Shown piece by piece: positions 1 through 64,000 of a stretch of DNA of 64,000 bases. Every line of letters starts with the position of its first letter. Position 1 is the first letter of the stretch. Under the pieces are notes generated by a model. The model worked only from the letters and a program-made list of their open reading frames with translations, was not told the DNA's origin and did no database searches. The translations under genes and the position numbers were made by a program. Source of the DNA: Alphaproteobacteria bacterium (GTDB lineage: Bacteria > Pseudomonadota > Alphaproteobacteria > SP197); contig CBDBNO010000012.1 in assembly GCA_965207785.1 (NCBI GenBank), positions 187,808 to 251,807 of the forward strand. Reading direction: 5' to 3'.

Positions 1-85
1 ACGGTGGTCTTCGGTGCCGGGGGACATGGCCACATCTTCCCGTGTTGGTCCGTGGAAGCTGCGACCTTCGACGGTCCCGAGCCTC

Positions 86-733
86 TCACATAGTGCCGTC
101 GCGTGTTGGCGGCCCCGTCGTGCTCCGGGGACCCCGCGGGTGAACGGCGAATCCAACGGGACAGGGAAGATGGACAAGGTGGTCGCAGCCCAGCTCCCGC
201 ACGCACACAAGCGCCTCGCCGCACGCCAGGTGGCTGCGCAAACCGATCAGGCCCAGACACGTCGTGTCCAGCAGCACCGGGAACAGTCCGGCCAGGATCC
301 GCAGGCTCTGATGAACGCCGACAACCCGGCGGCGCAGCGACCGCCGCGCACTCGTCAGGTCAATCGCCTCGGGATAAAGCACTCGCACGCCCGCCCACAG
401 GCTGCCCGCTTCCTCGACCGCCACAACCTGCGCCTCGCACGAGGCAAGCGTCCCCGCAAGACGCGCCTGAAGACAGCCCGGCAGGGCGCTGAATGACCGG
501 TGGCAGGGGCGGCAATACCAACGCGCCACGCGCATGCCTCGCGGCGTCTTGCGCCCGTAGGTCCCGTTGCGCGTCATCCCGCAGGCCGTCACCGCCAGAC
601 CCCGGCAGCACACAGGAGGGGTTGCGGTGCGCCATGCCTCCTGCGCAACATAGTCCTCGGCGGACAACGTCGTCTCATCCAGATGCTGCAAACCTCCGCC
701 CGTGGCCCGGCGAGCGACAGTCGCGCGGGCCAC
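86..733 (-). other. Long minus-strand ORF of doubtful coding status; possible decayed transposase zinc-ribbon remnant
   Basis: The translation contains WYCRPCHRSFS and an upstream PPVCC motif, which resembles the N-terminal zinc ribbon of IS1595/ISXO2-type transposases. The rest is low-complexity. Three overlapping high-GC frames are open here. Confidence 0.15.
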
Positions 734-913
734 ACTCCTTCATGGACCCGCACCATGGTGCAGCAGAACCGACAGGCGGCCTATGCGGTCACCCGAAAAA
801 CACCCTGCTTGGAAAAGAAGAAGAGACCCTGGAGGCATCCGCACTCTCCCGGTCTCTCCGGGGAATCAGCACGGATCAATGTGGGAAAAGGCGGCCTCGG
901 CCGACCGGAACAA

Positions 914-1193
914 TCAGGGGTTCAACACGCGCGCGGCGAACAGCCACCCGCACAGACACCCCGCCAGCAGGAGCACGGCCGAAGCGAGGGTCGAGTCGGC
1001 GGCTCCCGCACCCGAGATCGCGAGAATGGCGCCGGCGACGAACATCAGGCGCGCAACGGGGAGCCGCCTTGCCTCCAGGGGCGCATTGGACCTTGCGCGG
1101 GCGAGCATCGGATACAGCAGTACCGCCAGCACCACTGCCTGCAAGGCGAACGACCAGAAGGCGAAGCGCCACAGGCCAGCGGTCGCGAACGCG
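914..1193 (-). pseudogene. MFS-type transporter gene, distal fragment (TM6 to about TM8), cut off from its 5' part by the IS
   Basis: The minus-frame translation ...AFATAGLWRFAFWSFALQAVVLAVLLY...AGAILAISGAGA... is made of TM-like helices. It continues in frame from the 4486..5000 fragment once the IS and one TSD copy are removed. The frame stops at 914 after about 270 residues, which is short for an MFS protein. Confidence 0.6.
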
Positions 1194-1262
1194 TGCAATA
1201 TTCCTGCACACTTGACGGTGATTCCTGGAACACTTGACGGCGAATCCTGCCGCACTTGACGG
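1194..1262. repeat. IS right-end (istB-distal) terminal repeat array, 3 copies of CACTTGACGG
   Basis: CACTTGACGG occurs at 1208-1217, 1231-1240 and 1253-1262, spaced about 22 bp apart. Multiple terminal repeats are typical of the IS21 family. Confidence 0.85.
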
Positions 1263-1597
1263 CTGAGGTGGCGCCATCTTCGTTCCCTTGTGCGCGTCTT
1301 GGGAGACCTCCCTGTTGGTTGGTTGGGTTGCTGGCCGGAGGCCAGCCGGGTGCGAGCGTATGCGAGCCATTTCTTCCATTCAACAGCCGGCGAACGCGGC
1401 GGCTGGCCCTTTCCTGAGGCATGGCCGCCGCGCGTTCCGGTCCTGGGAACGGCGCCCAGGCGCCGCAGGCGCCCATGGACCCGGCCGCCAGGCCGGGCTC
1501 GCTTGAGGGACCGTTGTCGGGAGGCGGCAACGCGAGAAGGCCGACCTGATGGTGCCGGGTGCCGGTGACGTTACCGCCCTCAACGGAGTTCTGCGGG

Positions 1598-1888
1598 TCA
1601 TGTGTCACGCCCGTAACCGAGCGGCGGATCGAGGTCCTCGAGGGTCTCGATGTCGGCCTCGGCCATGGCCTGCAGGCGCTCCCCGTAAGGGGTGTCGTGG
1701 AGCGTATCGGGAAGGGCGTCGAGGCAGCGGCGCCAGTGCTCCTGCAGGGCGATGAGTTCGGCCAGAGCATCGCGCCAGCGTTGCGCGCGCGAGCGCCGGT
1801 CCCGGGGCTTTCGGGTGATGACGGGACGGTGCCCGGCCTTGAGCCGTTCGCGGTATCGGCGCTGCTTCTCGGCGGGGGTCAGGGCCAT
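1598..1888 (-). CDS. Passenger ORF inside the IS, 96 aa, basic N-terminus and acidic C-terminus, unknown function
   Basis: The ATG lies 13 nt after the istB TGA, with a GGGGAG ribosome-binding site 7 nt upstream. Translation: MALTPAEKQRRYRERLKAGHRPVITRKPRDRRSRAQRWRDALAELIALQEHWRRCLDALPDTLHDTPYGERLQAMAEADIETLEDLDPPLGYGRDT. Confidence 0.55.
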   Translation of the reverse strand: MALTPAEKQRRYRERLKAGHRPVITRKPRDRRSRAQRWRDALAELIALQEHWRRCLDALPDTLHDTPYGERLQAMAEADIETLEDLDPPLGYGRDT

Positions 1889-1901
1889 GGCGGATCTCCC
1901 C

Positions 1902-2654
1902 TCATGCACCGCCCAGGGGCGGCGGCCGGTTGCGCTTGCGCTGGGATTCGCCGGTGATCTCGATGCGGTAGGCATTGTGGACGATGCGATCGAGGATGGC
2001 GTCGGCGATGGTGGGTTCGGCGATCACCCTGGGCCAGTGCTCCACGGGGATCTGACTGGCGATCAGCAGCGAGGCCCGGGCGTGGCGCTGCTCGACGATC
2101 TCGAGCAGGTCGCGGCGGCTCTCGGCGGAGAAGTTCTGCAGACCCCAGTCGTCGAGCAGCAGCAGCGAGACCCTGGCGAGCCGCCGCATGAGCCGGTAGT
2201 GCGTTCCCCTGTCGCGGGCGCGGGCGAGTTCGGAGACGAGTTCGGGCACGCGCCGGTAGAGCACGGATACCTTCTGGCGGCAGGCCTGATGAGCGAGGGC
2301 ACAGGCCAGGAAGGTCTTTCCGGATCCTGTTGGTCCGACGATGATCAGGTTGAAGGCCTGGCGGATCCAGTCGCCGGCGGCGAGTTCGGTCAGCGTGGTG
2401 CGCGTGATGCCGCGGCCGGCACGGCAGTCGACATCCTGGAGATCGGCGCGGATGCGCAGCTGGGCCTGGCGGAGGTGGCCGAGGTAGCTCTTGTGATCGC
2501 GGTACTGGACCTCGCGTTCGATCATCATGGCGAGGCGGTCGTCGAAGTCGAACTGATCGATGTCGGCGATGTCGCGCTGTTCCTCGAGGGCCTCGACCAT
2601 GCCGACGAAGCCGAGTTGCAGCAGGCGTTCGACATTGGGTTGACGCAGCGTCAT
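1902..2654 (-). CDS. istB: IS21-family helper ATPase IstB
   Basis: 250 aa with Walker A IIVGPTGSGKTFLACALA and Walker B LLLLDDWG. It overlaps the istA stop by 4 nt. Confidence 0.95.
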   Translation of the reverse strand: MTLRQPNVERLLQLGFVGMVEALEEQRDIADIDQFDFDDRLAMMIEREVQYRDHKSYLGHLRQAQLRIRADLQDVDCRAGRGITRTTLTELAAGDWIRQAFNLIIVGPTGSGKTFLACALAHQACRQKVSVLYRRVPELVSELARARDRGTHYRLMRRLARVSLLLLDDWGLQNFSAESRRDLLEIVEQRHARASLLIASQIPVEHWPRVIAEPTIADAILDRIVHNAYRIEITGESQRKRNRPPPLGGA

Positions 2655-4246
2655 GGGGTGTCTCCCTGGTTGTTGTCACGGTAGTAGTCCCCGCCCCTGA
2701 TGTTGCTGTGACGGGGGATGGTCTCGCGGACTTCCGGGCGTGGCGCCGGCGTCGGGATGCCGTTCCTGAGGCGCTCCCGGAGGAAGCCCGAGGCGAGGCG
2801 GTTGAGGTCGAGAGCCTCGCCACAGAGCGCCTCGAGGCGATCGGCGCCGTGGCCGTCGGCGAGACGGATCATGCCCTGCACGGTGGCGAAGGCCTGTTCG
2901 GGGAAGTCGCGGGAAGCGAAGCAGCGCTCGGCCCAGGCGAGGGCATGAGGTCCGATGCGCCGGGCCTGGGAGAGCAGGATGTTGCCCCAGTCGGGCTTGC
3001 GGATGTCGCGCACCGCCCGGAGGCGGTCGGGCATGTGTTCGGGGCTTGTGGCGTACTGGTTGGTGCCGCTCTTGAGACGGTGCACGGCGATGCGTTCGCC
3101 CTCCCTGGCGACGAAGATCTCGACCATGCGTTCGCCGACGCGGACGTCGACTTCGGCGCCGATATGGCGTTCGGGCGCGGAGTAGTGGTTGCTCTGGATT
3201 CGGACATGGCTGTTGGGTCCGACCTTGCGTTCGATCCATTCGCCCCATTCCCAGGGGTCCCGGGGCAGGGGCTTGAGAGCGGCCCGCTCGCTGGCCTCGA
3301 AGAGGTCGCGCCGGGTCGCGCCGCATGCCATCGGCGCCTCGTTCAGCTGTTCGAGCTGGCGCCGGATCGCGGCGTTCATGGCGTCCAGAGAGAAGAAGGT
3401 CTGATGACGCAGCGCGAGCAGGATACGCGTCTGGACGACACCGACGGCGGCCTCGACGGGGCCCTTGTCGGTGGATCGCCCCTTGCGTGCCGGAAGCACG
3501 GCGAGATCGTAGTGTTTGGCGAACTCGCGGAAGCTGGGGTTGAGCTGGGGATCCTCGCGGTCCGCCCTGGTGACGCCGGCCTTGAGGTTGTCGATGACCC
3601 AGCGCTCGGGACAGCCGCCGAACGCCTCCAGCGCCCGGCGGTGGGCCATCGTCCAGTATCGCACGCTCTGGTCGGGCACCGCCTCGGCGTGGATCAAGTT
3701 CGAATGCGCCAGCACGGCCACGAAGATCTCCACATCCTCATCGCCGCGGCCGCTCCTGAGGCTCAGGGTCTTGCCCGAGAAGTCGGACATGCCATAGAGG
3801 CCCGGCGCGTAGTCGAAGCGCGCCTGCGCCTGCCCGGGCCGTTCCTGCCGGCGCTTCTTGAGGAGCCCGCAGAAGCGGCTGTAGGTGTAGGCCCTGCCTC
3901 CTTGAGCCAGGGCCTCGTCGCGGTACTCGGACCACAGCTGACGACGCGTCAGGCGGGCGCGGCGGCGATCGCGCGGCGCCTCGAGTTCCTCGATGATCGC
4001 CTCCCAGTCGGGCTGCACCCGGTCGCTGTCGCGATCCGCCGCCGGATAAAGCCGGGCCCGCAGTGTGCCGTCGTCGAGATCCTCTGGCAGCGGCCAGGAA
4101 AGGCCTGCCGCCTCGCTGCGGGCCAGCACGTGCGAGACGGTTCCCGTGCTCACCCCGACCGCCACGGCGATCTCGTCCCGCGACAGGGCGTGATCGTGAC
4201 GGTGCCGAAGAATGTCCTTGATGTTCATCATGCCGATTCTCTTCAT
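2651..4246 (-). CDS. istA: IS21-family transposase IstA
   Basis: About 530 aa. It has an N-terminal HTH (ISRDEIAVAVGVSTGTVSHVL) and the DDE integrase core (DFSGKT...VLAHSNLIHAE...). The start is taken at MKRIGMMNIKDIL. Confidence 0.9.
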   Translation of the reverse strand: MKRIGMMNIKDILRHRHDHALSRDEIAVAVGVSTGTVSHVLARSEAAGLSWPLPEDLDDGTLRARLYPAADRDSDRVQPDWEAIIEELEAPRDRRRARLTRRQLWSEYRDEALAQGGRAYTYSRFCGLLKKRRQERPGQAQARFDYAPGLYGMSDFSGKTLSLRSGRGDEDVEIFVAVLAHSNLIHAEAVPDQSVRYWTMAHRRALEAFGGCPERWVIDNLKAGVTRADREDPQLNPSFREFAKHYDLAVLPARKGRSTDKGPVEAAVGVVQTRILLALRHQTFFSLDAMNAAIRRQLEQLNEAPMACGATRRDLFEASERAALKPLPRDPWEWGEWIERKVGPNSHVRIQSNHYSAPERHIGAEVDVRVGERMVEIFVAREGERIAVHRLKSGTNQYATSPEHMPDRLRAVRDIRKPDWGNILLSQARRIGPHALAWAERCFASRDFPEQAFATVQGMIRLADGHGADRLEALCGEALDLNRLASGFLRERLRNGIPTPAPRPEVRETIPRHSNIRGGDYYRDNNQGDTP

Positions 4247-4374
4247 CGCGCTCTTGCCTTCCGGTTCGATACGCGAACCGGTCTGACAGGGATGGAAGAG
4301 ACAGGGCACCTCGGAGATCCCGCTGGCCGCCTCGCCACGCCGCTCGGCAGGGCAGGGTCAGGCTCGGACCAGGA

Positions 4375-4485
4375 CCGTCAAATGCTCAGGATTCGCCGTC
4401 AAGTGTCCAGGAATCACCGTCAAGTGTTCCAGGAATCGCCGTCAAATGTCGTAGGAATCGCCGTCAAATGCGCCAGGATTTTGCA
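4375..4485. repeat. IS left-end (istA-proximal) terminal repeat array, 5 copies of CCGTCAA[A/G]TG
   Basis: Copies sit at 4375, 4396, 4417, 4439 and 4461, at 21-22 bp spacing. They are the reverse complement of the 1208..1262 array. Confidence 0.85.
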
Positions 4486-5000
4486 AACGCGCCACCGATG
4501 AGCGGTCCACTGAGCGCGGAGGCCGTCCATGTCAGTGAAAGACATGCAACAACTCTGGGTACGAGTCGATCCGGGAAGAAGCGGTTCTGGGCGATGAAGA
4601 CCAGGGCGACCAACGCTCCGCCGCCGAGTCCCTGCACCGTGCGGCCTGCAAGCAGGACCGGCATCGCCGGCGCCGCCGCGCACGCGATGCATCCGAACGT
4701 GTAAAGCAGCGTCGAAGCCAGCATGGCACGGCGCAGCCCGGCCCGCGCCACGAAGGCGCTCGCCGCCGCTGCGGCCATGACCGAGCCCATCAGGTAAAGG
4801 GCAAATGCCCAGCTGATGAGGCGCAGACCGCCGATATCTCCGATCGCCTCCGGGAGGGTCGTCGCTGCCAGCAACGTGTTGGCCGCATGCAACCAGATCG
4901 CCAGGCACATCACGAGCAGCAGGGGCAGGTGCCGGCGCGCCACCACCTCGCGCCAGCTGACGGACTGCGGATCCGGACCCGGCCGCGCGTTCTCCTGCAT
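4486..5000 (-). pseudogene. MFS-type transporter gene, 5' fragment (TM1-TM5), interrupted by the IS21-family element
   Basis: Translation MQENARPGP...LLLVMCLAIWLHAANTLL... shows MFS motif A-like VARAGLRRAML and TM4 motif RTVQGLGGGAL. It is transcribed divergently from soxR. Confidence 0.7.
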
Positions 5001-5041
5001 GGCGATTCTCCCGTTGCGATGCGCCTGAAGGTGATGCTAGA

Positions 5042-5061
5042 ACTTCAAGTAAACTTGAAGT
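5042..5061. promoter_or_regulatory. SoxR box (8-4-8 palindrome ACTTCAAG-TAAA-CTTGAAGT) in the soxR/transporter divergent promoter
   Basis: This is a perfect inverted repeat in the 68-bp intergenic region. It resembles the canonical CCTCAAG-TTAA-CTTGAGG soxbox. Confidence 0.75.
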
Positions 5062-5068
5062 CAAGCCC

Positions 5069-5551
5069 ATGCAGACCACGCGTTGGCAGAAAACCAGCCT
5101 CTCGATCGGCGACGTCGCCCGACGCACGGGACTCGCCACGTCGGCGCTCCGCTTCTACGAGGAAATGGCGCTGATCGAGTCGCTGCGCACGCCGGGCAAT
5201 CAGAGGCGCTATGCGCGTGACGTGATTCGACGGGTTTCGTTCATCCGTGCCGCGCAACGGGTGGGCCTGACACTCGAGGAGGTGCGCGCAATGCTCGACG
5301 ACCTGCCCGCGGGCCGGTCCCCGACCCGCCGGGACTGGCAGGAGCTTGCAAGACGCTGGAAACCATGGCTCGACGAACGGATCGCCGCCCTCGAACGCTT
5401 GCGGGACCAGCTTTCGTCATGCATCGGTTGCGGCTGCCTGTCGCTCGACAGCTGTGCTCTCTACAACCGCGGTGATGCCGCCGGCCGCCTGGGCCCCGGT
5501 CCGCGTTACCTTCTGGGCGATTCTCCTGAGGATCTCCAGACCCGGAATTGA
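5069..5551 (+). CDS. soxR: Redox-sensitive MerR-family transcriptional activator SoxR
   Basis: It has a MerR HTH (IGDVARRTGLATSALRFYEE) and the C-terminal [2Fe-2S] cysteine motif CIGCGCLSLDSCALYN. Confidence 0.9.
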   Translation: MQTTRWQKTSLSIGDVARRTGLATSALRFYEEMALIESLRTPGNQRRYARDVIRRVSFIRAAQRVGLTLEEVRAMLDDLPAGRSPTRRDWQELARRWKPWLDERIAALERLRDQLSSCIGCGCLSLDSCALYNRGDAAGRLGPGPRYLLGDSPEDLQTRN

Positions 5552-5618
5552 GCGAAAAGTGCATGGTGGAGCCCGCGCCCTCACGGACGACTGTCGCTCT
5601 CATCCTGGTGAGACCGGC

Positions 5619-6008
5619 TCAGGGGTCGGGCGGAAGGAACGAGCTTTCGTCGCGCAGCGAACAGCGGTTTCCGTCCGGGTCGACGAAGTCGCCGACGGTT
5701 CCCCAGGTCTCCCGTCTGACGACGACGCGCACGCCGCGCGCCTCCAAAAGACGGGCGGCAGCATCGACATCGGCAACGTTGAACCTCAGCTTGACCGGGC
5801 TTTGCTCGATGGATCGCCCGCCCGGCATCGCCGTTCCGCCGGTTTCGACCATCAGGTAACTCCCGCCCATGTCCAGGCAGGTCAGCGTGGAATGCTCGTC
5901 ATCGAGCGAGAACATCTCCGGCAGTCCCAGAATCCGGCGGTAGAAGTCGACACACTCTTCGTACTGCTCGGTGAACACGATGACGCCGCTTCGCTTCAGG
6001 TCCATCAT
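5619..6008 (-). CDS. VOC-family protein (glyoxalase / bleomycin-resistance-like), 129 aa
   Basis: The single-domain VOC pattern (...CVDFYRRILGLPE...LRFNVADVDAAARLLEARGVRVV...GDFVDPDGNR...) is present. It lies in the lower-GC islet. Confidence 0.7.
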   Translation of the reverse strand: MMDLKRSGVIVFTEQYEECVDFYRRILGLPEMFSLDDEHSTLTCLDMGGSYLMVETGGTAMPGGRSIEQSPVKLRFNVADVDAAARLLEARGVRVVVRRETWGTVGDFVDPDGNRCSLRDESSFLPPDP

Positions 6009-6234
6009 GGACTTCTCCCTGTCCCCGCCTCCGCCACTCGCCCCTGATTCGTCCGGACGCGGTTGACGCCTCCTGCGTCCCTCAGACGCTCAAGGATCCT
6101 CATCTGCCATCACTGATCCACGACCGCGCCGTTCTGCCGCTGCCGTATGCGAGACTGGCATTCCCCGGCAGACACGGCCCAATTCGCCTCGGGGCGAAAC
6201 CAACTGCGTTTCACCGAAATGAGAAGTGAACGAC

Positions 6235-6636
6235 TCAAGATGGCCGATGGGATGCGGCGCGCCGGACGCGAAAGATCGAATGGGCAGTAGCGGTCCGTAG
6301 CGTGGATACACGTACCCGGCGATCTCGGTGGTGGAAAGTGAAGTCGTCGATGCATGCATGCGAAATGAATCCGCCGTCAATGTCCCCCGCCGTGCCGTCC
6401 CGCATCGCCTGGGACAGGAAACGGGCGATGCGCTGCGTAAGGCTTTGGTTGGTTCCGGTTCCCTCGCCGCCCAAAGGAAGTGTGCGGACAAGATTGTGAT
6501 TCGGATACTCCTCGGCAAAGCGTATGGCGATCTGATACGCAGACATGAACGGGCGGTCGAGAGGGTGATCGGCTTCGTACTCTGGACAGCTCGCCAGAAT
6601 CCGGCGCAGATGATCAATATTGAAGTCGCGTCTCAT
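6235..6636 (-). CDS. Hypothetical protein, about 105-133 aa, no recognisable family
   Basis: The ORF is MRRDFNIDHLRRILASCPEYEADHPLDRPFMSAYQIAIRFAEEYPNHNLVRTLPLGGEGTGTNQSLTQRIARFLSQAMRDGTAGDIDGGFISHACIDDFTFHH... The C-terminal roughly 30 codons are Arg-rich and may not be real. A competing frame (6090..6617) overlaps it. Confidence 0.4.
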   Translation of the reverse strand: MRRDFNIDHLRRILASCPEYEADHPLDRPFMSAYQIAIRFAEEYPNHNLVRTLPLGGEGTGTNQSLTQRIARFLSQAMRDGTAGDIDGGFISHACIDDFTFHHRDRRVRVSTLRTATAHSIFRVRRAASHRPS

Positions 6637-6698
6637 TGGGAGTCAGTCAAGGTTCCTGCGAGGGAGACGCAGTCTACCCGAACGTGTTCTTGAACCGA

Positions 6699-7451
6699 TC
6701 AACGAATAGCGTTCCGGCGACGAGAGCGCTTGCGGAATCTGCACTCCTCGCGGAGAAAGCACCTTCGGCAGTTCGGCTTCGTCTTCTTACAGGTGGACTT
6801 TCCCAAGCGAAAGAGCTGGGCGTCGAGCTTCCATGACCCCTGAGGCATCATCTCCCTTGCGATGTCGAGAGCGGCCTCTGCGGTGACCATGTTGCCGGTG
6901 AAGACGCGGCCCAACACTCTTCGCACATGGATGTCCGCCTTGAGTTCACCGACCCCTTCAATCTGCTTGGTGTCATAGAGTATCCCGGCGGTCATCCGGG
7001 AAATCTGCGGTCCTACCCCCATCCGTTCGAGTCGCTTCTGAGTCACGCACGAGGATTGGTTCGTCCAGATGTTGCGAGCATCACCGCCATATCGCTCTAC
7101 GATTTCCCTGCCGATTCTCTGGACGCGGGCATGTGCAGCAGGGAACCGGTGGAGGTTGTGGCGACGACGTACCGTCAGGGTGTTCCACCTGCGAATTCCA
7201 ACGATCTCATCCCACAGATCACGCGGATCACCAAGATCGTCCTCGGCAAAACGACGGGCATTTTCCCAAACCAGGCCGACCCTCATCTGATAGTCGAGGA
7301 TGCACCCGAGCAAGAACTTGTTGGCTGACCGCTTGTCCGCCCGGCGGCCATTCAGACGGGAGAGGAAACCTGTGTGCATGGGGGGCTGCCTGCGACGCTC
7401 TTTGCGAATCAGCTTGCGAACGCGCTTGCACTTGGGGCTGCTTGGTTTCAT
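6699..7451 (-). CDS. Endonuclease III-like HhH-GPD DNA glycosylase with a [4Fe-4S] cluster loop and a Lys/Arg-rich N-terminal tail
   Basis: The Fe-S cluster loop CKKTKPNCRRCFLREEC has C-x6-C-x2-C-x5-C spacing. The HhH region reads GVGPQISRMTAGIL, and the catalytic Asp is kept in ADIHVRRV. The N-terminal tail is MKPSSPKCKRVRKLIRKERRRQ. The start has a GAAGGAAG ribosome-binding site. Confidence 0.75.
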   Translation of the reverse strand: MKPSSPKCKRVRKLIRKERRRQPPMHTGFLSRLNGRRADKRSANKFLLGCILDYQMRVGLVWENARRFAEDDLGDPRDLWDEIVGIRRWNTLTVRRRHNLHRFPAAHARVQRIGREIVERYGGDARNIWTNQSSCVTQKRLERMGVGPQISRMTAGILYDTKQIEGVGELKADIHVRRVLGRVFTGNMVTAEAALDIAREMMPQGSWKLDAQLFRLGKSTCKKTKPNCRRCFLREECRFRKRSRRRNAIR

Positions 7452-7599
7452 GGTCACTTCCTTCAGTGTGGGCTGCGTGGCACTGCGACCCAAGATGCTG
7501 AGATCCTGGATGACTCACTGTGTAGAAATCTGGATATGGTAGGACGGGGGCGTTCGGGCATGCCAATTCGTCTGGGGGCTGGACGAGGCGTCCCTTCGC

Positions 7600-8058
7600 T
7601 CAGCGTCGCTGATATTCTCTGATCTTGCGGAAGGCCCCGGTCGTGGGGACACGATAGGCGAACCAGTCTGTCCTCATGACTTCGCGTTGTTCATCCCTGT
7701 AAGACTTGCCGTCCCTAACCAGGACGTGGTCGCCTGGGGCTCTTGTCTCCTGCCTGATCACAATGCTGTTCAGCGTCGGAAGACCGTTCACCCGGCAATA
7801 TTCTCCGACGATCCCCAACGGAATCCCCAAGGTGACTCCCGCCTTGGGATCCATTCCCATTCTTTTCGCGAGCTCACCGTAGGTGATGAGCACGTCTTTC
7901 CGTCGGCGAGGTGGCCGGGGTTCGTCTCGCCATTTCCATTCCTTCATGACGTGGGCCGTGAGGATCATCCAGACGCGTTGTGCCTGCACGTGCCGCCGGT
8001 CGCCGATACCAAACTCCTTAGCTTCAGGAACGGTGATGTCTCTCATTGTTTGAGCCAT
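7600..8058 (-). CDS. MGMT/Ogt-fold (alkyltransferase-like) winged-helix protein lacking the PCHR active-site motif, 152 aa
   Basis: ITYGELAKRMGMDPKAGVTLGIPLGIVGEYCRVNGLPTLNSIVIRQETRAPGDHVLVRDG aligns to the MGMT C-terminal domain (VSYGQLA...GAARAVGAA..NPISIVVPCHRV..G..GY). PCHRV is replaced by IRQET. The ribosome-binding site is GGAGAAAG. Confidence 0.55.
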   Translation of the reverse strand: MAQTMRDITVPEAKEFGIGDRRHVQAQRVWMILTAHVMKEWKWRDEPRPPRRRKDVLITYGELAKRMGMDPKAGVTLGIPLGIVGEYCRVNGLPTLNSIVIRQETRAPGDHVLVRDGKSYRDEQREVMRTDWFAYRVPTTGAFRKIREYQRR

Positions 8059-8345
8059 TTTGCTTTCTCCGTGCAATATTGCACATCTTGCGCTACATTG
8101 CACGAAGAATCAACCCATTGGCGTGATCGTCCGATATTCGTCTACCCGGTGGGAGAGACCGCAATACATGGCAGCCGGGTTGGCGGCGATCGGAGCCAGA
8201 CTCTTGATAGCCAAATAGGGCTGCCCTGCAGTCGATGACTATCATCCGGTTCGTGATGTGTTGGGTTCTGTCCGAAGGCCCGGAACAAGGCCAATGGAAC
8301 GGCGGTGCGGCGTGTTGCCGACGACACATCCGGGCCCTGGCCTGA

Positions 8346-11300
8346 TCAACCGGCGCTGCTGACGCGTTGTGGCCGGCGCACGTCTTGAGACGCGGCGCTG
8401 CGGAATGCGACAAGAGCCTCGACCTCGGCGGCGCGGGCCCTGGCGATGGCTTTGGCCTTGACATGACCAAAGCCGCGAATCTGCGAAGGGACGTTGGCAA
8501 GGTCCACGGCGGCGGCATGGTTCGCGGGGGTCAGTGCGACAACAACCTCGTTCATGCGATCGAAGTAGTCGGAAATCAGCCGGCGTTCCTCGCGCCGTTC
8601 GCGCTGCCAGCCAAAGGGATCGAGAACGCTGCCACGCAGCCGCCGCATGGCCGCAAGGCAGCGAAACACCACGAGGATCCAGCCACCGAACGTCCGTTTC
8701 ACCCGGTGGCCGGTCACCGGGTCGCGATGCGAGATCAACGGCGGCGCCAGGTGGAGCTGCAACCTCGGTTTGCCCTCGAAGGTTTCCTGCAGTCTCTTCG
8801 CGAATGTGCCGTCGACATAGAGCCGCGCCACTTCGTACTCGTCCTTGTAGGACATCAGCCTGAAGGCCTGGCGGGCGACGGCATCGGCAAGCTCGTCCCT
8901 GCCCGGCGTCAGCCTGCGTTCGGCATCCGAGACGCGATGGACAAGATCCAGGTACCGCTCGGCCCACGAACGGTCCTGCCAGGACGCGAGGAAGGCGGCG
9001 TAGCGTTCCACGAGCGCCTCACCGGTGTCCTGGTCTTCCTCCGCCGACGCCAGATTGCGGACCGCCGCCATGTCATGGGCCGCATGCCGTCCCAGGAGCA
9101 CGGCCTGCCTGTTGGTCTCGACGGCGACGCCGTTGAGTTCGATGGCCCTGTCGATGGCGTGACCCGGGAGCGGCAGAAGGCCCCTTTGCAGGGCATAGCC
9201 GAGCATGAAGAGATTGGCAGCAATGCCGTCGCCGAGCAGACTTCTGGCGAGGCGTGTGGCATCGACGACGTGCATCGCCGCGCTGCCGACCGCGTCCTCG
9301 AGGGCTTTCTCAAGGGCCTCAAGCGGATACTCGAGATCGGGGTCGAGGGCAAAGGCGCCCGTCATCGTCATCTCGGTGTTGACGACGGCCGTGGTCGTGC
9401 CGGGCGCCAGTTTGCGGAGCGTGTCCGGCGCCGCCGCTGTGACCATGTCGCAGGCCAGCAGCAGGCGGGCCCCGCCGTCGGTGATGCGCGGCGCGTGAAG
9501 CTCGCCGGGAGACCTGGCGATTCGGATGTGACTGACCACAGCACCGCCTTTCTGGGCCATGCCGATCATGTCGAGAACCGTGACACCGTTGCCTGCGACA
9601 TGTGCCGCCATGCCGAGAAGCGCGCCGACCGTGACCACTCCGGTGCCGCCAATGCCCGCGACCACGATGTCCCACGGCCTGTCGAGAGGCGCCATGGCCG
9701 GTTGCGGCAGGTGTCCCGACGCCAGGGAATGGAGCGCATCCTTGTTGCTGCGGCGCGGCCGGACACCGGTGACGGTCACAAGAGCCGGACAGAATCCCTT
9801 GATGCAGGACATGTCCATGTTGCACGACGACTGATCGATTTGCCGCTTGCGGCCGGACGGAGTCGCCACCGGAACGATCGCCACGCAGTTCGACTTGAGG
9901 CCGCAGTCGCCGCACCCTTCGCACACCTCCTCGTTGATGATGACACGCTCCAGAGGAATCGGCAGGGTGCCGCGCTTGCGACGCCGGCGCTTCTCGGCAG
10001 CACAAGTCTGGTCGTAGATGAGAACCGTAAGGCCGGGAACCTTCGCCAGGGCACGCTGGACCAGCTCCAGGTCGTCGCGATGATGCACCGTGCAGCCCTG
10101 TGGCCAGCGCGTCTTCGCCGGGTACTTCGCCGGATCGTCGGTGACGACACGGATCTCCCGTGCCCCCTCCGCCGCCACCTGGCGGGCGATGCGGGGCGGA
10201 CTGACATCAATGTCGGCGCTCTGCCCGCCGGTCATCGCAACGGCATCGTTGCACAGGATCTTGTAGGTCATGTTGACGTTTGCCGCCGCGGCCGCGCGGA
10301 TCGCCAGCAGGCCCGAGTGGCTGTAGGTGCCGTCGCCCAGATTGACGAAGACATGGTCCGTGGCAACGAACGGAGCCTGTCCGATCCACGAGGCGCCTTC
10401 CGCGCCCATGTGCGTGAAGGTTGCGGTGTTCCTCCCCATGCCGAGCGCCAGGTAGTGGCAGCCGATGCCGGCCAGGGCCCGGCTTTCCGGGGGCACCCTG
10501 GTCGACGTGTTGTGCGGGCAGCCGGCGCAGAAATAGGGCGTGCGCTCGAGAGGTGGCGGCTCACCGGCAGGGACTGGCTGATGGCGGGCACGGAACCCTT
10601 CGGTGAAGGTCGTGGAACCGGTGAGCGCGTCGAGACGGGGCGCGATGATGCGGGCGATTGCTGACGGATCCAGCTCGCCATCCGACGCCACGAGAGGTGC
10701 TCCCGCAGGGTCATGCTTGCCGCTCACGCGTGGCCGGTGCGTCGCCGGCAGATGATAGAGAGCCTCCTTGATCTGGGTTTCCATGAGAGCGCGCTTTTCC
10801 TCGATGACGAGGATGTCCTCGAGACCCGTGGCGAACTCTTCGAGACCTTCCGTCTCCAGGGGCCACGTCATGCCCACCTTGTAGAGACGCAGGCCGACAG
10901 CCCCCATGGCGGCATCGTCCAGTCCGAGATCATCCAGCGCCTGGGCCAGATCAAGCCAGGACTTCCCGGCCGCCACGATGCCAAGGCGCGCCTGGTGGCT
11001 GCCTCCGACGATTCGGTCGAGACGGTTCGCCCGGGCAAAGGCCCTGGCGGCGCCGAGCTTGTGGTTCTGCAGGCGCTCTTCCTGGCGCATCGGCTCATCG
11101 GGCCAGCGGATGTTGAGTCCGCCGGCCGCCGGGTCGGCAGAGGGAGGTACGGCAACCGGCCGATCCGGCACGAGTTCGATCGACGAGGATGCATCGAGGT
11201 TGTCGGCCGTCGTCTTGAAGCCGATCCAGCATCCCGAATGGCGGGACATTTCCATGCCGATGATTCCGAAGTCGAGAATCTCCGCCACGCCGGCCGGGTT

Positions 11301-11813
11301 GAGAACCGGAATGCCGGCGGCCACGAAGGCCTGCTCGCTCTGGTGCGGCAGTGTCGAGGACCGGCAGCCGTGATCGTCGCCGGCGATCAGCAGTACTCCG
11401 CCATGCCTCGCCGATCCGGCCAGATTGCCGTGTCTGAAGGCATCGCCGGAACGGTCGACTCCCGGTCCCTTGCCGTACCAGTAGGCGAACACCCCGTCGT
11501 GACGGGCGTCATCGAACAACTGGGCCTGCTGGCTGCCCCAGATGGCCGTCGCCGCGAGATCCTCGTTGATGCCCGGCTGGAAACGGATGCGGTGTTCTTT
11601 CAGGTGTTCCGCGGCGCGCCAGAGCTGCTGGTCATAGCCGCCGAGGGGGGAGCCGCGGTATCCGGAAATGAACCCGGCGGTGTCGAGCCCCGCCCTGGCG
11701 TCGCGCCGGCGCTGCTCCATGGGCAGGCGGACCAGCGCCTGGATGCCCGTCAGGTAGACACGCCCTTCTTCAAGGACGTACTTGTCATCGAGGCTGACCT
11801 CGCCTTGCGGCAT
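8346..11813 (-). CDS. Indolepyruvate ferredoxin oxidoreductase family protein (fused alpha/beta, about 1155 aa)
   Basis: It has the TPP-binding and 2x[4Fe-4S] motifs (CEGCGDCGLKSNC...CIKGFCP) and the N-terminal LDDKYVLEEGRVYLTGIQALVRLP typical of the IOR family. Confidence 0.85.
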   Translation of the reverse strand: MPQGEVSLDDKYVLEEGRVYLTGIQALVRLPMEQRRRDARAGLDTAGFISGYRGSPLGGYDQQLWRAAEHLKEHRIRFQPGINEDLAATAIWGSQQAQLFDDARHDGVFAYWYGKGPGVDRSGDAFRHGNLAGSARHGGVLLIAGDDHGCRSSTLPHQSEQAFVAAGIPVLNPAGVAEILDFGIIGMEMSRHSGCWIGFKTTADNLDASSSIELVPDRPVAVPPSADPAAGGLNIRWPDEPMRQEERLQNHKLGAARAFARANRLDRIVGGSHQARLGIVAAGKSWLDLAQALDDLGLDDAAMGAVGLRLYKVGMTWPLETEGLEEFATGLEDILVIEEKRALMETQIKEALYHLPATHRPRVSGKHDPAGAPLVASDGELDPSAIARIIAPRLDALTGSTTFTEGFRARHQPVPAGEPPPLERTPYFCAGCPHNTSTRVPPESRALAGIGCHYLALGMGRNTATFTHMGAEGASWIGQAPFVATDHVFVNLGDGTYSHSGLLAIRAAAAANVNMTYKILCNDAVAMTGGQSADIDVSPPRIARQVAAEGAREIRVVTDDPAKYPAKTRWPQGCTVHHRDDLELVQRALAKVPGLTVLIYDQTCAAEKRRRRKRGTLPIPLERVIINEEVCEGCGDCGLKSNCVAIVPVATPSGRKRQIDQSSCNMDMSCIKGFCPALVTVTGVRPRRSNKDALHSLASGHLPQPAMAPLDRPWDIVVAGIGGTGVVTVGALLGMAAHVAGNGVTVLDMIGMAQKGGAVVSHIRIARSPGELHAPRITDGGARLLLACDMVTAAAPDTLRKLAPGTTTAVVNTEMTMTGAFALDPDLEYPLEALEKALEDAVGSAAMHVVDATRLARSLLGDGIAANLFMLGYALQRGLLPLPGHAIDRAIELNGVAVETNRQAVLLGRHAAHDMAAVRNLASAEEDQDTGEALVERYAAFLASWQDRSWAERYLDLVHRVSDAERRLTPGRDELADAVARQAFRLMSYKDEYEVARLYVDGTFAKRLQETFEGKPRLQLHLAPPLISHRDPVTGHRVKRTFGGWILVVFRCLAAMRRLRGSVLDPFGWQRERREERRLISDYFDRMNEVVVALTPANHAAAVDLANVPSQIRGFGHVKAKAIARARAAEVEALVAFRSAASQDVRRPQRVSSAG

Positions 11814-11973
11814 GAGTGGAGGACCGCTTGCTTGGAGGGGTGAACGCCGTTCACCATAGCGGCCATGGACCATGCCGGCGAGTCACGATTGACCGTCCCG
11901 GGAGTGTAGCCTTCGGCGGGGAAGTGGACTAAAGAGGCGGGATCAGACCAGACCTGCCTGTGAGGAATCCGCC

Positions 11974-13362
11974 ATGACCGTCATCCCCAACTCTCCCCAC
12001 GCGCGCGATGCCGCAACCCTCATCCACCCCTATTCCAACCTGGTGGTGCACGAGAAGGAAGGTCCTCTCATCATCGAGAAGGGCAACGGCGTCCATGTCG
12101 AGGACCTCGAAGGCAACACCTACATCGAGGGACTCGCCGGCCTGTGGTGCACCTCGCTCGGTTTCAACAACGAACGGCTGGTGGAGGCAGCGGCGGCGCA
12201 GATGCGCAAGCTCCCCTACTACCACGCCTTCTTTCACCGCTCCTCAATGCCGTCCATCGAGCTGGCCGAACGCCTGATCGCCATGTCACCGGCGCCGATG
12301 GCGCGTGTCTGGTTCGCCAATTCCGGTTCCGAGGCCAACGACCATGCAGTGAAGTTCGTCTGGTACTACAACAACGCCCGCGGCAAGCCAGAAAAGAAAA
12401 AGATCATCGCCCGCCTCGGCGGCTATCACGGAATCTGCGTGTCGTCGGGCAGCCTCACCGGCATTCCGCTGATGCACCAGGGCTTCGATCTGCCGATCGC
12501 CAACATCATGCACACCGGGTCACCACACTGGTACCACGAAGGCCTGGAGGGTGAATCGGAAGAGGACTTCGCGACCCGAAGGGCCGAGGAACTCGAGCAG
12601 ATGATCCTTGCCGAGGGACCCGAGACCGTAGCCGCCTTCATCGCCGAGCCCGTCATGGGTGCTGGCGGCGTCATCGTGCCGCCCGCCGGCTACTTCGAGA
12701 AGATCCAGGCCGTCCTGGCGAAGTACGACGTGCTGATGATCGCCGACGAGGTGATCTGCGGATTCCACCGCACCGGCCAGCTGTTCGGTTCCAACACCTA
12801 CGGCATCAAGCCCGACATCATGGTCGTGGCCAAGCAGCTCTCCTCGGCCTACCTGCCGATCAGTGCGGTGATCATCAACGAGAAGGTCTATGGACCGATT
12901 CGCGACTTCTCCGACGACAACGGCGTGTTTGCGACAGGTTTCACCTATTCGGGCCATCCCGTTCCGGCAGCGGTCGCCGTGGAGACCCTGAAGATCTACG
13001 ACGAAATCAACATTGCCGATCATGTCGCCAGGATCGCGCCGGTGATGCAGGAGCGACTCATGGCTCTCGCCGATCATCCGATCGTCGGCGAAGCCAGAGG
13101 CGTTGGTCTCATCGGAGCGGTGGAGCTCGTCAGGGACAAGGGGACCCGGGAGAACTTCCCGCCGGCCATCGCCAACTACTGTGGCGAACGGTGCCTTGCG
13201 CATCGCCTCATCGTGAGGGCGGCCGGGGGGAACTCCGTCGCGGTCTGTCCTCCCCTCATCATCGAGGAAGAGCAGATTCACCAGATCTTCGATCGCCTGA
13301 AAGCGGCACTCGACGACACCCTGGACCACGTCCGCCAGGAGAGCCTGCTCGACGCAGCCTGA
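11974..13362 (+). CDS. Class III (omega) aminotransferase, PLP-dependent
   Basis: 462 aa. The aspartate aminotransferase family class III pattern is present (...AEPVMGAGGVIVPP..., ADEVICGFHRTGQLFG, VAKQLSSAYLPISAV). Confidence 0.85.
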   Translation: MTVIPNSPHARDAATLIHPYSNLVVHEKEGPLIIEKGNGVHVEDLEGNTYIEGLAGLWCTSLGFNNERLVEAAAAQMRKLPYYHAFFHRSSMPSIELAERLIAMSPAPMARVWFANSGSEANDHAVKFVWYYNNARGKPEKKKIIARLGGYHGICVSSGSLTGIPLMHQGFDLPIANIMHTGSPHWYHEGLEGESEEDFATRRAEELEQMILAEGPETVAAFIAEPVMGAGGVIVPPAGYFEKIQAVLAKYDVLMIADEVICGFHRTGQLFGSNTYGIKPDIMVVAKQLSSAYLPISAVIINEKVYGPIRDFSDDNGVFATGFTYSGHPVPAAVAVETLKIYDEINIADHVARIAPVMQERLMALADHPIVGEARGVGLIGAVELVRDKGTRENFPPAIANYCGERCLAHRLIVRAAGGNSVAVCPPLIIEEEQIHQIFDRLKAALDDTLDHVRQESLLDAA

Positions 13363-13374
13363 TCATTTGATCAA

Positions 13375-13412
13375 GGGGCGCCCGCTGCGACCGGAAGGTC
13401 AGCGGGCGCCGC
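13375..13412. terminator. GC-rich hairpin between the convergent aminotransferase and oxidoreductase genes (candidate bidirectional terminator)
   Basis: GGGGCGCCCGCTG-(12 nt loop)-CAGCGGGCGCCGCCC forms a roughly 13-bp stem. It overlaps the last codons of the minus-strand gene. Confidence 0.4.
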
Positions 13413-14532
13413 CCAGTCTTGACGGCGACAGGGTCCCGGGATCCAGACCCGCTTCGACGAGATCCGGCGGCAGGCCTTTGCCGAGCATGACGGCGGCGGC
13501 GTAGGCGGAAAGACCTGTGGACGTTTGGATTCCGGCGCCTCCCTGGCCGACATTCCAGAAAAATCCCTCGCATGCCGGATCGAAACCTGTCACCGGCAGC
13601 CTGTCCGGAACGAAGCTTCGCAATCCCGCCCATCGGCTTTCCATGCGCCTGATGTCGAGAGTCGTCCACTCCATGATCCGGTGAGCGGCAAGGGCGAGGT
13701 CCAGTTCCTCGGGCGCGGCATCACAGGGTTCGCTTGGCTGCTCGTCGGCCAGGGAACCGAGCATCAGTCCGGCCTCGGGCTTGAAGTAGAAGCTCTCGCC
13801 ATCATCGGCCACCAGCGGCCAGGCGCCGTGGTCCATGCCGTCCGGCCCCCGGAAAGTGAAGGCGGTGCGGCGCATCGGCACGAGGCCGACCGGTGCCGCC
13901 CCGGCCATGCGGCCCACCACATCGCCCCAGGCGCCGGCGCAGTTGGCCACGATGGGCGCCTCGAGAGTCCTTCCGGGCACCGACACATGCCAGACACCGT
14001 TGCGGCGTTCCATTCCGGAAACCGGCGCCTTGAGGAGCATGGTGGCGCCGGACGCTCGCGCCGCCCTGAGATAGGCTCCATGGATGGCGTGTACGTCGAT
14101 GTCGCCAGCGGCTGGTTCCCAGAGCCCTGATTCGATCTTCTCCGGCTTGAGGACCGGACACCGCCGGAGACATTCATCACGATCGAGTTCGAAGAGCTGG
14201 TGCCCGATTACATGGCTCAGTCCGCGACGGGTGAACGCCGCGTCCCGGGTTTCGGTTCCGAAGAGAAGGAGAACGGGACGTCTCCTGATCAGGGACACAT
14301 CGGTGAACCCTGGCGGCGGGTCCTCGAGAAAGGGTCTGGTGGCGGCGCTGAGGGTCTTGACGACCCCGCCACCGATCACATCGGTGTAGTGGGCTGCCGA
14401 TCGCCCGGTACTGTGATAGCCCGGCTGGTCCTCCGCCTCGACAACCACCACCCTCGCCGATGGCGCAAGACGCCAGGCAAGGGACGCGCCTACCACCCCT
14501 GCACCAATGATGATGACGTCGAATGCGGCCAT
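13399..14532 (-). CDS. FAD-dependent oxidoreductase (DAO family)
   Basis: It has the N-terminal dinucleotide fold DVIIIGAGVVGASLAWRLA and the general architecture of D-amino-acid/glycine oxidase-like flavoenzymes. Confidence 0.8.
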   Translation of the reverse strand: MAAFDVIIIGAGVVGASLAWRLAPSARVVVVEAEDQPGYHSTGRSAAHYTDVIGGGVVKTLSAATRPFLEDPPPGFTDVSLIRRRPVLLLFGTETRDAAFTRRGLSHVIGHQLFELDRDECLRRCPVLKPEKIESGLWEPAAGDIDVHAIHGAYLRAARASGATMLLKAPVSGMERRNGVWHVSVPGRTLEAPIVANCAGAWGDVVGRMAGAAPVGLVPMRRTAFTFRGPDGMDHGAWPLVADDGESFYFKPEAGLMLGSLADEQPSEPCDAAPEELDLALAAHRIMEWTTLDIRRMESRWAGLRSFVPDRLPVTGFDPACEGFFWNVGQGGAGIQTSTGLSAYAAAVMLGKGLPPDLVEAGLDPGTLSPSRLGGAR

Positions 14533-14557
14533 GGTTCCAAGAAGGGGTCCTGCAGAA

Positions 14558-14633
14558 TGGTGCCGAAGGGGAGATTCGAACTCCCGACCTACTGATTACG
14601 AATCAGTTGCTCTGCCACTGAGCTACTTCGGCT
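14558..14633 (-). tRNA. tRNA-Thr (anticodon CGT)
   Basis: The reverse complement GCCGAAGTAGCTCAGTGGCAGAGCAACTGATTCGTAATCAGTAGGTCGGGAGTTCGAATCTCCCCTTCGGCACCA folds as a cloverleaf with a 7-bp acceptor stem, a T-loop TTCGAAT and an anticodon loop TTCGTAA. The CCA end is encoded. Confidence 0.9.
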
Positions 14634-14695
14634 GGGCCACCCGGTCGGGCGGGGAACCTAGTCGCAAGCCGGCGCCATGGTCAATGGCCCAAAGC

Positions 14696-16042
14696 TCACG
14701 ACAGCGTCACGGGTTCGGCCGGTTCGCGTGTTGCCAGGACCGGAGGACGGGCCTCCTCAACGGTGCCCGGACTGCGCCAGACCATGGAGTCGAAACGTCC
14801 GCATGCGTCACAGACAGCACGCCATGTCCGCGTGATATGGCCGCAGCCGTTGCATTGCCAGGTCCTGTCCGGGCTCGCCTCGATCATGCGGACCTGCCAC
14901 TCGGCAGCCTTTTCGGCGTTGTCTTCGGTGGTCTCGAGGTCGACCCACAGACGGATTTCCCGGGGAGCCAGGCCCGAAGCGCCAATGGCGTTGAGATGGC
15001 GTCGCATCTCTCCTGTCAGCCTCGATTCCATCGCCACCCGCGCCGCGGCCACATGAGCTTCCCGGTCATCCTCGTTGAGGTTGAGCAGACGTTCCATGCG
15101 ACGATAGCGGCTGGCCCCTTCATCACTCCAGGCTTCGATGTAGAGATCGGCCAGTTCCGGATGCGGCGCCATCTTCCAGGTTTTCTCGACGACACGGACG
15201 GCCTGGGTTCCCTTGCCGGAGTCAATGAGAATCCGGGCGAGGATGCAGGCCGCCGGCACCAGGTCCGGCGCCTCGCCGTGAGCCGTGCGGGCGAACTTCA
15301 GGGCCTCGTCGCGGCGTCCTTCCTCGTGGGCCCGCACCGCTTCCTCGACCAGCAGGACAGCATGGCGCCGACGTCCCGGTGCGGCCTCGATGACCTTGCG
15401 ATCGCGAGCGGATTTCAGAGTCTGGCGGGCGGCGGTCCAGTCCGCTGCCCTTGTCTGCAACTCGAAGACGGCTTCGGCCGCCCACGCGGCATCGGGTCTG
15501 AGAGCATGGGCCTTGCGCGCATACTCCGCCGCGGCCTCGTGATCGCCCTTCCTCAGGGCCGCCGCCATCAGGCCGCGAAGGCCCAGAAACTCCGTTTCCG
15601 GGCGCTCCAGCATGGCGCGAAAACGTCGGTCCGCCTCCTTGTCGTCCCCGTCGAGCTGGGCGGCCTGGGCCGTCAGGAGCAGGGTGAGCGGTGGCCGGTC
15701 GAGCAGCCTGTCGGCTCTCCTCGCATGGGCCCGGGCGCCCGGGGCGTCGCCGGCCGCCACCGCCACAAGTCCTGACGTCAACGCCTGCCAGCCTTTCTCC
15801 TTGCGCCGATCGCCCAGGGCGAGCCGGATGCGGCGCGGCCCACGCCAGATCCACTGGAGAAGGAGCACTGCAATCACTGACACGACAACGAGGAGAAGGA
15901 TCCCGAGAATCAGGATCGGCGTGTCGGTCGTCACTTCCCAGACATCCCAGACGAAGGTGACGCTGCCCCCGCGATCGGCAATCCACACGATGCCGCCGAT
16001 CACCGCGGCCATGACAATGACGTAGAAGAAGAGAGCGATCAT
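14696..16042 (-). CDS. hemY: Heme-biosynthesis-associated TPR membrane protein HemY
   Basis: It has an N-terminal TM segment, TPR-like repeats and a C-terminal Cys cluster (CNGCGH...CDACG). It is the last gene of the hemC-hemD-hemX-hemY operon. Confidence 0.8.
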   Translation of the reverse strand: MIALFFYVIVMAAVIGGIVWIADRGGSVTFVWDVWEVTTDTPILILGILLLVVVSVIAVLLLQWIWRGPRRIRLALGDRRKEKGWQALTSGLVAVAAGDAPGARAHARRADRLLDRPPLTLLLTAQAAQLDGDDKEADRRFRAMLERPETEFLGLRGLMAAALRKGDHEAAAEYARKAHALRPDAAWAAEAVFELQTRAADWTAARQTLKSARDRKVIEAAPGRRRHAVLLVEEAVRAHEEGRRDEALKFARTAHGEAPDLVPAACILARILIDSGKGTQAVRVVEKTWKMAPHPELADLYIEAWSDEGASRYRRMERLLNLNEDDREAHVAAARVAMESRLTGEMRRHLNAIGASGLAPREIRLWVDLETTEDNAEKAAEWQVRMIEASPDRTWQCNGCGHITRTWRAVCDACGRFDSMVWRSPGTVEEARPPVLATREPAEPVTLS

Positions 16043-17142
16043 GGTTGCGTGATGCTGGAAATCGCCCGCGCATGGAGACGATCGAGAGCGCCATCGGCCT
16101 CAATGCGGGCCCTCGCCTGCCCGGCCCATTGGGGCATGGTTCCGGCAGTCTGCATGGGAAGGGAGTCGATCTCCCGCAGCGCCGCTTCAAGGTCTCCCGT
16201 GGCCACCGCCGCCTCGATCCTGCGAATCGTCGCCAGACTGCCGGTACCGGCGACCTCCTCGCCGTCGATGCGCCTGACGGTGACCAGACTCTCGATGTGG
16301 GCCAGGGTCTCGTCGACCCACCCGCTGGCCGCCGCCACCTTCAATGCACTGCTGGCGGACGCGAGCACGTGCCCCAGTGATTCCTCGAGCGCGTGATGGG
16401 TGGGAATGCCGGTGCCGGCATGACGGGCGAGGATGTCAAGGTCTGCCTTGATCCCTGGATCATCCGCCTCGAGGACGGCGACGGCCTCGTGTTCCGCGAC
16501 AAACGGCCGGCCGCTGTCGACGGCCTCCCGCAACTGGCCAACCGCGACGACGAACGCCGCACCGTGATCTCCGGACCGGGCGGCGAGGGTGTCCAGCATC
16601 TCGCGAAGGGTCGCCACCTCCCGACGAAGCATGTCGATCAGGCGGTCTCGTTCCCGGTCTGCGACGTCGGGGGGGTCGGTGTCACGGCCAGAATCAATCG
16701 GAGGCGGGGCATCGTTCAGGTCTTCTTCGAAACGCGCGATACGCCGGGCAAGTTCTGCAAGGTCCGTTTCCAGTCCGGCGCGGAACTCGCCTTCAGCGGC
16801 GACAGCGGCTTCCGCCGCATCAAGACGTTCCGCCAGACGCGTCACGGCGGGATCGATATCCGTCTCGCCCTCTTCCGCGGTGAGGTGAAACACACCTTCC
16901 TCGAGATCGGCAAGGCGCGCCGAGGTGTCGCGCATCCCGGACCACAGCCAGGCCAGACCGGCGACAAGGGCCGCCACCACCAGAATGAGAATCCCTGACG
17001 CCAACCATCCGGCGTACCTTGCCAGAGACCTCTTCGCGGCCAGCACCGGCCTCCTGGTCCAGGGAGCGTGGGTGGTACTGTCTCTTGCCGGCTCGCTGCT
17101 GTCGTCAGACGTCATGAATGTTCTCCGGCAAGAACGATGCAC
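16039..17142 (-). CDS. HemX-like membrane protein (COG4223, mitofilin-like), downstream of hemD
   Basis: One N-terminal TM helix is followed by a long Ala/Glu/Arg-rich coiled-coil region. The gene occupies the conserved position between hemD and hemY. Confidence 0.6.
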   Translation of the reverse strand: MHRSCRRTFMTSDDSSEPARDSTTHAPWTRRPVLAAKRSLARYAGWLASGILILVVAALVAGLAWLWSGMRDTSARLADLEEGVFHLTAEEGETDIDPAVTRLAERLDAAEAAVAAEGEFRAGLETDLAELARRIARFEEDLNDAPPPIDSGRDTDPPDVADRERDRLIDMLRREVATLREMLDTLAARSGDHGAAFVVAVGQLREAVDSGRPFVAEHEAVAVLEADDPGIKADLDILARHAGTGIPTHHALEESLGHVLASASSALKVAAASGWVDETLAHIESLVTVRRIDGEEVAGTGSLATIRRIEAAVATGDLEAALREIDSLPMQTAGTMPQWAGQARARIEADGALDRLHARAISSITQP

Positions 17143-17831
17143 TCCGCAAGACTCTCTGCATCACTGCGAGGAGCCACGACAAGATCTTTCCAGCCCGATC
17201 CCTCGAGATTCCGGGCGACGGCATCGCTCAGACAAAACCCGACGAGCGACGGCAAGAGCGTATCGGCGCCCGCCTTGCGAACGAGCGTCATGAAAACGGC
17301 AGCCGTTCTCGGCGAAAAGTGCGCCACACCCAGAAGATTGCCTCCACGAAGCGCGGCCAGCGCCGCCTGCGGAAGGTCACTGGCAGCGTCGGCATGATAG
17401 CCGACAACGCGTTCAACGACGAATCCGTCCCTCGCCAGGAGGCCCGCAAGGTCGCCGGCAACTCTCGAGCCCGACACATGAACCAGCCGCCCGGACGCAG
17501 GCTCGAGGTTCTGGCGGATGAGGACCGCCAGGCTCTCCAGGTCGCCGCCAGCGGCATGGACACCGGTGAAACCGTGTTCCCTGGCCCGGGCTGCAGAAGC
17601 CGTGCCGACAGCAAGAACCGGAACGCAGCGGTTCGCCGTGGCCCGCGCGAGGGCATCGGCGCCGTTGGCGCTCGTCACCACACATCCCTGGACACCGTCA
17701 AGGCCGCCAAGCGTGATGGTGATGTCGACGATCGTCAGCAGCGGAGCAATGAGGGCCTCGATTCCGCGACTCCGGAGAATGGCCGCAAAGGCAAGGGAGT
17801 CCCGCTTCGGCCTTGTGAGGAGAACAGTCAC
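17112..17831 (-). CDS. hemD: Uroporphyrinogen-III synthase
   Basis: 239 aa with a HemD-like fold signature (MTVLLTRP..., ...VAHFSPRTAAVF...). It overlaps the hemC stop by 4 nt. Confidence 0.8.
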   Translation of the reverse strand: MTVLLTRPKRDSLAFAAILRSRGIEALIAPLLTIVDITITLGGLDGVQGCVVTSANGADALARATANRCVPVLAVGTASAARAREHGFTGVHAAGGDLESLAVLIRQNLEPASGRLVHVSGSRVAGDLAGLLARDGFVVERVVGYHADAASDLPQAALAALRGGNLLGVAHFSPRTAAVFMTLVRKAGADTLLPSLVGFCLSDAVARNLEGSGWKDLVVAPRSDAESLAECIVLAGEHS

Positions 17832-18745
17832 GGCATCCGGCTCCCGTAGAGATCCCTGCCGGCACGACTCAACAGCCTCTCGCCGACCGCCCTGCCCACG
17901 GTCTCGGCCACGGCACCCCTGTCTTCACTCATCGTCCACCGGCTGCCATCCTCCGACAGCACCTGGGCACGGACCCGCACATCGCCGCCGGAGAGCGTGG
18001 CGAGGGCGGCGACGGGTGTCCGGCACGATCCATCGAGGACCGCGAGAACGGCGCGTTCCGCCTCGACACATTGTCGGGTAGGCGCATCATCGATGGTCTC
18101 CAGCAGGGCCAGGATTTCCGACTCCCCGGCGCGGCATGTCACGCCGATGGCGCCCTGCCCGGCGGCAGGGAGCAAGTCGTCCGGGTCGAGGAGCGCCGTC
18201 GCCTCGTGGAGAAGGCCCAGACGTTCCAGGCCGGCTGCCGCCAGCAGCGTCGCCGCGGCCTTTCCCGCCTTCAACCGGTCAAGGCGCGTGTCGACGTTGC
18301 CCCGCCAGGTCACGATCTCGAGATCGGGCCGCCGGCTGAGAAGCTGCGCCCGGCGGCGTATCGACGACGTGCCGACCCGGGAGCCCCTGGGAAGATCGCC
18401 AATCGAGGCGGCAATGCTCGAGACGAAGGCATCGCGGGGATCGGCGCGCGGCAGGAAGGCGCCCAGCACAACATCCGCGGTGATGGTGGTCTCCATGTCC
18501 TTCATGGAATGTACGGCAAGATCGGCCTCGCCCCGGGCCACCACCCGATCGATTTCCGCGGTGAAGACTCCCTTGCCCCCCACCTCGGCGAGAGGGCGGT
18601 CCCGAACCCGATCGCCGGTGGTGCGCACGACCACCATTTCCGGCGTTGCGAGATCGGGATGACGCGCCATCAGGGCTTCGCCGACGAGGTTGGCCTGGAA
18701 CCGTGCCAACTGGCTTCCCCGCGTCGCGATTCTCAAGGATTTCAC
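17828..18745 (-). CDS. hemC: Porphobilinogen deaminase (hydroxymethylbilane synthase)
   Basis: Strong HemC motifs are present: IATRGSQLA, GGKGVFTAE, HSMKDM and the cofactor Cys region. Confidence 0.95.
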   Translation of the reverse strand: MKSLRIATRGSQLARFQANLVGEALMARHPDLATPEMVVVRTTGDRVRDRPLAEVGGKGVFTAEIDRVVARGEADLAVHSMKDMETTITADVVLGAFLPRADPRDAFVSSIAASIGDLPRGSRVGTSSIRRRAQLLSRRPDLEIVTWRGNVDTRLDRLKAGKAAATLLAAAGLERLGLLHEATALLDPDDLLPAAGQGAIGVTCRAGESEILALLETIDDAPTRQCVEAERAVLAVLDGSCRTPVAALATLSGGDVRVRAQVLSEDGSRWTMSEDRGAVAETVGRAVGERLLSRAGRDLYGSRMP

Positions 18746-19041
18746 GTTCTATCGTCTCTCAAGGGACCAGGATGTGAACGATGCCGGAGCGCTTGCGACC
18801 ACCTGGAGCGGGTTGGTCGCAATCCTATCACGGCGATGCAAATGCAATCTGCGGTGGTCAAGCGGCGTCCTTTCCATCGCCCATCGCCGCTATCAGAATG
18901 TCTTCCGCCACGCCGACAGCGGATCGCCCAGTTCCGGTCGCTCCACGGCAACGGCCTGTCCTTGCTGAATCAGGCTGCAACAGACGGTGTTCTCCGACTG
19001 AAGGATGACCTTCGATGCCACCACGATCGTGGCGGCGGCGA

Positions 19042-20583
19042 TCAGATCCTGGCTTCGATCAGGAACGGACCCGGTGTCGCAAATCCGGCGGCGAGGGCCT
19101 CGTTGAACTCCTCGGCGGTGTCCGCCCGCCGGGCCTCGACACCCATGGAGTGCGACATCTCGACCCAGTTGATCTCGGGCCGGTCGAGATCGAACATGTC
19201 ATGGGCCTTCGGTCCCGGAGTGGCGCCAACATTCAGAAGTTCCGTGTGGAGAATGGCATAGGTCCGGTTGGCATAGACAACCGTGACGACGTCAAGCCGC
19301 TCACGTGCCTGGGTCCACAGCGCCTGGACCGTGTAGAGCGCACTGCCGTCACCGGTGAGACAGAGCACCTTGCGGTCGGGACAGGCGACCGCCGCGCCCG
19401 TTGCCTCGGGCACGGCGCGGCCGATGGACCCTCCGGTTCCAAACAGCCAGTCATGGTGCGGACATCCCGCGGTGTAGGGATGGAGCATGCGTCCCGATGT
19501 GATCGCCTCGTCGGAGACGATGCACCCTTCAGGCATCAGGTGGCCGATCGCCGCGGCGATCTTGTGGATATCGAGGTCTCCGGATCCAAGGTCCGGCCTC
19601 TTTGCCGCCTCGCGACGGGGCTCGCACCCCATGGCGCCGAGATCGTCTGCGAGGCGTTCGAGCCCATCCATGATGTCGTCCGCGACTCCCGCAAGCTCAA
19701 CCGGGCGGGCGGTCTCGGGAACGAGCAGGCTCGGCTTGCCGGGATAGGCAAAGAAAGCCACCGGCATCTTCGCACCGACGAGAATGACATGACGTACTCC
19801 GGCGGTGGCGGCCAGTGCGACATCAACTACATAGGGCATGCGTTCCGGGTTGACCCGGCCGGCCCCGCGCTCCGTGCGGGCGCCGGCAAACTCGGTCATG
19901 AGGAGAGCGCCGGTGCGCTCCGCGATACGTCCGGCCAACTCGGTTGCATCGGCGCGCAACGCCCGACCGCCAAGCAGGATCAGTGTCGGCTCGCCGGACG
20001 TGAGCGCATCCCGGCATGCCATGACCCGGGCCTCGTCCGCCCGTTGCGGCGCAGGTACAGCCGGAACCGGAGAAGGACCCTCCGCATCGTTCCACGCCGT
20101 GTCCGCCGGAAGAACGAGGGTGGCGATCTGCCCCGGCGGAGTGCGCGCTGCGGCAATCGCCGCCGCCCCGTCGGCGGCGACCGACACCGCGTCCGCGCTG
20201 GTCCTCACCCAGTCGGAAACCGGCCGGGCGATGCCCTCGATATCGGCTGTCAGCGGTGCGTCATGGGCAATGTGGTAGGTCGCGTGTTCGCCGACGATGT
20301 TGACGATGGGTGTTCTCGCCTTTCTGGCATTGTGCAGGTTGGCCAGGCCATTTCCCAGTCCGGGACCCGTATGGAGAAGCGTTGCCGCCGGGCCGTCCTT
20401 CATGCGTCCGTAGCCGTCGGCGGCGCCGGTCACCACGCCCTCGAAGAGGCCCAGGATGCACCGCATGCCGTCGACCTTGTCGAGGGCGGCGCAAAAGTGC
20501 ATTTCCGAGGTGCCGGGGTTGGTGAAACAGGTGTCCACTCCGCCCTTGACGAGCGTGCGCACGAGGCTCTCGGCCCCGTTCAT
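19042..20583 (-). CDS. Thiamine-pyrophosphate-dependent enzyme of the acetolactate synthase-like family
   Basis: It has the ALS-like N-terminal PYR domain (GAESLVRTLVKGGVDTCFTNPGTSEMHF) and the TPP motif GDGSALYTVQALWT. The start is ambiguous between 20583 and 20598. Confidence 0.8.
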   Translation of the reverse strand: MNGAESLVRTLVKGGVDTCFTNPGTSEMHFCAALDKVDGMRCILGLFEGVVTGAADGYGRMKDGPAATLLHTGPGLGNGLANLHNARKARTPIVNIVGEHATYHIAHDAPLTADIEGIARPVSDWVRTSADAVSVAADGAAAIAAARTPPGQIATLVLPADTAWNDAEGPSPVPAVPAPQRADEARVMACRDALTSGEPTLILLGGRALRADATELAGRIAERTGALLMTEFAGARTERGAGRVNPERMPYVVDVALAATAGVRHVILVGAKMPVAFFAYPGKPSLLVPETARPVELAGVADDIMDGLERLADDLGAMGCEPRREAAKRPDLGSGDLDIHKIAAAIGHLMPEGCIVSDEAITSGRMLHPYTAGCPHHDWLFGTGGSIGRAVPEATGAAVACPDRKVLCLTGDGSALYTVQALWTQARERLDVVTVVYANRTYAILHTELLNVGATPGPKAHDMFDLDRPEINWVEMSHSMGVEARRADTAEEFNEALAAGFATPGPFLIEARI

Positions 20584-20619
20584 GACATTGCCTTCCATGG
20601 GATTGGTCACCACTTCCAG

Positions 20620-21366
20620 TCAGGGTTCATCGAGAAAACGGTTGAGCTTGCTGGCAAGATCCTTCACCGACGCGTCCACCAGGCGACGTCCGGCATCGGG
20701 CGTGGAGAGTGACGGCAGGCTGCCGATCCGCCCGTCGGGATAGCGCCTGCGGTAGTCGTCCGAATCGTGGAACCCCGACCAGGCAGGCGCCCTGCCGGCA
20801 AGATTGACCTTCTTGATGTGGTCGGGAAAGGCAAACCAGGTGACCGAGACCTCGCTGCACGTCGCATGCTCGCCCTCGTCGGCCCCATAGAGTTCCTTCG
20901 AAATCGACCGCACGCCCGCCGAATCCCACCAGTTCGACAGCGTGCAGCGCAGAGGCCGTTCCACGGGTCTGGTGCGCATCGAGACCTCGGAATGGATTTC
21001 GGCGATCGCCGCATGGATGGTGGCAATGTTTCCGCCGTGCCCGTTGAGAAAGAAGAACCGGTCGAATCCGTGTCGGGCAAGGGAGACGACGCAGTCCCGG
21101 ATGACGCTCATGAGCGTCGAGGGACGCAGACACATCGACCCGGAAAAGCCGAGATGATGCTGCGCCACCCCGATGCCAAGGGTGGGTGCCACAAGAACGC
21201 CGGTCTCCTCGCCGAGACGACGGGCGACAATCTCCGGACAGATGGCATCGGTTCCGATCAGACCGCCCGGGCCGTGCTGTTCGGTGGAGCCCACCGGCAT
21301 GATGATGCCCGAACGCGACTCCAGGTAGTGTTCCACTTCCTGCCATGTGGAAAGACTGAGCTGCAT
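20620..21366 (-). CDS. Creatininase-family amidohydrolase
   Basis: The creatinine amidohydrolase pattern is present: IIMPVGSTEQHGP...GHGGN. Confidence 0.75.
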   Translation of the reverse strand: MQLSLSTWQEVEHYLESRSGIIMPVGSTEQHGPGGLIGTDAICPEIVARRLGEETGVLVAPTLGIGVAQHHLGFSGSMCLRPSTLMSVIRDCVVSLARHGFDRFFFLNGHGGNIATIHAAIAEIHSEVSMRTRPVERPLRCTLSNWWDSAGVRSISKELYGADEGEHATCSEVSVTWFAFPDHIKKVNLAGRAPAWSGFHDSDDYRRRYPDGRIGSLPSLSTPDAGRRLVDASVKDLASKLNRFLDEP

Positions 21367-21497
21367 GATCCCCCCCGCCACGCTTGCGCCAAGACTATCC
21401 CGCCGTGCCGTCAGGGGACAATGGCGCCGGATGGTGGATTCTTGATTCCAGGAGGCGTGTCGGGCCACACTTCCCGGCGATCAGAGACGAGGTTCCC

Positions 21498-23438
21498 ATG
21501 ACCGACGATGTTGTCCATGGCGTTCCATCGGGATGGGCTTCACGGGCCCACGTCGACAACGATGCCTACCTTGCCATGTACGAGGAGTCGATTCGCGACC
21601 CGGAGGGTTTCTGGGCGCGGCACGGCCTGCGAATCGACTGGATCACGCCCTATTCGAAGGTCAAGAACACGACCTACGACGATGATGTGGAAATCAGGTG
21701 GTTCGAGGACGGCGAACTCAATGTCGCGGCCAACTGCCTCGACCGGCACCTCGCGGCACGCGGCGATCAGGCGGCCATCATCTGGGAGCCGGACGACCCC
21801 GGGGAAGACTCGCGCACGCTGACCTACAGGGAACTCTGCGAAGATGTCTGCCGAATGGCCAACGTCCTCCTCGGGATGGGCGTCGGCCGTGGCGACCGGG
21901 TCACCATCTACATGCCGATGATTCCCGAGGCGGCCTCGGCCATGCTCGCCTGCGCCCGGATCGGTGCCGTCCATTCCGTCGTGTTCGGAGGGTTCTCGCC
22001 GGACGCCCTTGCCAGCCGCATCCACGACTGCGACTCGCGCTTCCTCATCACGGCCGACGAGGGTTTGCGTGGCGGCAGGAAGGTACCACTCAAGAAAAAC
22101 GCTGATCAGGCGCTCGAGGACTGTCCGGATGTCAGCGCCGTCCTGGTGGTCCGCCGCACCGGCGCTGACGTGGCCATGAAGGAGGGTCGCGACCACTGGT
22201 GGCATGACGCAAGACTGTCGGCCAGCGCCGACTGCCCGGCGGCGACCATGGGCGCGGAGGATCCCCTTTTCATCCTCTACACGTCGGGTTCGACCGGCAA
22301 ACCCAAGGGAGTGCTGCACACCTCCGGCGGCTATCTCGTCTATGCTTCCATGACCCACAGTTATGTCTTCGACTATCATGATGGTGACATCTACTGGTGC
22401 ACGGCCGATGTCGGCTGGGTCACCGGTCACAGCTACATCGTCTACGGGCCCCTGGCCAACGGCGCCACCACGTTGATGTTCGAAGGCGTACCGAACTGGC
22501 CCGATGCCAGCCGCCACTGGCAGGTTGTCGACAAGCACTCGGTCAACATCTACTACACGGCGCCGACGGCCATCCGCGCCCTCATGAGGGAGGGTGACGA
22601 ACCGGTCGCATCCACATCACGTGCCAGTCTGCGCCTGCTCGGCTCGGTCGGCGAACCCATCAATCCGGAGGCCTGGGAATGGTACTGGCGCGTCGTCGGC
22701 GACAGCCGCTGTCCGATCGTCGATACCTGGTGGCAGACGGAGACCGGGGGCATCCTGATCACACCCCTGCCCGGCGCCACAGATCTCAAGCCGGGGTCGG
22801 CGACCAGGCCGTTCTTCGGAGTCAGGCCGGCCATTGTCGACAATGACGGTCGAATCCTGGAGGGAGCGGCCACCGGAAATCTCTGCATACTGGATTCCTG
22901 GCCGGGCCAGATGCGGACGGTCTACGGCGATCACGAACGCTTCATCCAGACCTATTTCGCCACCTATCCCGGCAAGTACTTCACTGGTGACGGCGCCAGG
23001 AGGGACGAGGATGGCTACTACTGGATCACCGGCCGTGTGGACGATGTCCTCAATGTCTCCGGTCACCGCATGGGGACCGCCGAGATCGAGAGCGCACTGG
23101 TCGCCCACCCCAGGGTTGCCGAGGCCGCCGTGGTCGGCGCTCCGCACGACATCAAGGGGCAGGGCATCTATGCCTATGTGACGCTCAATGCCGGCGAGGA
23201 GCCTGGCGACGACCTCGCGCGGGAACTCGTTCTGTGGGTGCGCAAGGGGATCGGACCCATCGCCAGCCCCGACTGGCTGCAGTGGGCGCCGGGTCTGCCC
23301 AAGACCCGTTCAGGCAAGATCATGCGGCGCATTCTCCGCAAGATTGCCGAAAACGATTTCGGCAACCTGGGGGACACGTCAACCCTTGCCGAGCCCGGTG
23401 TCGTGGACGATCTCATCGAGAACCGGCAGAACAGGTAG
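21498..23438 (+). CDS. acs: Acetyl-coenzyme A synthetase (AMP-forming)
   Basis: It has the AMP-binding motif [12 protein letters not shown], an ACS-specific N-terminus and the C-terminal [11 protein letters not shown] lysine motif. Confidence 0.95.
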
Positions 23439-23465
23439 TCCCGCCTCGCCCGGAGAACCGGGGCC

Positions 23466-24482
23466 ATGCCAACGCTGGATGCGGATGTCCTGAGGGACTT
23501 TTGCAGGGACATCCTCGTGGCCGCCGGCATGCGCGACGGCGACGCCTGCGCCGTTGCCGCCCATCTCGTTGACGCCGAACTCAAGAATGTGATCTCGCAT
23601 GGCGTCAACAGGATTCCCTACTACCTCTCGTTCTTCGAGAACCGCAGCGCCGAACCGGTTGCCGACATCACCGTGACCCGGCCCGCACATTCGATGGTGC
23701 GTGTCGACGGTGGCAGCGGACTTGGCATTCTCGCCATGGAACGGGCGGTCGATGAGCTGATCGACATGACAAGTCACCAGCCGGTGATGGCGGCGGGTAT
23801 CGTCAATGTCGCCCACACCGGACGCATGGGAGCCTATGCCGAACGCCTGGCCCGGCATGGCTTGCTCGCCATGATCTGCGGGGGTGGCGGGCGGGAGCGC
23901 TGGCGCATGGTGGCAGCCCATGGCGGTCGCGGCGGGATGCTGTCGACCAATCCCTGGGCTCTCGCCATGCCGGCTGGCGAGGACGGTCCCGTGTCGGCGG
24001 ACTTTGCCACCTGTGTCGTGGCAAACGGCAAGATTCGCCTGCGCCGGCAAACCGGTGAGGAGGTTCCTGAAGGCTGGCTGATCGACCGTGACGGCTATCC
24101 CACCACGAAGATCAACGACTATGACAACGGCGGGGCCCTGCTCCCGGCCGGCGGCCACAAGGGTTACGGTCTTGCCGTTATTGGCGAAATTGTCGGCGCC
24201 GCCATGCTCGGTCCGACATTCGAATTCAACTGGTTCGTTGTTGCCATCGCCACCAATGTCTTCTGTTCAGCCGAACACTATGACGAAAACGCACGGGCCG
24301 TTGTCGAAAGCCTGCGTGCTTCACCACCCGCACCCGGTATCGATCGGGTGCGGGTTCCGGGAGATCCCGAAAGGGAAAGCGAACACCGGAAACGGACATC
24401 CGGCATCGAACTTCACTCGGAAGTCTGGCAAGGCCTCGTCGATGCCGCCTGCAAAAACGGGGTGCCGATACCGTCAACCTGA
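23466..24482 (+). CDS. Ldh2 family (malate/L-lactate dehydrogenase-like, type 2) oxidoreductase
   Basis: The Ldh_2 family pattern is present (...NVISHGVNRIPYY..., AHTGRMGAYAE, GGHKGYGLAV). Confidence 0.75.
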   Translation: MPTLDADVLRDFCRDILVAAGMRDGDACAVAAHLVDAELKNVISHGVNRIPYYLSFFENRSAEPVADITVTRPAHSMVRVDGGSGLGILAMERAVDELIDMTSHQPVMAAGIVNVAHTGRMGAYAERLARHGLLAMICGGGGRERWRMVAAHGGRGGMLSTNPWALAMPAGEDGPVSADFATCVVANGKIRLRRQTGEEVPEGWLIDRDGYPTTKINDYDNGGALLPAGGHKGYGLAVIGEIVGAAMLGPTFEFNWFVVAIATNVFCSAEHYDENARAVVESLRASPPAPGIDRVRVPGDPERESEHRKRTSGIELHSEVWQGLVDAACKNGVPIPST

Positions 24483-24504
24483 AAATGCGGCGCCGACCCC
24501 GTTT

Positions 24505-25442
24505 TCAGTTGGCAATGTACCGATACTTGTCGCGACGTAACCTGCCCTCCTGCAGGAGGTCCTTGACAGCCCGTTTCGCGTCGGCGCTGGAAAGCGACAC
24601 ACCGGTCACCTGTTCAACGCCCGCGCGAATGGCGGACATTTTGCAGCCTGTTTCTCCGGCCCGGGCAATGACGCCGGCAACCTCGCCCATCGCCTGCGCA
24701 ACTTCTGCGGAAACGGGCTTGCGGGGCCGCCCACGCCTGCCGCCTCCCGATGGCGCCAACGATGCGGTCGACTCCGGTTCTTCCGTTTCACCTGTCGCCG
24801 GATCTTCCTCGAAGGGAATCGAGTCGTCCTCGGACTGCGCCGCCTCCGATTCCTGACCCCCATCAGATCCGGTTGCCGAATTGTCGACATTCGACGTCAT
24901 GCCGTCATCCAAAGGAGTTTCAGATTCCGCCTGAGCGGCCTCGGACGCGGGTTCCCCGACAGCCACGAAGCGGTAGCCCTCGCGACGAATGCTCATTTCC
25001 GACAGAAGTGACTGAAGAACTTCGTCAAGCGCCTTGCGAGCCGGCTCCTCGCCCTTGCGATTGGCGAGCAATCCGCTCAAGGCTGAACGCTTGATGCCGT
25101 ATTGTCCGGAATTGGAAATCGCGGCGAGCACTTTCTTGGGTGCAACCCTGACATGTCCTCCGGCGGTCCTTCCGGTAGCCTTGCGACCCCGTCCCTTTCC
25201 GGAAGGAGTCTTGCCGGTTTTCCTGGCAGGGCGCCTGCCCCTCCTCGCCGGCTGGCGCTCCGCAACGGCATCACCGATCAGCGCTTCCAGGCTTTGTGCC
25301 GCCTTTTGCATGTCCTCGATCGATTTTCCGACAGTCGCGGCTTCGGCCAGCAATGTCTGGCGCCTTTCCTCTTCGGATGCAATTTCCCTGTTAATCAGCA
25401 CCAGGGCCTCTGCAATCTTGGCGTTGCTCACGTGGATTCCCT
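24505..25442 (-). CDS. Hypothetical DNA-binding protein with an N-terminal coiled coil, AT-hook-like GRGRK / GRPRKP repeats, an acidic linker and a C-terminal winged-helix-like region
   Basis: It has a GTG start with a GGGAAAGGGAA ribosome-binding site. The motifs are RRGRRPARKTGKTPSGKGRGRKATGR and GGGRRGRPRKPV, followed by an acidic stretch DGGQESEAAQSEDDSIPFEEDPATGETEEPE. Confidence 0.55.
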
Positions 25443-25587
25443 TTCCCGGTTTGCCTCGAGATTCCGGTATGTTCCAATATTCACTAAGGCCGGGGTGCCC
25501 AAACGTCAATCCCTTTGTGCAGGAAGAAGGATTTCATTTGGGAAAGTGTGGTAGGTTCCGCATCCAATTGCTGTTGGAGTTCGGCAG

Positions 25588-26325
25588 ATGGCAGACAGTG
25601 ACACCAAGGAAGGCTGGAACGAGGATGATTCACGCCACTTCATCGACTACGGCGCCTATTTTGTGCCCGAGCGGGAGACACAGATTGACACAATTTGCAG
25701 TGTCATTCCCGTGCCGCCGGAAAACTCCCTGATTGTCGACATCTGTTGCGGTGAAGGTCTTCTCGCATCGGCCCTGGCCCGACGATTCAGCCAATGCCAT
25801 ATATTGGCGCTTGATGGCTCATCGGCCATGCTCGAGGCAACAGGCAGGCGCCTCGGCAGGACCGGAACGTCCTGGACAACGTCCTTCATGGACATTTCCG
25901 ATTCGGGCTGGCGGCAATTCGACCGTCCGGTCCATGCCTTCGTGTCATCGCTTGCCGTCCACCACCTCGATGGACCGGGAAAGGCCTCCTTGTTCAGGGA
26001 TCTCGCGGCGGCCCTTGCACCCGGCGGCGTGATCGTCATCTGCGATCTCGTCGAGGCGCGGCGCCGGGAAGGCCTCACTCTGTGGGAGCGTCACTGGGAT
26101 GACGGCGTCAGGGAAAGGGCCATTCGTCTCGATGGCAACGAGAAGATGCTGCACTTCTTCCGCGAGGACGGCTGGAACTATTACAGCGACCCCGAAGCCG
26201 ATCCGGTCGACATGCCATCCGGTCTTTTCGAACAGCTCAAGTGGCTAGAGGAAGCCGGTCTGGTGGATGTCGATCTCCACTGGCTTGTGGCCGGACACGC
26301 GATCTTTTCAGCCCGCAAACCCTGA
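25588..26325 (+). CDS. Class I SAM-dependent methyltransferase
   Basis: It has a Rossmann-like SAM motif (VDICCGEGLLA, ILALDGSSAML) and is 245 aa. Confidence 0.75.
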   Translation: MADSDTKEGWNEDDSRHFIDYGAYFVPERETQIDTICSVIPVPPENSLIVDICCGEGLLASALARRFSQCHILALDGSSAMLEATGRRLGRTGTSWTTSFMDISDSGWRQFDRPVHAFVSSLAVHHLDGPGKASLFRDLAAALAPGGVIVICDLVEARRREGLTLWERHWDDGVRERAIRLDGNEKMLHFFREDGWNYYSDPEADPVDMPSGLFEQLKWLEEAGLVDVDLHWLVAGHAIFSARKP

Positions 26326-26334
26326 GACCTGCCG

Positions 26335-28626
26335 TCAGGCGCATTTGGAGAATCCGCAGGACGTGCAAAGATGGCACCCCTCCTGATGGATGAGACCGGG
26401 AAGGCCGCATCGCGGACAACTGGCGGAGCGGCGATGCGCTTCGCCAGCGGAACCGATGCTCTCTCCCGAATCGCTGATGAAACCGATGTTGGTCATGTGG
26501 GTCTCGAGAACATCGCCGATGGCGGCCAGCAGCGAGGGCACATAACGACCGTCCATCCATGAGCCGCCGCGCGGATCGAACACCGCCTTCAGTTCCTCGA
26601 CCACGAAACTCACGTCGCCACCACGGCGGAACACCGCCGAGATCATCCGGGTGAGACCCAGCGTCCAGGCGTAGTGATCCATGTTCTTCGAATTGATGAA
26701 GACCTCGAACGGCCGCCTCCGGCCATTCCTGACCACATCGTTCACGGTCAGGTAGATCGCATGGTCACTCTCCGGCCAGCGCAGCTTGTAGGTCCTCCCC
26801 GGGAGAACCTCGGGACGGTCGAGGGGCCGGGTCAGGTGAATGACGCCGGCCGTTTCGAACGCATCTCCCGGGGTTTCGGATCCGGGCTCGTCAAGGGGCA
26901 GCAAAGGCTCGGCGTCCGCGGCTGCGGGCGCCTCGAGGACAGCACCCGTGACGTCGTTCGGCCGGTAGGTCGTGCATCCCTTGCATCCCAACCGGTAGGC
27001 CTCGAGATAGACATCCTTGAAGTCCTCGAAGGCAATGTCCTCGGGCACGTTGATGGTCTTGGAGATCGAGCTGTCGATGTACTCCTGGACCGCCGCCTGC
27101 ATGCGGATGTGGTCGGCCGGCCTCAAGCCCTGGGCGTCCACGAAGTAGTCGGGCAAGGGAGCGGACTCGCCTCGCATCCGGCGCCACAGGCGGAGCGCAA
27201 AGTCGGTGACCTCCTCGCTCCTCCTGGTGCCGTCGGGCATCAGCACGTTGCGCGTGTAGGAGAAGGCAAAGACCGGTTCGAGACCAGACGAGATGTTGTC
27301 GGCGAAGAGCGAAATGGTGCCGGTCGGGGCGATCGATGTCAGCAGCGCATTGCGGATGCCGTTGGCGGCGATCGCCTCGCGCACATCCCGGTCGAGTCCG
27401 GCAACGGTGTCGCCCGCCAGATAGGCTTCGGCATCGAAGAGCGGGAAGGGTCCCTTTTCCTTCGCCAGGCGCGTCGATGCCAGATAGGCCTCGCGGCGCA
27501 GGTCTGCAAGCCAGCTGCGGGCCAGCGCGACCGCCCGTTCGCCGCCGTAATGCGCCTTCATCATGATGAGTGCGTCGGCAAGACCGGTGACGCCCAGGCC
27601 GATGCGCCGCTTGGCCACCGCCTCCTGGCGCTGTTCCTCGAGAGGAAAGCGCGAGACGTCGACGACGTTGTCCATCAGCCTCACCGCCGCCGCAACGGTG
27701 CGGGCGAATGCCTCGTGATCGAACCGGGCCTCATCGCCGAAGGGATCGGTGATGAAGCGCGTCAGGTTGAGCGATCCCAGCAGGCAGGCGCCATAGGGCG
27801 GAAGCGGCTGTTCGCCGCACGGGTTGGTGGCGGAAATGGTCTCGCAGTAGTGCAGGTTGTTCCGCCGGTTGATGCGGTCGATGAAGACGACGCCGGGCTC
27901 CGCACAGGCATAGGTGCTGCGCATGATCCGGTCCCACAGGGCACGGGCCGACACCGTTCCATGGACGACCCCGTCAAAGGTCAGCTTCCATGCATCGTCC
28001 TGCCGGACCGCGGTCATGAAGGCATCGCTGACCAGCACCGAGAGATTGAACATGCGCAACCGCCCGGCTTCCTGCTTGGCGTCGATGAAAGCCTCGATGT
28101 CCGGATGGTCGCAGCGCATGGTCGCCATCATCGCGCCGCGCCGATGGCCGGCGCTCATGATGGTGCGGCACATGGAATCCCAGACATCCATGAAGGTCAA
28201 CGGCCCGGAGGCGTCGGCGCCCACGCCACGAACGGCGGCACCCTTCGGCCTCAGAGTCGAGAAGTCGTAGCCGATCCCGCCACCGGCCTGCATGGTGAGT
28301 GCCGCTTCCTTCAGGTGATCGAAGATACCGCCCATGTCATCGGGAATGGTCCCCATGACAAAGCAGTTGAAGAGCGTGACATTCCTCTCGGTGCCCGCAC
28401 CGGCCAGAATCCTGCCGGCAGGCAGGAAGCGGTAGCCCGACATGGCTTGAAGGAACTGTTCCTCGATTCGGCAACGGTTCCCGGCGTCCTCCACCGACGC
28501 GCAGGCATTCGCCACCCGTCGCCAGGTCGCCTCGACATTGTCGTCCACCGGCGTGCCGTCGGGGCCCTTGAGACGGTACTTCATGTCCCAGATCTGCAGG
28601 GCAATGGGGGATTGTGCGTCGCTCAT
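26335..28626 (-). CDS. nrdJ: Adenosylcobalamin-dependent (class II) ribonucleotide reductase NrdJ
   Basis: It has the class II RNR active-site region (..NPCGEQPLPPYGACLLGSLNL..) and a C-terminal zinc ribbon CPRCG...CHLCTSCG. The start is MSDAQSPIALQIWDMKY. A longer ORF to 28713 would overlap plsC. Confidence 0.9.
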   Translation of the reverse strand: MSDAQSPIALQIWDMKYRLKGPDGTPVDDNVEATWRRVANACASVEDAGNRCRIEEQFLQAMSGYRFLPAGRILAGAGTERNVTLFNCFVMGTIPDDMGGIFDHLKEAALTMQAGGGIGYDFSTLRPKGAAVRGVGADASGPLTFMDVWDSMCRTIMSAGHRRGAMMATMRCDHPDIEAFIDAKQEAGRLRMFNLSVLVSDAFMTAVRQDDAWKLTFDGVVHGTVSARALWDRIMRSTYACAEPGVVFIDRINRRNNLHYCETISATNPCGEQPLPPYGACLLGSLNLTRFITDPFGDEARFDHEAFARTVAAAVRLMDNVVDVSRFPLEEQRQEAVAKRRIGLGVTGLADALIMMKAHYGGERAVALARSWLADLRREAYLASTRLAKEKGPFPLFDAEAYLAGDTVAGLDRDVREAIAANGIRNALLTSIAPTGTISLFADNISSGLEPVFAFSYTRNVLMPDGTRRSEEVTDFALRLWRRMRGESAPLPDYFVDAQGLRPADHIRMQAAVQEYIDSSISKTINVPEDIAFEDFKDVYLEAYRLGCKGCTTYRPNDVTGAVLEAPAAADAEPLLPLDEPGSETPGDAFETAGVIHLTRPLDRPEVLPGRTYKLRWPESDHAIYLTVNDVVRNGRRRPFEVFINSKNMDHYAWTLGLTRMISAVFRRGGDVSFVVEELKAVFDPRGGSWMDGRYVPSLLAAIGDVLETHMTNIGFISDSGESIGSAGEAHRRSASCPRCGLPGLIHQEGCHLCTSCGFSKCA

Positions 28627-28678
28627 CAAGGCATCTCTTGCCACTCTCGTGACATCATAACGTTCCTCATATGTACCA

Positions 28679-29407
28679 TCAACTGCGGTTCCCTTTCCTG
28701 GCTTCGGCGACAAGCTCGCTGGTTCCGTTTTCTATCCTTGATTCAAGCTCTTCCATGAATCGTGACCGTGGCAGGGCAGGCGGAATCGCCTCGAGAAACG
28801 CCATGACGGCGCACCCCGGCCTCTTTTTGATCTGCCGGCGCGGCCAGAAGACCCCACAGTTGAGCGCCACCGGAACCACCGGCACCCCCAGCGCGACATA
28901 AAGTCCGGCAACGCCACGCTGGTAGGCAACCCTTTCGCCTGGAGCCGTGCGTGTCCCTTCGGGAAAGATCACGATGCACCTGCCCTCGTCGGTGACCCTT
29001 GCCGCGTGACCCAGGATCCGGCGCAGCGAGGCAAGGCCGGCACGGCGATCAATGGCCAGGCAGTCCATGGCCGAAACGAACCAGCCGACAACCGGAAGAC
29101 GAACGATTTCCTGCTTGATGACGAAACAGGCATCCGGAAACAGCCGCACGAGAGCATAGGCTTCCAGGGCCGACTGATGTTTGACCGCAATCAGTGCCGG
29201 ACCGCACGGCAGGTTGTTCCTGCCCCTCACCTCGAGCCTGAGTCCGGCCACCACGTCGAGGAGAAAGAGTTGCACGCCGGCAAACCAGACAGGAACCCGG
29301 GCGGCCAGGCGGCGCGCAAGGAGCAGTGCCGGCAACATCGTGAGACCCAGAAACACCATGACGCCAAGCGACAGGACGAGAAACGCGCATGATCTGACGG
29401 CGGTCAT
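28679..29407 (-). CDS. plsC: 1-acyl-sn-glycerol-3-phosphate acyltransferase
   Basis: The HxxxxD acyltransferase motif (VKHQSALEAY, within AVKHQSALE) and the FPEGTR motif are present. The ATG overlaps the upstream gene stop (ATGA). Confidence 0.8.
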   Translation of the reverse strand: MTAVRSCAFLVLSLGVMVFLGLTMLPALLLARRLAARVPVWFAGVQLFLLDVVAGLRLEVRGRNNLPCGPALIAVKHQSALEAYALVRLFPDACFVIKQEIVRLPVVGWFVSAMDCLAIDRRAGLASLRRILGHAARVTDEGRCIVIFPEGTRTAPGERVAYQRGVAGLYVALGVPVVPVALNCGVFWPRRQIKKRPGCAVMAFLEAIPPALPRSRFMEELESRIENGTSELVAEARKGNRS

Positions 29408-29979
29408 GCCGGAGGCCAGATCAGGCTGACGAGATACTTGGAGTACTCGCCGGCAAGAAGCAGCAGGGTCCGAGGATGGCGCCACCAGATATCCAGATGC
29501 ACCGCTCCTGACACGACCGGGTAGGGAATGACATCGATCGCCGGCATGATCCTGTGGAAGAGTACAAGACTGCGCGGCATGTGATAATTGGCGGTCACAA
29601 GGATCATGGACGTGCGTCCTCCCGCCGCCATCCAGTTCGCTGTCTCGCGCACATTGCCCACGGTATGACGGGCATCGTGTCCAAGATCGATGCAGCAGGC
29701 CAGGGTTGTAGGCGCCTGACTATTGAGATCGAGGATCTCGGCGACATCGACGCCACTGTGAACACCGGTGACGAAAAGGCGATCCGCCATTCCCTCTTGC
29801 AAGAGTTCGATCCCGGCGGGCAGCCGTTCCCTCCCTCCCGTGAGCACGACGATTGCATCCGCCTTCCGGCTTGCCACCGGCGGCGTTTCCGGGTTGATCT
29901 GCGTGACAAAGCGCATCAGGCCGCCAACCCATATCGCCACCAGAATCGCCACCAGGACGATGACAAGCCGCGCCTTCAA
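29404..29979 (-). CDS. SanA/YdcF-like DUF218 domain membrane protein
   Basis: The C-terminal part of the composite ORF 29404..30573 reads ...RKADAIVVLTGGRERLPAGIELLQEG...LGHDARHTVGNVRETANWM...MILVTANYHMPRSL. A TTG start is assumed at 29979. Confidence 0.55.
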   Translation of the reverse strand: MKARLVIVLVAILVAIWVGGLMRFVTQINPETPPVASRKADAIVVLTGGRERLPAGIELLQEGMADRLFVTGVHSGVDVAEILDLNSQAPTTLACCIDLGHDARHTVGNVRETANWMAAGGRTSMILVTANYHMPRSLVLFHRIMPAIDVIPYPVVSGAVHLDIWWRHPRTLLLLAGEYSKYLVSLIWPPA

Positions 29980-29993
29980 CGCGCTCCTCCGCC

Positions 29994-30881
29994 TCACGGC
30001 ATGCGACCCAGTGAGGTGATCACCGTTACCCGCGCAGCCACCATCGCCACCAGCGCCGCGACGACGGGAAGCGCGCCGAGAAAGATCCACTCGCGGGTCC
30101 CGAGGGAGACCGCCGGCAACAGGGGAGCCTCCACACTGCCGGGCAATTCGCGCATCAAGATCATCATGATGATGATGGCCAGAACGTTGCCGGGTATGCC
30201 TCCCACCAACGCCAGAAGGAGGGACTGGTTCTGGAACTGGATCGCGATGTAGCTGTCCTGGGCTCCGATCTGGTGCATGATCTCGATCGTGTCCTGATGT
30301 ATGGACAGAGCCGTCCGCGTCACGTAGACGATCGAGACAACGGAGATCAGCGCGATGATGACCAGCATCAGGGCGGTCACCAGCTGAACGGTACCGACGG
30401 TGCTGTGCACGGCGAGGAGCCACTGCGGTTCGACATAGACTGTGACGGCGCCGGCGGTCTCTTCGAGAATCTGCTCGATGATGTCGCTTCTCAGGGCGTC
30501 GGCCGACAGGGCTTCGATCTCGATCAGCACCGGCAACGGCAACAGATCCAGGTCGGGCCTGCCACCAGTCCACGCCTCGATGGTCTCGAGAATCTCGTCA
30601 TCGCCGACCAGGCGGACCCGGGTGATTCCAGGCAACTGCGCCAGCACCTCGATGGAGGTGGTGACCGTCTCTTCGCTGGCGCTGTCCCGGGACATCTCGA
30701 TGGTGGCGCGATGCTGCTGACCGGTGATCTGCCACCCGTCGGCGACTTCATCGATGGCCAGCGACGCCCCGAGCACAAGGGTCGACAGGAACACCATGGC
30801 GCCGATGATTGTCGGAACAAAGCTGGACGAGGGATCCGATGCGAGCGGGACCTCCCGCGGTCGCTGTCGCCACCTCACCAT
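29994..30881 (-). CDS. ftsX: Cell division ABC transporter permease FtsX
   Basis: It has 4 TM helices with a large periplasmic loop and a FtsX-like C-terminus. The start overlaps the ftsE stop (ATGGTGA). Confidence 0.85.
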   Translation of the reverse strand: MVRWRQRPREVPLASDPSSSFVPTIIGAMVFLSTLVLGASLAIDEVADGWQITGQQHRATIEMSRDSASEETVTTSIEVLAQLPGITRVRLVGDDEILETIEAWTGGRPDLDLLPLPVLIEIEALSADALRSDIIEQILEETAGAVTVYVEPQWLLAVHSTVGTVQLVTALMLVIIALISVVSIVYVTRTALSIHQDTIEIMHQIGAQDSYIAIQFQNQSLLLALVGGIPGNVLAIIIMMILMRELPGSVEAPLLPAVSLGTREWIFLGALPVVAALVAMVAARVTVITSLGRMP

Positions 30882-31540
30882 GGGCGGCCCGCCTTCAGGA
30901 AGCCTTCCTTGAGGTGGAGGACCGGATGGGGAAACCGCTGCGGAAGTCTGGTGTTGTGGGTGGCGATCACGAGGGTCGTGCCGTGACGATTGAGCTCCAT
31001 GAAGAGCATCATCAGGCGATCTGCCATCGGCTCGTCGAGATTGCCCGTCGGCTCATCGGCGAGCAGCACATCCGGCTGGCCGATCACTGCCCTCGCCACG
31101 GCGACCCGCTGCTTTTCACCACCCGACATGAAGGGCGGCTTCACCTCGGCCATGGTATCGAGGCCCACCCATTCCAGCAGCTGGTGGACGTGATCGCGCA
31201 CCATATCCGGGTCCGTACCGACCAGGCGCAGCGGCAGCGCAACGTTGTCGAATGCGGAGAGATGATCGAGCAGGTTGTAGTCCTGGAAAACGACACCGAT
31301 GCGCCGGCGGAAGCCCGTGAGGGCGCTCCGCGTTGCCGTCGCCACATCCTGTCCGAACATGGTCAGCAGCCCCCGGGTGGGCCGCCGGCCAAGATAGAGC
31401 AGGCTCAAGAGCGAGGTCTTGCCGGCGCCTGTGGGTCCGACGAGATAGTGGCCGGATCCCGATTCCAGGGTGAGATCGATGTCGTGCAGGACTTCCGGTC
31501 CACTGCCATAGCGCAGACCGACGTTTTCAAACCGAATCAC
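30875..31540 (-). CDS. ftsE: Cell division ATP-binding protein FtsE
   Basis: VIRFENVGLRYG... matches E. coli FtsE MIRFEHVSKAY. Walker A GPTGAGKTSLL, the signature SGGEKQRVAVARA and Walker B LLADEPTGNLD are present. A GTG start is assumed. Confidence 0.9.
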   Translation of the reverse strand: MIRFENVGLRYGSGPEVLHDIDLTLESGSGHYLVGPTGAGKTSLLSLLYLGRRPTRGLLTMFGQDVATATRSALTGFRRRIGVVFQDYNLLDHLSAFDNVALPLRLVGTDPDMVRDHVHQLLEWVGLDTMAEVKPPFMSGGEKQRVAVARAVIGQPDVLLADEPTGNLDEPMADRLMMLFMELNRHGTTLVIATHNTRLPQRFPHPVLHLKEGFLKAGRPW

Positions 31541-31636
31541 GTCAACTTTCCCTGCTTCATGCCCGATGAGGAGGCAAGGTCCCCTGGACACTATCACAGT
31601 GCCGGACCCGACTGCATGCCATGAGCGGAAGGGGTG

Positions 31637-34036
31637 TCAGAACCGCCTGAGCAGGCGGCGGAGGTACTCCTGCTCCTCCTGGGGCCTGTGCTGTTCGGCG
31701 GCGCGACGTTTCAACTCCTCAAGTATCTGGCGAACGCGGATGAGGGATCCCTTGTCGGGAATGTTGATATCGTCGGTGGCGGAACCGATTGAGTTGCCGA
31801 GACTGCGGCCAATCGGGTCCCTGGGTGCGGAGAAGAATCCCTGGGAGTCTCCGGCCACGCCTTCCCCGAGGAGATCGAGAATCTGCGCCATCATGTCGCC
31901 GGCGCCTTCCTTGAGGAAATCGACTGCTTCTGTCTGGTGGTCGACCGCATGCCCCGGACGGTTGGCGTCGAGCTGGCGGACAGCGCGGCGCATCGAGCGG
32001 TGGGCCCGGTTGTAGTGGCGGGGCACGTCGTAGCCGAACTCTTCCATGCGCTCCATGAAACTCTCGAGCACATCCCTCACGTCAGCCTGGCGACCGGCCT
32101 GCGAGGTCGTGTCGATGTCCTCTTCGCCGACATCGCGCAGAATCCTGAAACTCTCGTCCAGCAGTTGCTGCTGCTCGCTGATGATCTGACGGATGGTCTG
32201 GATCAGTTCCACGGCTTCGGCAGACGAACTTCCCGAAAGATCGCTGAGATTGCCCACGGAGATGCTTTCCATGATCTCCTGGAGACGCGTCAGCAGGGTC
32301 CGGGCCTGCTGGCGCGAACCGGTGCGCACCAGTTCGGTGATCCTGTCCACGAGATCGGTCAGTTCGCGGCTGCCGACCGCTTTCAACGCCTCGGTGGGGT
32401 CGAACAGCTCTCCTGGATCCGAACGCAGTCTGTTCGAAAGGGCACGCATGTAGTCGTCCATGGCGTTGCGCAGTTCCGCGAGCAGGCGTTCGATCTCTGC
32501 ATCCGGCGCACCGTCGCTGAGGGCCTTGAGAATCTGCTGCTGAAGATCGCGCACCCGCTGCTCGGCGAAAGCCAGCGGACCCTCTTCGATGGCAAGCGCC
32601 GTTTCCCACATCAGTCCGATCACGTCGTCGTCTGTCGATTCCCGACCGGCGCTGTAATCGAGGCGCAGGGCGCCTGTTACCAGCGCCAGGTGAACATCGA
32701 TCTCCGAAAGGTAGGATTCCGGCTCCCTTGAAAGACGGTGCAACACCGAGGCCGTCTCGCCAGCCAGGTCCCGGTCGACCGCGAAGGCCTTGCGCTGCTT
32801 CGCGATCTCGCGCGCCACCGGATGATGGAAAAAGCGCTCCGGCATCTCGAAGGTATGACGGACGCTCGCACTGCTCTGGCCGATTTCGTCCGTGGCGATC
32901 AGAATCAGTTCCACCTCGTGACCCGCCCATGGATGCGCCATGAGATTGTAGAAGGCGGGACCCGACACGGTGCGGATTCCCGGCTGCGCCAGCGGCACGG
33001 ATATCAGCAACACATCATCGTCGGCACCGTCCGGACGGCGTATCTCACCGGTGATGGACATGAGACCGTAATCGTCGCTGGCGGCAACATCGAGACGCAG
33101 CCCGGTCCGCAGTGTCTCGGCAGGCTCCGCCGTGAGGGCGACCTGGGGCGGTTCATCGGCGATGAAGGTGATCGTTCGCCCATCCAGCACGATGCCGGAC
33201 TGGATGATCGAGAACCGCGTTCCGCTGTCCAGCACATGGGTGATCTGCCAGTTCTCTTCTCCGGCGCTGGTGAAGTCGAACGTCCCGTCGTCGACAGTCA
33301 GCACCGGAGTACCGGAGCCGCCGCGGACCTGCACCACCAGTTCGCTGCCGACGGGCACCGCCACCGGGTGGTCCTCTGCGCTCTGCTCGAACCAGATGGG
33401 AGCGACGTCGGTATAGGCCGGAGGCGTGATCCAGAACGTCGCCTCGCCGGCAGCACCGGCGCTTCCGCTCACGGAGTACCCTGGCTGCAGCAAAGCGGAG
33501 AAGTTGGCCCGGGCCTGCGACCAGCCGGCAATCACTCCCCAGGCCAGGACCAGCAGGGCAAGATACCTGAGGGCGAAGCGGTCGCGAGAGGCCACCGCAC
33601 TGAGCGGCCAGCCGACCCGCAGGAGGCGAACGCGCCCGGCTTCCCGCGTCCGGTGCAATTCGAACAGCGCCTGGCTCGCCCCGTCCTGGAGATCGCCCGC
33701 ATAGGCATCGTCGAGCGCCATCAAGGGTCTGTGCGGCACACCACTTCCGGTTTCGAGGCGGCGTCGCACATGCCCTTCCGCAGGCCAGGCAAATCCCCTG
33801 AAATCCCGCCACAGGACCAGAGGTGCGGCAACGCTGAAGAAGACGAGAAGGGCGATGTGGAGGATCCCGGGGAGCGATGACACGACTCCGAGCAGGACGA
33901 GTCCCAGGAAGAGGATGACGAGGGACGCAGCGCGCCAGGACCGGATGACGAGATCCTCCCAGACCAGCGCCAGGCGGGCCAGAACCAGCCGCCGCGCGAT
34001 GAAGGCGGACGCACCGTGGTCAGAGGACCGTGTCAT
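31637..34036 (-). CDS. DUF4175-family large membrane-anchored protein (alphaproteobacterial, about 800 aa)
   Basis: N-terminal TM helices are followed by a long Asp/Glu/Arg-rich helical C-terminal region. It lies at the conserved position next to lysA. Confidence 0.5.
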   Translation of the reverse strand: MTRSSDHGASAFIARRLVLARLALVWEDLVIRSWRAASLVILFLGLVLLGVVSSLPGILHIALLVFFSVAAPLVLWRDFRGFAWPAEGHVRRRLETGSGVPHRPLMALDDAYAGDLQDGASQALFELHRTREAGRVRLLRVGWPLSAVASRDRFALRYLALLVLAWGVIAGWSQARANFSALLQPGYSVSGSAGAAGEATFWITPPAYTDVAPIWFEQSAEDHPVAVPVGSELVVQVRGGSGTPVLTVDDGTFDFTSAGEENWQITHVLDSGTRFSIIQSGIVLDGRTITFIADEPPQVALTAEPAETLRTGLRLDVAASDDYGLMSITGEIRRPDGADDDVLLISVPLAQPGIRTVSGPAFYNLMAHPWAGHEVELILIATDEIGQSSASVRHTFEMPERFFHHPVAREIAKQRKAFAVDRDLAGETASVLHRLSREPESYLSEIDVHLALVTGALRLDYSAGRESTDDDVIGLMWETALAIEEGPLAFAEQRVRDLQQQILKALSDGAPDAEIERLLAELRNAMDDYMRALSNRLRSDPGELFDPTEALKAVGSRELTDLVDRITELVRTGSRQQARTLLTRLQEIMESISVGNLSDLSGSSSAEAVELIQTIRQIISEQQQLLDESFRILRDVGEEDIDTTSQAGRQADVRDVLESFMERMEEFGYDVPRHYNRAHRSMRRAVRQLDANRPGHAVDHQTEAVDFLKEGAGDMMAQILDLLGEGVAGDSQGFFSAPRDPIGRSLGNSIGSATDDINIPDKGSLIRVRQILEELKRRAAEQHRPQEEQEYLRRLLRRF

Positions 34037-35282
34037 GGCTCTGCAGGTCTGGAACTGTCTCCAGCGCCATCATTTCATCATGTCCTGGCCGTCTGCGGAC
34101 CACGGCATGGCGATCTTGGTTCACCATCACCTCCGGTACCAGCAAGCGTCCATTGTAACCCGAGGCCATGACGGCGCCATAGGCACCGGCGTGACCGATG
34201 GCCAGCAGGTCACCGTCTTCGAGAGCGGGCAACATCACGTCCCGGGCCAGCACGTCGCCCGATTCGCAAACCGGCCCTGCCACCACGGATTCGAGCAGCG
34301 GTGCCGCCGCTTCGCGGTGTGGCCAGACCGGATGGCGCGCACCATAGAGTGTCGGCCGCACGAGGTCGTTCATGGCCGCATCGACGATGACGATGCGTTT
34401 CGACCCGGCCTGCTTGACCGTGTTCACCCCGGTTACAAGGACGCCGGCAGACGCGACCAGCCAGCGTCCAGGTTCAATGGCGAGTTCCGCATCCGTCCGG
34501 CAGCGGATATCCGCCAGCAGACGCGCATAACCGTCGAGGTCAATCGACTCTTCCGCGTCGTGGTAGGCGATGCCCAGGCCGCCGCCAAGGTCGAGTGAGG
34601 CCACACCGTCCAGCGAGCCCGCCAGGTTCAGCAGCCTGTCAAAGGCGGTACGGTAGAGTCCGATATCGTGTATCTGGGAGCCGATGTGAACCGCGAGTCC
34701 AACAGGCTGGACCAGGGGATGAGCCAGGGCCCTTGACCACAAGTGACGGATGGTGGCCGCGGGGAGGCCGAACTTGTCGGTCTGCCGCCCGGTGGAGATC
34801 TTCTCGTGCCCGCCTGCATCGACATCCGGATTGAACCGGAATGCCACGGGCGCTTCCTTGCGCAGACTGTCGCAGATCTCCAGGATGCGCTCGAATTCGC
34901 CTTCGCTCTCGACGTTGATCTGCCTGATGCCGTTCTCCAGGGCGAAGACGATCTCGTCGCGGGACTTGCCAACGCCAGAGAAGACAATCGTGCTGCCGTC
35001 GAGTCCCGCGACCAGGCAACGATGGATCTCGCCGGCCGAAACGACATCCGCCCCCGCACCCAGGCCACCGAGGAGATGGACGACCGCGAGATTGCTGTTA
35101 GCCTTGACCGCGTAGAGGACCGATGTGCCGGTCCCGGCCACCGCGTCCCGGAGGCGAAGGAAGCGGTCGCGCAGCGCCGTCGCGCTGTAACAGTAGAAGG
35201 GCGTGCCAACCTCGCGGGCAATGCTTGCGAGATCCACCTCCTCCACATGCAACCGCCCGTTGCGGTACGTGAAGGCGTTCAA
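34020..35282 (-). CDS. lysA: Diaminopimelate decarboxylase
   Basis: The PLP-binding YAVKANSNLAV is present, plus ...GTPFYCYS..., GGGLGIAY and EPGR. The likely TTG start overlaps the stop of the small lipoprotein gene. An alternative GTG lies about 30 nt downstream. Confidence 0.9.
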   Translation of the reverse strand: MNAFTYRNGRLHVEEVDLASIAREVGTPFYCYSATALRDRFLRLRDAVAGTGTSVLYAVKANSNLAVVHLLGGLGAGADVVSAGEIHRCLVAGLDGSTIVFSGVGKSRDEIVFALENGIRQINVESEGEFERILEICDSLRKEAPVAFRFNPDVDAGGHEKISTGRQTDKFGLPAATIRHLWSRALAHPLVQPVGLAVHIGSQIHDIGLYRTAFDRLLNLAGSLDGVASLDLGGGLGIAYHDAEESIDLDGYARLLADIRCRTDAELAIEPGRWLVASAGVLVTGVNTVKQAGSKRIVIVDAAMNDLVRPTLYGARHPVWPHREAAAPLLESVVAGPVCESGDVLARDVMLPALEDGDLLAIGHAGAYGAVMASGYNGRLLVPEVMVNQDRHAVVRRRPGHDEMMALETVPDLQSHDTVL

Positions 35283-35389
35283 CTGTCGCCCGACTCCCCG
35301 TCCGAGCCGGGGCGTGTCAGATCCCCCTTGCGCCCGCATGCGGCTGCAAGGGCTGCAAGCACCAGCATCAGGGCACTGCGTCTGGTCAT
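35279..35389 (-). CDS. Small lipoprotein (36 aa), LptM/YifL-like, between argH and lysA
   Basis: [36 protein letters not shown] has a signal peptide and a lipobox LAAAC. Its ATG overlaps the argH TGA (ATGA), and its TGA overlaps the lysA TTG. It is absent from the ORF track because it is under the length cutoff. Confidence 0.6.
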
Positions 35390-36783
35390 GCAAGATATCT
35401 CCTGCGGGCTTCTTCTACCGCTTCAGCCACCCGTTGTGGCGCCGTGCCGCCCGAACTCGCACGGCTGGCGACCGAAGAATCGACTGTGAGAACGTGGCGT
35501 ACCGAGGCATCGAGACGGTCGTCCACCCGGCGCATCGCGTCAAGCGGCAACGACGCCAGATCGCACCCCTTCTCCTCGGCAAGCGCCACGAGCCGGCCGG
35601 TGGTGCGATGGGCTTCCCGGAACGGAAGGCCCTTCTCGCGAACCAGCCAGTCCGCGAGATCGGTTGCGGTCATGAAACCATCGTCCATGCGCGCCCTCAT
35701 GACTTCCGTGTTGACGGTCATGCCGCGTATCATGGCCGCTGCCGCCGGAATCGCCAGCAGCAGCGTCGCGGCGGCATCGAAGAGCGGTTCCTTGTCTTCC
35801 TGCATGTCCTTGCCGTAGGTCATCGGCAGACCCTTGAGCATGGTCAGAAGCGACATCAGGGCGCCGGTCAGGCGTCCGGCCTTGCCGCGCACCAGTTCGG
35901 CGGCGTCGGCATTGCGTTTCTGGGGCATGATCGACGAGCCCGTGGTCAGACTGTCGGGCAGGCGCACAAATCCGAAGTTCGGACTGGTCCACAGGACGAG
36001 TTCTTCCGCCAGTCGCGACAGGTGCACGCCGATGATGGCGCCGGCAGCGAGAAACTCCAGGCAGAAATCCCGGTCCGACACTGCATCCATGGAATTGGCC
36101 GCCGGCCGGTCGAAGCCCAGCGAGGCGGCCGTCGCTTCCCGGTCTATGGGAAACGATGTCCCGGCCAGCGCCGCGGCCCCCAACGGTGATTCGTTCATTC
36201 TGCGCCGACAGTCCTTCAGCCTGCCTCTATCGCGGCCGAACATCTCGACATAGGCAAGCATGTGATGGCCGAAGGTGACGGGCTGGGCGGGCTGCAGGTG
36301 TGTCATGCCCGGCATGACCGACGCCGCATGCCGGTCCGCCTGGCCAATCAGCGACTCCTGCAGACCGGTGAGCGCCTCATCGAGATGATCGAGGTGATCG
36401 CGCAACCACAGGCGCAGGTCCGTCGCCACCTGGTCGTTGCGCGAACGCGCCGTGTGCAGGCGCCGGGCCGGCTCGCCGATGAGATCGGCAAGACGTGACT
36501 CGATGTTCATGTGGACATCTTCCAGCGCCGGGTCCCAGGTCATGGTCCCGTCCTCGATCTCGCGGGCGATGCGATCGAGTCCCTCCTGAATGGCATCGTT
36601 GTCGGCGGCCGAAATGATGCCCGCGGCTGCCAGCATGGAGGCGTGGGCTCTGGATCCGGTGATGTCGTAGGGCGCCAGCTGGCGGTCAAAATCCACCGAG
36701 GCGTTGATCCGCTCCATGATGGCGGACGGCTCCTCGCGGAAGCGGCCGCCCCGGACAGGGTTGGAGTTGTTCTCTGCTGACAT
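35386..36783 (-). CDS. argH: Argininosuccinate lyase
   Basis: The fumarate lyase signature [10 protein letters not shown] and the ArgH-specific motifs [11 protein letters not shown] and SRNDQVATD are present. Confidence 0.95.
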
Positions 36784-36972
36784 GCCAATCAGGCGCCGGA
36801 GCGGATTGTCGATGCTGGTACCGGCCTGCCGACGCATGCCATGAGGCCGGAACGCGCCGCGGAGTGTAGCGGGCGCCGGCAACCGTGTCCAAAGACTGCC
36901 GGAAGAGGTCACGGACGCAGACGTGGCGTTTGCGTTTCAACCGGGTATTCTCCGCATCTCCTCGATACCGCG

Positions 36973-38226
36973 ATGGCGATCCCCCTAGTGATGAATGCTC
37001 CCGAGGCGCCGGCCCGCAGCTTGTTGTTCCTGGCGTGCCGCGTCTTCCTTCCCTTCGCAGCGGGTTACTTCCTCTCCTATCTCTTCCGGACCGTGAACGC
37101 CGTTCTCGGACCGGTTCTCGGCGAGGAACTGGCCCTGGATGCCGCTGCCATCGGCCTGATGACAAGTGCCTTCTTCCTCGCCTTTGCCGGCATCCAGATT
37201 CCTCTCGGCATGGCGCTCGACAGGTTCGGACCCAGGCGCACGCATGCGGTGCTGCTTGTCATCGCCGCCGCGGGTGCGGTCCTGTTCAGCCAGGGTGACG
37301 GCACCCTCGTCCTCACCCTGGCGCGCGCCATCATCGGCCTCGGCATGGCCGGGGGCCTTCTGGCCGCCATGAAGATGTTTGCACTGTGGTTTCCCGGGCA
37401 AAAGCTGCCCCTGGTCAACGGCCTGGTCCTGGCCGCGGGCGGGGCTGGAGCCATGGCCGCATCCGCTCCGGTTCACGCCATGATCGATCTCATCGGCTGG
37501 CGGCATCTGTTTGTCGTACTCGCTGCCGTGACCCTGCTGGTGGCGGTGGTCATCCACGTCGTCGTACCGGAGCGACGGGTGGCAGGCACTCCGGTAACAC
37601 TGACGGACCAGTTGAAGGGGCTCCGGCTCATCCAGCGTTCGCCGGCCTTCCGGGCTGTCGCGCCGCTGGTGATGACGACCCAGGCGGCGTGGCTGTCGAC
37701 CCAGGCGCTGTGGTTCGGACCATGGCTGCGCGACATGGCCGGCCTCGACGCCGGCCACGCGGCCCAGGCCCTCTTCATCGGCGGCCTGGCCATGATCGCC
37801 GGGTATGCCTTCCTCGGCTGGCTTGCCGAACGGCTGAGCCGCATCGGAATCCCGATCTCCCTCGTCGCGGCCCCGGTCACTTTGGTGTTCATTGCGGTAC
37901 AGGCGATGCTGGCGCTGGGCAGCAGTCTGCCTGCATGGGTGCTGACCGCGGCGTTCTCCGCGACCGGGGGCGCGGTCATCATCTACTATGCCGACATGAC
38001 CCAGAGGTTCCCGCCGGCCATGGCCGGCAGGGTCAATACCACGCTCGCCCTCTACACATTCGCCCTTGGCGGCGCTCTCCAGATCCTTGTCGGTCTCGTC
38101 CTCAATCTCTTCCCGGCGCCCGAGGGCGGCTATGCGCCTTCAGGCTACCTTGCCGCCTTCGGCGGCTGGGTCCTGGTCCAGCTCGCCTGCTTTGCCTGGT
38201 ACCTCGCCCGCCGGCGTCACTGCTGA
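36973..38226 (+). CDS. MFS transporter
   Basis: 12 predicted TM helices, with MFS motif A (LDRFGPRRT) and a second-half repeat. Confidence 0.8.
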   Translation: MAIPLVMNAPEAPARSLLFLACRVFLPFAAGYFLSYLFRTVNAVLGPVLGEELALDAAAIGLMTSAFFLAFAGIQIPLGMALDRFGPRRTHAVLLVIAAAGAVLFSQGDGTLVLTLARAIIGLGMAGGLLAAMKMFALWFPGQKLPLVNGLVLAAGGAGAMAASAPVHAMIDLIGWRHLFVVLAAVTLLVAVVIHVVVPERRVAGTPVTLTDQLKGLRLIQRSPAFRAVAPLVMTTQAAWLSTQALWFGPWLRDMAGLDAGHAAQALFIGGLAMIAGYAFLGWLAERLSRIGIPISLVAAPVTLVFIAVQAMLALGSSLPAWVLTAAFSATGGAVIIYYADMTQRFPPAMAGRVNTTLALYTFALGGALQILVGLVLNLFPAPEGGYAPSGYLAAFGGWVLVQLACFAWYLARRRHC

Positions 38227-38400
38227 CGCCGGACCCAGACCCCGTACTCCAGCAGGCGGCTGTGGAACAGCGCCTCACCCCAGAGCGAACCGGAAGTCTG
38301 GCGTCCGCAGGTCACCGGTGGCGCCGGCTCTCGTCGAGATCGGCCAGAATTTCGTCGGGCGTGGCGACGGGCGCGGGCTTGAGCGGCGACCCCGAGGTGG
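38217..38400 (-). pseudogene. Remnant of a phd/yefM-vapC toxin-antitoxin module (antitoxin C-terminus plus first about 25 codons of the PIN toxin)
   Basis: ...PAPVATPDEILADLDESRRHR followed by ...WGEALFHSRLLEYGVWV is co-linear with the 3' end of the antitoxin at 45140..45433 and the 5' end of the vapC at 45143. The DNA is about 75-80% identical by eye. The antitoxin N-terminus and most of the toxin are missing. Confidence 0.6.
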
Positions 38401-38442
38401 CCAGCGTCGGCGCGCCGGGTACTGGAAGCGGAGCGCCTTGGT

Positions 38443-39111
38443 TCAGGCAGTCTTGACGTTGTCCGGATGGGCGGCCGCAAAGTCTGGCAATCCTTTGCAA
38501 TACTCATTGATTCTTCGAATGTTCGGCCACGCCGCGACGTCGAGTTCCCAGCGCTCCGCGTTGTAGACCTGCGGAACCAAACAGCAATCCGCCAGACCCG
38601 GCGTGTCGGCGTTGCAGCTTCGTCCCGATCGCGGGTCATTCAGCAACGCCTCGACTGCGTCCAGTCCGCGACGCATGAAATGCTGCATCCACGCAATCCT
38701 TGTCGCGTCATCGCCATCACAGACCGTCTGCAGATGATTGACGACGTGCAGATTGCAGATCGGATGAATGTCCATCGCGATGGCATAGGCGATGGTTCTG
38801 ATGCGGGCCCGATCCGCAGGGGCGCTCGGGAGCAAGGGCATGCCTGGCCGCGTTTCATCCAGGTACTCCAATGCGGCCAATGACTGGGTGAATCGCTGTC
38901 CGTCGATGACGAGGACCGGCACGAAGCCCTGAGGATTGCGTTCGATATGGTCGGCGTTTCTGTGAGCTCCGGTTCTCAGGTCAACGTCAAGACTCGTACT
39001 CTCGATGCCCTTCAGTCGCAGGCCAATCCGCAATCGATAACTGGCCGAAGAACGCCAGTAATCGTAGAGCACGGCCTGCGTTGGCGGACCCTCGGCCACG
39101 CTGCCGCTCAT
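38443..39111 (-). CDS. maiA: Maleylacetoacetate isomerase (GST zeta class)
   Basis: It has the N-terminal GST fold LYDYWRSSASYRLRIGLRLKGI and the zeta-class motif. fahA lies in the same cluster. Confidence 0.85.
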   Translation of the reverse strand: MSGSVAEGPPTQAVLYDYWRSSASYRLRIGLRLKGIESTSLDVDLRTGAHRNADHIERNPQGFVPVLVIDGQRFTQSLAALEYLDETRPGMPLLPSAPADRARIRTIAYAIAMDIHPICNLHVVNHLQTVCDGDDATRIAWMQHFMRRGLDAVEALLNDPRSGRSCNADTPGLADCCLVPQVYNAERWELDVAAWPNIRRINEYCKGLPDFAAAHPDNVKTA

Positions 39112-39650
39112 GCGCCCGAGAGCTGCGATTCATGCAGCCATTCGGCGTGTTTCGGCGCGCGCTTTGTCCTCGACCATTCCTCGAGCATGTCCCACTTCAC
39201 CGCGTCGAGGCGCTTCAGCTTCTCGTCTTCATCCGGGTCCGGGCAGGCAAGTTCCAATCGATGACCGTTGGGATCGAAGAAGTAGATCGAGTGAAAGATC
39301 GAATGATCCGTTACACCGAGGACATTGACACCGTTTGCTTCCAGCCGCGCACGGTACGCGAGCAGCGTTTCGCGATCCCTGACCCTGAAGGCGATGTGCT
39401 GGACCCATTCGGGCGTGTTCGGATCCTTCTCCATTTCGGGTTTGGTCGGCAGTTCGAAGAACGCCAGAATGTTGCCGTTTCCCGCATCCAGGAAGATGTG
39501 CATGTAGGGATCGGGTTCGCCGGTCGATGGCACACGGTCTTCGGCAATCGCCAGCACGAAGTCCATGCCGAGGTTGTCGCGATACCACTCGACCGTCTCC
39601 TTGGCGTCCCTGCACCGGTAAGCGACATGATGAATTCGGTCGATGTTCAT
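39108..39650 (-). CDS. VOC-family (glyoxalase / extradiol dioxygenase-like) protein
   Basis: A two-module VOC fold is present (HHVAYRCRDAKETVEWY...HIAFRVRD...). Confidence 0.7.
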   Translation of the reverse strand: MNIDRIHHVAYRCRDAKETVEWYRDNLGMDFVLAIAEDRVPSTGEPDPYMHIFLDAGNGNILAFFELPTKPEMEKDPNTPEWVQHIAFRVRDRETLLAYRARLEANGVNVLGVTDHSIFHSIYFFDPNGHRLELACPDPDEDEKLKRLDAVKWDMLEEWSRTKRAPKHAEWLHESQLSGA

Positions 39651-39886
39651 GAGGATTTCCTTTCCGATGCTGCTTCTTTGGCCTTGTGCCCCGAACCGGC
39701 CGCAACCGAAAGTTCGAACGCCTGGCGCAAAACGGATCGATCACCTATGTGGTTGGCCAGTATGAGAACGAGCCTGGCGTTCAATGCGTCGCTTTCGTCG
39801 TCGCTTCGACCCTCGTGAAGCTCCAGAAGTTCGGCATAGAAGCCGTCCGGGTCGTCGATGTTCGGTTCGACAATCAGGGAGTTCAC
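39647..39886 (-). CDS. DUF2783-like small protein (79 aa)
   Basis: A short acidic ORF that overlaps the VOC gene start by 4 nt. The family assignment is tentative. Confidence 0.4.
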   Translation of the reverse strand: MNSLIVEPNIDDPDGFYAELLELHEGRSDDESDALNARLVLILANHIGDRSVLRQAFELSVAAGSGHKAKEAASERKSS

Positions 39887-39904
39887 CGTCTTGATCCTTC
39901 CCGC

Positions 39905-41539
39905 TCAGTTCTCAAGTTTTCCGACTGCCCGGCGGACGGCACGGGTTACGATGGCCGCATCGAAACTCGGCCACCGTGCAGCGACATGCTGGTCCGGCCT
40001 CATCAGATAACAGGCGGTCCGTTCAGCGCCCAGGTATCGCCGGCCCAGGTGGCTGTCGGCGTCGCATCGCAGAGCAACGAACTCGACAGGAATGCGATCC
40101 ACGACAAGGTTCCCGACGGGGCTTTCCAGATTGAACAAGACGACCTGGAACCGACCGCCCAGGCGGTCCAGCAACCATCCGTCGGAAATGGGGGCGTCGA
40201 CGGCCGGGGCCCCGGGACGCGTATGGTCCGGGAACACATCGGCGTCCAGGGTGTTCAGGGGCGAACCGTCGTACACTGCCGGAACCGAAAGTCGTCCCGA
40301 GTTCACGAGCGGTCGCGCGAACGTTGCGATCTCCGACAAGTCGAGAACCGCGTCGCGAAACAGGCGGCTGACACGTGACTTGGGCGTTATGAAGTCGGAC
40401 GAGCGCGATGAATTGAGGATGTTCTCATCGGCCGCATGAATGCGTTCGATGTCGTACGTCTCCAGGAGCGACTCGGGCGCCAAATCGTCAATGACCAGTT
40501 TCAACTTCCAGATCAGGTTGTCCGTGTCCTGAAGGCCGCTGTTGGCGCCGCGCGCCCCGAAGGGCGATACCTGGTGTGCCGCATCACCGCAAAAGATAAC
40601 GCGCCCGTGGCGGAACTTCTCCATGCGGCGGCACTGGAACGTATAGATCGACGTCCATTCCAGATCGAACACCACATCGTCGCCCAGCATGGATTTCAGG
40701 CGCGGAATGACGTTTTCCGGCCTCTTTTCCCTTTCCTTGTCGACATCCCAACCGAGTTGAAGGTCAATCCGCCACAGATTGTCCGGTTGCTTGTGCAGCA
40801 ACGCCGACTGGTTGCGGTTGAATGGCGGATCGAACCAGAACCATCGTTCCGTGGGAAACTCCGCCGCCATGACCACGTCGGCGATCAGGAAATTGTCCTC
40901 GAACACGCGTCCGACGAAATCCAGTCCCAACATTGATCGGACGGGCGAATTGGCACCATCGCAAGCCAAGACCCAATCGGCGCAAAGGCGGTATGGACCC
41001 TCGGGCGTCTCAACCGTGAGGTCTACACCGTCCCCGTCCAGTTCAACCGCCGTCACACGGTTTCCGCCGCGTATCTCGATGGACAGGCCATCCGACGCCA
41101 AGACCTCGCAGTGTTCGACCAGATACTGCTCGAAGTAGTACTGCTGAAGATTGATGAATGCCGGGCGGCGATGGCCGTCCTCGGGTAGAAGATCGAACTG
41201 GTACACCCTGCGTTCGTTGAAAAAGACCTTACCCCTGTTCCAGACGACACCCTTGTCGACAAATCGGTCGCCGCATCCGAGGCGGTCCAGGATCTCCAAC
41301 AGTCTCTTTGCGAAACAGATCGCCCGCGATCCGTAACTGACCTTGTCGGCGTCGTCCAGGACCAGGACAGGCACTCCATGCTGCGCCAGATCGACGGCCG
41401 CCGCCAACCCGACCGGACCCGCGCCGATGACGATGACCTCGTGGCGGACAGGCGCCTCGGAATCCTGGTCCGGTGCGCGCCGATACGAATACAGCGGCGT
41501 TTCGAAGATCCGAGGTTCCGGGCATTGCGCTGCGATCAT
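39905..41539 (-). CDS. FAD-dependent aromatic-ring monooxygenase (MhpA/PheA-type hydroxylase)
   Basis: The FAD fold VIVIGAGPVGL, the DG motif CDGANSPVR and FCGDAAHQVSPFGARGANSGLQD are present. The start is taken at MIAAQCPEPRIF. Confidence 0.8.
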   Translation of the reverse strand: MIAAQCPEPRIFETPLYSYRRAPDQDSEAPVRHEVIVIGAGPVGLAAAVDLAQHGVPVLVLDDADKVSYGSRAICFAKRLLEILDRLGCGDRFVDKGVVWNRGKVFFNERRVYQFDLLPEDGHRRPAFINLQQYYFEQYLVEHCEVLASDGLSIEIRGGNRVTAVELDGDGVDLTVETPEGPYRLCADWVLACDGANSPVRSMLGLDFVGRVFEDNFLIADVVMAAEFPTERWFWFDPPFNRNQSALLHKQPDNLWRIDLQLGWDVDKEREKRPENVIPRLKSMLGDDVVFDLEWTSIYTFQCRRMEKFRHGRVIFCGDAAHQVSPFGARGANSGLQDTDNLIWKLKLVIDDLAPESLLETYDIERIHAADENILNSSRSSDFITPKSRVSRLFRDAVLDLSEIATFARPLVNSGRLSVPAVYDGSPLNTLDADVFPDHTRPGAPAVDAPISDGWLLDRLGGRFQVVLFNLESPVGNLVVDRIPVEFVALRCDADSHLGRRYLGAERTACYLMRPDQHVAARWPSFDAAIVTRAVRRAVGKLEN

Positions 41540-41555
41540 GGTCACGTCCGCCGAC

Positions 41556-42506
41556 TCAATCTTGCAGCGCCTTCCACATTTCACGGTCCCGTTTGGCCGT
41601 CCAGATACGCGGCGTGTCGATTCCCATCGCCTCGTCGTAGGCTCGGGCCACGTTGAACGGCAAACAGTGTTCGTAGATTGCAAAGCTCTCGAACTTCGGA
41701 TCACAGACTTCGCGGCACGCCGCCATGGCGTCCTTGAGCGGCCGGCCGGCCGCTGCCGCAGCAGCGACCGGACGATAGGTGCTGGCGACAAAATCCCGAG
41801 TCAGCGCAACGGCTTCCCTGACTTGATCGGGTGTTCTCAGCGCGTCGCCGCGCCCCGGTGCCAGCGCCCTCGGAGCGAATGCTCCGATCTTGTCCAATGT
41901 AACGGGCCAGTCGTGAAAGTGACCGTCGCCGCAGTAGCACGCCGAATGGAATTCAACCTGATCGCCGGAGAACATGACGCTGGAGTCGGGAACCCAGGCG
42001 ACAATGTCGCCGGCAGTGTGGGCCCGCCCGAGGTGCATGAGGTCAACGCGCCGCTTGCCGAGATAAACGGTCATCGAATTGCGGAACGTCATGGTTGGCC
42101 ATGTCAGTCCCGGAATGCTTCCCGCGTTTTCGAACAGACGGGGAAACCGTTCATACTCGCTGTCCCAGTCTTCCTGTCCTCTTTCGTGGATCATCGCGCG
42201 ACACATGTCCGAGGCGATCACCTGTTCGGCCCCGTAAGCGGATGCGCCGAGAACCCGCACGGCGTGGTAGTGGCTCAAGACGACGTACTTGACGGGCTTG
42301 TCCGTGACGCCTCGGATCCGCTCGATGACCTGCTGCGCCATGACGGGCGTTGCCTGGGTATCGATGACCATGACGCCGTCGTCGCCGACGATGACGCCGG
42401 TGTTCGGATCGCCCTCGGCTGTGAAGGCATAGAGATCGGGTCCGACCTCGGTGAACGAGATCGTTTTTTCTTCAGTATCGCCGGTCGATGCGAAGGAATT
42501 GGACAT
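41556..42506 (-). CDS. MBL-fold metallo-hydrolase
   Basis: The HxHxDH-type motif LSHYHAVRV, ...HTAGD... and the C-terminal His are present. Confidence 0.7.
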   Translation of the reverse strand: MSNSFASTGDTEEKTISFTEVGPDLYAFTAEGDPNTGVIVGDDGVMVIDTQATPVMAQQVIERIRGVTDKPVKYVVLSHYHAVRVLGASAYGAEQVIASDMCRAMIHERGQEDWDSEYERFPRLFENAGSIPGLTWPTMTFRNSMTVYLGKRRVDLMHLGRAHTAGDIVAWVPDSSVMFSGDQVEFHSACYCGDGHFHDWPVTLDKIGAFAPRALAPGRGDALRTPDQVREAVALTRDFVASTYRPVAAAAAAGRPLKDAMAACREVCDPKFESFAIYEHCLPFNVARAYDEAMGIDTPRIWTAKRDREMWKALQD

Positions 42507-42527
42507 GCGTGTGAACTCCAGCTCTGG

Positions 42528-43805
42528 TCAGGTCCAGGTACGGGCCGGATGGGCGGGCAGTACGGTCCCGCTGCACTCGCCGAACCCGATGCGATAGCCA
42601 TCACCCTGCGCCCAGCCGGTCATCACCACCGTGTCGCCATCCTCAAGGAACGTGCGGGTCTCACCGGTCTTCAGGATGAGTGGGGTCTTGCCGCCCCAGG
42701 CGATCTCGAGAAGAGAGCCGAACTGATCGCGCTCGGGGCCGGAAATCGTTCCAGATCCCAGGAGATCACCGGTTCGCATGCGGCACCCACCGTTGGCATG
42801 ATGGGCCAACTGCTGGGCGGAGGAGTAATACATGTGCCGGTAGTTGGTGCGACAGATCGTGGTCGCGGCGTGAGCGTTCTCCGGCTGAAGATCGACCTGG
42901 AGTTCAATGTCGTACAGCGATGGCGCCGACTCGACCAGATAAGGCAGCAGCGCGACTTCGCGTTCGGGCGCCGGCGTGCGAAACGGTTCCAGCGCCGCCG
43001 CCGTCACGACCCACGGACTGATGGACGTCGCGAACGCCTTCGACTGAAATGGGCCGAGCGGTTGGTACTCCCAGGCTTGAATGTCTCGCGCCGACCAGTC
43101 GTTGAGCAGCACGTAACCAAATATCATCTCATCGGCTTCGGTAACGCTGACCTGCTCACCCAAGGCACTGGACAGTCCAACGACAGCCCCGATCTCGAGC
43201 TCGATGTCGAGACGGCGGCTCGGGTGGTAGACGGGGGCGTCAGCGTCCGGCGATTTCAGCTGCCCCCAGGGTCGGCGGATGCCTGTTCCGCTGACAACGA
43301 CGGTGGAGGACCGTCCGTTGTATCCGATCGGAATGTGCAGCCAGTTCGGCGGCAGGGCATTTTCAGCTCCCCGAAACATGGTCCCAACGTTGAAGGCATG
43401 CTGCCGTCCGGCATAGAAATCAGTGTATTCGGACACGTTGAACGGCAGACGCGGCGTGACGTTCGCCATCGAAAGCAGCGCAGCGTCGCGCAGACGCGAA
43501 TCGTCGCGCAGGCGCCGCTCCTCGCCATCCACGGACAAGAGATCGGTCAACTGTTCCCGGACAGAACGCCAAGACTGCGTGCCGCATGCCATGAAGGCAT
43601 TCAGCGATGCCCCTTCGAACACCGGCCTATCCGCATCGACGTCGATGAGGCCTTCCTGCTCCAGCAAGCGCAGGTCGAGCGCACAATCACCAATGGCAAC
43701 AGCGCAGCGCGGGTCACCATCAGTTGCGGAGACGACCCCGTAGGGGAGATTCTCCAGCGGGAAACCGCAGCCTTCCGAATTCGCACTGCCGAGCCAACTG
43801 TCCAT
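42528..43805 (-). CDS. fahA: Fumarylacetoacetase
   Basis: It has the FAH N-terminal domain (ENLPYGVV) and the catalytic region (IFGYVLLNDWSARDIQAWEYQPLGPF). It sits in the homogentisate-pathway context with maiA. Confidence 0.9.
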   Translation of the reverse strand: MDSWLGSANSEGCGFPLENLPYGVVSATDGDPRCAVAIGDCALDLRLLEQEGLIDVDADRPVFEGASLNAFMACGTQSWRSVREQLTDLLSVDGEERRLRDDSRLRDAALLSMANVTPRLPFNVSEYTDFYAGRQHAFNVGTMFRGAENALPPNWLHIPIGYNGRSSTVVVSGTGIRRPWGQLKSPDADAPVYHPSRRLDIELEIGAVVGLSSALGEQVSVTEADEMIFGYVLLNDWSARDIQAWEYQPLGPFQSKAFATSISPWVVTAAALEPFRTPAPEREVALLPYLVESAPSLYDIELQVDLQPENAHAATTICRTNYRHMYYSSAQQLAHHANGGCRMRTGDLLGSGTISGPERDQFGSLLEIAWGGKTPLILKTGETRTFLEDGDTVVMTGWAQGDGYRIGFGECSGTVLPAHPARTWT

Positions 43806-43847
43806 ATCGCGGGATCCTCCTGGCTTCGCGGGTGACCGAAACCGAAC

Positions 43848-44513
43848 TCAATCGGCCAAGACTGCCGGAAGCGGCACGTCGAGCGCGGTGACCACGGCCC
43901 AGGGAATCGTATCGGCCTGGTTCCGGTCGAGAAGCAATGCTGGCGACACGATGACGTTGTCGGCATTGATCCTGGCCGGGACCCCCTGCCCATGGAACGG
44001 GTCGTAGACGCGGCGCATTTCCGGCGTTGTTTCCGGTTTCCTGGTTTCGCGGCTGAAGACCGGCTCGATGGCCAGTATCAGACCGCGCCCTCCAATGTCC
44101 CCGACCCGGGGGCTGGTCGTTTTCAACGCCTCCAACACGCGCATGAGGTGATCACCGACCTGCCTGACGTTCCAGGCCACGTTCAACCGCATGGCTTCAT
44201 TCATTGCGACCAGGATCGCCGCGGCTCCGACAAGGCGGCCCGAGCAGGTGTAGCCATGCCCGATCAAACCGTCAACATCGCACGCAGCTTCGAACGCCCC
44301 CGCGACCTTGGCGGAGATCGTCGCCGCACCGAACGGGACGTAACCGTTCGTGATCGCCCTGGCGGTGCACATCATGTGCGACCGAACTCCAGACAAACGC
44401 GCACCCGTCCAGGCGCCAGTTCGCCCAAGGGCGGTCATGACGTCATCCGTGATCGGCAGAACGCCGCGCCGCGAACAGGGGAATCGCCGGGAATTGGAGT
44501 GTTTCACGCGCAT
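43848..44513 (-). pseudogene. Truncated class III aminotransferase (C-terminal about 200 codons only)
   Basis: PITDDVMTALGRTGAWTG...GYVPFGAATIS...HGYTCSG... corresponds to residues about 250-450 of an omega-aminotransferase. No N-terminal half lies upstream; the hbd-3' copy and vapC follow instead. Confidence 0.7.
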
Positions 44514-44617
44514 GGCAGGACCGTCGTCCTGATCCGTACCGGGCAGCGGGTCTCTCGAGCGGACAAGCCGTGACGACGCTTATCGTTCCTCAAGGTCCAC
44601 TTCACGCGACGTGCAAC

Positions 44618-44717
44618 CGGGGTTTCGCCTGAGTCGTCGTGGAAGCCACGGCCGCTCCTGCGACCGAACCAGCCCGCCTCGACATCCTTGGCGAGCAATG
44701 GACACGGACGGTACTTC
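44618..44717. repeat. About 100-bp imperfect duplicate of the hbd 3' end (second copy at 45621..45720)
   Basis: cggggtttcgcctga...gacat[c/a]cttggcgagca[a/g][t/g]ggacacgg[a/g]cggtactt. It would encode ...LAKDVEAGWFGRRSGRGFHDDSGETP, compared with the Hbd C-terminus [26 protein letters not shown]. Confidence 0.8.
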
Positions 44718-44731
44718 TCGCGGGCCGCCGA

Positions 44732-45143
44732 TCAGGCGGTTCGGGACACTTCCAGGTCGAACAGCAGAATATCCATCGCGCGGGCGACAGCGTTCTTCCG
44801 CCGGTCGTAGCTCGCGAGCATGACTCCCTGGCCCTGTTCGGCCAGATACGAACACGACGCCAGATGCAGGGCGTCGAGGGTGCGCACCGCAGCGGGGGCG
44901 GGAAAGGCATCCAGCGCCCGCGCCATCACCGACGCAGACAGTTCCAGCATCGCTACACGGCGCGGTCAGCCAGCGTGCTGCCTCGCCATAAACATCCGCC
45001 AGCCCGCGCGCATGCAGCCGGGCCCAGATCTCGTACTCCAGCAGGCGGCTGGAAAGCAGGGTCTCTTCCCAGAGCCAGCCGGGGGGCTGGCGGTCCTCGG
45101 CGAGAAGATGCGCGAGCGCGACGGACGTGTCGATGTAGATCAC
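44732..45143 (-). pseudogene. vapC: PIN-domain toxin VapC, interrupted by a single frameshift
   Basis: The N-terminal frame reads MIYIDTSVALAHLLAEDRQP...GEAARWL. The C-terminal part, in a +1 frame, reads MLELSASVMARALDAFPAPAAVRTLDALHLASCSYLAEQGQGVMLASYDRR... The two frames switch near 44950-44965. Confidence 0.7.
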
Positions 45144-45433
45144 CGATCGCGCCGGCTCTCGTCCAGATCGGCCAGCACTTCGTCGAGCGTGGCTACGGGT
45201 GGGGGTTTGGGCGGCGGACCCGAAGCGGCCAGCCTCGGCGGCGTCAGCACGCCGGACCGCACCGCCTCGGCCAAAAGGGCGTCGGCGACAATCGGGCTCC
45301 GGGTTTCCCGCAGCGGGCCGAGTTCCGCCACGACCCGATCGCGATCAGTCACGAGAATGGTTTCGCCGGAGGCAGCCAGCCGGACGTACTCGCTCAGCTT
45401 GCTGTTCAGAACCTTGATACCCACCGATCGCAT
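45140..45433 (-). CDS. Phd/YefM-family type II antitoxin
   Basis: 97 aa: MRSVGIKVLNSKLSEYVRLAASGETILVTDRDRVVAELGPL... It overlaps the vapC start by 4 nt. Confidence 0.8.
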   Translation of the reverse strand: MRSVGIKVLNSKLSEYVRLAASGETILVTDRDRVVAELGPLRETRSPIVADALLAEAVRSGVLTPPRLAASGPPPKPPPVATLDEVLADLDESRRDR

Positions 45434-45605
45434 GTGAGCAAGGTAGCGACGGATGGCTACTTCGCCAGCCACGCGGGCCGACCGATCGCGGACGTTGCAA
45501 CAGGAAGGACAGCGACTCATTCGCATCCTCGTCCGGCAGCACCCATGCGGTTGCCGTCGGGCGAAGTGCATGATCGGCGCCAGCGAACCTGGACACCGAT
45601 GAGTA

Positions 45606-46481
45606 CTATCTCGTCGGGATCGGGGTTTCGCCTGAATAGTCGTAGAAGCCGCGGCCGGACTTGCGGCCGAGCCAGCCGGCCTCGACATACTTGGCGAGCA
45701 GGGGACACGGGCGGTACTTGGTGTCCGCGAGGCCGTCATAGAGCACCTGCATGACGGAATAGCAGACATCGAGGCCGATGAAGTCGGCGAGTTCGAGCGG
45801 GCCCATGGGATGGTTGGCGCCGAGCCGCATCGCCGTATCGATGGAGTCGACGGTGCCGACGCCTTCGTAGAGGGCGTAGACCGCTTCATTGATCATCGGC
45901 AGCAGGATGCGGTTGACGATGAAGGCCGGGAAATCTTCGGCGTTGGCCGGCACCTTGCCGAGTTCCAGCGTCAGCTCGCGGATGGTATCGAAGGTCTCGC
46001 CGTCGGTGGCCAGTCCGCGGATCAGCTCCACCAGGTTCATCATCGGCACCGGGTTCATGAAGTGCATGCCCATGAACTTCTCCGGCCGGTCGGTGGCCGC
46101 CGCGAGACGCGTGATGGGAATCGACGACGTGTTGGTGCAGATGATGGCGTCCGCCTTGAGGGACGCTGTCAGTTCGGCAAGAATCTCCTTCTTGACCTTC
46201 TCGTTCTCGCTAGCAGCCTCGATGACGCAGTCGCAGTCAGCCAGTCCGGCATAGGAGTCGACCACGGCAATGCGGCCGAGCGCGGCATCCATCTGTTCCT
46301 GATCGATGACACCACGCCGCCGCTGACGCTCCATGTTGGAGCGCACCACCTCGACGCCGGCTTCCGCGAGATCCCGCGACATGTCGATAACCAGGATGTC
46401 GTATCCCGCCAGGGCGCAGACGTGGGCGATTCCCGACCCCATCTGACCGGCGCCGATCACGCCAATGCTCCTGATCTCCAT
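45606..46481 (-). CDS. hbd: 3-hydroxybutyryl-CoA dehydrogenase
   Basis: The NAD fold [14 protein letters not shown], the 3HCDH signature region and the C-terminal domain are present. Confidence 0.9.
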
Positions 46482-46502
46482 GCCCAATAGCCTATCTCCC
46501 GG

Positions 46503-47456
46503 TCACCGCGGCTGGATGCCTCTCTCTTCCAACTCGGCCTTCAGTTCGGGAACGGCATCGAAGAGGTCCGCAACCAGACCGAAATCGGCCACCTGGAAGA
46601 TCGGCGCCTCCTCGTCCTTGTTGATGCAGGCGATGACCTTGCTGTCCTTCATGCCGGCCAGATGCTGGATGGCGCCCGAGATGCCGACGGCAAGATAGAG
46701 TTCCGGCGCCACCACCTTTCCGGTCTGTCCCACCTGGTAGTCGTTGGGCACGTAGCCGGCATCGACAGCGGCCCGGCTGGCGCCGACGGCCGCTCCGAGA
46801 ATGTCCGCCACCTCCTCGAGCATGGCGAAGTTGTCACCGGATTTCATGCCACGGCCGCCTGAAATGACCACGCGGGCCGTGGTCAGTTCCGGGCGTTCGC
46901 TGCCGGAAAGCGCGGCGCCCTCGAAGCTGGAGAGACCGGCATCGGCCGCACCCGCCACCGCCTCGACGGGAACCGCCGTGTCGCTCTCCTCGGCGGCGTC
47001 AAAGGCCGTCGTGCGAACCGTGACAAACACGATGTCGTCGGTCGACTGGACGGTGGCCATGGCGTTTCCGGCGTAGATCGGGCGCACGAAGGTATCGGCA
47101 GCGACCACCTCGGTGATGTCCGAGACCTGCTGCTTGTCGAGAAGCGCTGCGGCCCGCGGCATGATGTTCTTGCCGGTGGTAGTGGCCGGCGCCACGACAT
47201 GGCTGTAGTCCGGCGCCAGCCCGACGATGAGCGGGGCAACGTTCTCGGCGAGCTGCGCCTCGAGCGGCGCCTCGTCGGCAAGAAGAACCCGGGCAATGCC
47301 GGCCAAACGGGAAGCGGTTTCAGCCACCGCACCGCAGCCGCTGCCCGCCACCAGAACGGTGATGTCGCCGCCCATTTCCCGGGCGGCCGTCACGGCACTC
47401 CCGGTGGCCGCCGCAAGTTCCTGATTGTCGTGTTCCGCATAGACCAGTATCGCCAT
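46503..47456 (-). CDS. etfA: Electron transfer flavoprotein alpha subunit
   Basis: It has the EtfA FAD-binding C-terminal domain ([35 protein letters not shown]). Confidence 0.9.
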
Positions 47457-47457
47457 G

Positions 47458-48207
47458 TCAGATCGCTCCGGCGTCGTTCTGCAGCTTGTCCACCAGTTCC
47501 CCGACGGAACCGACCTTGATGCCGGCCTTGCGGCGCGGCGGTTCCTCGACACTGACCACCTTCAGGCGGGGTGTCACGTCGATCCCGAGTTCGTCGGGCG
47601 TACGCTTGGCAATTTCCTTCTTGCGCGCCTTCATGATGTTGGGAAGTGACGCGTATCGCGGATCATTGAGCCTGAGGTCCACGGTGATGATGGCCGGCAG
47701 CGTCAGCATCACCGACTCGAGCCCGCCATCGACTTCGCGCACGACCTTCAGAGAACCGTTCGCAGCCTCGACCTTCGAGACGAATGTGCCCTGGGCCCAG
47801 CCCAGCAGCCCGGCGAGCATCTGACCGGTCTGGTTGGCATCGTCATCAATTGCCTGCTTGCCGAGGATGACCACATCGGGCGACTCCTCGGCAACGATAC
47901 GGGCAATCATCTTGGCCACGGCAAGCGGCTCAAGATCATCGTCGTGAACGACATGAATGGCCCGATCGGCGCCCATGGCCAACGCCGTGCGCAGGGTTTC
48001 CTGACTCTGGGTCGGTCCGAGCGAGAGAGCGATCACCTCGGTGGCGGATCCTGCCTCCTTCATGCGGATCGCCTCCTCGACGGCAATCTCGTCGAAGGGA
48101 TTCATCGACATCTTGACGTTGGCAAGATCGACTCCCGAACGGTCGGCCTTGACGCGCACTTTCACGTTGTAATCAATGACCCGTTTGACCGGGACGAGCA
48201 CTTTCAT
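47458..48207 (-). CDS. etfB: Electron transfer flavoprotein beta subunit
   Basis: [19 protein letters not shown]... and the EtfB signature are present. It lies immediately upstream of etfA. Confidence 0.9.
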
Positions 48208-48326
48208 GGCGTGCCTCTCCAGGCGCTTGTTGTGACAGGGATGAGCCGGAATCCGCGGCAGGATTTCGCCGGGCACACTAAGGCCGCTCGATTGCCGGAG
48301 TCAACGCAACGTCGGCGCATGCCGGC

Positions 48327-48896
48327 TCACCCGTCCCGGGTGGCGCCGGGAGCCCACAGATGATCGGCGCGGCCGTTGTCGTTGAGACGGCGCGCCATCA
48401 CGAAGAGGTGATCGGAGAGCCGGTTGGTGTACTCGAGAGCCGCCGGATTGACGGTCTCGTCGAGGGAAAGCGCGGTGATCAGGCGTTCGGCCCGGCGGAC
48501 CACCGTGCGCGCCAGGTGAAGCCATGCCGAAACATCGGATCCTCCCGGCAGGATGAATGAGGTCAGCGGCTCGAGGCTGGCGTTCATGGCATCGATTTCA
48601 CCTTCGAGACGCGCCACCTGGGCGGGAATGATGCGCAGCGCACCCGCACCGCGGCGGCCCTCCTCGGGAACGGCGAGATCGGCTCCGAGATCGAAGAGAT
48701 CGTTCTGGATACGCGCCAGCATCGCGTCGCAATCCCCGTCCGCGTGCACCCTGGCAAGGCCGATCACCGAGTTCGCCTCATCCACGGTGCCGAAGGCCTC
48801 GATCCTGAGAGCGTGCTTGGCCACCCGGCTGCCATCGCCCAGGGACGTCTCGCCCCGGTCTCCACCGCGGGTATAGATCCTGTCCAGCTTGACGAT
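48327..48896 (-). CDS. PduO-type ATP:cob(I)alamin adenosyltransferase; apparent non-canonical ATC start
   Basis: (I)VKLDRIYTRGGDRGETSLGDGSRVAKHALRIEAFGTVDEANS... matches the PduO-type N-terminus MVKLNKIYTRTGDxGxT. No in-frame ATG, GTG or TTG lies between the upstream gene stop and this motif. GGAGG sits 8 nt before the ATC at 48894..48896. Confidence 0.7.
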   Translation of the reverse strand: MVKLDRIYTRGGDRGETSLGDGSRVAKHALRIEAFGTVDEANSVIGLARVHADGDCDAMLARIQNDLFDLGADLAVPEEGRRGAGALRIIPAQVARLEGEIDAMNASLEPLTSFILPGGSDVSAWLHLARTVVRRAERLITALSLDETVNPAALEYTNRLSDHLFVMARRLNDNGRADHLWAPGATRDG

Positions 48897-48900
48897 GGTT

Positions 48901-49098
48901 CTAACCTCCCTGCATGACGAGAAACATGATGGCGAGAAGGACCAGAGCAGCCAGCTGAAATCCCACGCGAAAGCGCATCATGCGGTTGCCGTGACGCCGG
49001 TTGAACTCGCCTCCGCGGGCAAACCCGCCAATGCCGACAAAGAGAGCGATGAGGGTGAGGGCGACAAAGCCCAGAATCGCATAGCCAATCCAGTTCAT
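48901..49098 (-). CDS. Twin-transmembrane-helix small protein (66 aa)
   Basis: MNWIGYAILGFVALTLIALFVGIGGFARGG...FQLAALVLLAIMFLVMQGG has two TM helices. Confidence 0.55.
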   Translation of the reverse strand: MNWIGYAILGFVALTLIALFVGIGGFARGGEFNRRHGNRMMRFRVGFQLAALVLLAIMFLVMQGG

Positions 49099-49126
49099 GG
49101 CGTCACCTCGCGCCGTCCCGCCATGG

Positions 49127-50773
49127 TCAGTTCGCCGCGGCAAGCAGACGCCTGGCGATCACCTGCGCCTGGATTTCCGCCGCGCCTTCGAAGATGTTGA
49201 GGATACGGGCGTCGCACAGCAGCCGGCTTGCCTCGTACTCGAGGGCGTAGCCGTTGCCGCCATGGATCTGCAGGGTGTTGTCGGCCGCCGACCAGGCCAC
49301 CCGGGCGCCGAGAAGCTTGGCCATGCCCGCCTCGAGATCGCAGCGCCGGCCGGAGTCCTTGCGGCGCGCCGCGTACCAGCACAGCTGACGGGACATCATC
49401 GTCTCGACGGCCATCCATGCGAGCTTGTTGGCAACCCGCGGGAAACCGGCGATGGCGCGGCCGAACTGGTGACGCTCCAGGGCATAGGCCAGACCCGCTT
49501 CAAGAGCGGCCTGCGCCACCCCGGTGGCCCGGGCCGCGGTCTGGATGCGCGCCGATTCGAACGTCGCCATGAGTTGCTTGAACCCCTTGCCCTCTTCGCC
49601 GCCAAGCAGGTTCCCGGCCGGAACCTCGAAACGGTCGAAACCGATCTCGTACTCCTTCATGCCACGATAGCCGAGAACGCCGATCTCGCCACCCGACATG
49701 CCGGGAGAGGGAAACGGGTCGTCCTCGGTGCCACGCGGCTTTTCGGCCAGAAACATGCTCAAGCCCCGGTAACCCGGTTCGTCCCCGTCGGTGCGCGCCA
49801 GGAGAGTCATGAGATCGGCGCGGGCGGCATGGGTGATCCAGGTCTTGTTGCCGGTGACGTGGTAGCGATCGCCGTCGCGCACCGCGCGCGTGGCGAGGCT
49901 GCCGAGATCCGAGCCCGTGCCGGGTTCCGTGAAGACCGCGGTCGGGATGATGTCCCCGGAAACGATCCCCGGGAGCCATCGCTGCTGCTGTTCCGGCGTG
50001 CCGCCGGTGATGATGAGTTCGGCAGCAATCTCGGTGCGCGTGCCAAGCGAACCGACGCCGATGTAACCGCGCGAGAGTTCCTCGGTGACCACGCACATCG
50101 CCACCTTGGAAAGACCCAGACCGCCGTGCTCGGCAGGCACGGACAGACCGAAGACGCCAAGATCGGCGAGTTCCCGGAGAATCTCGAGGGGAATCAGCTC
50201 GTCGCCAAGATGCCAGGCGTGCGCCCTGGGCCTGATGCGCTCATCGGCATAGCGGCGGAACTGGTCGCGGACCATGACCAGATCGCCTTCGAGTCCGGTG
50301 TCGGCGACGCGCCCTTCGCCGAGAAGGAGGGCAAGCCGGGAAAGGCTTTCCTTCGTCGATCCGCGGTTGATCAGATCCACTACGTCTTCGGTCCACAAGG
50401 CATGGTGGTCGTCGCCGCCGACCGCAAGGTCACGCAGGCGCACGATTTCCCCCTGGCTCATGGCGATGCCGCCGGTCAGTTGGGCGAGGAACTCCTGAAA
50501 GGCGCAGTCGAGGACAAGCTGTTCCGTTTCGCCGAACCGCCCTTCCGGCTCCAGGGATTCGGCCCAGCGGAGCATCTGGCGCAGGCTCTCGACACAGGTC
50601 GCCACCCAGGCAAGGCCATGCACCGCATGCTGGCATGAATCGAGACGCCGGGAATCAATGGCGTCGCCGTCGTCAGCCACCATGCCCCTGACCCCTGCGC
50701 GGGCGGAGCCGAGAACCCGGTCGGCGGCGTCAAGGGCGCCACGGCAGCGTGAGAGAAGAGCGTTGGCGTTCAT
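49127..50773 (-). CDS. Acyl-CoA dehydrogenase family protein (long form, about 548 aa)
   Basis: The ACAD middle and C-terminal domains are present (...TEPGTGSDLGSL..., ...IHGGNGYALEY...), with an N-terminal extension. Confidence 0.8.
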   Translation of the reverse strand: MNANALLSRCRGALDAADRVLGSARAGVRGMVADDGDAIDSRRLDSCQHAVHGLAWVATCVESLRQMLRWAESLEPEGRFGETEQLVLDCAFQEFLAQLTGGIAMSQGEIVRLRDLAVGGDDHHALWTEDVVDLINRGSTKESLSRLALLLGEGRVADTGLEGDLVMVRDQFRRYADERIRPRAHAWHLGDELIPLEILRELADLGVFGLSVPAEHGGLGLSKVAMCVVTEELSRGYIGVGSLGTRTEIAAELIITGGTPEQQQRWLPGIVSGDIIPTAVFTEPGTGSDLGSLATRAVRDGDRYHVTGNKTWITHAARADLMTLLARTDGDEPGYRGLSMFLAEKPRGTEDDPFPSPGMSGGEIGVLGYRGMKEYEIGFDRFEVPAGNLLGGEEGKGFKQLMATFESARIQTAARATGVAQAALEAGLAYALERHQFGRAIAGFPRVANKLAWMAVETMMSRQLCWYAARRKDSGRRCDLEAGMAKLLGARVAWSAADNTLQIHGGNGYALEYEASRLLCDARILNIFEGAAEIQAQVIARRLLAAAN

Positions 50774-50780
50774 CCGGACC

Positions 50781-52067
50781 CTAGCCTTCGAGGACGTCCT
50801 CGAGGGTGCGCAAGCCTGGTCGCGGAGACTGCACGAGAACCGCCATGTTGCCCGGCTTGTGCTCGTTGGCGCGCATCTTCATGTGGGCGCGGGGAATGTC
50901 ATCCCACGAGAAGACTTCCGACATGCAGGGGTCGAGACGGCGTTCCAGCATCAGCCGGTTCGCCTGTGCCGCCTGCATGAGGTTGGCGAAATGGCTGCCC
51001 TGGATGCGCTTCTGGCGCATCCACACGAAGCGGGCATCGAAGGTGATGTTGTATCCGGTGGTCCCGGCGCAGAACACCACCATGCCACCGCGCTTGACGA
51101 CAAAACACGAGACCGGGAACGTCGACTCGCCCGGGTGTTCGAAGACGAAGTCGACATCGTTGCCCTTGCCGGTGAAGGACCAGATGGCCTTGCCGAACTC
51201 CCGGCACTTCTTCATGTAGGCGGCATAGGCTTCCGTGTCCGAAACCTCCGGCAGCCGCCCCCAGCAGTCGTAGTCCTTCCGGTTGATGACGCCGCGCGCA
51301 CCGAGCGACAGCACGAAGTCGGCCTTCTCATCGTCACTGATGACGCCGATGGCATTGGCGCCGGCGGTGGCGATCAACTGGACGGCATAGGATCCAAGGC
51401 CTCCCGAGGCGCCCCACACCAGGACATTGTGGCCGGGCCTGAGGATATGCGGCCGGTGACCGAACAGCATGCGGTAGGCCGTCGCCAGGGTGAGGGTATA
51501 GCAGGCCGACTCTTCCCAGGTGAGGTGGCGCGGACGGGCCATGAGCTGCTGGGCCTGGACGCGGGTGAACTGGGCAAAGCTGCCATCACCGGTCTCGTAG
51601 CCCCAGATGCGCTGGCTGGTGGAGTACATCGGATCGCCACCGTTGCATTCCTCGTCGTCGCCATCGTCCTGGTTGCAGTGGATGACGACCTCGTCACCAA
51701 CCTTCCAGCGCTTCACCCTGGAGCCGACGGCCCAGACAATTCCCGAGGCGTCGGACCCGGCAATGTGAACGTCACCCTTGTGAACGTCGAAGGGGCTGAT
51801 GGGAACGCCGAGAGAGGCCCACACACCGTTGTAGTTGACACCCGCCGCCATCACGAGAACCAGGGCCTCGTTGCTGTCGATCTCGTGCGTTGGCAGCACC
51901 TCCACCTGCATCGCCGTCGAGGGTTCGCCGTGGCGTTCGCGGCGGATCGCCCACGCATACATGTTGGCCGGAACATGTCCCAGAGGGGGGATCTCGCCAA
52001 GTTCGTAGAGATCCTTGATCGGCGCCTCGTACTCTCCGGACGGCGCATCGGCTGCCATGACCATCAT
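50781..52067 (-). CDS. ccr: Crotonyl-CoA carboxylase/reductase
   Basis: It has the Ccr-specific N-terminus KDLYELGEIPPLGHVP, the MDR fold and GASGGLGSYAVQL. It is divergent from ecm. Confidence 0.85.
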   Translation of the reverse strand: MMVMAADAPSGEYEAPIKDLYELGEIPPLGHVPANMYAWAIRRERHGEPSTAMQVEVLPTHEIDSNEALVLVMAAGVNYNGVWASLGVPISPFDVHKGDVHIAGSDASGIVWAVGSRVKRWKVGDEVVIHCNQDDGDDEECNGGDPMYSTSQRIWGYETGDGSFAQFTRVQAQQLMARPRHLTWEESACYTLTLATAYRMLFGHRPHILRPGHNVLVWGASGGLGSYAVQLIATAGANAIGVISDDEKADFVLSLGARGVINRKDYDCWGRLPEVSDTEAYAAYMKKCREFGKAIWSFTGKGNDVDFVFEHPGESTFPVSCFVVKRGGMVVFCAGTTGYNITFDARFVWMRQKRIQGSHFANLMQAAQANRLMLERRLDPCMSEVFSWDDIPRAHMKMRANEHKPGNMAVLVQSPRPGLRTLEDVLEG

Positions 52068-52222
52068 CTGCTCCTGTCGGTTTCAACACAGTCAATCCAT
52101 GTTGCATTGCAACATGTCAACGGGGAAGCGGCTGCAATCCCATTGTTTTTGGCCTGCCGGGCATTTGCAACGTTTATTGCATCGCAGCATGATTGGCCGG
52201 CGACCGTACGTGGATGGATGTC

Positions 52223-54205
52223 ATGACAAGCTCGTCCCCTCCCAGTCCCGACCGGTGCAGGGATCGTCCGTGGCTCATGCGGACCTATTCCGGCCACAGT
52301 ACGGCACGGGACTCCAACCGGCTCTATCGCACGAACCTGGAGCGCGGACAGACGGGACTGTCGGTGGCCTTTGATCTGCCGACCCAGACGGGCCACGACG
52401 CCGACGAGGCCATCGCCCGCGGCGAGGTCGGGCGGGTCGGCGTGCCGGTCTCCCATCTCGGCGACATGGAAGCGCTGTTCGACGGCATCCCTCTCGAGCG
52501 CATGAACACGTCGATGACGATCAACGCCACCGCGCCGTGGCTCTTCGCCCTCTACATCGCGCTTGCCGACCGGCGCGGTGTGGCTCGAAAGGCGCTCCAG
52601 GGGACCATCCAGAACGACATCGTCAAGGAGTACCTGTCGCGCGGCACCTACATTTTCCCGCCCGGACCTTCTCTCAGGCTGACGACGGACACGATCCTCT
52701 TCTCGGTTCGCGAAACACCCGCCTGGAACCCTGTCAATGTCTGCCCCTATCACCTGCAGGAAGCGGGAGCGACGCCGGTTCAGGAGATTGCCTTCTCGCT
52801 GGCCAACGCCATCGCCATCCTCGATGCGATCAGGGAATCGGGCGAGGTAACGGAGGAGGGCTTCGCCCGGGTCGTGGGACGCGTCAGCTTCTTCGTCAAC
52901 GCCGGCATCCGGTTCATCACGGAAATGTGCAAGATGCGGGCCTTCACCGAGCTGTGGGACGACATCACGCTCAAGCGTTACGGCATCGAGGACGCGAGGT
53001 TCCGCCGCTTCCGCTACGGCGTCCAGGTCAACTCCCTGGGACTGACGGAACAGCAGCCGGAGAACAATGTCTACCGCATTCTCCTCGAGATGCTCGCGGT
53101 GACCCTGTCAAGAAAGGCGAGGGCCCGCGCGGTCCAGTTGCCGGCATGGAACGAGGCCCTCGGTCTGCCACGGCCTTGGGACCAGCAGTGGAGCCTGCGC
53201 CTGCAGCAGATCGTCGCCATGGAAACCGACCTCCTGGAGTTCGACGACATCTTCGACGGCAACGCCGCCATCGAAGCGAAGGTCGAGGACCTGAAGCGGG
53301 CCGCCCTGGACGAACTCGATGTCATCAACAGGGCCGGTGGCGCCCTCATGGCAGTTGAATCAGGCTACATGAAACAGCGTCTGGTCGAATCGAACGCAAG
53401 GAGACTTGCCGCCATCGAATCAGGCGAAACGCCCGTCGTCGGCGTCAACGTGTTCACCGAATCGGCACCTTCGCCGCTCTCCGGCAACGAGTTCATGACT
53501 GTTTCGCTTGACGCCGAAGAGTCACAGATCGCCGGCCTGTCGGCATGGCGCGCCAGCCGCGATGACAGTGCGGCAAGCGCAGCCCTCGATGACCTGAAGG
53601 CGGCTGCCCGCGAGGGCCGCAACATCATGGAGCCCTCCATCGCCTGCGCCGGGGCGGGGGTGACAACCGGAGAGTGGGGCGGAGCCCTGCGCGAGGTCTT
53701 CGGGGGCTACCGGGCACCCACCGGACTGACGGCGGCACCTGCGGTGTCCGGCGGTGACCTTGCCACTGCCCGGCGCCACGTGGAACACGCGTCGCAGGTC
53801 CTGGGTCGCAGGCTGAAGCTCCTTGTCGGCAAGCCCGGGCTTGACGGTCACTCCAATGGCGCCGAGCAGATTGCCCTGCGCGCCCGCGACTGCGGTGTCG
53901 AGGTGGTTTATCAGGGAATCAGGCTGTCGCCCGAGCAGATCGCCTCATCCGCTCTCGAGGAGAGCGTGCACGTGGTCGGACTCTCCATTCTCTCTGGCGC
54001 CCACATCCGCCTCGTGACGGAGATCCGGCGTCTCATGGACGAGGAAGGTTGCGAGGCCGTTCCCATCGTCGTCGGCGGCATCATTCCCGATGCCGACATC
54101 CCGCTCCTGAAACATGCCGGGGTGGCACGAACCTACTCGCCACGTGACTACGACATTACGGCCATCATCCGCGACATCGCCGATATCGCCGCCGGAACAC
54201 CGTAG
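52223..54205 (+). CDS. ecm: Ethylmalonyl-CoA mutase (adenosylcobalamin-dependent, methylmalonyl-CoA mutase family)
   Basis: It has the MCM-family TIM-barrel domain and the C-terminal B12-binding domain (DGHSNGAEQIA...VVGLSILSGAH). The ccr-ecm arrangement is classic. Confidence 0.85.
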   Translation: MTSSSPPSPDRCRDRPWLMRTYSGHSTARDSNRLYRTNLERGQTGLSVAFDLPTQTGHDADEAIARGEVGRVGVPVSHLGDMEALFDGIPLERMNTSMTINATAPWLFALYIALADRRGVARKALQGTIQNDIVKEYLSRGTYIFPPGPSLRLTTDTILFSVRETPAWNPVNVCPYHLQEAGATPVQEIAFSLANAIAILDAIRESGEVTEEGFARVVGRVSFFVNAGIRFITEMCKMRAFTELWDDITLKRYGIEDARFRRFRYGVQVNSLGLTEQQPENNVYRILLEMLAVTLSRKARARAVQLPAWNEALGLPRPWDQQWSLRLQQIVAMETDLLEFDDIFDGNAAIEAKVEDLKRAALDELDVINRAGGALMAVESGYMKQRLVESNARRLAAIESGETPVVGVNVFTESAPSPLSGNEFMTVSLDAEESQIAGLSAWRASRDDSAASAALDDLKAAAREGRNIMEPSIACAGAGVTTGEWGGALREVFGGYRAPTGLTAAPAVSGGDLATARRHVEHASQVLGRRLKLLVGKPGLDGHSNGAEQIALRARDCGVEVVYQGIRLSPEQIASSALEESVHVVGLSILSGAHIRLVTEIRRLMDEEGCEAVPIVVGGIIPDADIPLLKHAGVARTYSPRDYDITAIIRDIADIAAGTP

Positions 54206-54298
54206 GGCCGGCCTTCCTTCCCCCGGGGAGATTCCGGCGGCGCCATCCCTGCCCGGCAAAGCCGCGCTTCCCCGGCGCCGGACGGGCGGGCCATCGCC

Positions 54299-57200
54299 TT
54301 ATCGGAAGTCGCGTGATTTCGGGATCGTGCGCACGTTCCGCGGATGGCGCGAGGGGAAGGCAACGGGGCCAGGCGGCGGCGCGGGTCCCTCGTCCGGCGT
54401 CAGCAGGTCGAGCCAGCCGGTCAGGTCCTCCAGCCGGTCGGCGACGAGATGGACGATGTCGCCGGCGCGCTGGATGCGTCCCCGGACCAGGACGAGGCGT
54501 GCGCCCAGCACCGCCCTGCGGAAACTCTCCAGTACCCTGGGCCAGACCACGATGTTCACGACCCCGGTTTCATCTTCCAGTGTCATGAAGATGACACCGC
54601 TGGCGCTGCCCGGGCGTTGGCGGACCAGGACGAGACCCGCGGCGGCGGTATGCTCCTTGTCGCGAGCGGCGGCGATGGCTTCGGCTGCCAGTGCACCCCG
54701 GTTTGCCAGACGCGCGCGCAGGAAGGCGAGCGGATGCGCCCGGAGTGAAAGCCTGAGTGTGCGGTAGTCCTCAATGACCTCCTCGCCAGCCGCCATGGCA
54801 GGCAGCGCGGCCGGCGCTTCTGTACCCTCGGTCGGCCCGTTTGCCGCCTCGAACAGTGGCAGCGGCTGTCCTTTCGGCAAGGCTCGAGCCTGCCAGAGGG
54901 CCTGACGCCGGTCGAGCCCCATGGAGCCGAAGGCATCGGCGGCAGCCAGCGTCTCGATGGCGGCGGCACCGATCCCGGTCTCGCGCTGCAACACGGCGAT
55001 ATCCCTCCAGGGCCTGCCGTCGCATGCCTTTATGATGCGCTCCGCATCCTCCTTGCCGAAGCCGGTGATCTGACGGAAGCCAAGCCTGAGCGCGTGGCGT
55101 CCGTCCGCCATGCGCTCCAGGTTGTTGTCCCAGCCGCTCGCATGGACATCGACCGGGAGCGCCTCGACCCCGTGTTCGCGTGCATCGCGCACGATCTGGG
55201 CGGGAGCGTAGAAGCCCATCGGCTGGGAATTGAGCAGCGCACAGGCAAAGACCTCCGGATGGTGGCACTTGAGCCAGGAGGAGACCCAGGCCAGCAGCGC
55301 AAAGCTCGCGGCATGGGACTCCGGGAAGCCGTAGTCCCCGAAGCCCTCGATCTGGCGAAAGCATCGCGCCGCGAGTTCCGGGTCGTAGCCGCGAGCGGTC
55401 ATCCGGTCCACCATCCGGTCCCGCAAGGAGCTGAGTGTGCCACGCTTGCGGAAGGTCGCCATGGCATGGCGCAACGCATTGGCCTCATCCGGCGTGAACC
55501 GGGCGGCTTCCATGGCGATGCGCATCGCCTGTTCCTGGAAGAGCGGCACGCCGAGTGTCTTCTCCAGCACCTTGCGCAACTCGTCCGGCGGCCCGTGCTC
55601 GGGCGCGGGCTCAGGATAGACCACGTTCTCCAGCCCGTCCCGCCGACGCAGAAAGGGATGCACCATGTCGCCCTGGATCGGGCCCGGCCGCACGATCGCC
55701 ACCTCGATCACCAGGTCGTAGTAGCAGCGCGGCTTCAGTCGCGGCAGCATGTTCATCTGCGCCCTGCTCTCGACCTGGAAGACGCCTATCGTGTCGGCCC
55801 GGCAGAGCATGTCATAGACTTGCTCGTCCTCCATCGGCACGGTGGGGAGCGTGAGGTCGAGGCCCTTGTGCGCAGCCAGCAGTTCGAAGGCCTTGCGGAT
55901 GCAGGTCAGCATGCCGAGGCCCAGCACATCGACCTTCATCAGGCCAAGCGCCTCGAGGTCGTCCTTGTCCCACTCGATGAAGGTGCGGTCCTTCATCCCC
56001 GCATTGCCGATGGGCACGGTCTCATCGAGGCGGTCGCGCGTCAGCACGAAGCCGCCGACATGCTGCGAGAGATGGCGGGGGAAGCCCTGCAGTTCCGTCG
56101 CGAGGGCGACGGTCCGCCGCAGCAGCGGATCGGCAGGGTCAAGTCCCGCCTCGCGGAGGCGCTGTTCGGGCACGCCCTCACGGTGCATGTCACGGACAGC
56201 GGCAGCCAGCGCCGCGGCGGTGTCTTCGGAGAGTCCCATCGCCTTGCCCACATCACGCACGGCGCTGCGGGCGCGGTAGGAGATGACGGTGGCGGCGATC
56301 CCGGCGCGTTCGCGACCATAGCGCCCGTAGATGTACTGGATCACCTCCTCGCGTCGCTCATGCTCGAAATCGATGTCGATATCGGGTGGCTCGCGGCGTT
56401 CGCGGGAGACGAACCGCTCGAACAGAAGGTCGATTTGCTCCGGATCGACGGCGGTGATGCCGAGGCAGTAGCAGACGGCCGAGTTCGCCGCCGAGCCCCG
56501 CCCCTGGCAGAGGATGCCGTTCTCCCTGGCGAAGCGCACGATGTCGTGGACGGTGAGGAAGTAGGGTGCGTAGTCCAGCTCGTCGATCAACTCGAGCTCG
56601 TGACGGAGCGCGGCGCAGACCTTCTCCGGAATGCCATCCGGATAACACCGGACCGCGCCCTTGCGGACGAGCGCCTCCAGATGACGCTGCGGCGACGAGT
56701 CGGGTGGCACCGGCTCATCGGGATATTCATAGGCGATCTCGTCGAGGCTGAAACTGCAATGGGAGACGGCCTCGAGGCTCCGCTCCACCGCCTCTTCATG
56801 ACCGCGGAAGAGGCGCGCCATCTCGATTCCATCCTTGAGGTGACGCTCGGCATTGGCGGCAAGGCGCCAGCCCGCCTGCGCCACGGTGACATGTTCGCGA
56901 ATCGCCGTCAGCACGTCCTGAAGGGGACGTCGCCCGGACCGGTGGTAATGGACGTCGTTGGTGGCCAGCAGTGGCGTGCCAGTGCGCTCCGCAAGCGCCG
57001 CCAGACGATGGAGGCGGGCGCGGTCGTCGCCTCGATGGAGCATGTGCGCGGCGAGATAGAGCGGCCCGTCATGCGCGTGGCGGAACCTGGAGAGTTCCGT
57101 CCCGAAACCCTCGACGCTGCCGTCTTCCGGGGGCAGCGCAATCAGCAGCTGCCCCTCGGCATGGGCAAGCAGATCCTCCCGGTAGAGCAGGCACTTGCCC

Positions 57201-57511
57201 TTGGTCTCACGCCGCTGACCGAGGGTAAGCAGCCGGCAGAGGCGGCCCCAGGCGGCGCGGTCGCGGGGGTAGCAGAGCAGCGAGGCGCCGTCGGCGAGGT
57301 CGAGCCGCGCGCCGGTCAGGAGTCGGATGCCGGCCCGCTTTGCCGCCACGTGGGCGCGCACCGCGCCGGCAAGCGTGTTGCGGTCGGCAATGCCGATGGC
57401 CGCGAGTCCGAGACGCGCAGCCTCCTCCACCAGTTCTTCCGCATGGGAGGCGCCGCGCAGGAAGCTGAAATTGCTGCTCGCCTGCAGTTCCGCATAAGCG
57501 GCGCCGCTCAT
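54299..57511 (-). CDS. dnaE2: Error-prone DNA polymerase (DnaE2/ImuC)
   Basis: It has a PHP domain N-terminus (FSFLRGASHAEELVEEAARLGLAAIGIADRNTLAG) and the Pol III alpha core. It lies downstream of imuA-imuB. Confidence 0.95.
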   Translation of the reverse strand: MSGAAYAELQASSNFSFLRGASHAEELVEEAARLGLAAIGIADRNTLAGAVRAHVAAKRAGIRLLTGARLDLADGASLLCYPRDRAAWGRLCRLLTLGQRRETKGKCLLYREDLLAHAEGQLLIALPPEDGSVEGFGTELSRFRHAHDGPLYLAAHMLHRGDDRARLHRLAALAERTGTPLLATNDVHYHRSGRRPLQDVLTAIREHVTVAQAGWRLAANAERHLKDGIEMARLFRGHEEAVERSLEAVSHCSFSLDEIAYEYPDEPVPPDSSPQRHLEALVRKGAVRCYPDGIPEKVCAALRHELELIDELDYAPYFLTVHDIVRFARENGILCQGRGSAANSAVCYCLGITAVDPEQIDLLFERFVSRERREPPDIDIDFEHERREEVIQYIYGRYGRERAGIAATVISYRARSAVRDVGKAMGLSEDTAAALAAAVRDMHREGVPEQRLREAGLDPADPLLRRTVALATELQGFPRHLSQHVGGFVLTRDRLDETVPIGNAGMKDRTFIEWDKDDLEALGLMKVDVLGLGMLTCIRKAFELLAAHKGLDLTLPTVPMEDEQVYDMLCRADTIGVFQVESRAQMNMLPRLKPRCYYDLVIEVAIVRPGPIQGDMVHPFLRRRDGLENVVYPEPAPEHGPPDELRKVLEKTLGVPLFQEQAMRIAMEAARFTPDEANALRHAMATFRKRGTLSSLRDRMVDRMTARGYDPELAARCFRQIEGFGDYGFPESHAASFALLAWVSSWLKCHHPEVFACALLNSQPMGFYAPAQIVRDAREHGVEALPVDVHASGWDNNLERMADGRHALRLGFRQITGFGKEDAERIIKACDGRPWRDIAVLQRETGIGAAAIETLAAADAFGSMGLDRRQALWQARALPKGQPLPLFEAANGPTEGTEAPAALPAMAAGEEVIEDYRTLRLSLRAHPLAFLRARLANRGALAAEAIAAARDKEHTAAAGLVLVRQRPGSASGVIFMTLEDETGVVNIVVWPRVLESFRRAVLGARLVLVRGRIQRAGDIVHLVADRLEDLTGWLDLLTPDEGPAPPPGPVAFPSRHPRNVRTIPKSRDFR

Positions 57512-59085
57512 CCGTATAGCCCGTGGATGTACCAGCGGGGCGATCCCTTGCCCCCGGCGTCCCGGTAGAGCCCGGCCCGGAAGAGCCAGTAGCGGCGACC
57601 CTCCCGATCCTCAACACGGTAATAGTCGCGCGGTCTCGCCTCCGGCCCGCCGGCCCACCATTCCGGCTCAATGCGCTCAGGCCCCTCGGCGCGGACGATG
57701 CGGCGGCGGAGTCGACGCCAGGTGAACAGCGCCGGCGGCCCGTCCGGTACCTCCGCTACGGCATCCACCGGCTCGGGCCGGTCGAACAGGCGCAAGGGTC
57801 GTTGCGGCATCCCTGGCTGCGCGGGCCGTATCGCGCCCTTGCCATCGGGGTCCATCCGCCGCTCGGCACGCTCCGGCAGGTGACTTGCGACCGGTTCGAG
57901 GCGAAAGACGGATTCTTTCCCGAGACGGGCCTGCAGGCGGTCGATCAGGCGGACAAGTTCACCACTGCCTCCCCTGCCCTCCAGTCCGTCAGCCGCCAGC
58001 CGGTACTGCTCCGACGCAAGCGGCTCGGTGCGGACCGCGTGGAGCACCACGACGTCAATCCCGAAGCCGGGGTCCACGGTCTCGATCTTTCCGGCGAAGA
58101 GACCTGCAAGATGTGCGCCATCGCGGGTGGCGCGGACAGTGGAAACACGGCGTCGCGCCGTGCCGCCATCCACCCGGAAGAACAGGAGCACAAGATCCCG
58201 CACGCCCAGTCCTCTGCGTTCCAGCGAGGCAGAGAGATTGTCCAGCAGGCGGGCAAGCGCCGCCTCCAGCGCCGCGAGGTCGATCAGCGGTTCCGGAAAG
58301 GCAAGGCGCGCAAGACAGGCGGGCGGCGGCGGCAGGGACACGACAGGGTCGGTACGGCGCCCGAATGCGCAGTCGAGACGGTGCAGCACGGCGCCGCTGT
58401 GCCGGCCGAAGCGGCGGGCAAGCGCCGCGCGCGGCAAGGATTCCACCGCACCGACGGTCGCAAGGCCGAGGCGGCGCAACAGGCGGCTGTCTTCGGGTGC
58501 AAGCCTGAGCGCCTCGACCGGCAACGGCGCCAGCACGGTCAGGGTCCGGCCGGGTTCGGCGATACGCCGGCCCTTGTCGCCGAAGCGGGCGAGCGCCCAG
58601 GCGGCAGCAGGGGTGTCGGCAAGCCCGGCCCGCGCCTCGAAGCCAAGCCCTGCAAGGCGCACCTCCACCTCCACCGCCATCGCCGTTTCGCCGCCGAAGA
58701 GATGGGCACAGCCCGTGATGTCGAGCAGCAGGCCGTCCGCACCGTCGACCGCGCTCGAGGGCGTGAAACGGTGGCACCACAGTGCGAGGCGTTCGAGACC
58801 CCGCTGGTCTTCTTCAGGCCGGAATCCGGCAGTGACGAGGCGGGGCAGTAGCGCGCGGGCGTCCGCAAGCCGCATGCCGGACACGAGTCCTCCCGCTTCG
58901 GCCTGCCGGTTGACCGCCGCCAGCACCACGCCGTGCCGTCCCGGCGCGGTGAGCGCGAACGGAACCGGCTCAGCCGGCAGCCCGCTCGAGGGCCGGACGA
59001 CGGACCGCCGTGCGCGACGCAGCCGGTCGATCGGCCAGCGCGGCAGCCATATCGAAATGACCCGTCTCACGGTTCCACTCCACAA
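57508..59085 (-). CDS. imuB: Y-family polymerase-like protein ImuB
   Basis: It has an UmuC-like N-terminus (ISIWLPRWPIDRL) and ImuB architecture. It sits between imuA and dnaE2. Confidence 0.85.
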   Translation of the reverse strand: MWSGTVRRVISIWLPRWPIDRLRRARRSVVRPSSGLPAEPVPFALTAPGRHGVVLAAVNRQAEAGGLVSGMRLADARALLPRLVTAGFRPEEDQRGLERLALWCHRFTPSSAVDGADGLLLDITGCAHLFGGETAMAVEVEVRLAGLGFEARAGLADTPAAAWALARFGDKGRRIAEPGRTLTVLAPLPVEALRLAPEDSRLLRRLGLATVGAVESLPRAALARRFGRHSGAVLHRLDCAFGRRTDPVVSLPPPPACLARLAFPEPLIDLAALEAALARLLDNLSASLERRGLGVRDLVLLFFRVDGGTARRRVSTVRATRDGAHLAGLFAGKIETVDPGFGIDVVVLHAVRTEPLASEQYRLAADGLEGRGGSGELVRLIDRLQARLGKESVFRLEPVASHLPERAERRMDPDGKGAIRPAQPGMPQRPLRLFDRPEPVDAVAEVPDGPPALFTWRRLRRRIVRAEGPERIEPEWWAGGPEARPRDYYRVEDREGRRYWLFRAGLYRDAGGKGSPRWYIHGLYG

Positions 59086-59836
59086 TGCAGGTCACGGGCC
59101 GTCCGCCCCGGCAGCGCGTCAGTTCCAGGCGCCAGCGAGGCAGGCCGGGAGCGGCCTCATCGAACGGCGAGGCAGAACCTGGCCACGCCGCAACACGCCA
59201 ACGCGAAAAGGCGGCGCTTGCCGGGGCAAGCCCGTCGCCGCGCAACAGCAGCAAGGGGGTCCCGCTCTCGCGCGCGGCCAGCGCCAGACGGCGGCTGGCG
59301 ACGAAGGCAAGCTGTTCCGTCTCGCCCAGAACTGCCGCAGCGGCGCCACTGCGCAGACTCTCCTCCATCGCCCACAGCGCATCCCGTTCGTGCCGGGTCT
59401 CGACGATCACCAGGTCCGCCGGATCCGCGCCGAGATCCCGCCAGCCCGGTCCGTAGAGCCGGCCCAGCCGGGCGACGCTGCCGGGACCCTGGCAGACCGC
59501 CACCGGACCGTGCCGGCCGAGTCGGGCCAGCAGGGCGGCAAGAAAGGCCAGGGCCGCCGGTCGGTCGGCCGGGGATGCGCCGGCCGCCTCGTGCACCCCG
59601 CCCAAGGCCAACCCGGCAGACGCCGGTTCCGGTCCCCGATCCGCCGGCAGCGCCCCGTCCAGCGCCTCGATCCCGGTTCGCCAGGGTCGTGGCAGGTCAA
59701 CGGGATTCGCCGCTCCCGGCGAGCGCCGCTCCAGCACCGCGATCTGCCGGCGCAGCGCCGCAAGGCCGGCATCCTTCGAGACGGCAGATGCACCAGGGCA
59801 GGCGCTCACTTTTTCGGGAGAACAGGAAGAGATCAT
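58970..59836 (-). CDS. imuA: SOS cell-division-inhibitor-like / RecA-fold protein ImuA
   Basis: It is the first gene of the cassette and an ImuA-like Ala/Arg-rich protein with a degenerate RecA-like fold. The annotated ORF overlaps imuB by 116 bp. Confidence 0.7.
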   Translation of the reverse strand: MISSCSPEKVSACPGASAVSKDAGLAALRRQIAVLERRSPGAANPVDLPRPWRTGIEALDGALPADRGPEPASAGLALGGVHEAAGASPADRPAALAFLAALLARLGRHGPVAVCQGPGSVARLGRLYGPGWRDLGADPADLVIVETRHERDALWAMEESLRSGAAAAVLGETEQLAFVASRRLALAARESGTPLLLLRGDGLAPASAAFSRWRVAAWPGSASPFDEAAPGLPRWRLELTRCRGGRPVTCIVEWNRETGHFDMAAALADRPAASRTAVRRPALERAAG

Positions 59837-59840
59837 GTTT

Positions 59841-59855
59841 GTTCTTTATTTGTTC
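59841..59855. promoter_or_regulatory. Alphaproteobacterial LexA box GTTC-N7-GTTC upstream of imuA
   Basis: GTTCTTTATTTGTTC lies 5 nt upstream of the imuA ATG. Confidence 0.75.
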
Positions 59856-60149
59856 TCCTATGGCATGTCAAGAGGCACAGGGACCGGCGCCACCACGCCA
59901 GCCACCGCATGAGTTGCCTGCGCTCAATGCATGCTACGGCAGGGGTTCCTCTCCGGAGCGACTTCGAAGCTGTCTCAATGGGGCTGGGATATCAGGCGGA
60001 TTTCCAGTTCCCGCTGGCGGCGTGAAGGGAATTCCGGTGCCAGCCTTGGCTCCGGTCATCCACCGGTCAACGGGCGCCTGCGCTTCCATCGCTGTCCGGA
60101 AGGAAGAGAAAGGCGAAAGACGCCTTCTCAAACGGCATGGCAACCGGGA

Positions 60150-61097
60150 TCATGACCGGTCAAGGGACGGAGATGCTGCAACGAGACGCATGCCCTCGAG
60201 CATGACGCAACCGGCGAGGTAGGCGGTCATGCCACCCACGTCGTGGGGCGGCGAAACCGTGTTGACATCGACCGCGACGATGTCGAGGCCGGCCAGCGAG
60301 CGCAGGAAACCCAGCCCCTCGGCGGCACTGAGGCCCTCCCAGGTCGGCGTGGCGACTCCGGGAGCGCAGGACGGATCGAAGACGTCCATGTCCCAGCACA
60401 GGTAGACCTTGCGGCCGGCAAGGCGCTCCTGCAGCAGGGAAGCGGTGGCCTCGAGGCCCTGTCGCCGCATCTCGATATCGGGGATGAGGTGATAGCCGAT
60501 GCCCTTCGTGTGCTCGAACACGCCCCCCATGAATACCGGGCCGCGGGCGCCGACGTGGAATGTGGACGCGGCGTCGATCAGGCCTTCCTCGGCGGCAATG
60601 GTGAACGTGGTGGCCGGCGAGATGCGATCCTGGCCGGTGGCCGGATAGGCATCGGTGTGGGCATCGACATGAATGACGCAGAGATCGTCATGGACCCGGC
60701 GCCATGCGCGCAACTGTGGCAGCGTGACGAGGCCGTCACCTCCCATCGTCAGGGTCGCCACACCCTCGCGGGCGATCCGCCATACCGCTTCCTCCATGAC
60801 CTCGAAGGAAGGTTCGGGGCGGCCAGGTGTCACCAGGGCATCGCCGCAGTCGATGACGCCAAGTTCGTCGAGCGGGTTGGTGTCATCGAGAGGGGGGTGA
60901 TAGGGACGCACGAGTCCGGACTGCTCGCGAATGGATGCCGGTCCCAGTCGGGATCCGATGCGTGTCGGATGAATCCCGCAATCAAAGGGCATGCCGACGA
61001 TCGCCAGACGGCAGCCGCCGAGATTCCAGGTGACGGGCGCGTCCATGAAACCGGCAGTGGGGCGGTAGACCCTGGAATCGAAAATCGACGTCTCCAT
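60150..61097 (-). CDS. Agmatinase/arginase-family ureohydrolase
   Basis: The Mn-binding motifs are present: VHVDAHTD, DMDVFDP and SGGD-like GDGL. Confidence 0.85.
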   Translation of the reverse strand: METSIFDSRVYRPTAGFMDAPVTWNLGGCRLAIVGMPFDCGIHPTRIGSRLGPASIREQSGLVRPYHPPLDDTNPLDELGVIDCGDALVTPGRPEPSFEVMEEAVWRIAREGVATLTMGGDGLVTLPQLRAWRRVHDDLCVIHVDAHTDAYPATGQDRISPATTFTIAAEEGLIDAASTFHVGARGPVFMGGVFEHTKGIGYHLIPDIEMRRQGLEATASLLQERLAGRKVYLCWDMDVFDPSCAPGVATPTWEGLSAAEGLGFLRSLAGLDIVAVDVNTVSPPHDVGGMTAYLAGCVMLEGMRLVAASPSLDRS

Positions 61098-61123
61098 GAC
61101 GGATCCCTATCCTCCTTGACGGG

Positions 61124-61320
61124 GTGTGCACGGCAGATACTCGCTGATCGGTCCTGATGGCGCCATTGAAGACCGGCCGGGTCTGGAGAGACTTCCCGAC
61201 CTGGCGCCGCGATACAACACTGCGCCGACACAAGGAACTCCCTTGGTTCGCCTGGAGCACGATCGTCCGGACTTCACATCTATGCTCCGGGGCCTGGTCC
61301 CGTTCATCACCGGATGCCGG
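61124..61320 (+). pseudogene. SRAP/YedK-family (SOS response-associated peptidase) N-terminal remnant with a 2-bp insertion at codon 2-3 and a truncation
   Basis: The ORF MHGRYSLIGPDG...PRYNTAPTQGTPLVR...MLRGLVPF matches the SRAP N-terminal consensus MCGR[YF]...PRYNIAPTQ...WGLIP. The DNA gtgtgCAcggcagatac reads GTG TGC GGC AGA TAC (M-C-G-R-Y) if CA is removed. The similarity ends after about 65 codons. Confidence 0.6.
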
Positions 61321-61378
61321 CGATTCTCGAAGATGACGCCATCAAACGATGGCTGCGCTCCGGGCCCCGGCAAGGCGA

Positions 61379-62218
61379 TCAGGGATGCGCCATGGCGAGC
61401 ACGTCTTCGGGCGCCAGGCCCGCCTCGCGCAACGACCGGATCGTCACCGAGCGGTCGCGCTTGGCATGACGCCGGCCGTCCTCTCGAAGAAGCAGCCGAT
61501 GGTGGTGATGGAGAGGTTCCTTCCAGCCCATGAGCCGGCGGATCAGGCAATGGACATGGGTGGCGGGAGCGAGGTCGCACCCCCGCGTGACCACCGTCAC
61601 GCCCTGGACATGATCGTCATGGGTGACAGCAAGGTGGTAGCTGGTGGGAATGTCCTTGCGCGCCAGAACCACGTCACCGGCTATGTCGATGTCGACCGGA
61701 ATTGTCCTGCCGTCGAGCGTGCGCCACGCCAACGGACCCGACTCGTTCATTGCCCTGGCAACGTCGAGTCGCCAGGCATGATGCTCACCGGCCTCCATCC
61801 TCGCCTCGGCTTCGGCGGGGCAGAGCGTGCGACAGGTTCCAGGATAGACGAGACCCAGCGGGCCATGGGGCGCCGCTGACGCCAGTTCGACCTCCCGGAC
61901 GATCTGGCGTCGGGTGCAGAAACACGGGTAGACAAGCCGGCGCGCCCGCAGTTCGGCAAGGACCGAGGCGTAGGCGTCAAGATGGTCCGACTGGAGCCGA
62001 ACCTCTCCGTCCCAGTCAAGACCGAGCCAGTCAAGGTCCTCCAGGATGGCTTTTGCGAACGCGTCGCGACAGCGTGCCCGATCGATGTCCTCGATGCGCA
62101 AGAGAAACCGCCCTCCGTTGTCGCGAGCCAGGCGCCAGCCCTCGAGAGCCGAGAAGACGTGGCCGATGTGCAGCAACCCGGTGGGAGAGGGCGCGAAACG
62201 CGTGACGATAACGGACAT
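61379..62218 (-). CDS. gluQ: Glutamyl-Q tRNA(Asp) synthetase
   Basis: It has a truncated GluRS catalytic domain with the HIGH-like TRFAPSPTGLLHIGHV and is 279 aa. Confidence 0.9.
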   Translation of the reverse strand: MSVIVTRFAPSPTGLLHIGHVFSALEGWRLARDNGGRFLLRIEDIDRARCRDAFAKAILEDLDWLGLDWDGEVRLQSDHLDAYASVLAELRARRLVYPCFCTRRQIVREVELASAAPHGPLGLVYPGTCRTLCPAEAEARMEAGEHHAWRLDVARAMNESGPLAWRTLDGRTIPVDIDIAGDVVLARKDIPTSYHLAVTHDDHVQGVTVVTRGCDLAPATHVHCLIRRLMGWKEPLHHHHRLLLREDGRRHAKRDRSVTIRSLREAGLAPEDVLAMAHP

Positions 62219-62335
62219 GGGCGGAACCTCTCGTCAACGATACAGCCTCCGGGCCGGCATGGAAGGTCTGGACAACGACGAGGAAGAGGACCGATCTTTG
62301 GGCAGATGACCGAACGTCTTGGGGAGTTGATTGCC

Positions 62336-62986
62336 ATGCCATTGTCAGGACCTGCCGTGCCACCCCGAAAGGGGCAAACACGCCAGCTTGTCGTGCTGCT
62401 GCACGGCTGGGGTGCGAACGGCAATGACCTGATCAGTCTTGCCGGGCCCCTGCAGACAACCCTTCCCCAGGCCCGGATCAGCAGCCCCGATGCTCCCGAC
62501 CGGTGTGATCAAAACCCGGCCGGCCGCCAGTGGTATTCCCTGATGGAGCGACGTCCCGAACACGCACGACAGGGAATCGACCGGGCCAGCGACATGATCA
62601 ACGCCTGGGTCGATGCGGAACTCGAGCGCCTCAGTCTCGACGACCGGGCGCTTGCCTTTCTGGGATTCAGCCAGGGTTGCATGATGGCGCTCCACGTGGC
62701 GCTGCGTCGACGGCAACCGGCCGCCGCCGTGGCGGGGTTTTCCGGCATGCTGATCGAAGAAGAAAGTCTGGGTCGGGAGATCGTCAGCCGACCGCCGGTC
62801 TTCCTGTGTCACGGCGATGCCGACGAGGTCGTTCCCTTCTCCATGCTGCACAGCGCGGTCGACACGCTCGGCCAGCACGACGTGCCCGTCCAGTGGCATG
62901 TCTGCAGGGGCATTGGACATGGCATCGACCCCGAATCCCTGGGCTTCGCCGCCCTCTTCATGAAGAACGCGTTGCGGAACAGCTGA
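62336..62986 (+). CDS. Alpha/beta-hydrolase (phospholipase/carboxylesterase family)
   Basis: LVVLLHGWGANGND, the nucleophile elbow GFSQGCMMAL and the catalytic HG at the C-terminus are present. Confidence 0.8.
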   Translation: MPLSGPAVPPRKGQTRQLVVLLHGWGANGNDLISLAGPLQTTLPQARISSPDAPDRCDQNPAGRQWYSLMERRPEHARQGIDRASDMINAWVDAELERLSLDDRALAFLGFSQGCMMALHVALRRRQPAAAVAGFSGMLIEEESLGREIVSRPPVFLCHGDADEVVPFSMLHSAVDTLGQHDVPVQWHVCRGIGHGIDPESLGFAALFMKNALRNS

Positions 62987-63135
62987 CAGCGCGACCATGT
63001 TTCGGCTCATTCATGACGAACCACCGGGCTTGCGGAGTTGCGGATCGGACACTTCCCTGGAGTCGGACGTTCGACCCGAATGCCGTATGCGTGCCCAGCA
63101 TTGATTTGCTTCCTCTATGCACCTATGTTTGCATC

Positions 63136-63339
63136 ATGAAAACCACTATTGATATTCCGGATTCCGAGCTTGAGGATGCAATCCGCTTCACGAACGCACG
63201 GACGAAGCGCGAGGCCGTTGTCAGCGCCATCGCGGACTTCAACCGCCGCATGCGCATGGCCAAGCTGGTCGACTATGCGGGGACGTGGGAGAATCTCATG
63301 ACCCCGGAGGAACTTCAGGCCCAGCGTCGTCGGCGCTAA
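63136..63339 (+). CDS. vapB: Type II antitoxin (VapB-like), 67 aa
   Basis: MKTTIDIPDSELEDAIRFTNARTKREAVVSAIADF... It is followed 3 nt later by a PIN toxin gene. Confidence 0.75.
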   Translation: MKTTIDIPDSELEDAIRFTNARTKREAVVSAIADFNRRMRMAKLVDYAGTWENLMTPEELQAQRRRR

Positions 63340-63342
63340 TCC

Positions 63343-63717
63343 GTGATTCTGATCGATACATCAAGCTGGATCCACATGCTCCGGACTGGCGGAGATCCGG
63401 TCGTGCGGGAGCGCGTCATTGCCGCGCTCACCGGAGGTCTCGCCTGCTGGTGCCCACCGGTGCAGCTCGAGTTGTGGATCGGCGCCCGCGGAGAACGGGA
63501 GCGCGAAGAGCTTCGGGAGTTCGCAACGGCACTGCCCAGCCTCGACGTGGACGACCGGGTCTGGACCATGGCCTACGATATGGCCCGGCGAGCCAGGGCG
63601 CATGGAGTCACCGTACCTGCTGCGGACATCCTAATCGCTGCCTGTGCCCGGTCTCACGGGGCCGCTCTCGAGACATCGGACAGCGACTTCGCACTCCTGG
63701 CAGCAACCTGGCATTGA
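63343..63717 (+). CDS. vapC: PIN-domain ribonuclease toxin VapC (GTG start)
   Basis: (M)ILIDTSSWIHML...TVPAADILIAACARSHGAALETSDSDF shows the conserved acidic PIN residues D5 and D/E, with a C-terminal D-x-D. Confidence 0.8.
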   Translation: MILIDTSSWIHMLRTGGDPVVRERVIAALTGGLACWCPPVQLELWIGARGEREREELREFATALPSLDVDDRVWTMAYDMARRARAHGVTVPAADILIAACARSHGAALETSDSDFALLAATWH

Positions 63718-63805
63718 CTGCCGAAGCTGCGTGACGGACGGCGCCGGAACCAAGGGTCCAGGCGTGAGCCCACGCCAGTCCGGTTCCGGGTTCGCCGGAT
63801 AGCGG

Positions 63806-64000
63806 CTACACGACGCCGCCTGCCCTGAGATCCGCGATTTCGTCCTCCGACTTGCCGAGCAGGTTGCCGAGGACGGCGTCCGTGTGTTCGCCCAGAAGCG
63901 GTGGCGGGCGGCGATAGTCGGGAGGCGAGCCCTCTAGATTGACCGGACAGCGGACCAGGGGAACCGTGCCGGCCAGCGGGTGATCCATGTCAAACTGCAT
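63806..64000 (-). CDS. CoA-transferase family III (CaiB/BaiF) protein, 3' end only (gene runs off the window)
   Basis: The C-terminal ...LLGEHTDAVLGNLLGKSEDEIADLRAGGVV is the typical family III CoA-transferase tail. Confidence 0.6.
   Translation of the reverse strand: MQFDMDHPLAGTVPLVRCPVNLEGSPPDYRRPPPLLGEHTDAVLGNLLGKSEDEIADLRAGGVV

Follow-up and report, generated by a model that had tools for sequence, protein, structure and literature searches.

Phage 21 and e14 integrate into icd at its 3′ end. The incoming DNA brings a new 3′ end for the gene, the original one is left as a downstream pseudo-fragment, and the reaction is integrase-mediated at a fixed core site. Stacking of modules between an anchor and an illegitimate end, with displaced remnants, also has published precedent (PMC5361080, PMC3240628). 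The effector–immunity arrays of the V. cholerae T6SS are sequential displacement arrays (PMC5361080), C-terminal displacement of Rhs proteins is cited as a comparable case in PMC5361080, and HFIR has been described in E. coli (PMC3240628). We analysed a 64,000-nt window (the whole stretch of DNA under study) in which two copies of a phd–vapC toxin–antitoxin (TA) module flank an aromatic-degradation cluster downstream of hbd. As in displacement arrays, there is a conserved upstream anchor, here the 3′ end of hbd; new modules lie beside it, and older material has been pushed downstream as non-functional remnants (B and an hbd fragment of ~270 nt). The protective partner is likewise orphaned, here an intact phd by a dead or missing vapC, and no integrase or transposase family is among the Pfam matches of the genes between 38.2 and 45.4 kb. 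Unlike those arrays, the anchor is a housekeeping metabolic gene outside the toxin system, a catabolic operon forms part of the cargo, and the mechanism is deduced from structure. A displaced 3′ end of the target gene downstream of inserted DNA is also what phage 21 and e14 leave at icd, but here there are two displaced hbd fragments with different start points and no integrase among those matches.

The TA copies follow chromosomal type II VapBC/Phd–PIN modules in their upstream antitoxin, 4-nt overlap (GTGA in phd1/vapC1) and predicted PIN-domain toxin, and decaying modules of this kind in that the toxin is inactivated and the antitoxin kept, a state that we also observed on unrelated contigs (L084 and L085–L092). 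They differ from known Phd modules in that the 97-aa antitoxin scores under the Pfam cut-off (PhdYeFM_antitox, E=1.1e-5, 25.5 bits against 29.8), its family has no NCBIfam model and no relative was found in 72,556 PLSDB plasmids. The catabolic genes resemble a homogentisate-type lower pathway (HmgA–MaiA/HmgC–FahA/HmgB) in that the FahA and MaiA equivalogs pass their NCBIfam cut-offs; unlike that pathway, no homogentisate dioxygenase is among the Pfam and NCBIfam matches of the cluster genes, which instead include a conserved set of PRK08132 monooxygenase, DUF2783, VOC and MBL proteins.

Table 1 Features between the MFS transporter gene and hbd, in window coordinates.
Feature	Position	Strand	Match or similarity
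MFS transporter	36973..38226	+	Pfam MFS_1
vapC2 remnant, ~25 codons of toxin N-terminal region	38228..38303	-	79% identical to 45017-45092
phd2 remnant, last ~34 antitoxin codons, ending in APVATPDEILADLDESRRHR and the stop	38306..38412	-	84% identical to 45137-45240
maiA, maleylacetoacetate isomerase	38443..39111	-	TIGR01262, 253 bits (cut-off 171)
VOC (glyoxalase/dioxygenase superfamily) protein	39108..39650	-	Pfam Glyoxalase
DUF2783 protein	39647..39886	-	Pfam DUF2783, 94 bits
FAD-dependent aromatic-ring monooxygenase, PRK08132 subfamily	39905..41539	-	NF006002, 788 bits; Pfam FAD_binding_3
MBL-fold hydrolase	41556..42506	-	Pfam Lactamase_B
fahA, fumarylacetoacetase	42528..43805	-	TIGR01266, 557 bits (cut-off 375)
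AT′, 5′-truncated class-III aminotransferase pseudogene	43848..44513	-	Pfam Aminotran_3, profile positions 220-395 of 403
D, sequence directly 3′ of the hbd stop in L179 and L175	44514..44617	-	
B, displaced decayed copy of last ~33 hbd codons, 99 nt	44618..44716	-	
vapC1, PIN-domain toxin pseudogene, otherwise full length	44732..45143	-	three-frame translation
phd1, intact 97-aa Phd/YefM-like antitoxin (type 1)	45140..45433	-	Pfam PhdYeFM_antitox, sub-threshold
U, spacer from hbd stop to phd1 start, 172 nt	45434..45605	-	
hbd, 3-hydroxybutyryl-CoA dehydrogenase	45606..46481	-	Pfam 3HCDH_N and 3HCDH

Across positions 36973-46481, the argH-side MFS gene converges with hbd, and the interval between them varies. 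Judged by the sequences of relatives, this interval is probably a recombination-prone variable slot, 3′ of the core gene hbd, in an uncultured alphaproteobacterial lineage. The 3′ end of hbd is its anchor: hbd homologues in sister lineages are 96-98% identical, and etfB–etfA–hbd synteny is kept across relatives. The MFS gene is its distal border and has argH as its neighbour in every close relative and in outgroup L178. Farther afield, argH lies 0.7-4 kb after hbd in 35 of 80 distant alphaproteobacterial loci, with none of the slot genes in between.

Related metagenome genomes yielded seven structural variants of the interval; these genomes are assemblies in which chimeric joins are possible, and the arrangements of L173/L174 and L175–L177 recur in independent samples. 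The outgroup L178 carries hbd–glucosaminidase–MFS. The cluster is absent from L175–L177 (hbd–D–DUF6429–vapC2 remnant–MFS) and from L173/L174 (hbd–U–phd2–vapC2 remnant–MFS), which bears out an expectation that the locus would vary between relatives. L179 has the cluster and no type 1 (hbd–D–AT′–cluster–intact phd2–vapC2–MFS), and L180 has type 1 and no cluster (phd1–intact vapC1–B–LysR/M19/BCCT/Ldh_2–MFS). The window and L083 share one haplotype, and L082 and L081 share another, which is that of the window plus an island of ~19.3 kb between hbd and the decayed ~270-nt hbd fragment.

The initial annotation had described two homologous phd–vapC copies in direct orientation, one of them a stub. 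We found this repeat as the single significant blastn alignment of 37900-38700 against 44300-46600 (same strand, E=2e-28, about 81% identity), which pairs 38228-38412 with 45017-45240; the stub lacks 39 nt that span the stop of the antitoxin and the start of the toxin. The stub is thus real, with its limits moved from 38217-38400 to 38228-38412, and the similarity extends beyond about 30 bp to about 185 nt, in which a repeat search delimited two ungapped blocks (104 nt at 84% and 76 nt at 79%). The toxin of the fuller copy had been called dead, correctly: compared with the intact 136-aa homologue of L180, vapC1 carries a +1 nt insertion at about 44961-44962. The same insertion is present in assemblies L081 and L083, so the frameshift is real and not a sequencing error. 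After repair of the frame, vapC1 matches Pfam PIN at 35 bits (cut-off 23.6), and intact 136-aa homologues reach 89% identity. For phd1 there are 5664 homologues; identity is 82-94% for the best 120, and some carry the name Phd/YefM antitoxin in their source annotations. By sequence similarity, both copies belong to one very large family of predicted Phd(97 aa)/VapC-PIN(136 aa) modules, within which they have diverged into type 1 and type 2.

In four related lineages, some of which carry the cluster and some of which do not, type 2 adjoins the MFS stop codon. In the window its vapC2 remnant abuts that codon; the remnants of L173, L175 and L179 reach about 150 nt further and end at the same junction. 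The phd2 orthologue is intact in L179 and nearly full-length in the sister strain L081, from which it follows that the window carries an extra 324-nt deletion, between GGCGCGCC and GGCGTGCC. An 8-nt deletion, a 6-nt deletion and the 3′ truncation at the MFS stop are common to type 2 of L173, L175 and L179, and where the region survives (L173 and L179) the catalytic codons ATC GAC ACG (I-D-T) are lost, including the catalytic Asp. These common lesions indicate that type 2 died before the sister lineages split, and show it to be an old resident against the MFS stop, predicted to have been inactive already in their common ancestor.

Type 1 has a different structure. B, which the initial annotation overlooked, begins 15 nt past the vapC stop and is 86% identical to 45621-45719. 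Its junction with the TA copy is identical in the window and L180. In L180, B is 114 nt long and ends at a TAG stop, and the module recurs with an intact toxin and different cargo. The two B sequences have a derived TAT>GAT change in common; 5 of 12 codon changes in B are nonsynonymous, compared with 7/42 in real hbd orthologues. Together these features show type 1 to be a self-contained 1.0-kb module that runs from the hbd 3′ end through U, phd1 and vapC1 to a displaced hbd 3′ copy, and B marks its distal edge. At three downstream sites the window B matches hbd of L179 where the B of L180 differs, a pattern that a cargo swap through crossover inside B would produce.

Twice, then, direct repeats of the target-gene 3′ end flank inserted DNA, at B after type 1 and at the ~270-nt fragment after the 19.3-kb island (32x strain), and this doubling resembles the integration of phage 21 and e14 into icd. 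The hbd 3′ end might accordingly be an att site of integrase-driven islands, with the TA modules as leftovers of tandem integration, a reading that we consider unlikely. The displaced fragments differ in length (99-114 nt against about 270 nt), a difference that speaks against a single site-specific att site, and they start at about codon 255 and about codon 200 of hbd and so have no common crossover site. Pfam matches for the window interval and for the island, of which ~12 kb was covered, include no integrase family. The ~270-nt fragment moreover shows 12% divergence and indels, against a difference of only about 1% between the two strains. The haplotype with the island must thus be old, and it was probably exchanged through homologous recombination in its flanks.

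The genes reported between the two copies (maiA, VOC, DUF2783, monooxygenase, MBL, fahA and a truncated aminotransferase) were confirmed with Pfam and NCBIfam. In the 80 related loci, the MBL gene adjoins the monooxygenase gene in most and the DUF2783 gene comes after it in nearly all; VOC homologues (61-79% identity) lie near the monooxygenase gene, in the same order in about a dozen. AT′ is no part of this conserved cluster: it is absent next to FAH in the 80 cluster loci, is truncated in L179 and L081 too, and is 84.7% identical to its L179 counterpart, a level that resembles neutral divergence. In L179, the region downstream of hbd contains the orthologues of D and AT′; for D, the L179 alignment runs from 44579 onwards and L175 10932-10975 is 86% identical to 44611-44568. 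The cluster and dead aminotransferase fragment lie directly upstream of type 2, an arrangement that exists without type 1 in L179.

The aromatic-degradation cluster is laterally acquired. It had been proposed that it came in together with the TA modules or owed its stability to them. The shared orientation of the repeats and the GC content of the cluster (60.8%, against 64.9% for the window) would fit a single acquired unit, whether an addiction-stabilised island or a local tandem duplication of the TA module. Comparison with relatives leaves this very improbable. L179 combines the cluster with type 2 and lacks the hbd-side copy, L180 combines type 1 with unrelated cargo, and thus the copies entered separately. 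None of 80 metagenome loci that bear the same FAH–MBL–FMO–DUF2783–VOC–maiA cluster has phd or vapC. Type 2 sits at the MFS gene irrespective of the cluster, without it in L173 and L175, and was already dead ancestrally. Distances between phd sequences are 12-15% for type 1 against type 2 and 9-11% within type 2, and type 1 is about as far (15%) from a homologue on the unrelated contig L085. On these sequence comparisons, the two copies arose neither by duplication in place nor as paired ends of a single element.

A stronger contender, which we still hold to be a minority possibility, is that the direct TA repeats recombine and that the cluster was lost, or gained Campbell-style, by an in-register crossover, with L173/L174 as the deletion product. 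The L173 arrangement is what remains of the window once all sequence between the starts of copies 1 and 2 is removed. The L173 spacer U, which precedes a type-2 phd, matches the copy-1 flank of the window (150/168 identical, 89%), whereas the L173 phd–vapC has 35 sites shared with copy 2 only, against 22 with copy 1 only, together with the type-2 indels. The switch point lies in the shared GCTACCTTG, in register at the 5′ edge of the repeat. Similarly, the window U is closer to that of L173 than to the 60-nt sequence that precedes phd1 in L180, yet its type-1 TA resembles that of L180; at least one exchange therefore had its breakpoint at the 5′ edge of a TA module, and the TA sequence itself may have had a role there. 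L081 retains about 430 nt of the repeat, including an exact run of 27 nt. The window repeat is a poor substrate for recombination, as it is 185 nt at about 81% identity with a longest exact run of 20 nt, and the crossover would fall in a 9-nt stretch at the very edge of the homology and not in the longer identical runs. By shared characters (11-nt upstream deletion, GACATCACGG), the type-2 copies of L081 and L179 form a group that excludes L173; this fits L173 as ancestral and the cluster as a single later gain. No other recombinant junctions were found among the recovered haplotypes. Repeat-mediated loss of the cluster is thus possible, and the arrangement of U and type 2 in L173 could equally be ancestral or recombinant.

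On balance we favour stacked recombination, with anchors in conserved sequence and later erosion at microhomologies, as the explanation. Incoming DNA from related genomes would have entered by recombination with the conserved hbd 3′ end as anchor, and possibly with the conserved 5′ end of the TA module as a further one; the other junction would be illegitimate or formed by short homology. Such a process would resemble homology-facilitated illegitimate recombination or sequential displacement, and the stacking of modules would leave displaced hbd 3′ fragments. Pieces that were not selected have since eroded, through the +1 frameshift in vapC1, microhomology-flanked deletions of 324, 65 and about 150 nt, and a loss of 39 nt that spans the phd2 stop and the vapC2 start. 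That TA sequences bracket the cluster would then be a by-product of stacking, and not the sign of a TA-bounded element or of stabilisation by addiction. The locus is not a mobile or 'addicted' pathway; it is an ordinary, well-documented type of variable locus.

Two homologous copies of a phd–vapC toxin–antitoxin (TA) module lie in direct orientation between hbd and an MFS gene: phd1–vapC1 beside hbd (copy 1) and the phd2–vapC2 stub beside the MFS stop codon (copy 2). When 37900–38700 was compared with 44300–46600 by blastn, the sole significant match aligned the stub to 45017–45240 on the same strand (E = 2e-28), with a 39-nt gap on the stub side that spans the antitoxin stop and the toxin start. 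The similarity covers 185 nt at ~81% identity rather than some 30 bp, and a repeat search resolved ungapped blocks of 104 nt at 84% and 76 nt at 79%. Translation of the stub yields the antitoxin C-terminus followed by ~25 toxin codons. In copy 1 the antitoxin precedes the toxin with an overlap of 4 nt (GTGA), and alignment of vapC1 with the intact gene of the relative L180 placed a +1-nt insertion at ~44961–44962. The same insertion is present in two further assemblies, and the toxin is therefore truly dead through one recent lesion. The initial annotation had described this pair, one copy a stub and the other with a dead toxin, and both the pairing and the orientation held up.

The window's vapC1 is frameshifted as encoded; once the frame is repaired it matches Pfam PIN at 35 bits (cut-off 23.6). 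Intact vapC homologues encode 136 aa and contain PF01850, and the motifs IYIDTS, LLEYE, LDALH and SYD mark a PIN domain with its conserved acidic residues. The phd1 product scores 25.5 bits against PhdYeFM_antitox, below the cut-off of 29.8, and has no NCBIfam match; some database sources name its close homologues Phd/YefM antitoxins. Pfam and NCBIfam matches also bore out the gene content described between the copies: maiA, VOC, DUF2783, an FAD monooxygenase (FMO), MBL, fahA and a 5'-truncated class-III aminotransferase (AT'). A promoter and terminator scan of 38.1–45.8 kb returned nothing above shuffled expectation.

Features of the hbd–MFS slot in the window
Feature	Position	Strand	Description
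MFS gene	36973–38226	+	slot border
phd2–vapC2 stub	38228–38412		copy 2, type 2
Cluster	38443–43805		fahA–MBL–FMO–DUF2783–VOC–maiA
AT'	43848–44513		5'-truncated class-III aminotransferase pseudogene
D	44514–44617		sequence found 3' of hbd in L179 and L175
B	44618–44716		displaced hbd 3'-end fragment, 99 nt
vapC1	44732–45143	-	toxin of the full copy, divided over two frames (translation)
phd1	45140–45433	-	antitoxin of the full copy
hbd	45606–46481	-	slot border

Identical proteins and homologues of hbd led to the close relatives; queries for exact matches to phd1, to an ATG-started hbd and to P0127 found no record. Among these relatives we distinguished seven hbd-to-MFS haplotypes. The comparison across relatives that had been proposed for this locus found the cluster present in L179 and absent in L173 and L175. 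More distant relatives (an hbd scan of species-representative genomes, at most 71% identity among the matches listed) are informative for deep synteny only, not for close comparison: argH follows hbd by 0.7–4 kb in 35 of 80, and in those 35 listed loci TA, cluster and MFS gene are all missing between hbd and argH. In the outgroup L178, whose hbd is 86% identical, 4560–8024 holds a PIN-domain gene, a small upstream ORF and a gene with a DruA/Tn5-dimerisation domain between the genes for cob(I)alamin adenosyltransferase and etfB, which adds a further insertion of TA and mobile-element genes to this neighbourhood.

Haplotypes of the slot among close relatives (U, spacer between hbd and phd1, 172 nt in the window)
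Haplotype	Found in	Order
a	L178 (outgroup)	hbd–glucosaminidase–MFS
b	L175–L177	hbd–D–DUF6429–vapC2 remnant–MFS
c	L173/L174	hbd–U–phd2 (nonsense at codon 2)–vapC2 remnant–MFS
d	L179	hbd–D–AT'–cluster–phd2 (intact, 97 aa)–vapC2–MFS
e	window and L083	hbd–U–phd1–vapC1–B–D–AT'–cluster–type-2 stub–MFS
f	L082 + L081	as e, but hbd is followed by a ~19.3-kb island and then by a decayed hbd fragment of ~270 nt
g	L180	phd1–vapC1 (intact)–B–LysR/M19/BCCT/Ldh_2–MFS

The initial annotation suggested that the cluster arrived with, or was stabilised by, addiction modules, and the haplotypes do not support this. L179 carries the cluster with a type-2 module alone, L180 carries type 1 with other cargo, and L173 and L175 carry type 2 but lack the cluster. 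The two copies therefore do not delimit a single unit, and they did not bring the cluster. Nor does the segment resemble a repeat-bounded mobile unit, since its repeats are not near-identical and the unit was not gained or lost whole. The longest exact run is 20 nt in the TA repeat and 15 nt in the hbd/B pair, and both would probably be poor recombination substrates.

The same conclusion comes from the cluster itself; the search for related loci used as queries no proteins but those of the window's cluster. Scanning metagenomes with the monooxygenase recovered 80 loci, most with MBL–FMO–DUF2783 and subsets with FAH, VOC and maiA as well; several (for example, L095 and L128) have the full order FAH–MBL–FMO–DUF2783–VOC–maiA. 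Neither phd, vapC nor an adjacent aminotransferase was found in any of the 80, indicating that the cluster is a widespread module that normally travels without this TA. Its GC content is 60.8% (GC3 0.64–0.74) against 64.9% for the window and a GC3 of 0.78–0.85 in neighbouring core genes, consistent with a foreign origin. FahA and MaiA exceed their NCBIfam equivalog cut-offs. In the homogentisate central pathway they act together with HmgA (homogentisate 1,2-dioxygenase), a family absent from the Pfam and NCBIfam matches of the 38.4–43.8 kb genes; what this FahA/MaiA-linked pathway acts on appears to be uncharacterised. In L179, which has the cluster and lacks copy 1, gene calling splits fumarylacetoacetase into two ORFs of 182 and 243 aa (2490–3766); this suggests a frameshift, and the cluster may be decaying there. 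Elsewhere in the window, 12718–13152 also resembles a class-III aminotransferase; over 146 aa it is 31% identical to the truncated fragment.

Alignments separate the TA copies into two types. Type 2 comprises the stub, copy 2 of L081 and the modules of L173, L175 and L179, and its copies are cut off at the MFS stop codon. Deletions of 8 nt and 6 nt in vapC are common to L173, L175 and L179, and the catalytic ATC GAC ACG (I-D-T) reads GTC GTC GCG in L173 and L179, where the region survives. Because these lesions are shared, the type-2 toxin gene was already dead in the common ancestor of the lineages, which now differ by 5–7% in flanking genes and by ~15% at neutral sites (D plus AT'). Type 1, the hbd-side copy, groups with L180 at 91% identity. 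Phd coding distances are 12–15% between types, 9–11% within type 2 and 15% between type 1 and a homologue on the unrelated contig L085; at third codon positions, 19–23 sites differ between types and 33 between type 1 and L085. These distances rule out a tandem duplication in place and make types 1 and 2 distinct members of a single family; they may be alleles from related lineages that have diverged.

That family is very large. We obtained 5,664 antitoxin matches, the best 120 of which are 82–94% identical and come from several bacterial phyla, and 7,897 of 8,000 scored toxin candidates lay above threshold; sources include Rhodospirillales, Rhodobacteraceae, Chloroflexi, Gammaproteobacteria and other MAGs. 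Neither the TA DNA nor the Phd protein had a match in PLSDB (72,556 plasmids). On unrelated contigs the antitoxin is intact beside a PIN toxin cut to ~36 codons (L084, 6001–6400) or with ~10 codons left (L085–L092; phd at ~6160–6450 in L085), and toxin loss with the antitoxin kept thus recurs in this 97-aa antitoxin family. In L085–L089 a Phd homologue stands beside VOC and FAD monooxygenase genes; these are ~26% identical to those of the window, and we regard the association as coincidence.

How the slot was assembled is indicated by a displaced piece of hbd, absent from the initial annotation. Fragment B starts 15 nt past the vapC1 stop codon and is 86% identical to 45621–45719. The junction reads the same in the window and L180: the vapC stop is followed by TCRGCGRCCCGCGAG and this by hbd codon 255. 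Both B fragments carry a derived TAT>GAT change. Type 1 with its displaced hbd end therefore arose once, and has apparently since been placed before different cargo. Past the GAT site, window B agrees with the real hbd of L179 at three sites where L180 B differs (GTCGAGGCGGG against ATCGAGGCAGG; GAAACCCCG against GAAGACCCG), and it continues into D, the hbd-downstream sequence of L179 and L175. A crossover inside B during a cargo swap would produce this pattern. In all, B and L179 hbd differ at 12 of 99 nt; an ordering of events by B decay against neutral lineage divergence (15% in D plus AT') was too imprecise to use.

A second displaced fragment accompanies an island of ~19.3 kb in the 32x sister strain (L082 12603–20750 and L081 1–3751; contig ctg853914, ~2,232,846–2,252,123). 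The island is absent from a 9x strain in the same sample. Intact hbd borders it on one side, and on the other is an hbd 3' fragment of ~270 nt that has decayed (88% identity, indels present). The genes seen in the island are LysR, ABC-transporter genes, a DruA-domain gene, an IS110-family transposase, ASCH and an epimerase. The fragment is 12% diverged, yet the 32x strain differs from the window by only ~1%, which argues that such structural haplotypes are old and were probably moved between strains by flanking recombination. Direct repeats of the hbd 3' end thus occur at both borders, with B as with the ~270-nt fragment, as a site-specific integrase might leave them. The two fragments start at different hbd codons (~255 and ~200) and share no single crossover core; no recombinase gene is present in the ~12 kb of the island that was covered, and no transposase or integrase family is among the Pfam matches of the MFS-to-hbd proteins (36.8–46.5 kb). 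On these grounds we favour recombination that would be anchored in conserved sequence, with a second junction that is illegitimate or uses short homology. An anchor with an illegitimate second junction is the model put forward for stacked T6SS immunity arrays (PMC5361080). The slot has the structure expected of sequential displacement by homology-facilitated illegitimate recombination: an anchor that is conserved (hbd), stacked modules with differing cargo and displaced anchor remnants.

L173 bears on exchange at the other end of the module. Its structure is exactly that of the window once the stretch that begins with copy 1 and stops short of copy 2 is taken out: U matches window U at 150 of 168 positions, the TA body is type 2, and the change-over lies at the repeat's 5' edge, within the common GCTACCTTG. 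Window U is also nearer to L173 U than to the 60 nt upstream of L180 phd1, and the TA bodies group oppositely. Exchange at the TA 5' edge, by deletion, integration or allelic replacement, remains a candidate explanation of both, and repeat-mediated loss of the cluster is possible but unproven. Equally, U–TA1 and U–TA2 may be diverged alleles with L173 ancestral, an explanation that fits the characters common to L179 and L081 copy 2, with L173 outside. The sequence upstream of L081 copy 2 was rejected as a decayed U (local alignment score 14, shuffles 12.2 ± 2.1, not significant); by eye, ~17 nt beside shared GCTACCTTG (GGTCGACGAAGT) look related. It is conceivable, though we think it unlikely, that a widespread conserved Phd/VapC family serves as portable homology: a resident copy, even a dead one, would anchor incoming DNA with another member, and cargo such as a catabolic operon could be gained or cut out, in register, at the TA 5' edge. 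If so, the L173 junction and the mismatched histories of U and the TA bodies would be its footprints.

Judged from the alignments, the non-functional parts of the slot hold deletions with short direct repeats at their ends. Relative to L081 the window has lost 324 nt between GGCGCGCC and GGCGTGCC; 65 nt are missing over the B stop codon between ACCCCG repeats, and ~150 nt of vapC2 between TCCGGC repeats. The 39-nt deletion over the phd2 stop and vapC2 start has no clear flanking microhomology. In L081 phd2 carries a frameshift, the window retains little of it and L175 none; with these states it completes a decay series that runs from intact modules (L180; phd2 in L179) through frameshift or nonsense (L173) and microhomology deletions to a 185-nt stub.

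The locus is, as we read its sequence, a variable slot behind a core gene, probably built by stacked recombination and now decaying, and it is a fresh, well-resolved case of an already known kind of locus. It leaves the current understanding of TA biology and gene transfer unchanged. For annotation it carries a caution, that cargo flanked by TA copies need not be a mobile or addicted unit, and it shows that current resources fall short at two points: curated models do not capture a very large family of Phd-like antitoxins, and for a conserved FAH/MaiA-linked aromatic cluster the substrate appears uncharacterised. The locus offers an unusually complete natural series for one chromosomal slot, in which an operon for catabolism came to be stacked, with TA modules and an island, behind a housekeeping gene.
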